A DNA stretch of 32,000 nt, from the NCBI GenBank assembly GCA_031271785.1, contig JAISUZ010000076.1, forward strand, positions 1 to 32,000, read 5' to 3'. The position numbers were made by a program, and so were the translations under genes. The notes under the pieces are model-generated. The model was not told the origin of the DNA. It made no database searches and was given only the letters and a program-made list of their open reading frames with translations. How positions within the stretch are numbered: the stretch's first letter is position 1; every line of letters begins with the position of its first letter. Positions 1 through 32,000 of this stretch are shown piece after piece. Origin of the DNA: Fibrobacter sp. (lineage in GTDB: Bacteria > Fibrobacterota > Fibrobacteria > Fibrobacterales > Fibrobacteraceae).

Positions 1-650
1 AATCTTACACGCCGATTCGAACTTAACTTGTGTGCAAAATGGGAATGGGGCATAGGGAATAGATAATTCAGTCATTGAAATCACGAAGAACACATTCACC
101 GTTATCACGAGCCACGCAGCGGCGTGGTGATTCGGGGAGGAACAATCCGTGTTTGGATGGCCGCGAGCGATGCTCTCGCCATGACAGGAAAATGGACTGC
201 CGCGCCTTCGGCTCGCAGTGACGGAAACCGGTTTTTCCGCCCTAAAACCGGGTCGAAAATATTCGACCCCTGACATCATTATTGTCCTGTTCAAATCAAA
301 ATTAATATCATCGAATAATTGGAATTTTCGCCGTACCGATCCTGAAACTGTCATTCTGAACTTGTTTCAGAATCAGGATGTTTTGCGCATCAATGAAGTT
401 GTACTTTCATGTAAAGTTTTTCAAGTGTGCGCCGTCACTTGGTGGGGACAAATTTTCAGGCCGGAAGCCGCTCCAATTTGTCCCGAAGCGTTGAAACCGT
501 GCGAACATTGCGTGAGGCAGGCGGAGGGTGCGCGCTAACGCGCAGTACCGGATTTTTACTGCAAATTTTATGCAGGATTCTCGAAATATCCGGTACCGAC
601 CGGCGGGTAGCCCGTAGCCACGCCGACCCGGCGCGCCGGGGCACGCTAAC
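1..650 (-). repeat. Mosaic hairpin-dense non-coding element, copy E1. Orientation is defined by the W/core modules; it is probably truncated by the left window edge.
   Basis: No credible CDS. Shares these modules with 21039-21775: W-like (617-650, inverted), core (458-517), V (233-302), Y (166-186) and X (65-92). Shares module Z (408-424) with 26393-26410. Contains many perfect local stems, e.g. GGTCGAA-AATA-TTCGACC at 251-268 and GTACCGGAT...ATCCGGTAC at 546-597. Confidence 0.7.
65..92 (+). repeat. Module X, a 28-nt exact repeat (AATTCAGTCATTGAAATCACGAAGAACA)
   Basis: Identical 28/28 nt to 21525-21552 on the same strand. Confidence 0.9.
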
Positions 651-690
651 TAAAAACCCCACCGGACGGCGGTGGGGTGAGTTTTTATTT
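651..690. terminator. Rho-independent terminator of the RND operon; it reads as hairpin plus T-run on both strands
   Basis: CCCCACC (657-663), a 7-nt loop, then GGTGGGG (671-677). The flank is TTTTTA on the minus strand (656-651), 8 nt after the minus-strand stop at 685-687. The flank is GTTTTTATTT on the plus strand. Confidence 0.8.
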
Positions 691-3600
691 GGGGAATCGT
701 TTTACGATTTTTGAAGTCGCGGTTTTGAGTTTGTCCGTTTGCTTCTTCGCTTTGCTGAACAGCGCATTCGGGAGCCAGAAGAAAGTCGGAATCAAATACA
801 TGGTGAGAATGGCCGAAATCAAGAGCCCGCCGACCGAGGCGATACCCATCGGTTGTGTCATGGCGGCAACGCTCCCGCCGATACCGAGGGCAAGGGGTAT
901 TTGAGCAACGATCGCGGCAAACGTGGCAAGCAAAATCGGCTGGAATTTTATTTCAGCGGCTTTCAAAATGGCGGATCGGCGGCCTACATTCCCGGAACGG
1001 AAGCGGCGGTTGGCTTCATCGAGTAAGAGAATCGCGTTGTTCACCACCACACCGATGAGCATCACGATCGCCATAAATGCAATCATGGAAAGGCTCTTCC
1101 GGGTAATGACGAGGGAGAAAATCACCCCGATGGCACCCATCGGAATTGTGGTCAGGATAATGAAGGGCTGCGAGAACGATTCCAAGAGCGCCACCATCAA
1201 GATGTAAGTGAGGAGGATCGCCATAATGATCGCCGCGATAAATTCCGTGATCATGTCCTGCTGCATGTCGGCATTTCCGCCGAAAGCAAATTCCACACCG
1301 GGTGGCACGTTTTCAAAACTCGGAATGATTTTTCCGATTTCGCCCATGATTCCGCCCGTTGTGTAACCCGGAAGGAGGTTCATGCTTACTTCCACGAGCC
1401 GCTTTTTATACTTGCGCGTGAGCATGGTGGGGCCAAGCCGTGTTTCCACATCGTAAAGCGCCTGAATCGGCATATAACCTTTAGGCGTGAGAATCGGGAG
1501 GTTCAAAATGGCTTCGCGGTCGGCACGGTCTTCTTCGCGGAGGCGAATATAAATATCGTATTCCTCTCCGGCATCCGTGTAAGTGCTCGCTTGATAGCCG
1601 CTCACATAAAAGTAACCGATGTTCGCAATCGCCTGGGCGGTCATGCCGTAATCGGCGAGGGCGGCGCGGTTCGGGTGGAACACCATTTCCGGTTTTCCGG
1701 CTTCATAAGAAGATTTCACTTCCACAACTCCCGGAATTTTTCGGATGTAGCTGATGGCTATGTTGGCCGCTTTTGCGGCGGAATCACCGTCAAGGGAACG
1801 TACTTCAAGCACGACATCGCCTTCTTGCCCGTTGCCCATTTCCGAGGCGCTCGAACTTTTGATGGTAATGTAAGCATCGGGAATATCGGCAAGGACAACG
1901 CGGAGTGAATCCACAATTTGATCCGTTGTGCGCACGCGGCCTTCGTCTATTGATTTCAGCGAGAGTTTGACGGTTGCCTGATTGACGGCGGTCAAACCTT
2001 GATCTCCGCCGATAGAGGAATAGTAAAGTTTGAGTTCCGGAATTGTTTTTACCCGGGCTTCCACCGTTTTGGCGACACTGTCCGTCGTTTCGATGTTCGT
2101 TCCGCTCGGCATTTCAAGCGTGATGTTGATAAAACCTTCGTCGGTTTTAGGCATCATTTCTACGGTCATAAATTTTAAGGCCGTAAGGGCGGTGAGAATA
2201 ATCAAGGCGCCGACAATGAGAACCTGAACGATGGTTCCGACACGCGATAAACAGAATGCGAGGGATCTCAAATAAAGATTTTGAATGAACAGCAGTGTTT
2301 TCGGGAAAATATCGGCGATTTTCTTGAAAAGAGTCACCTTCGGTTTTACGGGCGTGCCGTCTTCATTCATTTTTTTGGCTTTGAAGAGGTAAGCCGCCAT
2401 GAGAGGTGTTAAGGTAAATGTGATGAGGAGCGAAACGAAAGTGGCGTAAACCATGGTAAGCCCGTAGCTTCTGAACATGATTCCCGCCACGGACTTCATG
2501 AATGCGATCGGCACAAACACGCAGACGTTCGTGAGGGTCGAGGCCATAATGGCGATCATAATTTCGCTGGTACCGACTAATGCCGCTTCTTTGGGTTTTA
2601 ACCCGCTTTCCAGTTTTACGGAAATATTTTCGAGGATCACGATGGAGTTTGTAACGAGAAGTCCCACCGCCGAAGAAAGCGCCATCAAAGTCATGATATT
2701 GATGGTGAATCCGCTGAAATACATGAAGGTAAAAGCTCCGACCACCGAAATCGGCATGGTGACCGCTGCAATAAACATGGTGCTGAACTTTCCGAGGAAG
2801 AGCAGGAGGATGATCGCCGTTAAGATAATGGCGAGGTAAATATTGCTGATCACGCCGTCCACCGATTGACGAATCATGTCGGAGCGGTCGTAAACGAGAT
2901 TGAGTTCATAACCTTCGGGAAGATCCTTATTGATACGCTCTACTGCTTTAAGCACACCGTCTGCCACTTGAACTACGTTAGCGTCGGTTCTCTTTTTGAT
3001 AGACATACCGATGGAATTGATTCCCTGGTAACGCGAGGTGGAAGTGATGGTTTTTACGGTGTCTTTCACGACGGCAATTTCACTCAGACGGATGCGCCCC
3101 GCGGAAGTCGGGATTTCGAGATTGCGGATTTCATCCAGCGACCGGAATTTGGAATCGGCGCGTACGCTCGTGTTTTTGATTTTTCCTTCCAAGTCGCCGA
3201 AAGGAAAACTGAGGTTTGCCGCCCCAATGAGCGACATGACGGTGGCGATATCCACATTCCGCGCTTGCAGGGCTTCTTTATTGAATTCAATGGAAATTTC
3301 GCGTTCCGTTCCGCCGAAAAGATCCACGCTCGCTACTCCCGACACCGCGGAGAGTTTCGGTTTCAGTACTTCGTCGGCCATTTGGCGGAGTTCCGTGGAA
3401 TTGGCTTGACCGACAAACGCAAGATCGACGATCGGCATTCCGTTAATATCGACTTTCTGAATAATGGCGTCTTCTACGGCGTCCGGGAAGTTGGTTTGAA
3501 CCTGCGCAATTTTATCGCGGACATCGTTTGCCGCCACATCCACATTAACGCCCATGTTAAACATGACCACGAAAATCGCATAGTTTTCCATGGCGTAGGC

Positions 3601-3837
3601 GAGAACGTAGTCGATGCCGTCAATCAGCTCGACCTGTTCTTCGACGGGTTTAATCACGGTGGATTCAAGTTCTTCCGGGCTTGCGCCCTGATAAATGACC
3701 GTGGCGGTCACCACCGGCACTTCAAACTTCGGCAGCATATCCACTGCCATCATGCGGTAGGTGTAAATACCGAAGACAACCACCGCAAGAATCACCATCA
3801 ACATGGTGATGGGTTTATAAATACTCGCTTTAATCAT
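685..3837 (-). CDS. RND-family (AcrB/HAE1-like) efflux permease
   Basis: 1050-aa ORF. The N-terminus MIKASIYKPITMLMVILAVVVFG... and the length and hydrophobic layout are typical of AcrB-type pumps. It is the last gene of an OMF-MFP-RND operon. Confidence 0.93.
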   Translation of the reverse strand: MIKASIYKPITMLMVILAVVVFGIYTYRMMAVDMLPKFEVPVVTATVIYQGASPEELESTVIKPVEEQVELIDGIDYVLAYAMENYAIFVVMFNMGVNVDVAANDVRDKIAQVQTNFPDAVEDAIIQKVDINGMPIVDLAFVGQANSTELRQMADEVLKPKLSAVSGVASVDLFGGTEREISIEFNKEALQARNVDIATVMSLIGAANLSFPFGDLEGKIKNTSVRADSKFRSLDEIRNLEIPTSAGRIRLSEIAVVKDTVKTITSTSRYQGINSIGMSIKKRTDANVVQVADGVLKAVERINKDLPEGYELNLVYDRSDMIRQSVDGVISNIYLAIILTAIILLLFLGKFSTMFIAAVTMPISVVGAFTFMYFSGFTINIMTLMALSSAVGLLVTNSIVILENISVKLESGLKPKEAALVGTSEIMIAIMASTLTNVCVFVPIAFMKSVAGIMFRSYGLTMVYATFVSLLITFTLTPLMAAYLFKAKKMNEDGTPVKPKVTLFKKIADIFPKTLLFIQNLYLRSLAFCLSRVGTIVQVLIVGALIILTALTALKFMTVEMMPKTDEGFINITLEMPSGTNIETTDSVAKTVEARVKTIPELKLYYSSIGGDQGLTAVNQATVKLSLKSIDEGRVRTTDQIVDSLRVVLADIPDAYITIKSSSASEMGNGQEGDVVLEVRSLDGDSAAKAANIAISYIRKIPGVVEVKSSYEAGKPEMVFHPNRAALADYGMTAQAIANIGYFYVSGYQASTYTDAGEEYDIYIRLREEDRADREAILNLPILTPKGYMPIQALYDVETRLGPTMLTRKYKKRLVEVSMNLLPGYTTGGIMGEIGKIIPSFENVPPGVEFAFGGNADMQQDMITEFIAAIIMAILLTYILMVALLESFSQPFIILTTIPMGAIGVIFSLVITRKSLSMIAFMAIVMLIGVVVNNAILLLDEANRRFRSGNVGRRSAILKAAEIKFQPILLATFAAIVAQIPLALGIGGSVAAMTQPMGIASVGGLLISAILTMYLIPTFFWLPNALFSKAKKQTDKLKTATSKIVKRFPK

Positions 3838-3852
3838 GCAATGAGCCTCCGG

Positions 3853-4881
3853 TTAGTCCACAATCAGGACTTTATCGCCTTCATTCACTTTGGACATTCC
3901 CTGTACCATTATCACATCGGTTGAGTCGATCCCTTTCACAATTTGAGTATTGTCTTTATCGGAAATTCCGGGAACAACGGATTTACGGAGCGCTTTACCG
4001 TCTTGAACCGTCCAGAGATAGTAGAAACCATCCTGATACACGACCGCATCGCTCGGTACCGTCAGTCCGGTGACGTTTCTTGCATTAATTTCTGCGGAAA
4101 CAAACATCCCCGGCAGGAGTTTTCGCTCTTTGTTGTTGAAAGTAACTTCTACCGGGAAAAAACGCGTGACCGGGTCGGCGGCCATGGGAACCATGGTCAC
4201 TTTTCCGGTAATGTCTTCGCCGTTCAGGCGAACGGTGGCGCTTGCGCCTTTTTTTATAAGACCGATATCCTGAGAGGTGATGGGGAGAGTTAAGATCACC
4301 TGATCCAGTTTTGCAATCGTGAAGAGAGTGGCGCCGATTCCAGGCACTTGCCCTTCTTTAAACTTCACATCGGTCACGACTCCGCTCGCCGGAGCAAGAA
4401 CGAGGGTGGCGCGGCGAGCGGTTTCCTGATTCATTTTCGCGATTTTCAGCTGAGTTTCCGCCTGTTCCAAATCCTGTTTGGAAATGCCGCCTTTCGTGTA
4501 AACTTCGCGGAGCCGTTCGGTAGAAGCTTCCAGAAGTTTAACCTGTTCTTCGGCTTGCTGGTAGCTCGTGTTGTCTCCCGTATAGAGAAATTCTGCGAGA
4601 ACCTGATCTTTTTGAACCGTGCTGCCGATGCTCACTTTGATGGATTTAATCGGGTCGGACATTTTGGAAATGGCGTTTGTCTGCTGCATTCCTTCGATAG
4701 AGCCGCTAAAAGAACGGACATCATTCAATGTTGTTTGAGAAACGGAGGTGATGCGTACCGGCTTCCCTTTTTCCGCCTGAACTTGTTCCATGGTTAAGTT
4801 TTGGGCCGTTTTGTCTTCTTTTTGCGAGCATGCTGCAAACATTAAAGAAATGATGGCAAGTGCAATGATTTTTTTTGTCAT
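3853..4881 (-). CDS. Efflux membrane-fusion (HlyD/AcrA-like) lipoprotein
   Basis: The ORF track starts at 4932, but the ATG at 4881 gives MTKKIIALAIISLMFAACSQ, a signal peptide with a lipobox Cys. A GAGGA RBS lies at 4886-4890. The tolC-like stop is at 4892-4894. Coiled-coil and beta-barrel MFP-like sequence follows. Confidence 0.88.
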   Translation of the reverse strand: MTKKIIALAIISLMFAACSQKEDKTAQNLTMEQVQAEKGKPVRITSVSQTTLNDVRSFSGSIEGMQQTNAISKMSDPIKSIKVSIGSTVQKDQVLAEFLYTGDNTSYQQAEEQVKLLEASTERLREVYTKGGISKQDLEQAETQLKIAKMNQETARRATLVLAPASGVVTDVKFKEGQVPGIGATLFTIAKLDQVILTLPITSQDIGLIKKGASATVRLNGEDITGKVTMVPMAADPVTRFFPVEVTFNNKERKLLPGMFVSAEINARNVTGLTVPSDAVVYQDGFYYLWTVQDGKALRKSVVPGISDKDNTQIVKGIDSTDVIMVQGMSKVNEGDKVLIVD

Positions 4882-4891
4882 GATGTTCCTC

Positions 4892-6283
4892 TTAATATTC
4901 TCCGGTTGCTTTGAGCAGGGCGCTGTAAGCATTATTCCAATCCACCATAGATGACATGTAGTCCAGTTTGGCGTTGCGAAGGCTCATGTTCGCATCGAGT
5001 AAATCCAACTGCGGAATTTTTCCCACGCTGTAAGCTGCTTCCGAAAGTTCCAGATTTCTTTCGGCGAGGGAAACTTGGCGTTTGCGGATTTCGATTTGTC
5101 TTTTTGCATTTTCCCAAGTGTTTACGCAAGATTCCACTTCAAGTTGAATACCGCGTTCGGCGGTTTCTTTTTGAATTTGAGTTTTACGGAGACTGCTTTT
5201 TGCTTGAACCACTTTTTCTTTGGTTTGCATTCCGTTAAACAAATTCATGGTGAGCGCGAGATATACTTTTTTGTCAATATTTTTATCCCAATCCGGCTTT
5301 TCCCAGCTGTTCCAGCGATTCGCGCCGTTCGCGTAAGCAATGGAGCCGCCCAAAATCAAAGACGGTTTGTAATCGCCTTGTTCAATATGGATGTTCAGGT
5401 TCTGCATGTTTTCACTTTCGTTCAACTGCAGAATCTCTTTGCGGCGCGCGAGTACGTTTTTTAAGGCGGTATCGGGTTCGGCAAGCGTGCTTGATGCCGG
5501 GTCGCGCAAATCACCGGTAAAAGCGACGTCTTCCTGCCAAGGGAGCCCCATGGTATTCAGGAGCGCGTTTCTTGCAAGAATTTGATCCTTTTTGGTTTTT
5601 TCAAGCCCCGATTGGAGTTCATCGATTTGAAGTTCGGCGCGGATCAGATCCAGTTCTCCGACAAGCCCGCTTTCGTAAGCCTGTTTGGCGTAGTCAAAGT
5701 GTTTTTGCGCCTGGTTGAGGCTTGCTTCGTAAATGGCGACGGCGCTGTCCAGATAAAGCACGGAATTGAACGCCGTTTCCGCTGTGTAACGAACCAGGAC
5801 TTTTGCGTTCTCAAGGGAATACTCGGCAACGCGGCGGTAAGACCGGGCGATTTGGACTCCCGAACTTACTTTCCCTTGTGCATAGAGAATTTGAGTGGCG
5901 GTGAGCCCTACCTGTGTGCCCCAGCGGAAACCGTTTAGCGCGGAAAGCCCGTAAGCCATTTTATCCAAAGTACCGGCGAGCATCCGGTCGTTCATATCGG
6001 CAGTGTTATCCAGCATGGAACTGATCGCATCGGATTGATTCACATCGGAAACGCCGAAAGTTCTCGCATATTGCGCGCTGAGATCAATGGAGGGGAAAGC
6101 ATTTCCATAGGCGCCGTTTACCGTGGAATTTGCCGTTATGTATTCTTGCTCTGCGGTTTGAACATCGGATGATTTTTCAAGTGCAATCCGAATCACATCT
6201 TCTCGAGTGTAACTCTCTGCAGCCGAGGACAATATCGCCATTACCCCGATCAAGGTCATGGGAATTGTGAAGCATCTTGGCAT
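4892..6283 (-). CDS. TolC-like outer-membrane efflux factor
   Basis: 463 aa with an N-terminal signal-like segment and two-repeat helical TolC/OprM-like sequence. An AAGGAG RBS lies 7 nt upstream of the ATG at 6283. It is the first gene of the efflux operon. Confidence 0.88.
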   Translation of the reverse strand: MPRCFTIPMTLIGVMAILSSAAESYTREDVIRIALEKSSDVQTAEQEYITANSTVNGAYGNAFPSIDLSAQYARTFGVSDVNQSDAISSMLDNTADMNDRMLAGTLDKMAYGLSALNGFRWGTQVGLTATQILYAQGKVSSGVQIARSYRRVAEYSLENAKVLVRYTAETAFNSVLYLDSAVAIYEASLNQAQKHFDYAKQAYESGLVGELDLIRAELQIDELQSGLEKTKKDQILARNALLNTMGLPWQEDVAFTGDLRDPASSTLAEPDTALKNVLARRKEILQLNESENMQNLNIHIEQGDYKPSLILGGSIAYANGANRWNSWEKPDWDKNIDKKVYLALTMNLFNGMQTKEKVVQAKSSLRKTQIQKETAERGIQLEVESCVNTWENAKRQIEIRKRQVSLAERNLELSEAAYSVGKIPQLDLLDANMSLRNAKLDYMSSMVDWNNAYSALLKATGEY

Positions 6284-6491
6284 GTAAGTCTCCTTAGGGA
6301 GTTATATTATTCTTCTATTCGCCGTCAAAGGTAGAAAACAGTCGTTGTTTGAAAAGGAAAAAACGCATTTTTTTGACAAAGAAACTCAAATTGCGGATAG
6401 ATGTCGCAGAAATCCGCTTGAGTTTATTTAAAGTTTTTAGATTTTCCGCCAATGTTCCTTTTTTCCAAGTTTTCAAACCGGTGAAAATACT

Positions 6492-9128
6492 ATGACTTTT
6501 GTGCCTAAGACCTCGACCGAAATACGATCTTCCTTTATTCGTTTCTTTGAATCGAAAAAACACACTTTTGTACGCAGTGCGCCTGTGGTTCCCGCCGACG
6601 ATCCCACGCTCATGTTCACGAATGCCGGCATGAACCAATTCAAAGCAATTTTCCTCGGCGATAATCCGAGAGGTTTAAAGCGGGCGGTGAACAGCCAAAA
6701 ATGTATCCGCGTTTCCGGAAAGCACAACGATTTGGATGAAGTCGGCCGCGATACTTATCACCATACTTTTTTTGAAATGCTCGGTAACTGGTCTTTCGGC
6801 GATTACTACAAAGAAGAAGCGATCACTTGGGCGTGGGAGCTCCTTACCGAAGTTTGGAAACTGGATCAAGCGCGTTTATTTGTGACGGTTTATCAGGACG
6901 ACGACGAAGCGTTTGCGATTTGGAAACGCGTTTCCGGACTTCCGGAAGAACGCATTATGCGTTTTGATGCGAAAAGCAATTTCTGGGAAATGGGGGACAC
7001 GGGACCTTGCGGTCCCTGCAGTGAAATTCATTACGACCGCGGCGATCTCGCCACTCAAAAGGAAACGTTTGCCGACCCGATTCTCGGCGTGAACGGCGCT
7101 AACGACCGTTATATTGAAATTTGGAACAATGTGTTCATGCAATACGAACGCATCTCTACCGGGGAGCTGATACCGCTTAAAGCCAAAAATGTGGACACCG
7201 GTATGGGTTTTGAACGCGTGTGCGCCATTCTCCAGGGTGTGCGCAGCAATTACGATACGGATATTTTTAAGCCGATCATTGCGCGCATTGCCTCCCTCAG
7301 CGGCGTGAAATACGATGAAGGAGTCGCCGGCGTGCCGCACCGCGTGATTGCCGACCACTTGCGTTCCGTTTCTTTTGCTATTGCCGACGGCGCGCTCCCG
7401 AGTAACGAGGGCAGGGGATACGTTCTCCGCCGCATTCTGCGGCGGGCGAGCCGCTTTGCGAGACTCTTGGAACAAAAGGAACCGTTCATTTACCGTTTGG
7501 TGGAAACGCTTTCGGAAATTATGGGCGATGCGTTTCCGGAAATCCGCGAACGGAAAGATTTTGTCGCCGAAGTCATTCGCGCGGAAGAAGAACGCTTTAT
7601 CCGGACTTTGGATGCGGGGCTTGACCGTTTCGACCAAATTGTCGCCGAAATGGGAAATGAAAAAACGGTGCCGGGCGATAAGGTGTTCCTGCTTTACGAT
7701 ACTTACGGATTCCCACCGGATTTAACGCGGATTCTTGCGGAAGAAAAGGGGCTCGCTATCGACGAAGCCGGTTTTGAAACGAGTATGGAAGAACAGAAAT
7801 CCCGCGCCCGCGCCGCGCGCAAGCAGGGCATTAACACTATGGGTACCGAAGGCTGGACGGTTTTCGCAGACGGCTCCACACAGTTTGTAGGTTATTCGCT
7901 CACAAGTACCGAAACGCGAATTCTGCGTTACCGCGAAGATAACGGCACGCTTTCCATTGTGCTTGAAACCACTCCGTTTTATGCGGAAATGGGCGGACAA
8001 GTGGGGGACAAAGGGGAACTTATCGCCGAAGGCATTAAGATTAAGGTTTTTGACACGGTTAAAGTGAACGATACCGTGATTCATCGCGGCATGGTTTTGG
8101 AAGGAAACGCCGATGAAAAGACGATGGCCGGACTTTTTACCGCTACCGTTCAAAGCGAGGCCCAGCGCGACACGCGCCGTAATCACTCGGCTACGCATTT
8201 GCTGCAGGCGATGCTCCGTGAAGTTCTCGGAACTCACGTGGTGCAGCAGGGAAGTTTTGTTTCACCGGAAGAACTCCGTTTTGATTTCAGTCATTTCAGC
8301 GCGCTCACCGCCGAGCAGATCACGGATGTGGAAAATAAGGTGAACGCTCAGATTATGGCGTGCCTCCCTATTGAAACCACCGTGATGGATTTGGACGATG
8401 CCCGTGACGAGGGGGTGATGGCGCTTTTCGGCGAGAAATACGAAGACCGGGTGCGCGTGGTGAAAATAGGTGATGTGTCGAAAGAACTTTGCGGCGGCTT
8501 GCATGCCGGAAACACCGGAGAAATCGGGATGTTTAAGATTCTTTCGGAAACGAGCGTGAGCGCGGGTGTGCGGCGTATGGAAGCGGTGACCGGGCGCGGC
8601 GCTCTGGCGGTACTCCGGGAATCTTCCGCGATTTTATCTTCGCTCCGCGACCGTTTGCGCTGCAAGGATAAAGATATTCTCGGGCGCATTGACGGCGTGT
8701 TCGAAAGTGTGAAAACCGTTGAAAAGGAACTCGCTCAAGCAAAATTGAAACTCGCGACTCAGGCGGCGGCAAGCCTTCTTTTGGATGGAATTACAGTAAA
8801 AGGCTTTAAGGTTTTCGTTCAAGCGCTGAAACTCTCCGAAGACGAATTCAAAAATATTTTGGACGGCGTTCAATCGCGCCTCGCTCCCGAAGAAATGATG
8901 GTGATTTCCAATGAACTTCCCGAATCGGGAAGCATTGCGGTGCTTGCCGGAAAGGCGTTGCAGGATAAAGGCGTTAAGGCGGGGGACCTGGTAAAAGTAC
9001 TTGCAGAAGCGGCCGGCGGCCGCGGCGGCGGCAGAGCCGACCGGGCGCAAGCCGGTACTCGCGAACCGGGCAAACTCGCGGCGGCTCTCGCTATGGCGCT
9101 CCCTTGGATTCAGGAAAAACTCGCATGA
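6492..9128 (+). CDS. alaS: Alanine--tRNA ligase
   Basis: 878 aa with the classic AlaRS N-terminus (FIRFFESKKHTFVRSAPVVPADDPTLMFTNAGMNQFK). Editing-domain motifs (HSATHLL, CGGLH) and a C-terminal DHHA1-like region are present. Confidence 0.98.
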   Translation: MTFVPKTSTEIRSSFIRFFESKKHTFVRSAPVVPADDPTLMFTNAGMNQFKAIFLGDNPRGLKRAVNSQKCIRVSGKHNDLDEVGRDTYHHTFFEMLGNWSFGDYYKEEAITWAWELLTEVWKLDQARLFVTVYQDDDEAFAIWKRVSGLPEERIMRFDAKSNFWEMGDTGPCGPCSEIHYDRGDLATQKETFADPILGVNGANDRYIEIWNNVFMQYERISTGELIPLKAKNVDTGMGFERVCAILQGVRSNYDTDIFKPIIARIASLSGVKYDEGVAGVPHRVIADHLRSVSFAIADGALPSNEGRGYVLRRILRRASRFARLLEQKEPFIYRLVETLSEIMGDAFPEIRERKDFVAEVIRAEEERFIRTLDAGLDRFDQIVAEMGNEKTVPGDKVFLLYDTYGFPPDLTRILAEEKGLAIDEAGFETSMEEQKSRARAARKQGINTMGTEGWTVFADGSTQFVGYSLTSTETRILRYREDNGTLSIVLETTPFYAEMGGQVGDKGELIAEGIKIKVFDTVKVNDTVIHRGMVLEGNADEKTMAGLFTATVQSEAQRDTRRNHSATHLLQAMLREVLGTHVVQQGSFVSPEELRFDFSHFSALTAEQITDVENKVNAQIMACLPIETTVMDLDDARDEGVMALFGEKYEDRVRVVKIGDVSKELCGGLHAGNTGEIGMFKILSETSVSAGVRRMEAVTGRGALAVLRESSAILSSLRDRLRCKDKDILGRIDGVFESVKTVEKELAQAKLKLATQAAASLLLDGITVKGFKVFVQALKLSEDEFKNILDGVQSRLAPEEMMVISNELPESGSIAVLAGKALQDKGVKAGDLVKVLAEAAGGRGGGRADRAQAGTREPGKLAAALAMALPWIQEKLA

Positions 9129-9892
9129 TAAAACTCGGAAAAACAGAATCTCGCTTGAATGAAGAAATCGAACGACGGGGCGCGCTCTTTGCCGTACTCC
9201 TTGACCCGGACACTTCCGACGATACTGCGCTTTTAAAGTCGGGGACGCTCGCGGCGGAAAACGGCGCGGACGTGCTTCTCGTGGGCGGCTCTTTCATGGG
9301 AAATTTTAACCTCCCGAAACAAGTCCTCGCCCTCAAGAAAGAAGTTTCCCTCCCGGTCATTCTATTCCCGGGCGGCGCCTCGCAGATCGTTCCCGGGTTC
9401 GACGCCGTTCTTTTCACAACTCTCGTGAGCGGCCGCAATCCGAATTATTTAATAGACGAACAAGTGCGCGGCGGCGTTTTGGTACGCTCCCTCCAGATGG
9501 AAGCGATCCCCACAGCGTATCAGCTTATTAACAGCGGAAAACGTACCGCAGTCGAATACATTAGCGGCACTCAACCGGTTCCCGCCGATAAACCGAAACT
9601 TTCCATGGTGCATTCCATGGCCGCCGAACTGATGGGAATGCGTTATGTTTACCTCGAAGCAGGGAGCGGCGCCGAAAATCCGGTGGCGGTGGAGCATATC
9701 GCTTACACGAGAAAGGCCACAGAGCTCAAAATTATTTGCGGCGGCGGTATCCGGACCCCTCAGGCGGCGCACGAGCGCGTAAAAGCCGGAGCGCAGGTGA
9801 TTGTCACCGGAACTTTATGGGAAACGGTGAGCGATCCCGGATTACTGAAAGAATTTTCCGCTGCCATCCATTCAAAAGAATCATTTTCTTAA
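9125..9892 (+). CDS. Geranylgeranylglyceryl-phosphate synthase / PcrB-family prenyltransferase
   Basis: TIM-barrel GGGPS/PcrB signatures are present: LLDPD, LLVGGS, LFPGG, YLEAGSGA and CGGGIR. I chose the ATG at 9125 because it overlaps the alaS stop (ATGA at 9125-9128). The ORF track offers an earlier ATG at 9104. Confidence 0.85.
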   Translation: MIKLGKTESRLNEEIERRGALFAVLLDPDTSDDTALLKSGTLAAENGADVLLVGGSFMGNFNLPKQVLALKKEVSLPVILFPGGASQIVPGFDAVLFTTLVSGRNPNYLIDEQVRGGVLVRSLQMEAIPTAYQLINSGKRTAVEYISGTQPVPADKPKLSMVHSMAAELMGMRYVYLEAGSGAENPVAVEHIAYTRKATELKIICGGGIRTPQAAHERVKAGAQVIVTGTLWETVSDPGLLKEFSAAIHSKESFS

Positions 9893-9939
9893 AATGAAAG
9901 TATTTTAGAATACCGGAAAACCCGTTTTGGAGGATTACA

Positions 9940-10179
9940 ATGGAAAAAGTGAAATATGTCGTTATGGCGACTTACATTTTGCGTGTTTTGGGTGCCATTT
10001 TGGTGATCGCTTATTTTTTAGGCGGAACTGTTCTTTATAATTTGTTCCCCGCTTTGGAAGGCGCTTCTCTAAACCCGGTATTTTATGCAGGTATTGCTTT
10101 TTATGCGTTCGGCGCGATAATTTATTACCTGGCGAGAAACCGCAAACAACCTTCTTCCCGGGATCATGAAGACGAATGA
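9940..10179 (+). CDS. Small two-TM membrane protein (79 aa), unknown function
   Basis: GGAGGA RBS upstream and two hydrophobic helices. Its stop overlaps the start of the next gene (ATGA at 10176-10179). Confidence 0.6.
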   Translation: MEKVKYVVMATYILRVLGAILVIAYFLGGTVLYNLFPALEGASLNPVFYAGIAFYAFGAIIYYLARNRKQPSSRDHEDE

Positions 10180-11093
10180 TTCAAATTGAGAATTTGAAGA
10201 AAACCTATCGCACCGGTTTTTGGCTGAAATCGCGCCCGGCATTAGGCGGCGTTTCAATTTCGGTGCCGAAAGGTTCGATTTACGGTTTTATCGGGCCGAA
10301 CGGCGCCGGAAAATCAACGACAATTAAAGTTTTGACGGGGCTTTTGCGCGCCGACAGCGGCCGCGTTCTCATTAACGGGTTTCCCGCCGGTTCCGTGAAG
10401 AGCCGCCGGTTTCTCGGGTATTTGCCGGAACAGCCTTATTTTTACGATTATCTTACCGGGCGCGAACTTTTGAAGTTTTACGGTTCGCTTGCCGATATTC
10501 CGAACGGCGCGCTTGCTTCAAGAATTGACTTTGCGCTTGAGATGGTGAGTGCGAACAAACCCTGGATTGATCGCCGCCTCCGGACTTATTCCAAGGGAAT
10601 GATGCAGCGGGTGGGACTTGCGCAGGCGATTCTTTCCCAACCGGAAGTCCTGATTCTCGACGAACCTATGAGCGGGCTCGACCCCGTAGGCCGCCGGGAT
10701 GTGCGTGAAGCGATTTACACTTTGAATCAATCGGGAATCACCGTCTTTTATTCAAGCCATCTCCTTTCGGATGTGGAATCCATCAGCCATCGCGTGGCGA
10801 TGATTGTAGAAGGAAAAATTGTCCGTGAAGGTACCATTAACGAAGTCACGGGCGCAGAAGGCGTTCAATATCGGATTCAGGTGCGGGAAGAAATTCATGC
10901 CGCCGATTTACCGGCGGGCGTTTCTCCTTCGATGGCGCACCACGGTGAGTTTATCTGCGATCAGGAAAAATCTAAAAATGAGTTTTTTGCGTTTTGCCTC
11001 TCTCGCGGTTTTTCGATTGAACGCGTGGAACATGAACGTCCCAGTCTGGAAGATATTTTGACACAGGAGATTGCCCGTGCTGAAAGGAATTAG
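10176..11093 (+). CDS. ABC transporter ATP-binding protein (ABC-2/exporter type)
   Basis: Walker A GPNGAGKST, signature YSKGMMQRVGLA, Walker B LILDEP, and an H-loop SSH. Confidence 0.93.
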   Translation: MIQIENLKKTYRTGFWLKSRPALGGVSISVPKGSIYGFIGPNGAGKSTTIKVLTGLLRADSGRVLINGFPAGSVKSRRFLGYLPEQPYFYDYLTGRELLKFYGSLADIPNGALASRIDFALEMVSANKPWIDRRLRTYSKGMMQRVGLAQAILSQPEVLILDEPMSGLDPVGRRDVREAIYTLNQSGITVFYSSHLLSDVESISHRVAMIVEGKIVREGTINEVTGAEGVQYRIQVREEIHAADLPAGVSPSMAHHGEFICDQEKSKNEFFAFCLSRGFSIERVEHERPSLEDILTQEIARAERN

Positions 11094-11883
11094 TCATATC
11101 TTCACTATCGCTCAAAATACGTTCCGGGAATCCATCCGCGATAAAATTTTGTACAACATTATTTTTCTTGCGGTCGGGCTTGTGGCTTTTACGATTATTC
11201 TCGGGGAGTGGTCGGTATTTGACCGCGCTCATGTGATTAAAACCACCACGCTTACCATTATGTCTTTCTCCGGGCTTTTGATTTCGGTGTTTATCGGAAT
11301 CAGTCTCGTACAAAAAGAAATTCAGAAACGTACGGTGCTTACGCTGCTTTCCAAACCCATTTACCGTATTGAATTTATTGTCGGTAAATACTTTGGGCTT
11401 TTAGCGGTGATTACCGTGAATCTTGCGCTTCTTACCGGAATTTTTTACCTGATTTTGTGGGCCACTCATTCTTCGCCTTCGCTTGATTTATTGCAGGCGG
11501 TGTATCTCATATTCTGTGAAATGGCGATTGTGATTGCGGTCGCGCTTTTGTTTTCGAGTTTCAGCAGTCCTGTTCTCAGCGCGCTTTTTACGCTCGGGAT
11601 TTATATCGCCGGGCATTTATCCGATCAACTTTTGGAACAGGTGCGTTTTGTGCAGCGCATGGGAGAAATTCAAGGCGCGGAAAGTGCGGTACTGGAGCGG
11701 GCGGCCGCTATTATTCATGCGGTTTTTCCGGGGCTTTACCGTTATAATGTTTCGGGTTACGTTGTGTATCAAATTCCGCTTCCCGATCATTACCTTCTCT
11801 GGAATTCGCTTTATGCGTTAGGTTACATCGGTATTTTTTTGGTTGTGGCTTCCTGGTGGTTTAGCCGAAGGGATTTTTTATGA
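11077..11883 (+). CDS. ABC-2 family transporter permease
   Basis: Polytopic hydrophobic protein directly coupled to the ATPase. I prefer the GTG at 11077, 6 nt after AGGAGA (11065-11070). The ORF-track start is the TTG at 11071. Confidence 0.8.
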   Translation: MLKGISHIFTIAQNTFRESIRDKILYNIIFLAVGLVAFTIILGEWSVFDRAHVIKTTTLTIMSFSGLLISVFIGISLVQKEIQKRTVLTLLSKPIYRIEFIVGKYFGLLAVITVNLALLTGIFYLILWATHSSPSLDLLQAVYLIFCEMAIVIAVALLFSSFSSPVLSALFTLGIYIAGHLSDQLLEQVRFVQRMGEIQGAESAVLERAAAIIHAVFPGLYRYNVSGYVVYQIPLPDHYLLWNSLYALGYIGIFLVVASWWFSRRDFL

Positions 11884-13451
11884 ATAATCAGCAAATGGCA
11901 AAGGTTCTTTTTTCCAATAAACTCGCTACGCAAGAACAGATTCGTGAATATTGGAACAAAATAGATGCCAATCACAATATCGGAGAACTTCTCCGCGATG
12001 CCGGGATTCTCGCTCCGGCAATGTATGAAAAAGTATATGCTCACATGACTTCTTCCGCTCCGGCGGTGCAAACAACCACCGAAGAAACTAAGGCAACGCC
12101 GGCCGCCGCTGTTCCTCCGGCTGCTCCCGCTAAAAAGGCGGCGGAAGAACCCGCCGAAATTCATATTGAAGGAAATAACTTGTATTCCGGGAGTTCCTAT
12201 ACCGCCGATGTTCAGGTGGAAAGCATCAGCGGGCTTGAATCCACCAATCTTTTTGCTTTCAACCCGGTTGCCGGAGAGGAAAATCAGGAAGAATCCGTTT
12301 CCGCCCTCCCGCGCCGTTTTGCCATGCCGAATCCGGGCGAGGAACGCGAGCTTGCCGCTCCGGAAACGGTTACCGTTCAAACGCCTTTGAATTTGATGAT
12401 TGCTTTTGCTAAAAAGTATATGGCAACGGATATATATCTGAAAAACGGTTATCAAATTGTGATTCGTTCCGCAGGTGTTTTGCACCGTGTTTCGGAAGCC
12501 GAAATTAACCCTTCTCAATTAAGCGCATGGCTTTTGGAAGCGGCCGCCGGTTTTATCGACGGTTACAAGCCTGCGGTAGGAAAAGATTTCAGCAAAGCGT
12601 TTTCGCTTCCCGGCGTGGGGCGTGCGCGCCTTTCCGTAACGTGGAACAAAGAAGTTCCGGATCTTGCGATTCGTTTAATTTCAAATCAGGCGATTCATTT
12701 CAAAGAACTCGGTTTGCCGGAAGTGGCAGACGAACTTTTCGGTTTCGACAGCGGACTGATTTTGCTTTCGGGACCTGCCGGCAGCGGAAAATCCACAACT
12801 CTCGCCGCCATTGGGGAAGCCCTTGCCGAGAATCGTTCCATTTTCCTGCAGACTGTTGAAAAACCGATCGAACGGATTTTGAAAAATTCCGCCGGCATTG
12901 TTGTTCAAAAAGAAGTGGATTTGCACACGCTTTCCGGTGTTCAAGGGATTTATGAAGCCTTAAAAAACGGGGCGAACGTTTTGCTGTTCGATTCGCTGGA
13001 AACACCCGAAGAACTTTTCGCGCTTGTGAATGCCGCGAGCGCGGGTATGCTCGTGATTGCCGTCACCACAGGGAATCATGTGGCGGCGCTCCTTTCCAAA
13101 TGGGAGGCTTCGGTTTCGGAATCTCAAAAAGCGGCGTTTAAAAATCTTTTAGCCGAACAGTTGCGCGGTATCATTGTTCAGCATCTCGTTCCGGTTGCGG
13201 ACGGCCAGGGTCAAATTCTCGCGGCCGAAGTTTTGAAAGTGAATACGGCGGTTTCTCTCCTGATTCGCCAGGGAGATTTTATGCAGGTTTCTTCCATGAT
13301 TGCCACCAATCCGGGTATTGGCTGCAGTCTCGATAATTCTTTGCAAAACTGGTTGGATTCGGGTTATATCGAAGGTGTGGAGGCTTGGCAGCGCGCTTGG
13401 GATACCAAACGTTTTGCGGCGTACCGCCCCGAAGCAAAGAGAGGTGTTTAA
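11880..13451 (+). CDS. Divergent PilT/GspE-superfamily ATPase-like protein with an N-terminal extension
   Basis: The C-terminal roughly 350 aa align by eye to PilT. Walker A is LSGPAGSGKSTTLAA. The Asp box is TVEKPIER, the Walker B region is VLLFDSLET and the His-box region is GMLVIAVTTGNH. The N-terminal roughly 55 aa are helical, followed by an Ala/Pro/Glu-rich linker. ATGA overlap with the permease at 11880-11883. Confidence 0.8.
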   Translation: MNNQQMAKVLFSNKLATQEQIREYWNKIDANHNIGELLRDAGILAPAMYEKVYAHMTSSAPAVQTTTEETKATPAAAVPPAAPAKKAAEEPAEIHIEGNNLYSGSSYTADVQVESISGLESTNLFAFNPVAGEENQEESVSALPRRFAMPNPGEERELAAPETVTVQTPLNLMIAFAKKYMATDIYLKNGYQIVIRSAGVLHRVSEAEINPSQLSAWLLEAAAGFIDGYKPAVGKDFSKAFSLPGVGRARLSVTWNKEVPDLAIRLISNQAIHFKELGLPEVADELFGFDSGLILLSGPAGSGKSTTLAAIGEALAENRSIFLQTVEKPIERILKNSAGIVVQKEVDLHTLSGVQGIYEALKNGANVLLFDSLETPEELFALVNAASAGMLVIAVTTGNHVAALLSKWEASVSESQKAAFKNLLAEQLRGIIVQHLVPVADGQGQILAAEVLKVNTAVSLLIRQGDFMQVSSMIATNPGIGCSLDNSLQNWLDSGYIEGVEAWQRAWDTKRFAAYRPEAKRGV

Positions 13452-14459
13452 ATGGAAATTTCCGTAGAATCTTTTTTGGAATACGCCGTTATGGCGGGGG
13501 CCACCGACCTTATTCTTGCCGAAGGTCTCGTTCCTGCGGTGCGTATTGCCTCGAATACTTATGCGATTCCGGATGCTCCGGTGATTCCCCTCGGTACGCT
13601 TGAAAAATTCACAGGACCGCTTCCCGATGAATCGGGTGTTTTCTGCGGCGGACCCTGGTGCCATTATCACTGGCGCGTGCAGTATTCCCGTGAAGCCTTC
13701 GGCAGAATGGCTTGTTTTCGTCTTTTAACGGCGGAATGCCCCGACCTCGCGAGTCTTGGGGCGCCGGGTTCGGTACAAAATCTATTGCATCTCGGTTCCG
13801 GGCTTGTGATTTTTGCGGGGCCTTCGGCGTCGGGAAAAACCATGACCGCTTCTTCTTTTGTTTCGGCTTATTCGCAAGTTCGCGTGTGCCGCGCCGCTTT
13901 TTTGGAACCCTTGCAGGAATATAACCTCAATTTCGGCGAGAGTTTGGTACAAATGCGCCGACCGAAAATAGAAATGGCGAGTGAAATCAAGCAAGGACTT
14001 TTAAACGGCACCGATCTTTTCTGGCTGGGGAATTTGAGTTCCGAATTTTTTATTGCCGCGCTGAAAGCAGCCGAAGCCGGTTCTCTTGTAGTAGGAACGG
14101 CAAACGGCGGAAGTATCGCGGGCGTTTTCGATTCGATTGTGGCGGCCGAACCGGCGGCAAATCAATCTTTGCTCCGGTCGCTTCTTGCTTACAACTTAAA
14201 AGCGGTGGTATTTCAGCGTACCGTTCCGATGGCAAGCGGCGAAGGTTCCGTGTGTCTTTGGGAAGTGCTTTATAATAATCCGACGGTATCTTCTCTGATT
14301 CGGAGCGGTGAACATTACAAGTTTTCGCAAGTGATTGCCGCGGGAGCCGCGGAAGGAATGCACTCCATGGATTTGTCTCTCGCCGCCGCCGTTAAATCCG
14401 GGCAAATTTCCCGCGAAGAAGCGAAGCGCTTTGCTTTTGACGAGTCTCAATTAGGGTAA
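13452..14459 (+). CDS. Divergent PilT-like ATPase-like protein (second paralogue)
   Basis: 335 aa, PilT-sized. Walker A is FAGPSASGKTMT. The Walker B region is DLFWLGNLSS and the His-box region is GSLVVGTANGGS. The start ATG abuts the previous TAA, and a GAGG RBS lies at 13441-13444. Confidence 0.78.
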   Translation: MEISVESFLEYAVMAGATDLILAEGLVPAVRIASNTYAIPDAPVIPLGTLEKFTGPLPDESGVFCGGPWCHYHWRVQYSREAFGRMACFRLLTAECPDLASLGAPGSVQNLLHLGSGLVIFAGPSASGKTMTASSFVSAYSQVRVCRAAFLEPLQEYNLNFGESLVQMRRPKIEMASEIKQGLLNGTDLFWLGNLSSEFFIAALKAAEAGSLVVGTANGGSIAGVFDSIVAAEPAANQSLLRSLLAYNLKAVVFQRTVPMASGEGSVCLWEVLYNNPTVSSLIRSGEHYKFSQVIAAGAAEGMHSMDLSLAAAVKSGQISREEAKRFAFDESQLG

Positions 14460-14470
14460 CCGGTATCAAA

Positions 14471-16777
14471 ATGTCTTTGTTAAAAAAAGTTTCCGGAGTT
14501 CTGTTGTTCTTAGGGACTTTTTTGTTTTCCGCAGAAATTCCGCCGTTCGAAGATTCTTTAGCGGTTTTAAATGCAGCGAAGGCTCATGACGATTCGGTTC
14601 TTACCGTCATGGCGGAATCATTTGTTACGGATTCCGTACAAACGAATGATTCATCCGAAATCCGGCAGGCATTGCCTCCGGAAATTCCGCTCCGTACGGT
14701 GCTTTATTTGGGCGGGGGAGAAGGGGCGGCCTGGTATCACCTCGGCGTATTTTACGCGCTTCGGGATTATCATATTCCTATAGACTCCATGGTGGTATCA
14801 TCTTGGGGCTCGCTCGTGGGTTCTCTCGTTTCTTCCGGCTGGGAACTCGATGAAATTCAGCGTTTTCTTTTGGAACCCGAAATCGCGCCTTTTTTAACCG
14901 ATGAATCTTTGGAAGGAAAGCCTTCGGCTTTGTATCCGCTCGCTTTTGCCGAGACCGGAAATCCGGCGCTCGAATGGCGGTTTTCCTTAAAACCCGATTC
15001 TGCCGGTTGGGTTCAAATGAAACAGCGAAATGTTTTTCCCGATACGCTTCGCCTGCGTCAATTGCTCTTTAAGTTGCGCATTCAGGAAAGTTTGGAACGG
15101 GATCTTCCCGGGACTTTTATTCCTTTGTCTGTTAATTCCTGCGCCGGCAATGAAACGGCGGCTTATGTCACGCTTCTGCAAAGCATTCCTTTTTTCGATA
15201 ACCCGCGTTCGGGGGAACTTTGCGCCCCCATCCCGTATCCCGCATCCAAAACCGGTAATGAAATTGCCGTTCTTTCGGTCAATGCCGCTTTTAGAGAGTC
15301 AAAACCGCCGGTTTATTCCTGGAAAGCCGCTATTCGCGATAGTGTTCTCCGGAAAATAGATACGGATTCGGCTTCATCGATTATCCTCAGGCCTTACCGT
15401 GTGGAAACAAACGCTCCGCAAGCCTGGATGCAAGCGGGGTACAATGCGGTCGAAAAAAAGAGCGGGGAATTTAATGTTCTCGCCGGCCGGATTCAGGAAA
15501 ACAGGAACGCTCCGAAAAAGAAACCGGAAACTATTTACCCGCGTTTTCGCTTTTATCTATCCGCCGACAGCATTTCTTCCGAAATTCAAACGCATGTGCG
15601 TACATTCTGGAATCCGGCGGATACCGGTATCAATACGCCCCGGAATTTCCTTTTCGGCATTTCCCAAAATCCGGTTTATGATTCCTTACAAATTCAGCTG
15701 GAACCCGGCGGCGATTTTTCCGTAGATGCTTTTGCGGATCCGCTTTTGGATATTCGTTTCGGAGGTTTCGGCTCTAATTTGTGGGGTGCGAACGCTTTCG
15801 GAACGGTCTCTTTCCGTTATATCAATCAGTTTGAATATCTTCTTTCCGCGAGCGCGTTTTACGGTGTGACTTCCCGCGGGTTTTCTCCGGAACTGCGTCT
15901 TCTCGGTCTCGGAGAAGGAAAATGGGATGTTTTCTTTAAAGCGACTTGGGCGGATTGGGTGCCGCTTAAAGAAATTTTACATGATATTCCGGTAAGTGAA
16001 CGAATTTATTCGGAAAAGAAATCGGATTATCTCTTCGGTTTCGATCACCGGCAAAATTCGGGTGCCGTTTTAGCGTTCCAAGTGCTTGTCGGGCAAAGCA
16101 ATTTTGAAACCGAAAGCGACGATCGGCTAAAGGTAAAACAAATGTACCCGCATTTTATTTACCGGCTTCAAACGAAACATTTTGAACCTTGGTTCGGCAG
16201 CGAAGGCTATTCTTTTGAGTTTGAAGGCGGATTGAAATCGGTTTTCCTGTCGTTTGATTTATTTTCCGATGCGCCGCTTTATTTGAGTTCCCGCTTTGAT
16301 TTTCAGAAATATTTCTCGCTCAACCGTTTTATGGCTTTCGGGCTTGGAGCCACCGGCGCTCTGAATGTGCGGCGGAATACGGAATATCCGGAACCGCTTT
16401 ATTTGGTGAAAAACGAATTGGAAGAGACGGCACTTACCTCCCGTTACCGCGCTCATGCGGCGCTTTCCCCGTGGAGCGTTGAGGAACTTCCGTCGGAGTT
16501 GAGTTCCCACCATTATGTGGCGGCAAGAGCTAGTCTCGGCGCTCATATTCAAGGAACCGGATTTTGGCTTTTTGCCGCTTATCTCCGCGATTTTGAAAAT
16601 CACATGAAAATGCCGGATGAAAACCGCATTTCTTTGGAAGGAATGTTCCGCTTTCGATGGAAATCCGTTTCGTTTTTTGCCGGTTTAGGGCGTATTACCG
16701 AACTGGATGAAATTCAGGACTTAAAGGATTTTAAAAACCATCGCTATTTTGTGCAAATCGGCACACCGGTATTTTGA
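14471..16777 (+). CDS. Patatin-like domain fused to an Omp85-type beta-barrel (PlpD / type Vd-like outer-membrane protein)
   Basis: Signal peptide MSLLKKVSGVLLFLGTFLFSA. The patatin-like block is LYLGGGEGAAWYHLGVFYAL...VSSWGSLVGS. The long C-terminal region has alternating beta-strand character and ends ...FVQIGTPVF (terminal Phe). Confidence 0.75.
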   Translation: MSLLKKVSGVLLFLGTFLFSAEIPPFEDSLAVLNAAKAHDDSVLTVMAESFVTDSVQTNDSSEIRQALPPEIPLRTVLYLGGGEGAAWYHLGVFYALRDYHIPIDSMVVSSWGSLVGSLVSSGWELDEIQRFLLEPEIAPFLTDESLEGKPSALYPLAFAETGNPALEWRFSLKPDSAGWVQMKQRNVFPDTLRLRQLLFKLRIQESLERDLPGTFIPLSVNSCAGNETAAYVTLLQSIPFFDNPRSGELCAPIPYPASKTGNEIAVLSVNAAFRESKPPVYSWKAAIRDSVLRKIDTDSASSIILRPYRVETNAPQAWMQAGYNAVEKKSGEFNVLAGRIQENRNAPKKKPETIYPRFRFYLSADSISSEIQTHVRTFWNPADTGINTPRNFLFGISQNPVYDSLQIQLEPGGDFSVDAFADPLLDIRFGGFGSNLWGANAFGTVSFRYINQFEYLLSASAFYGVTSRGFSPELRLLGLGEGKWDVFFKATWADWVPLKEILHDIPVSERIYSEKKSDYLFGFDHRQNSGAVLAFQVLVGQSNFETESDDRLKVKQMYPHFIYRLQTKHFEPWFGSEGYSFEFEGGLKSVFLSFDLFSDAPLYLSSRFDFQKYFSLNRFMAFGLGATGALNVRRNTEYPEPLYLVKNELEETALTSRYRAHAALSPWSVEELPSELSSHHYVAARASLGAHIQGTGFWLFAAYLRDFENHMKMPDENRISLEGMFRFRWKSVSFFAGLGRITELDEIQDLKDFKNHRYFVQIGTPVF

Positions 16778-17008
16778 TTTTACCGGATATTCTATTTTCC
16801 CAAAAAATTATATACTTTCATTTATATGAATTGGTTTATTTTCTTTGTGAAAAATATTTTAGATTCCATACGGTGTCATGAATCAAGAGTGACGGAAGCA
16901 ATGAAAAAATCTCATGTAGATAAACCCGAAAGTTCATTTCAAATAATTTTTTCTTTTGTTTTATAAAACCGGAAATTAGTTTATAGACATATCTTTCAGA
17001 GGTAAAAA

Positions 17009-17920
17009 ATGGTTGAGGCGTTTTTAAGTTCATTGAATCGGGTTATTTTAGGAAAAGAGCATTCGGTTAAAATGCTTGTGGCGGCTCTATTCGCCGATGG
17101 GCATGTGCTGATTGAAGATGTTCCGGGCACCGGAAAAACAACGCTTGCGAAAGCGCTTGCGGTGGTGATGGATGCGAATTTTTCACGGATTCAATTTACG
17201 CCGGATTTGCTCCCTGCCGATGTGACGGGCGGCGCGGTTTACAGGCCGGGAACAGGGGAATTTGAAGTGCGGCAGGGTCCCGTTTTTACGCAATTATTGC
17301 TTGCCGATGAAATTAACCGCGCTTCTCCGCGAACGCAAAGCGCGCTCCTGGAGGCCATGGAAGAGCGGCAGGTTTCGCTGGAAGGGATTTCTCACGCGCT
17401 CCCCAAACCGTTTATGGTGCTTGCCACTCAAAATCCGGTAGAGTTTCATGGGGTATTTCCGCTTCCGGAAGCGCAAATGGACCGGTTTCTCGTTCGGATT
17501 TCCCTTGGATATCCGAGTTCCGAAACGGAACTTGATATTCTCCGCGCGCATCGCTTAAGCCGCCCGCTGGATTTGCTGAAACCGGTAACGACTCCCGATA
17601 AAGTAATTGAAATTCAGCAACGGGTACGCGAGATTCATGTAGAAGAATCGCTGGAACGTTACATAGTGAGTCTCGTGCAGGCTACGCGCGCGCATCATGC
17701 GTTCCGGCTTCCGGCGAGCCCGCGCGCGGGATATTCGCTGATGCGGGTTTCGCAGGCTCTCGCGTTTATGGCCGGCCGGGATTTTGTATCGCCCGACGAT
17801 ATTCAGGAAGCTCTCGTTCCGGTACTTGCTCACCGTATTTTCTTAAAAGAAGCGAACCTTGCCGGAGGAACGGAAAGAATACTTCTGGAAATTCAAAAAT
17901 CACTCCCGGTTCCGAAATAG
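17009..17920 (+). CDS. MoxR-family AAA+ ATPase
   Basis: Walker A EDVPGTGKTTLAKALA and Walker B LLADEINRASPRTQSALLEAMEE, with typical MoxR length. An AGAGG RBS lies upstream. Confidence 0.93.
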   Translation: MVEAFLSSLNRVILGKEHSVKMLVAALFADGHVLIEDVPGTGKTTLAKALAVVMDANFSRIQFTPDLLPADVTGGAVYRPGTGEFEVRQGPVFTQLLLADEINRASPRTQSALLEAMEERQVSLEGISHALPKPFMVLATQNPVEFHGVFPLPEAQMDRFLVRISLGYPSSETELDILRAHRLSRPLDLLKPVTTPDKVIEIQQRVREIHVEESLERYIVSLVQATRAHHAFRLPASPRAGYSLMRVSQALAFMAGRDFVSPDDIQEALVPVLAHRIFLKEANLAGGTERILLEIQKSLPVPK

Positions 17921-17929
17921 GGAGGGTGC

Positions 17930-19141
17930 TTGAAAGCATTTTTGCTTTGGTTTTGGGAAGCGATCCCCCGCACGCCGCGCCGTGACGGGATTTTGATCCG
18001 TATTTATTATTGGTGGACGGAAGCCTTTACGCCCGCGGGTAAAACGCTCTCCGCTCTCGCCTTATTTTCGCTTTTTGTGGTGGTGCTCCCCGGGTTTTCT
18101 CTCGCGGGATTCTTTCTGTGGGGAGCGGCGGCGCTCGCGCTCGTTTCTCTTTTTTTCCGCCGCCGGAAAGTGAAAGCCGTACCTCGGTTTTTCTCGGCGC
18201 ATTCCGTTACGGAAGGGGAGACTCTCACGCTGAAAGCGGGAATCCGTTCGGAAAAGAAATCACCGATGGTCGCGGGGCTCGGGATTTTTCGCACACCGGG
18301 TTCCCTTATTTTTGAAAATGAAATCCGGTGGCGTGTTTTACCGCCGTTTTCTTCGGAAACGCTTACCGCCGCACTGAAAACGTTGCGCCGCGGCTCCTTT
18401 GTGATTCACGGCGCGCGGTTTCTCGAACTTCAAAGCCTTGGTTTTTACCGGAGCCGCGGAAAGCCGCTCCCGCCTTTGGAACTTCTCGTTTTCCCGAAAG
18501 TTTCTCAGGTGTTTTCATTTCCGTTTTTGGTTCGCGGCGCAAGCGGGCGCGAATTCGCGCATCTCCTGAACCCGTCTCTTCAGAGAGGCATGGAATTTAT
18601 CGGCATTCGCGAATACCGGGAAGGCGATTCTCCGCGGGATTTACATGCGAGAGCTTTTGCGCGTTACTTGAAGCCGTTCACCAAAGAATTTGCGGTAGAG
18701 CGCGGTTCGGGAGTGATTTTACTTTTAGATGTCTCTTGCGAACATTTCCGGGAAAGGGCGTTTGTGGAAGATGTTATCCGGCTTTGCGCCGGGATTGGAC
18801 TCTGGCTCGAATCGAGAGGCGTATTCGGTCGTTTTTTTATCGGCAGCGAAGAAGTTTCGTTCCGCCATGTATCCGGTTCTTTTCATACGGAACTGCTTTC
18901 GGCGCTTGCCCGCATCCCTCAAGCCGGGCTTGGAAAATGGGAAACCCCGAAACCCTGGGCTCCCGAAGCGCGCCCCATGGGTCCCGTTCTCAGTATTTCT
19001 CTCCATGAGTTAGCCTCTCCGTTCATTACCAAACAAGTGATTGTTTCGGATACGGGAAAATCTTCGGATGAAAAACTTTTAGTACCGCCGGCGCTTTTAA
19101 AAGAAGTCTTTGCCGGAAAAAGAAAGGGGCTTGATTTATGA
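17930..19141 (+). CDS. DUF58-family protein (MoxR partner)
   Basis: N-terminal TM helices and the DUF58 core motif MEFIGIREYREGDSPRDLHARAFAR. The start is a TTG close after GGAGGG, so start certainty is moderate. Confidence 0.82.
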   Translation: MKAFLLWFWEAIPRTPRRDGILIRIYYWWTEAFTPAGKTLSALALFSLFVVVLPGFSLAGFFLWGAAALALVSLFFRRRKVKAVPRFFSAHSVTEGETLTLKAGIRSEKKSPMVAGLGIFRTPGSLIFENEIRWRVLPPFSSETLTAALKTLRRGSFVIHGARFLELQSLGFYRSRGKPLPPLELLVFPKVSQVFSFPFLVRGASGREFAHLLNPSLQRGMEFIGIREYREGDSPRDLHARAFARYLKPFTKEFAVERGSGVILLLDVSCEHFRERAFVEDVIRLCAGIGLWLESRGVFGRFFIGSEEVSFRHVSGSFHTELLSALARIPQAGLGKWETPKPWAPEARPMGPVLSISLHELASPFITKQVIVSDTGKSSDEKLLVPPALLKEVFAGKRKGLDL

Positions 19142-21009
19142 ATCGAAGCACGCTCCTTTTGGTGTTACTTTCCATCGCTTGCGTTTGGAACCAATCCCGG
19201 GTGCATTTGCTTGCGTTCCTTTCGGTTTTTGCGGCGTTTTTTATCTACCGGAAAGTTAAGCAAAATAAAACGGTTGTTCTTAAAAAGTTTCTTCTGTATT
19301 TAGGCGTAATTCCGTTTGCGCTTTGGTGGACGTTTTCACCCGAGGTGGAATCCGGAATTTCTCCGTGGCTCTTCTTTATTCCGGCGTGGTTCTTTATTTT
19401 CCTTTCCCTGATGCAATGGAGAAGTTTAAAACGCGGCGGATATCTTGTTTTTGTACAGTGGAATGCACTTTCGGCTTGTATTGTTTCCCTCAAATCTTTT
19501 GACCGCGTTTCAATAATTCTCGCCCTCGCGGCGTTTGCCGTTTTTTTATGGAGCGTTCGTGCGCCCGGCTCTCCGATTCGCTGGGGTATAAATTTTGCGG
19601 TATTTTTAGCGGTGACCGCTTTACTCGGGGCAGGGACGCTTGGGTTCCGGCACGTTTACCGCGGGAGTTCCCCGCAAAAAAATTGGGGTGAAGATTATTA
19701 TGAAAAAAGAAATTTAACGGGTTTTAACGCCGTTTCGCAGCTCGGCAGCTTTGAATCCAATTTTTTATCGAAGTACAACGAACAGGTGGTGCTTCGGTTA
19801 TGGACAAAAAAAGCGCCGTATTACATGCGCGCCATTGCGTATGAACGTTACATTCCGGGAATCGGTTTATGGAAAAAACCGGATGCCGCTCAAATGCTTT
19901 ATCCCGGCGTTTATTATTTGAACTACGCCACTTTCGGCAGCGATTCGCTCCCTGAGGGTGAACCGGTTTGGGTACAATCCGCTTTGAATCAGGAATTTCT
20001 TTTTCTCCCGGCAGGGGCGTCTCTGACTGCGGTTCAGGCCGATTCGCTCGCGCTTTATACGGGCGGCGCCATTTCAAACCCGCGGCAGAAAGACTGGTTT
20101 TACTGGGATAGGGGAACTCCCATTCAAAACGAAACGGCCGATTCTTTAATCTGGCTTCAAATTCCCGATAAATTAGGAGAATTTCTGACCGGGGTCTCTT
20201 CCGAAATGGGGCTGGATTCACTTGAAAATCCGGCGCTTATTGCCAAAACCATTAAAAATTATCTTCAGAAAAACTTTGAATATTCCTTAACGCTCCCCAT
20301 GAAAAAAGGGAGAAACCGGGACGAACCGCTTTACACCTTCTGGAATTACAAAAAAGGTTATTGCGATTATTACGCGACCCTTGCCGCGCTTCTCCTGCGG
20401 TATCGCGGTGTGGAAGCGCGCTATGTAAACGGTTTCGCGCAGCCGGAGATACTCGGCGATTATGCGGTATTCCGCCGGAAACACGCGCATACCTGGGTGG
20501 AATATAAAGATTCTTCGAAATGGATTATTTTCGACCCGACTCCCGCCATAGACCGCGAATTGGAAATCACCGGTTTTTGGAACCGGAATCAGGAACAGCT
20601 GAACGCTAAAATCGCTTACCTTTTTCACCAACTCAAAGAAGGTGCCTGGCGTAAAAAAGTCGATGAATGGCAGGTTTACACCGAACGCGTCACGTCGAGC
20701 CGGGCGTTTATTCCCGTGTTGCTCATGATTCTTGCGACTTTGTCTGGTGTTCGCTTGGCGCTCGGGAGAAAAAGACGGAAAAAGCAAACGATCGCTTTTT
20801 CGGAACATATTCGCCGCCTTCAGGCAAAACTGAACCTTGCCGAACGCGGACTTGTTCGCCTCGGATTTAAGCGGGAAACCGGAGAAACCGCCGGGCATTT
20901 TCTATCGCGCCTTCCGCCGGAAACTGAAATTCCGGAAAAAAAACGCCGGATTTACCGCGAATATCTTAAAAATATCCGGGAATATGAAGCATCGCGTTGG
21001 ACTTTTTAG
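19138..21009 (+). CDS. Transglutaminase-like membrane protein
   Basis: Multiple N-terminal TM segments. A transglutaminase-core Cys-His-Asp is present: KGYCDYYATL, HAHTWVEY and IFDPT. ATGA overlap with DUF58 at 19138-19141. Confidence 0.88.
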   Translation: MNRSTLLLVLLSIACVWNQSRVHLLAFLSVFAAFFIYRKVKQNKTVVLKKFLLYLGVIPFALWWTFSPEVESGISPWLFFIPAWFFIFLSLMQWRSLKRGGYLVFVQWNALSACIVSLKSFDRVSIILALAAFAVFLWSVRAPGSPIRWGINFAVFLAVTALLGAGTLGFRHVYRGSSPQKNWGEDYYEKRNLTGFNAVSQLGSFESNFLSKYNEQVVLRLWTKKAPYYMRAIAYERYIPGIGLWKKPDAAQMLYPGVYYLNYATFGSDSLPEGEPVWVQSALNQEFLFLPAGASLTAVQADSLALYTGGAISNPRQKDWFYWDRGTPIQNETADSLIWLQIPDKLGEFLTGVSSEMGLDSLENPALIAKTIKNYLQKNFEYSLTLPMKKGRNRDEPLYTFWNYKKGYCDYYATLAALLLRYRGVEARYVNGFAQPEILGDYAVFRRKHAHTWVEYKDSSKWIIFDPTPAIDRELEITGFWNRNQEQLNAKIAYLFHQLKEGAWRKKVDEWQVYTERVTSSRAFIPVLLMILATLSGVRLALGRKRRKKQTIAFSEHIRRLQAKLNLAERGLVRLGFKRETGETAGHFLSRLPPETEIPEKKRRIYREYLKNIREYEASRWTF

Positions 21010-21317
21010 AACGATTTTCAGCTCTGCGGGTTTCTTTTTTTGGGCGTGCCCCGGCGCGGAGCGCCGGGTCGGGCTGTATTGCACTAAGGCGGGAAACCCG
21101 CCGAGTGCAACGGAGCCGCGCTTACCGGTCGTTTCGGGCAAGTTACTCGCACGTCTCCGCCTTTCGGGTCACCATCCCTCACGCACTTTCGCGCAGTTCC
21201 AACGCTTCGGGACAAATGGGAGCGGCTTCCGGCCTAAAGGTTTTGAAAAAAGTATTGAGAACCGCGCTTTGCGGTAAAAAATGGTTACCGAGTTCCTCGG
21301 GAATTGCAAACAGGGAA

Positions 21318-21500
21318 AATAAGTATCATCGCAGACGAAGAAAGTCTTACATGCCGGATTGCTCTATGACAATGCGATAATAAGTATCACCGCAGATTTG
21401 AAAAGTCTTACAAAACCTAGCGAACTAAACCGATGCGGTAATAAGTATCACCGCAGATTAGGAACGTTTTTCATGCCGGATTTGTCATGGCGAGAGCATC
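21318..21500 (+). repeat. Three degenerate tandem 61-nt repeat units (R-A, R-B, R-C)
   Basis: AATAAGTATCA[T/C]CGCAGA starts at 21318, 21379 and 21440, an exact 61-nt period. The motifs GAAAGTCTTACA and CATGCCGGATT recur within the units. Confidence 0.85.
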
Positions 21501-21524
21501 GCTTGTGAGAATGCATAAATGGAG

Positions 21525-21552
21525 AATTCAGTCATTGAAATCACGAAGAACA
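21525..21552 (+). repeat. Module X, the second copy of the 28-nt exact repeat
   Basis: Identical 28/28 nt to 65-92. Confidence 0.9.
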
Positions 21553-21879
21553 TACCATCGTCACCCCGGACAAGCATAACAAAAAATCCGATTGTTTAAT
21601 GACATCCATTTTGATTTAAACACGGCAATAACGATGGCAGGGGTCCAATATTATGTGGCAGGGATGCGACCCGAACGGGCGGAGATCCCGCAGGGAACTC
21701 CGTTCCGGGAGGCGGTTTTACCGCCCCCGGAATGCGAGCCCGGTCCCGGAATAAAATGGAGGGAGCCACCCGTAAAAACAGAGAATGTATCTTTTTGAAA
21801 CGTTTTTCATCTGTTGAAACCCTGGAAATAATAGTATTTTTTTGGCAAGATTTTTGCTTAATTCAAAGTGAGGTAAAAA

Positions 21880-24420
21880 GTGTCCGATTATAATAACGAT
21901 AGTGAAAAAATTTTAGTGAAAGCTCAGGAATTGATGGACAGAAGTTCTCATTCCTATTTAGGCGTAGTTCATCTCGCCGTCGCGCTGCTTGAAAATCCGG
22001 ATGCGCGGCTTAAAAATCTTTATAAAGCAAAAAATTTGAAAACCAAAGAAACGCGGGCTTTGCTCGTTCCTTTTTTGGATGCCGTTCCGAAAGTTTCCGG
22101 AGTGAATCCCGATAGCCGCGCCGATAACGACCTTTCGCGGGTGTTGCGGGCGGCGGTGCAAGCGGCGAGACAAACGTCCAGAACGGCTTCTCCCGGCGAC
22201 CTTTTGGTAAGCCTCATGCGGTTTGCGGAAAACCGGCGTTTAGTGAAAATTTTTGAAGATAAATTAGGCTCGGCAGAAGTCGTGGAAACCTGGCTTTCCG
22301 ACCCGATGAGCGCGGCGGCTGTTGCCGATGAGCAGTCTCCGTTAAAACTTTACGGCCGTGAGCTCGTGAGTCTCAGCGCCGAAGGTAAATTGGATCCGGT
22401 GATCGGGCGCGAAGAAGAAATCCGCCGCGTAATCCTGATTCTATCGCGTAAAACGAAAAATAACCCGGTGCTCGTCGGGGAACCCGGCGTGGGAAAAACC
22501 GCCATTGTGGAAGGCCTTGCCGAACGCATTCACCGCGGCGACGTTCCGGACGCGCTCAAAGGCAAAAAGTTATTTGCGCTGGATCTTTCCGCGTTGATTG
22601 CCGGAGCGAAATACCGCGGCGATTTTGAAGAACGCATGAAAGCAGTACTCGAAGCTCTCGAAGAAGACGGAAATACGCTTCTTTTTATCGATGAACTCCA
22701 CACCATTGTCGGCGCAGGGAAAACCGAAGGAAGCATGGATCTCGGGAATATGTTAAAACCGCGCCTCGCCCGCGGCGAACTTCACTGCATCGGCGCTACC
22801 ACTACGCAGGAATACCGGAAATACATTGAAAAAGATTCCGCGCTCGAACGGCGGTTTCAGCCGGTGAGCGTTTTTGAACCTTCCGAAGAAGAAGCGCTCT
22901 CCATTCTGCGCGGTATCAAAGAAGGCTTTGAATCTCATCACGGCGTACGGTTGCATGATAACGCGCTCGTGGCGGCGGTAAAACTTTCGAGCCGCTATAT
23001 TGCCGACCGGTTCCTGCCGGATAAAGCGATCGACTTGATGGATGAAGCGGCGAGTATGGTGAAAACGCAGCTCGATACGGTGCCGGAAACCCTCGATAAC
23101 TTGCAGCGCCGCGAACTCCAAATGAAAATCGAAGAACAGGCGCTCTCCAAAGAAACGGATGCGCACAGCAAACGCCGTCTGGAAGAGCTTCGGAAAGAAC
23201 TCACCCTGACATCGGCGGCGGTTTCGGAAATGCAGGCGCGCTGGCAGGAACAGCGGGCAAAATTTGCGGAATTGCACGAGCTGAAACAGAAATTGCGCGG
23301 GGCCAAAGAAGAAATGGAACAGGCCGAAGCGCGCTATGACTTAAACCGGGCGGCGGAACTTAAATACAATACGATTGTCGAACTTGAAAAAGAAATCCGG
23401 GCTAAAGAAGAAAAAATCAATCAGGATACCGCGACCGGCGAACTCACGCAAGAAGTGAATGAAGAAACCATTTCGCTTGTGGTCAGCCGTTGGACAGGCA
23501 TCCCGGTCACGCGCCTCCGCGAAGGAGAACGGGACAAACTGCTTCATTTGGACGAACGCCTGCATGAACGCGTCATCGGGCAGGATCAAGCGGTAGAAGC
23601 GGTATCGGAAGCGATTCTCCGGAACCGAAGCGGACTTTCGCGCGAAAATGCGCCCATCGGGAGTTTCCTTTTCCTTGGGCCCACCGGGGTAGGGAAAACC
23701 GAACTCGCCCGCGCGCTCGCTACGGAACTTTTCGACAGCGAACACGCCATGATTCGTTTGGATATGAGCGAATACATGGAAAAACACAGCGTCTCGCGCT
23801 TGATCGGCGCGCCTCCGGGATACGTCGGTTACGAAGAAGGCGGTCAGTTAACCGAAGCCGTACGCACACACCCTTACAGCGTGGTACTTCTCGATGAAGT
23901 TGAAAAAGCGCACCCCGATGTCTTCAACGCCCTCCTCCAAGTGCTTGACGACGGCCGGCTCACAGACGGAAAAGGGCGCGTTGTGAACTTTAAAAACACG
24001 CTCGTACTCATGACTTCCAACATCGGCGCCCATCATTTCGAAGGAAACAAAGATGTGACCGTAGAAGAACTCATGCCCGAACTCCGCCGGTTCTTCCGTC
24101 CGGAATTTTTGAACCGTCTGGATGAAGTGCTTGTGTTCCACTCGTTGAAGAAAGAAGAAATTTTTGAGATCACCCGCCTGAAATTTGCAGCGCTCGCCGG
24201 GCGCGCCGCGCGGCAAGGGTACCTGGTATCGGCCACCGACGCGGCATTGAAAGCGGTCAGCGAACAATCTTTCGACCCGCAGTTCGGCGCCCGCCCGATT
24301 CAAAGATTCCTGCAAAAAGAAGTCGAGCGCGTTTTGTCTCACGCGATTTTGTCGGGACAAGTAAAACCCGATGTTCCGGTGAAGATCGACTACGCCGGCG
24401 GAAAATTTGTGATCGCTTAA
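21880..24420 (+). CDS. clpB: Chaperone disaggregase ClpB (AAA+ with two nucleotide-binding domains)
   Basis: 846 aa. NBD1 Walker A is [15 protein letters not shown] and NBD2 Walker A is [16 protein letters not shown] long coiled-coil M-domain lies between them. The start is GTG with a GAGGT RBS. Confidence 0.96.
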
Positions 24421-25103
24421 AACTCGATGATTCCGTCCGGAGTGGCGAGAATCACGCGGTCGGCCATGCCGACAAAAAGTCCGTGCCCGAGCAGTCCCGG
24501 GATGTGTTCCAAATTCCGGGCGAGGGTTTCCGGGTCTTTGATGCCGTCAAAAAAAGCATCGGCGATGAGGTTGCCCGAGTCGCTGATGACGGGACCGTCT
24601 TTTCCGGGCGCGCCTTGGCGTACTTTGACTTTAGCGCCGAGGGCTTCGACTTTTGCGGTCACAAGCCCGATGGCGTTCGGGAGGATTTCCAATGGGACGG
24701 CGAATTTTTTTCCGAGTTCGGAAACTTTTTTTCTGTCGTCGGCGATGATGATGTAAGTGTCCGCCATGGCGGCGACGATTTTTTCAAGCAGGTGGGCTGC
24801 GCCGCGCCCTTTGATTAAGTTTCGTTTGCCGTCGATTTCATCGGCGCCGTCGATCGCAATGTCAAGGTGCGAGGCTTCTCCCATTTCCATAAGCGGAATG
24901 CCGAGTTTCCGGCAGAGAAGCGTGGTGCTCCAACTGGTGCTTACGGCTTTGATTTCAAGATTTTCGTTTTGAATGCGTTCCGCAAGCCGTTCGATCATAA
25001 ACGTGGCGGTACTTCCCGTGCCGAGCCCCACATTCATTCCCGATTTGATTTTATCTGCCGCGCGCTCACCGGCGAGTTTTTTAAGCTCATCCATCGTTTT
25101 CAT
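24417..25103 (-). CDS. rpiA: Ribose-5-phosphate isomerase A
   Basis: RpiA signatures are present: GLGTGSTA, IDGADE, KGRGAA. I prefer the ATG at 25103 (MKTMDELKK...). The ORF-track start is the TTG at 25109. Confidence 0.93.
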   Translation of the reverse strand: MKTMDELKKLAGERAADKIKSGMNVGLGTGSTATFMIERLAERIQNENLEIKAVSTSWSTTLLCRKLGIPLMEMGEASHLDIAIDGADEIDGKRNLIKGRGAAHLLEKIVAAMADTYIIIADDRKKVSELGKKFAVPLEILPNAIGLVTAKVEALGAKVKVRQGAPGKDGPVISDSGNLIADAFFDGIKDPETLARNLEHIPGLLGHGLFVGMADRVILATPDGIIEF

Positions 25104-25705
25104 TACCAAAATCTCCCGTTCTTGGAGTCTTCGTCAAAATCGTCGTCTTCGGTGTCGCCTTCGCCGAGTATTTCTTCGGGGAGTCCCATTTCCTGTTCGA
25201 TAAGGGAAATCGGCTGAATGTCGAGAACCGAAACTTCAAAAGTCAAATCCATACCGGCAAACGGATGGTTGCCGTCGAGCAAAACCGTGTCGGGACGGAT
25301 TTCCCGGATGGTGTAAAAATGATTGCCTTCGTCGAGAGAATTGTCTCCGTAAATTTCGCGCGGGTCTTCGGGAATATGGATTTCGGGAAAATCAATATCT
25401 TCCTGATCTGCTTCGATTTCCATGCCGATCCAAATTTCGCCGAGGCTTTTTAAATCTTCTTTCGGGATTTCGATCATCAGGTTTTTCCGGTAAGGGCCGT
25501 AACCTTTTTCGGATTTTACCGTGACGCTGAATTGATCTCCTATTGATTTCCCTTCGAGCGCTTCTTCGAGTCCGGAGATGATATTCTGAAAACCATGCAG
25601 ATAAACGAGCGGAAATGATTCGAAGACCTCTTCAATCACATTTCCGCTTGTATTTTTGATCGCGTAGGCAATGCTTACTTTTGTATTTTTTGAGACAATA
25701 TCCAT
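25103..25705 (-). CDS. FKBP-type peptidyl-prolyl cis-trans isomerase (SlyD-like)
   Basis: SlyD-like N-terminus: KVSIAYAIKN...LVYLHGFQNIISGLEEALEGKSIGDQFSVTV. An insert-in-flap-like region and an acidic C-terminal tail are present. Confidence 0.85.
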   Translation of the reverse strand: MDIVSKNTKVSIAYAIKNTSGNVIEEVFESFPLVYLHGFQNIISGLEEALEGKSIGDQFSVTVKSEKGYGPYRKNLMIEIPKEDLKSLGEIWIGMEIEADQEDIDFPEIHIPEDPREIYGDNSLDEGNHFYTIREIRPDTVLLDGNHPFAGMDLTFEVSVLDIQPISLIEQEMGLPEEILGEGDTEDDDFDEDSKNGRFW

Positions 25706-25737
25706 TATCCTACAATATAGAAAAGGAGTTTCGCCGC

Positions 25738-26190
25738 GTGAAGAAAAGAATCTTATTTGTCTGTCTGGGTAATATCTGCCGCTCTCCGGCGGCGGAAGGA
25801 ATTGCCCGTAAACTGATTCGGGAGCGCGGTTTGGATTATTTTACGGATTCCGCCGGGACCGGGGACTGGCACACGGGAGAAGCGCCTCACTCCGAAATGC
25901 GGCGTGTCGCTACCGAACGCGGGTTTCCCATTGACGATTTGCGGGCGCGGCAAGTGAAGTCGAAAGATTTTTTTGATTTCGATGTGATTCTTGCGATGGA
26001 TCACCAAAACCTGCGTGACCTGGAACGTTTGAAAAAACAGGCGCGAGGAACGGCCGATGTGCGTTTGCTGTGCAGTGACGGCACGGATATTCCCGACCCT
26101 TATTACGGCGGCGCGGATGGCTTTTACCGGTGTTTCGATATGATCCGCGAAGGCGTGGAAGAGTTTCTTTCCGAAGTGGTTCGGGAATAA
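25738..26190 (+). CDS. Low-molecular-weight protein-tyrosine phosphatase
   Basis: Active-site loop LFVCLGNICRSP (CX5R-S) and a DP motif near the C-terminus. I chose the GTG at 25738, 9 nt after AAAAGGAG. The ORF-track start at 25681 would overlap the divergent slyD-like gene. Confidence 0.9.
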   Translation: MKKRILFVCLGNICRSPAAEGIARKLIRERGLDYFTDSAGTGDWHTGEAPHSEMRRVATERGFPIDDLRARQVKSKDFFDFDVILAMDHQNLRDLERLKKQARGTADVRLLCSDGTDIPDPYYGGADGFYRCFDMIREGVEEFLSEVVRE

Positions 26191-26192
26191 GA

Positions 26193-26598
26193 TTTGGGCA
26201 TGCCCCGGCGCGTTCCTGTTCCGCGTGCATAAAAATCGCGCCGGGTCGGGCCGTATTGCACTAAGGCGGGTTCTTTGCCAAGTGCAACGGAGCCGCGCGG
26301 AATATTCTCTGAAAACGGAAATGAAATAGAAAATAGGGAATTGGAAATGGATGACTCGGGAACAATTTGTACATCGACATAGACCGTGCTTGCATGTAAA
26401 GCTTTTTCAATGAGCATCGCATTCCCTGATTTCCATATCCGAAGAACCGGATTTGAGGGGGTAGCGGAATAAGTATCGCCGCAGATTTGGAAAGTCTTAC
26501 ATGAAATCGCGAACTCAACTGATGCGGCCAAAACGGCGCGCAGAACCCGGCGACCGCCGGAAGCCGATATTGGTTCTGCGGCATACGCCGGTTGAAGT
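26193..26598 (+). repeat. Mosaic hairpin-dense non-coding element, copy E3
   Basis: Module W at 26193-26298 starts 3 nt after the phosphatase stop. Module Z is at 26393-26410. One R unit at 26468-26528 is followed by a decayed second unit. Nine-bp arms CGCAGAACC/GGTTCTGCG lie at 26539-26547 and 26572-26580. Confidence 0.7.
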
Positions 26599-26629
26599 GA
26601 GGGGGATACTCCCCCTCCTTTATTCTTTT
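26599..26629 (+). terminator. Intrinsic terminator-like hairpin at the 3' end of element E3
   Basis: GAGGGGGA-TAC-TCCCCCTC (8-bp GC-rich stem, 26599-26617) is followed by CTTTATTCTTTT. The reverse strand has no T-run. Confidence 0.65.
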
Positions 26630-26674
26630 GCAATCCGTACCGCGACTCTTTGTCCATAATTCTATATTAGTTTC

Positions 26675-27403
26675 ATGCTTTACGGTATTTTTTCCGATAT
26701 TCATTCCAATCTTGCGGCTTTTGAGGCTGTTCTCGAATCCATGCGCGCCTTTCCTTTGGAACGGCGCATTTGTTTAGGGGATTTGGTCGGTTACGGTACG
26801 GATGTGAACGAATGCGTGGAGCTCGCGAAAGAAAATACCGACGTCTGCCTGATCGGGAATCACGATAGCGTGGCTCTCCGGTGGGAATCGAATCTTGCGT
26901 TTAATCCTTATGCGAAGCGCGCGATTGAGTGGACTCAGGAACACCTTTCCGAGAGTTCGCAAAATTACATGAAGACGCTGCATTATATGCATGAGGAAAA
27001 CGATATTTGTTTTGTGCATGCTTCTCCGGTGTCTCCGGCGGAATGGATTTACATTACCGATTTGGAAGATGCGCTTGATGCGTTTGATCATTTTTCCACG
27101 CATTACTGTTTTGTGGGGCATACGCACAGTCCGGTGATTGTCGCGATGCACGATGAAGAGATTCCGAAGATTGTGGAAGAAAATTCCTATACGCGTCTTC
27201 CGGGCGAGCGGCTTTTGGTGAATGTCGGGAGCGTGGGGCAGCCTCGCGACCGTGACCCGCGCGCGTGCTGGTGTCTTTTTGATTCGGAGAAAGGTTCGGT
27301 GGAGTTGATTCGCGTGCCTTACGATATTCACCTGACGCAGGAGCGCATGCGTGCCGCGGGTTCGCCGGCATTCCTGATTGACCGTCTTGAGGTGGGGCGT
27401 TGA
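26675..27403 (+). CDS. Calcineurin-like metallophosphoesterase
   Basis: Motifs DIHSN, GDLVGYG, GNHD and GHTH occur in canonical order. 242 aa. Confidence 0.9.
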   Translation: MLYGIFSDIHSNLAAFEAVLESMRAFPLERRICLGDLVGYGTDVNECVELAKENTDVCLIGNHDSVALRWESNLAFNPYAKRAIEWTQEHLSESSQNYMKTLHYMHEENDICFVHASPVSPAEWIYITDLEDALDAFDHFSTHYCFVGHTHSPVIVAMHDEEIPKIVEENSYTRLPGERLLVNVGSVGQPRDRDPRACWCLFDSEKGSVELIRVPYDIHLTQERMRAAGSPAFLIDRLEVGR

Positions 27404-27858
27404 AGATTTCCCTCGTTTCTTTCGGAAAACCGGGTTCGGCATTCGTTTCCGACGAGGTTTCGCGTTACTTGAAACGTTTGCGGCGCGCGGCGCGGGTGGA
27501 AGAAGTGGAGCTGAAAGAGTCGCGCCGGGAGGATAAGCGCTCGGGGCTTTCGGAAGAAGCTCTCGCGTTTGAAAAACGGTTTCCCGCCGGAACAAGTACC
27601 CGTATTATTTTATCCGAAGAAGGGAAGCTCATGGATACGCTCCGGCTTTCCAAGTGGCTGGAAGCCCGCGCTTCTTCGCATCTCGTGTTTTTGATCGGTT
27701 CCGCTTACGGTATCGACGATTCTTTGAAATCGAGCGCGGATCTGCTGCTTTCGCTTTCTCCGCTCACCTTTACGCATGATCATGCCCGCGTGATTCTTGC
27801 CGAACAAGTTTACCGCTGCCTGATGGTGATGGCAGGACATCCGTATCATCACCAATGA
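27400..27858 (+). CDS. rlmH: 23S rRNA (pseudouridine1915-N3)-methyltransferase RlmH (SPOUT family)
   Basis: 152 aa. RlmH-like sequence: MKISLVSFGK...LSEEGKLMDT...FLIGSAYGI...LSLSPLTFTHDHARVILAEQVYR. TTG start in a TTGA overlap with the upstream stop. Confidence 0.88.
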   Translation: MKISLVSFGKPGSAFVSDEVSRYLKRLRRAARVEEVELKESRREDKRSGLSEEALAFEKRFPAGTSTRIILSEEGKLMDTLRLSKWLEARASSHLVFLIGSAYGIDDSLKSSADLLLSLSPLTFTHDHARVILAEQVYRCLMVMAGHPYHHQ

Positions 27859-28871
27859 AAGCTTATATTTTACGCCGTCTTTTGCTGATGATTCCCACGC
27901 TGATCGGGATTACGCTCGTGTGTTTTGTGCTGATTCAGTTTATTCCGGGCGGGCCGGTGGAGGAACTTATTTCCCGTGTGCAGAGTGCGGCGGCTATGCG
28001 GGGCGGGGCCGATGCTTCCAAAGCGCTTTCGCCGGAGCAGATTGAGCAGATCCGGGAACATTTCGGGTTTAACGAACCTGCCTGGAAGCGTTATTTTATT
28101 TGGCTCAAGCAGGTTTTCCTTTTGGATCTCGGGGAGTCTTACACTTACGGAAAGCCGGTGTGGGATGTGATTGTGACCCGGTTTCCGGTGTCGCTCTTTT
28201 TCGGACTGACTTCCTTTTTTATTTCTTACCTTATCTGTATTCCGCTGGGGCTTTTGAAAGCGGTAAAACACGGGAGCCGTTTTGATTCCGTTACGTCGGG
28301 GCTTATTTTTTCCGGTTATGTGATGCCGGGTTACGCGCTCGGTGTGCTTCTCATTATTTTTCTTTCGGGCGGTTCGTTCTTTGATATTTTCCCTTTGGGC
28401 GGACTTGTTTCCGATTATTATGAGGAGCTTTCTTTTTTCGGGAAAGTTCTCGATCTGCTTCATCACCTGGCGCTGCCGATGTTTTGTTATATGATGAGCG
28501 AGTTTGCGTTTCTCACAATTCTGATGAAAAATTCCGCTCTCGAAGAGCTCGGGCGCGATTACATGAGAACGGCGCTCGCGAAAGGACTTTCTTTCCGGGA
28601 GGCGGTACTGAAACATGCGCTGCGGAATGCGCTTATTCCGATTGTTACACGCATGAGCGAGATTTTTACGCTGATGTTTGCCGGGGCGCTTTTGATTGAA
28701 AAAGTGTTTGATATTGACGGCATGGGACTCCTTTATTACAACTCCATGGTGAACCGGGATTACAATGTGGTGATGGGCGTGATTCTGCTTTCGAGCCTGA
28801 TGGCGATGCTTGGGCGGCTTTTCAGCGATATTCTTTATACTATGGTGGATCCGCGGATAAAATATCAATGA
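27855..28871 (+). CDS. ABC peptide/opine-type importer permease (YejB/OppB-like)
   Basis: N-terminus MKAYILRRLLLMIPTLIGITLVCFVLIQFIPGGPVE and an EAA-like loop DYMRTALAKGLSFREAVLKHALRNA. ATGA overlap with rlmH. Confidence 0.9.
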   Translation: MKAYILRRLLLMIPTLIGITLVCFVLIQFIPGGPVEELISRVQSAAAMRGGADASKALSPEQIEQIREHFGFNEPAWKRYFIWLKQVFLLDLGESYTYGKPVWDVIVTRFPVSLFFGLTSFFISYLICIPLGLLKAVKHGSRFDSVTSGLIFSGYVMPGYALGVLLIIFLSGGSFFDIFPLGGLVSDYYEELSFFGKVLDLLHHLALPMFCYMMSEFAFLTILMKNSALEELGRDYMRTALAKGLSFREAVLKHALRNALIPIVTRMSEIFTLMFAGALLIEKVFDIDGMGLLYYNSMVNRDYNVVMGVILLSSLMAMLGRLFSDILYTMVDPRIKYQ

Positions 28872-29899
28872 ACCGGGAAACGCAAAATAAAATTCAACGA
28901 TTCCGCAAACGCAAGCGCGCGTGGTATTCTTTTGTGGTGCTTTGCGTTTTATTTTTGCTTTCGCTCACGAGTCCCTGGCTTGTGAATGATAAGCCTTTGA
29001 TTTTGGAATTTGAAAACCGCATTTATTTTCCGGTATTTTTTCATTATTCCGAAAGTGATTTCGGCGGGAAATACCCAACGGAACCCGATTACAAAATTTT
29101 TATAGAGCGGGAAAAAGAGAACGGAAAAAGTGTGCGGGCGCTGATGCCGCCTGTTCCGCATGATCCGCTAAAAGCCGATTTGTCTTCCGAGGAGGGCGCG
29201 CCGCCGTTTGCGCCTTCTGCGAAACATCTTTTGGGAACGGATGAAAACGGAAGGGATGTGCTTTCGCGTTTGATTCACGGTTTTAGAATTTGTATGTCGT
29301 TCAGTTTGCTTTTGACGGTTCTCGGTACGTTTCTCGGGATTTTGATCGGCGGTATTCAGGGGTATTTGGGGAGAACCTGGGATCTTGCGTTTCAGCGCGG
29401 GATTGAAATCTGGTCGTCGCTTCCGTTTCTTTATGTGGTGATTTTGCTCGGAAGCATTTACGGGCGGAGTTTTATTCTTTTAATTTTGATTATGGCGGCG
29501 TTTAACTGGATTTCTCTCAGTTATTATATGCGTGCCGAGTTTTTTAAGTTGAAGTCGCTTGCTTATGTGAAGGCGGCGAAAATTCAAGGGCTTTCTTCCC
29601 GGCATATTTTCTTTAGGGAGATTCTTCCGAATGCGATGTCGCCGGTGGTGACGCTTTTTCCGTTTACGCTGATCGGCAGTATCGGAAGCCTGACTTCTCT
29701 TGATTTTCTGGGATTCGGTTTGAATCCGCCCACGCCGAGCTGGGGCGAACTGTTATCGCAGGGATTAAATAATTTACATGCGCCATGGATTTCCGTCAGT
29801 ACGGTGATCGCTCTTTTTCTGACGCTTTTGCTCGCTACGTTTGTGGGCGAGGGTATTCGCGATGCGATGGATCCGAAATCGGGGGGCCGTTATGAATAA
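28868..29899 (+). CDS. ABC peptide/opine-type importer permease (YejE/OppC-like)
   Basis: OppC-like features: HLLGTDENGRDVLSRLIHG and an EAA-like loop YVKAAKIQGLSSRHIFFREILPNA. ATGA overlap with the upstream gene. Confidence 0.9.
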   Translation: MNRETQNKIQRFRKRKRAWYSFVVLCVLFLLSLTSPWLVNDKPLILEFENRIYFPVFFHYSESDFGGKYPTEPDYKIFIEREKENGKSVRALMPPVPHDPLKADLSSEEGAPPFAPSAKHLLGTDENGRDVLSRLIHGFRICMSFSLLLTVLGTFLGILIGGIQGYLGRTWDLAFQRGIEIWSSLPFLYVVILLGSIYGRSFILLILIMAAFNWISLSYYMRAEFFKLKSLAYVKAAKIQGLSSRHIFFREILPNAMSPVVTLFPFTLIGSIGSLTSLDFLGFGLNPPTPSWGELLSQGLNNLHAPWISVSTVIALFLTLLLATFVGEGIRDAMDPKSGGRYE

Positions 29900-30842
29900 G
29901 ACGGTACTGCAGGTGCGTAATGTTTCCGTTGCTTTTGGCGTGCCTGTCGCGGATCATGTTTCTTTCGAACTCAGGGAAGGCGAGTTTTTTGCGCTGGTCG
30001 GAGAATCGGGCTCGGGAAAGAGCGTGACGGCGATGACTTTGGTTCAGCTTCTCCCGCGCCCTGGCGCTAAAATTATTTCCGGAGAGGTTATTCTCGACGG
30101 CGTTGATTTGTTAAAAATTCCTTTGTCTGAAATCCGAAAGTACCGCGGGAAACGTATTTCCTGTATTTTTCAGGAACCGATGCTTGCTTTAAATCCGGTG
30201 CTTTCCATCGGTGCGCAGCTGCGGGAAGTTCTCCGCGAACTTTCTTTGGCCGAAGCGGCTGAACGGATTGAGCATTTTCTGAATCTCGCCGGATTTTCCG
30301 GTCACGCGCGGATTTTAAAGGCGTTTCCTCACGAGCTTTCGGGCGGGATGCTTCAGCGCGTTTGTATTGTGATGGCGCTGCTCCCGCTTCCGCAGGTTTT
30401 GATTGCCGATGAACCCACTACGGCTCTCGATGTGACGGTGCAGGCGCAAGTGATGGATGTGCTTCGGAAACTGGCCCGGGAATCCAAAACCGCCGTACTT
30501 TTGATTACTCACAACATGGGGCTCGTGGCGCAGTATGCGCAGCGCGTTGGTGTCCTGTATGCAGGGCAGATGGTAGAAATGGGGGACACCGACGCGGTGA
30601 TACGCTCCCCGGAACACCCTTATACCCGCGGGCTTCTCGCCGCGATTCCCGAAATGAATTCTACGCTGAAATCATTGCATGCGATTCCGGGGAGCGTACC
30701 GAGCCCCGCCGATTATGATTCCGGCTGCCGTTTCCGCACTCGCTGCGCGTTTGCCGTTCCTGTTTGCCAAAATCCGCCGCCCTGTAAAGAGACGGATTCG
30801 CATTTTTACCGGTGTTGGATCCGGTTCTCCTTGCAATCATGA
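29892..30842 (+). CDS. ABC importer ATP-binding protein (OppD/DppD-like, single NBD)
   Basis: Walker A GESGSGKSVT, signature LSGGMLQRV, Walker B LIADEPTTALD and an H-loop ITHN. A Cys-rich C-terminal extension is present. The ATG at 29892 overlaps the upstream stop by 8 nt. Confidence 0.92.
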   Translation: MNKTVLQVRNVSVAFGVPVADHVSFELREGEFFALVGESGSGKSVTAMTLVQLLPRPGAKIISGEVILDGVDLLKIPLSEIRKYRGKRISCIFQEPMLALNPVLSIGAQLREVLRELSLAEAAERIEHFLNLAGFSGHARILKAFPHELSGGMLQRVCIVMALLPLPQVLIADEPTTALDVTVQAQVMDVLRKLARESKTAVLLITHNMGLVAQYAQRVGVLYAGQMVEMGDTDAVIRSPEHPYTRGLLAAIPEMNSTLKSLHAIPGSVPSPADYDSGCRFRTRCAFAVPVCQNPPPCKETDSHFYRCWIRFSLQS

Positions 30843-30965
30843 GTGTACGATATTAATTACATATTACATATTATTTAATTTATTTATCTTCTTTAGACGT
30901 TATTTGTAGTTAAATCCTTCTTTAAATTTCTGGCTTAATCCCTGGTGTTTTATTATATTTTTCCT

Positions 30966-32000
30966 GTGAAATTACTCCTCTTTTTCATGCTTGTTTTAGC
31001 CTTGCTTTCCTGTTCCGAGTTTAAACCGGAAGACTGGAGTAATGTTTTGGGTGAAGCCGGTTCCAGTTCGGTCGGCGGAGATTTTTCCAGCGAAGCCGAA
31101 ATATCTTCTTCAAGTGTTTTTTCAAGCTCTTCCTTTACCCAGTCAGGTCAGGATTTATCATCTTCAAATATGCCGGAGGAAAGCAGTTCCTCGGCAAACG
31201 GTTCCGGTAGTTCTTCTTCGGCTGAAAACGCCTCTAGTTCATCCTCAGTAACGGACAACAGCTCTTCTTCTGCCGTAACATCTTCAAGCAGTTCAAGTGC
31301 CCGGAGTTCTTCCAGCGTACCTGTTTCATCAAGCGCTTGTGCAGGTCCGGTCGATTGTTACGGCAAGTTAAAAACAAACGGCAAAAATATTGTGAGTTCA
31401 AAAACGAATCAGCTTGTGCAAATACGCGGTGTGAGTCTTTCGGGAGTGCTAGATTTTTATAATAAAACTGTCGTGCAAGCCATGGCGGAAGATTGGAAAG
31501 CAGAAGTGATCCGTGTAACAACACATACCTATAATAATAATATTGTACCTCCTGAACCAATCGTGACACAGGTAATTGATGAAGCCATAAGTAGAGGGAT
31601 ATATGTCATTATCACTTGGGCTCCTGAAAAAACAGGTGACATCAATGTAGATGCAGCAAAAACATTTTTTGCCCCGATGGTTAAAAAATACGGTAGAGAA
31701 GATCACGTGATTTTTGAAATTCTCGACGGTTCCCTGAATAATAATTGGATGAATATAAAAAATTATGCCAACGAGGTTATTTCATACATTCGTGCCGGTT
31801 CGGATAATCTTATTTTAGTGGGGACATCACATTCAAATCAAGGTGTCTATGAGGTAATAAATAACAAGATTACTGCTTATGAAAATGTGGCGTATGTCTT
31901 GCAATTTACAGCGGATGTAACACCGGATATGATCGCACCGCCCGATTGGTCGCGTCCTTTTAGGGTCGTAATAGAACAAGTACTCCAAAATAATATTCCC
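30966..32000 (+). CDS. GH5 (cellulase-family)-like lipoprotein with a Ser-rich linker; 3' end lies outside the window
   Basis: This ORF is absent from the supplied track because it has no stop in the window. The GTG at 30966 gives MKLLLFFMLVLALLSCSE, a lipoprotein signal with a lipobox Cys. A roughly 90-aa Ser-rich linker follows. The GH5-like core then reads LVQIRGVSLSG...FYNKTVVQAMAEDWKAEVIRV...GIYVIITW...HVIFEILDGS...LILVGTS...NVAYVLQFTA. Confidence 0.8.
   Translation, partial: MKLLLFFMLVLALLSCSEFKPEDWSNVLGEAGSSSVGGDFSSEAEISSSSVFSSSSFTQSGQDLSSSNMPEESSSSANGSGSSSSAENASSSSSVTDNSSSSAVTSSSSSSARSSSSVPVSSSACAGPVDCYGKLKTNGKNIVSSKTNQLVQIRGVSLSGVLDFYNKTVVQAMAEDWKAEVIRVTTHTYNNNIVPPEPIVTQVIDEAISRGIYVIITWAPEKTGDINVDAAKTFFAPMVKKYGREDHVIFEILDGSLNNNWMNIKNYANEVISYIRAGSDNLILVGTSHSNQGVYEVINNKITAYENVAYVLQFTADVTPDMIAPPDWSRPFRVVIEQVLQNNIP

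Follow-up and report, generated by a model that had tools for sequence, protein, structure and literature searches.

Gene-free islands of an uncultured Fibrobacter lineage as probable nests of short hairpin-forming repeats of a REP/BIME/MITE-like kind

The DNA analysed here (the window) is a stretch of 32,000 nucleotides on a contig of a Fibrobacter sp. MAG, and the lineage that carries it is uncultured. Three gene-free islands are present in it. Island A (positions 1-684) lies 3' of the minus-strand RND pump gene (685-3837) and extends past the window start, island B (21010-21879) separates a transglutaminase-like gene from clpB, and island C proper (26191-26659) is placed between the stop codon of a phosphatase gene and a native spacer (26660-26674, plus strand) that precedes a metallophosphoesterase gene. 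A first-pass annotation had reported that the three islands are built from shared sequence modules, and BLAST confirmed this with E values of 1e-8 to 1e-15, the modules lying at or near the places proposed for them. Shared repeats cover 48% of island A, 70% of island B and 52% of island C; in the 30 kb outside the islands they amount to 0 nt. Pfam was run on 22 genes of the window: 16 genes and, in addition, the six that lie closest to islands B and C. The RND pump gene, which is not among them, has a precomputed match to PF00873 (ACR_tran). The four island ORFs that were scanned gave no Pfam match; a protein-coding reading of the islands was rejected on this result, which agrees with the earlier claim that no ORF explains the conservation.

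The edges of the islands are marked by a module of ~150 nt, WM (W-plus-mid), which contains the W hairpins of the first-pass annotation. Its left copy in island B (21036-21185, plus strand) has W hairpins at 21050-21068 and 21079-21110, both stems folding as first described, and is oriented with the W end towards the stop codon of the transglutaminase-like gene. A second variant (507-655, minus strand; mid2 HMM E=5e-33) has its W end towards the RND gene, and island C holds the W part with an enlarged first hairpin (26193-26307, plus strand), beginning 3 nt past the stop codon. The copies of W are clearly related, with 87% identity between 21061-21121 and 26238-26298 and 76% between the inverted copy at 623-655 and 21035-21067, and the W hairpin pattern was found at exactly three sites in the window compared with 0 in 100 shuffles. 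A fourth, inverted W-type copy with its neighbouring sequence had been overlooked: this diverged right copy ('U', 21650-21800, minus strand) has its W-type end directed at clpB, whose start codon is 80 nt away. Hairpin 2 of WM folds in 7/8 copies, with four unrelated stem sequences. A long-range stem closing the whole of W, suggested by the MFE fold, was rejected because the other copies do not keep it in alignments. The GC-rich W hairpin pattern TGCCCCGGCGCG..CCGGGTCGG was unspecific in the genome collection, the matches listed being chance sites in high-GC genomes.

W had been described as sitting directly 3' of a stop codon in the orientation of that gene. The description is incomplete: five W ends follow a stop codon, but another four W-type ends are directed, in antisense orientation, at the start of a downstream gene, three of them at ~80-150 nt and one (tgt, locus L125) nearer, its start being unmapped. 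In island A, an intrinsic terminator of the RND gene (678-656, minus strand) separates the stop codon of that gene from W. What characterises W is its place at the edge of an island, facing outward, and not a position 3' of a stop codon as such.

The module repertoire as a whole comprises at least eight types of up to ~150 nt. Module X at 58-92 (plus strand) is a direct copy of 21518-21552 (plus strand; 94%), which bears out the direct-strand match first noticed. Module Y is a complete hairpin at 146-186 (minus strand), of which only a truncated half is present in island B (21483-21503, plus strand); in the comparison of 146-186 with the reverse complement of 21483-21523, there is full identity over the first 21 nt, as had been counted by hand. 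The match proposed for module V is real, but its best placement is 21582-21652 (plus strand) against the reverse complement of 258-328 (minus strand; 80%), ~26 nt away from the earlier coordinates. The core is a foldback module of ~100 nt, found at 443-517 (minus strand) and 21177-21280 (plus strand), where it is self-complementary with the apex GGAGCGGCTTCC; its proposed conservation was upheld at 87% over 68 nt (450-517 against the reverse complement of 21177-21243, E=2e-15). X and V were found in this window only. Islands A and B have five modules in common in a broadly similar order, and from island to island the order and orientation of the modules vary.

Two further types are hairpin modules with variable stems. 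H comprises small REP-like hairpins of the form GTCAY-stem-CTTGA-stem-RTCCAA, represented by GTCATTCTGAA-CTTGT-TTCAGAATC at 349-376 (plus strand) and by a truncated half-hairpin, GTCACCCCGGAC, at 21560-21572 (plus strand). Perfect hairpins with a TTGA or TTGT loop numbered 17, compared with 2.05 in shuffles, and ~13 of them belong to the H family. Loop and flanks are constant among the H copies, but the stems differ wholly, at least nine of them being distinct and all perfectly complementary. Module T (26530-26630, plus strand) is a multi-stem unit of ~100 nt ending in an intrinsic-terminator-like hairpin (26599-26617) and a T-rich tail, and its four copies show eight compensatory pairs, with conserved loops above covarying stems. 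Compensatory changes of this kind are seen in the stems that close or build the units, so the hairpins are under selection.

The best-defined module is R, a unit of 61-62 bp consisting of 5'-AATARGTATC-ACCGCA, ~39 conserved nt and TGCGGT-3', the two ends of which pair. Island B carries a head-to-tail array (21318-21482, plus strand; units 21318-21378 and 21379-21439 and a truncated unit 21440-21482) and island C a unit at 26468-26529 (plus strand). The R units that the first-pass annotation had placed at 21318-21500 and 26468-26528 are thereby confirmed, with starts at 21318, 21379 and 21440 (61-nt spacing) and at 26468. The 3' part of another unit, cut by the window start, lies at 1-33 (plus strand; nhmmer E=1.3e-4). 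The supposed module Z (408-424 and 26393-26410) is not a separate entity; both sites belong to inverted R units, one at 386-440 (minus strand; nhmmer E=1.5e-9) and the other, degraded, at 26372-26416 (minus strand; nhmmer E=8e-6). The closing stem is paired in 91% of cells, and four of its six pairs show double changes, which was reached by 0/500 shuffles. When the ends of each unit were compared with those across the junction to its neighbour, pairing within the unit was better in 5/9 cases, equal in 3/9 and worse in 1/9; a junction hairpin as the selected structure was thus rejected in favour of within-unit pairing. Units of one array are non-identical and come from different subfamilies, and in each unit the two ends covary with one another, which favours serial insertion over slippage. 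A hammerhead or other small ribozyme was also rejected for R, which does not accommodate the core motifs of such ribozymes and has no match to the Rfam ribozyme models at E<=10.

Outside the window, the same modules are dense in one related assembly, QMCE01, where they occur on at least nine contigs beside unrelated genes, and the family is carried by these two assemblies only. A census gave 40 R units in ~100 kb (the window plus QMCE01 contigs), and the loci not chosen for R (the window, L002 and L133) contain 11 in 51 kb, a density that extrapolates, without being a count, to several hundred per genome of an assumed 3-4 Mb. The R model had 0 matches in an 858-kb negative control (loci L004-L114), and the modules are absent from ~80 kb of DNA from more distant Fibrobacter, in which the genes in question lie directly side by side. 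A metagenome scan with the R pattern gave genuine copies on QMCE01 contigs only, the other five matches being due to chance. In two scans of viral contigs the core had no match and R had chance matches within coding DNA, and blastn of island B against a plasmid collection found no match. With only these two carrier assemblies, the insertion events are few and the copies related, which counts against a mobile-repeat reading. QMCE01 also has a separate 283-bp 'G-element', which resembles elements with Correia-type features (26-bp TIR, TA duplication).

Comparison of related sites shows that the modules are insertions. In the relatives L134 and L135, the gap between the phosphatase and metallophosphoesterase genes is 18 nt, and the L134 spacer is conserved at 26660-26674, outside the repeat; island C is thus an insertion, with ATAA at each of its junctions, which fits either a 2-4-bp duplication or a target preference. 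The R unit at 26468-26529 fills a site that is empty at the paralogous position L125 6002/6003, and in L120 one copy of a repeat context is filled by R (1386-1446) and the other, at 3445, is empty. In L116, an R unit (5719-5779) splits an Rpn-family gene; removal of the 61 nt restores the ORF, which then matches TIGR01784 over profile positions 54-272 of 273 (51 bits), compared with 54-104 (24 bits) when interrupted. R inserts as a discrete block adjoining AA: the three filled/empty sites have AA on both flanks (AATATG in one), again fitting a 2-4-bp duplication or a target preference. Further discrete insertions of 110 nt, 77 nt (core) and 348 nt, the last within an R unit, were seen among paralogous copies. 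The orthologous islands of QMCE01 differ in content, each having only one module in common with the window islands, at another place or orientation, although the flanking genes are 85-89% identical in nucleotide sequence. The islands are mosaics of modules at gene boundaries that coincide with synteny breaks between the two assemblies, and independent Logan contigs end within or beside W.

On this evidence, the islands are probably nests of several short non-coding, hairpin-forming repeat families of a REP/BIME/MITE-like kind, mobilised in trans. The first-pass annotation had left the choice between a structured-RNA and a BIME/MITE-like family, and it is the latter half that is supported, since the modules are dispersed, restricted to one lineage, absent from empty sites, nested and in one case inside a gene. 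The set of families is undescribed, although the kind is familiar. This was borne out as far as tested: Rfam release 15 gave 0 matches at the gathering cut-off in the window and only chance-level matches in the islands at a relaxed cut-off (E 0.8-9, 11-19 bits against cut-offs of 44-61), the sole Rfam matches in 82 kb of QMCE01 loci were tRNAs, a tRNA search of the window found none, and a literature search on Fibrobacter repeats, QMCE01 and the peptide-like read-through 'KQVQHD' found nothing relevant. We propose that the units have multiplied inside this single uncultured Fibrobacter lineage, inserting into each other as well as into intergenic DNA, and that they would be mobilised in trans by an enzyme recognising folded single strands, presumably of the HUH type (RAYT or IS200/IS605 TnpA). 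The 5' end of R itself (AATA...) looks like its AA target, and the head-to-tail arrays of non-identical units with a 61-nt period may arise in this way. Effects on genes would be a by-product; the insertion of island C may have delivered a terminator between two formerly adjacent operon genes.

The R interior of 39 conserved nt, the T loops and the terminator-like ends also fit transcribed RNAs, and count to that extent against mobility. It is conceivable, if unlikely, that the modules are mainly functional structured RNAs (multi-copy sRNA genes, 3'-UTR or leader elements) with dispersal secondary, R-plus-T for example being an sRNA with its own terminator and W an mRNA 3'-end stabiliser. In T, WM and R, stems with compensatory changes carry conserved loops, which agrees with this but is no proof of RNA, because compensatory changes are equally expected for single-stranded-DNA hairpins. 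Also in favour are G-U pairs, which the terminator-like hairpin of T shows on the given strand only and WM hairpin 2 of L120 on the W-first strand, the five sense W ends just past stop codons, and the fold of island B, which is more stable than that of its shuffles (z=-3.3, 20 shuffles). Against it, no Rfam family was matched, the R stem has only a weak asymmetry of G-T over A-C (7 vs 3), with no clear strand preference, and the four antisense W-type ends are directed at gene starts. R arrays lie either sense or antisense to the flanking genes, and a simple scan for terminator-like sites downstream of them gave 6/29 compared with 3/29 in the control, which is no clear enrichment. Orthologous loci do not keep the island contents, and one R unit disrupts a gene. 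These results leave the structured-RNA half of the earlier reading as a possibility only.

A more radical version of mobility, which we regard as doubtful, is that R and its relatives form a new class of 61-bp stem-closed mobile elements with self-targeted arrays, or else mobile sRNA/terminator cassettes that rewire operons. Such elements may integrate site-specifically, without terminal repeats or duplication, beside a target resembling the 5' end of the element itself. If so, the nine or more stems of H with kept loop and flanks would point to a templated making of palindromes.

That islands A, B and C are debris, copied and rearranged within the 32-kb region with no element family behind them, is very improbable and already contradicted: the five modules common to A and B in similar order and the confinement of X and V to this window would suit it, but modules of the islands recur on the QMCE01 contigs beside unrelated genes, both filled and empty sites were seen, a gene is interrupted by one unit, and order and orientation differ between islands. 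A CRISPR-like or ToxI-like processed RNA array is suggested by the three head-to-tail units of 61-nt period at 21318-21482, but this too is very improbable, since the whole 61-nt unit is conserved across units and loci, leaving no unique spacers, R units are also single and inverted, no Rfam CRISPR repeat matched, no cas or toxin gene is among the 22 genes scanned, and the arrays lie beside many unrelated genes (here transglutaminase-like, clpB, phosphatase and phosphoesterase), whereas ToxI-like repeats stand directly upstream of the gene for an endoribonuclease toxin.

Nests of mobile-type repeats, if this is what the islands are, add Fibrobacterota to the short list of bacteria with dense intergenic mosaic repeats, with families that are rich and novel in sequence. 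The repeats break assemblies of this lineage, coincide with its synteny breaks and have disrupted at least one gene, and a terminator-like hairpin delivered by them may have split an operon. They need to be masked in MAG annotation and in intergenic screens for riboswitches and sRNAs. The 61-bp R unit, with its clean filled/empty sites, offers a tractable handle on the mobilising enzyme.

Among known systems, an integron attC array was rejected, as the R consensus ends lack R'' RYYYAAC and R' GTTRRRY and no integrase is near the islands. Classical MITEs are deletion derivatives of DDE-transposase IS elements, with TIRs of ~10 bp or more and a duplication of fixed length. The insertion polymorphism seen here (filled and empty sites, one in a gene) and the absence of coding capacity in the scanned ORFs agree with a MITE. 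However, TIRs of that length with conserved sequence are absent: the R inverted repeat is just 5-6 bp, subterminal at the 5' end and covarying between copies, none was definable for island B or C, and no autonomous element with the same ends was seen in 114 kb of the lineage. Without long TIRs or a clear target-site duplication, R is a poor fit to a classical DDE-type MITE.

The neisserial intergenic mosaic elements (NIMEs) consist of RS units flanked by dRS3 repeats. As with NIME and Correia elements, the islands draw on a pool of 50-150-nt repeat units with short hairpin repeats between them, in variable order, at gene boundaries and synteny breaks. They belong to another phylum, however, with unrelated sequences and without a fixed dRS3-like 20-mer between all units, and the 26-bp TIR and TA duplication of Correia elements are absent from the window modules. 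Pneumococcal BOX elements are made of boxA, a variable number of boxB units and boxC, and the likeness is in architecture: a short middle unit in tandem (45 nt for boxB, 61 nt for R), non-coding, intergenic and with strong predicted hairpins. Unlike boxB, the R units are non-identical members of different subfamilies with their own covarying ends, and the flanking modules are not fixed.

Derivatives of HUH single-strand transposons include the PATEs of IS200/IS605 and the tandem inserts of IS91 and Helitron-like elements. We infer a link of R to these from anatomy alone, as both insert site-specifically beside a short target without TIRs or a clear duplication, depend on hairpins and tend to form head-to-tail arrays. 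R differs in having one stem formed by its two ends instead of separate left- and right-end hairpins, and in being shorter (61 bp) than the PATEs known so far. No transposase, TnpA or RAYT gene was found in 114 kb of this lineage, where tblastn with approximate IS200 TnpA and E. coli RAYT queries gave nothing below E=0.4.

REP and BIME repeats are known from E. coli and other proteobacteria, where REPINs are mobilised by RAYT transposases; RAYT is a Y1 HUH transposase whose gene is typically flanked by REPs, and REPs number hundreds per genome. Here the sequences are unrelated, no RAYT gene accompanies them in the 114 kb, the H stems vary completely between copies with loop and flanks kept, R arrays run head-to-tail and not in alternating orientation, and the repertoire of at least eight module types is larger. 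The likenesses are nevertheless extensive. The H hairpins are short palindromic units with conserved flanks, the core is a foldback doublet resembling a REPIN, long TIRs and a clear target-site duplication are lacking in both, and side effects on termination and mRNA ends are possible in both. Like REP/BIME clusters, in which short and imperfectly palindromic units share a flanking motif, the islands are intergenic mosaics, often just past stop codons, where such units stand among other short motifs.

We confirmed by repeat search, blastn and pattern scan the proposal of the first-pass annotation that three gene-free islands of the window share common modules; we refer to these islands as A (1-684), B (21010-21879) and C (26191-26674). 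The internal repeat search of the window recovered the W pair (21061-21121 versus 26238-26298, 87%), an inverted W arm (623-655 versus 21035-21067), the core pair (450-505 versus 21188-21243, 88%), the V pair (258-328 versus 21582-21652, 80%), the Y pair (146-186 versus 21483-21523), the X pair (58-92 versus 21518-21552, 94%, direct) and four R units, three of them spaced 61 nt; blastn E-values of the module pairs ranged from 2e-8 to 2e-15. A pattern for the first W hairpin matched exactly the three sites at which W had been reported, and none of 100 shuffles. When all related loci served as the database, repeats made up 48% of island A, 70% of island B and 52% of island C, and 0 nt of the other 30 kb. 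Module V was present but had been placed ~26 nt off, and the supposed separate module Z (408-424 and 26393-26410) belongs to inverted R units at 386-440 and 26372-26416. A diverged inverted W copy with adjoining sequence (21650-21800) had been overlooked, and the nhmmer R model placed a partial R unit at 1-33. The four island ORFs scanned gave no Pfam hits, and ARAGORN found neither a tRNA nor a tRNA-like gene in the window. No Rfam covariance model matched the window at the gathering threshold, and none matched above chance level at E≤10. The gene that runs off the window end, encoding a GH5 cellulase domain and a Ser-rich linker, is preceded by a low-GC (38%) region; this segment (30843-32000) lacks the repeat modules and is therefore not a fourth island.

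The R unit inserts as a discrete unit. In the related assembly QMCE01 (GCA_003324335.1), a 61-nt R unit lies within an Rpn/YhgA-family gene (contig QMCE01002241.1, locus L116:5719-5779), and its removal in silico joined two reading frames into a full-length 288-aa protein. The excised protein matched TIGR01784 (Rpn family) over profile positions 54-272 of 273 with 51 bits, whereas the interrupted ORF matched only 54-104 with 24 bits. Another QMCE01 locus, L120, contains one repeat context in R-filled (1386-1446) and empty (3445) form with identical boundaries, and the window R unit at 26468-26529 is missing from a paralogous copy in locus L125. At the three filled/empty sites the insert begins AATA and is followed by AA; in the L116 gene AATATG flanks the R unit on both sides. 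Split alignments revealed other discrete inserts, namely a 110-nt double-hairpin unit, a 77-nt core, 348 nt within an R unit, and blocks of 35-138 nt separating R units. The family of the interrupted gene is PD-(D/E)XK, annotated 'putative transposase'.

Whole islands were likewise inserted relative to compact ancestors, and units are nested within one another. In two relatives, L134 and L135, the phosphatase-phosphoesterase spacer is 18 nt (TTCTATATTAATCAACTC; L134:3334-3351). This spacer persists in the window at 26660-26674, separated from the phosphatase stop codon by 469 nt with ATAA at both junctions. We found no modules in 73 kb around the orthologous operon of Fibrobacter relatives with 37-42% protein identity, or in 6.4 kb of a relative with 66% identity; in these relatives the corresponding genes overlap or lie 18-31 nt apart. 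At the positions orthologous to B and C, QMCE01 has islands as well, in L002 3' of the transglutaminase gene and in L133 3' of the phosphatase gene. Each shares only one module with its window counterpart, in changed position or orientation, although the genes beside them can be aligned over their full length with 85% and 89% nucleotide identity. As further evidence of insertion, the first W hairpin carries apex extensions of 0 to ~80 nt, and truncation has left half-hairpins at 21483-21503 and 21560-21572. In two L120 copies (1600-1700 and 3690-3790) a palindromic repeat, CAATTACGAAT..., is inserted at this apex; it also occurs at L002:6000-6130 and L133:1960-2190, and none was found in the window. 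The phosphatase, metallophosphoesterase and SPOUT methyltransferase genes, contiguous in the relative L134, are split by island C in the window. The island brings a terminator-like hairpin (26599-26617) to within 45 nt of the start of a gene once only 18 nt away from its upstream neighbour, and the genes downstream of island C would need read-through or a new promoter. Such host consequences are probably by-products.

W is a component of a ~150-nt W-plus-mid module (WM). It had been described as lying 3' of stop codons in gene orientation, which holds at five places, 3-35 nt past the stop: the RND, transglutaminase and phosphatase genes of the window, L115 3726-4718 and L120 1722-3167. However, four W ends face starts. 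Three of them lie 80-150 nt upstream, of window clpB and of two L133 genes; the fourth is nearer to the start of tgt in L125, whose position is approximate. What the copies have in common is that WM occupies the outer edge of an island, its W end directed outward; two WM copies in inverted orientation form the boundaries of island B. WM may be where a composite element ends, or it may have colonised early, with later units nesting inside it. In island A the canonical intrinsic terminator of the RND pump gene (656-678, minus strand; ACCCCACCG-CCGTC-CGGTGGGGT followed by TTTTT) stands between stop codon and W. This terminator is also readable on the plus strand, as a bidirectional hairpin.

The hairpins are under selection. 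The two ends of the R unit form a closing stem, in which alignment columns 15-20 pair with 62-67; pairing holds in 91% of cells, and four of the six pairs show double changes. Position 16/66 is C-G in 14 units, G-C in 11 and U-A in one. None of 500 shuffles reached the score of this stem, and every slid register collapsed. Within arrays the 5' half pairs with its own 3' half better than with its neighbour's in five of nine cases, equally in three and worse in one, showing that the R unit is the evolving entity. WM hairpin 2 is present in seven of eight copies, which build it from four stem sequences unrelated to one another (-10 to -23 kcal/mol). Of the 31 pairs predicted in module T (~100 nt), eight are compensatory in a set of just four copies, and the self-complementary core has compensatory changes in its upper stem. 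In the H family (GTCAY-stem-CTTGA-stem-RTCCAA), flanks and loop are constant around at least nine different perfect stems; we counted 17 perfect hairpins with an H-type loop, where shuffles gave 2.05, and ~13 of the 17 belong to the family. On inspection, the R unit resembles an H hairpin whose stem is CCGCA/TGCGG and whose loop has been swapped for a conserved 39-nt segment. In reverse complement (NTCAAGN) the H loop is similar to a tRNA T-loop.

Could the modules be primarily functional structured RNAs? This explanation, compatible with mobility, is favoured by conserved loops above covarying stems, the strand-specific G-U pairs of T and some WM hairpins, and the terminator-like hairpin at the 3' end of T. 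However, orthologous loci do not keep island contents, R arrays are found both sense and antisense to genes, the R stem has only a weak G-T versus A-C asymmetry (7 versus 3), and terminator-like sites past R arrays show no clear enrichment (6/29 versus 3/29). We consider it unlikely.

Family carriers are two assemblies only. In a metagenome scan with the R pattern, true copies occurred only on eight contigs of QMCE01, whose proteins are 85-89% identical to those of the window. The iterated nhmmer model found 40 R units in ~100 kb (window plus QMCE01 loci) and two more in L133; loci not selected for R (window, L002 and L133) held 11 units in 51 kb, from which copies per genome are an extrapolation. 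Core, WM and T are repeated on several QMCE01 contigs, and V and X were found in the window only. The plasmid collection gave no match and viral contigs chance matches only. In independent short-read (Logan) assemblies of this strain, contigs stop at window 590 and 21089, within W or next to it. This is expected of a repeat that breaks the assembly graph, and is consistent with more near-identical W copies elsewhere in the genome.

The genes flanking the islands are of ordinary housekeeping type. The window encodes an RND efflux operon, alaS, a MoxR/DUF58/transglutaminase operon, clpB, rpiA, an FKBP gene, a low-molecular-weight phosphatase, a metallophosphoesterase, a SPOUT methyltransferase, an Opp-type transporter and the GH5 cellulase, and no transposase. 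Between the window (16778-21879 and 24417-26674) and QMCE01 (L002 and L133), gene order switches exactly at repeat islands: the 3' neighbour of the transglutaminase gene is clpB in the window versus sodB, on the reverse strand, in QMCE01, and that of the phosphatase gene is the phosphoesterase gene versus ybeY/corC. The repeats may have mediated these rearrangements. Two QMCE01 tRNA genes (L117:4426-4499 and L133:5367-5439) lie near repeat islands.

As mobile units, the repeats would be non-autonomous and moved in trans. Their anatomy combines a short fixed target, dependence on hairpins and head-to-tail arrays with a lack of long terminal inverted repeats (TIRs) and of any clear duplication. 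It favours RAYT or IS200/IS605-type HUH transposases, enzymes that work on folded single strands, rather than DDE transposases as the probable mobilisers; the 114 kb of lineage DNA searched yielded no candidate enzyme. Because the 5' end of R (AATARG) resembles the target (AA[A/T]A...), each inserted R would be a new target, and serial insertion at its own 5' end would generate 61-nt-period arrays of non-identical units.

A separate 283-bp element of QMCE01 (L117:83-365, with ends also at L002:144 and L115:6243 and a similar start at L002:5846) has perfect 14-16-bp TIRs (GGGCGTGTTCACAT), TA on both flanks at five of five ends and two inverted R units inside, and looks like an IS630/mariner-type MITE. 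It is absent from the window; W begins with the identical GGGCGTG. R itself lacks the long TIRs of a classical MITE and shows no clear fixed duplication. The nearest analogues of the islands are the REP/BIME clusters of E. coli, the NIMEs and Correia elements of neisseriae and the pneumococcal BOX elements. Since the sequences are unrelated to those of REP/BIMEs, NIMEs and Correia elements and R differs from classical MITEs, we do not claim membership in any one of these systems, although the islands, like these analogues, are mosaic, hairpin-rich, intergenic and mobile.
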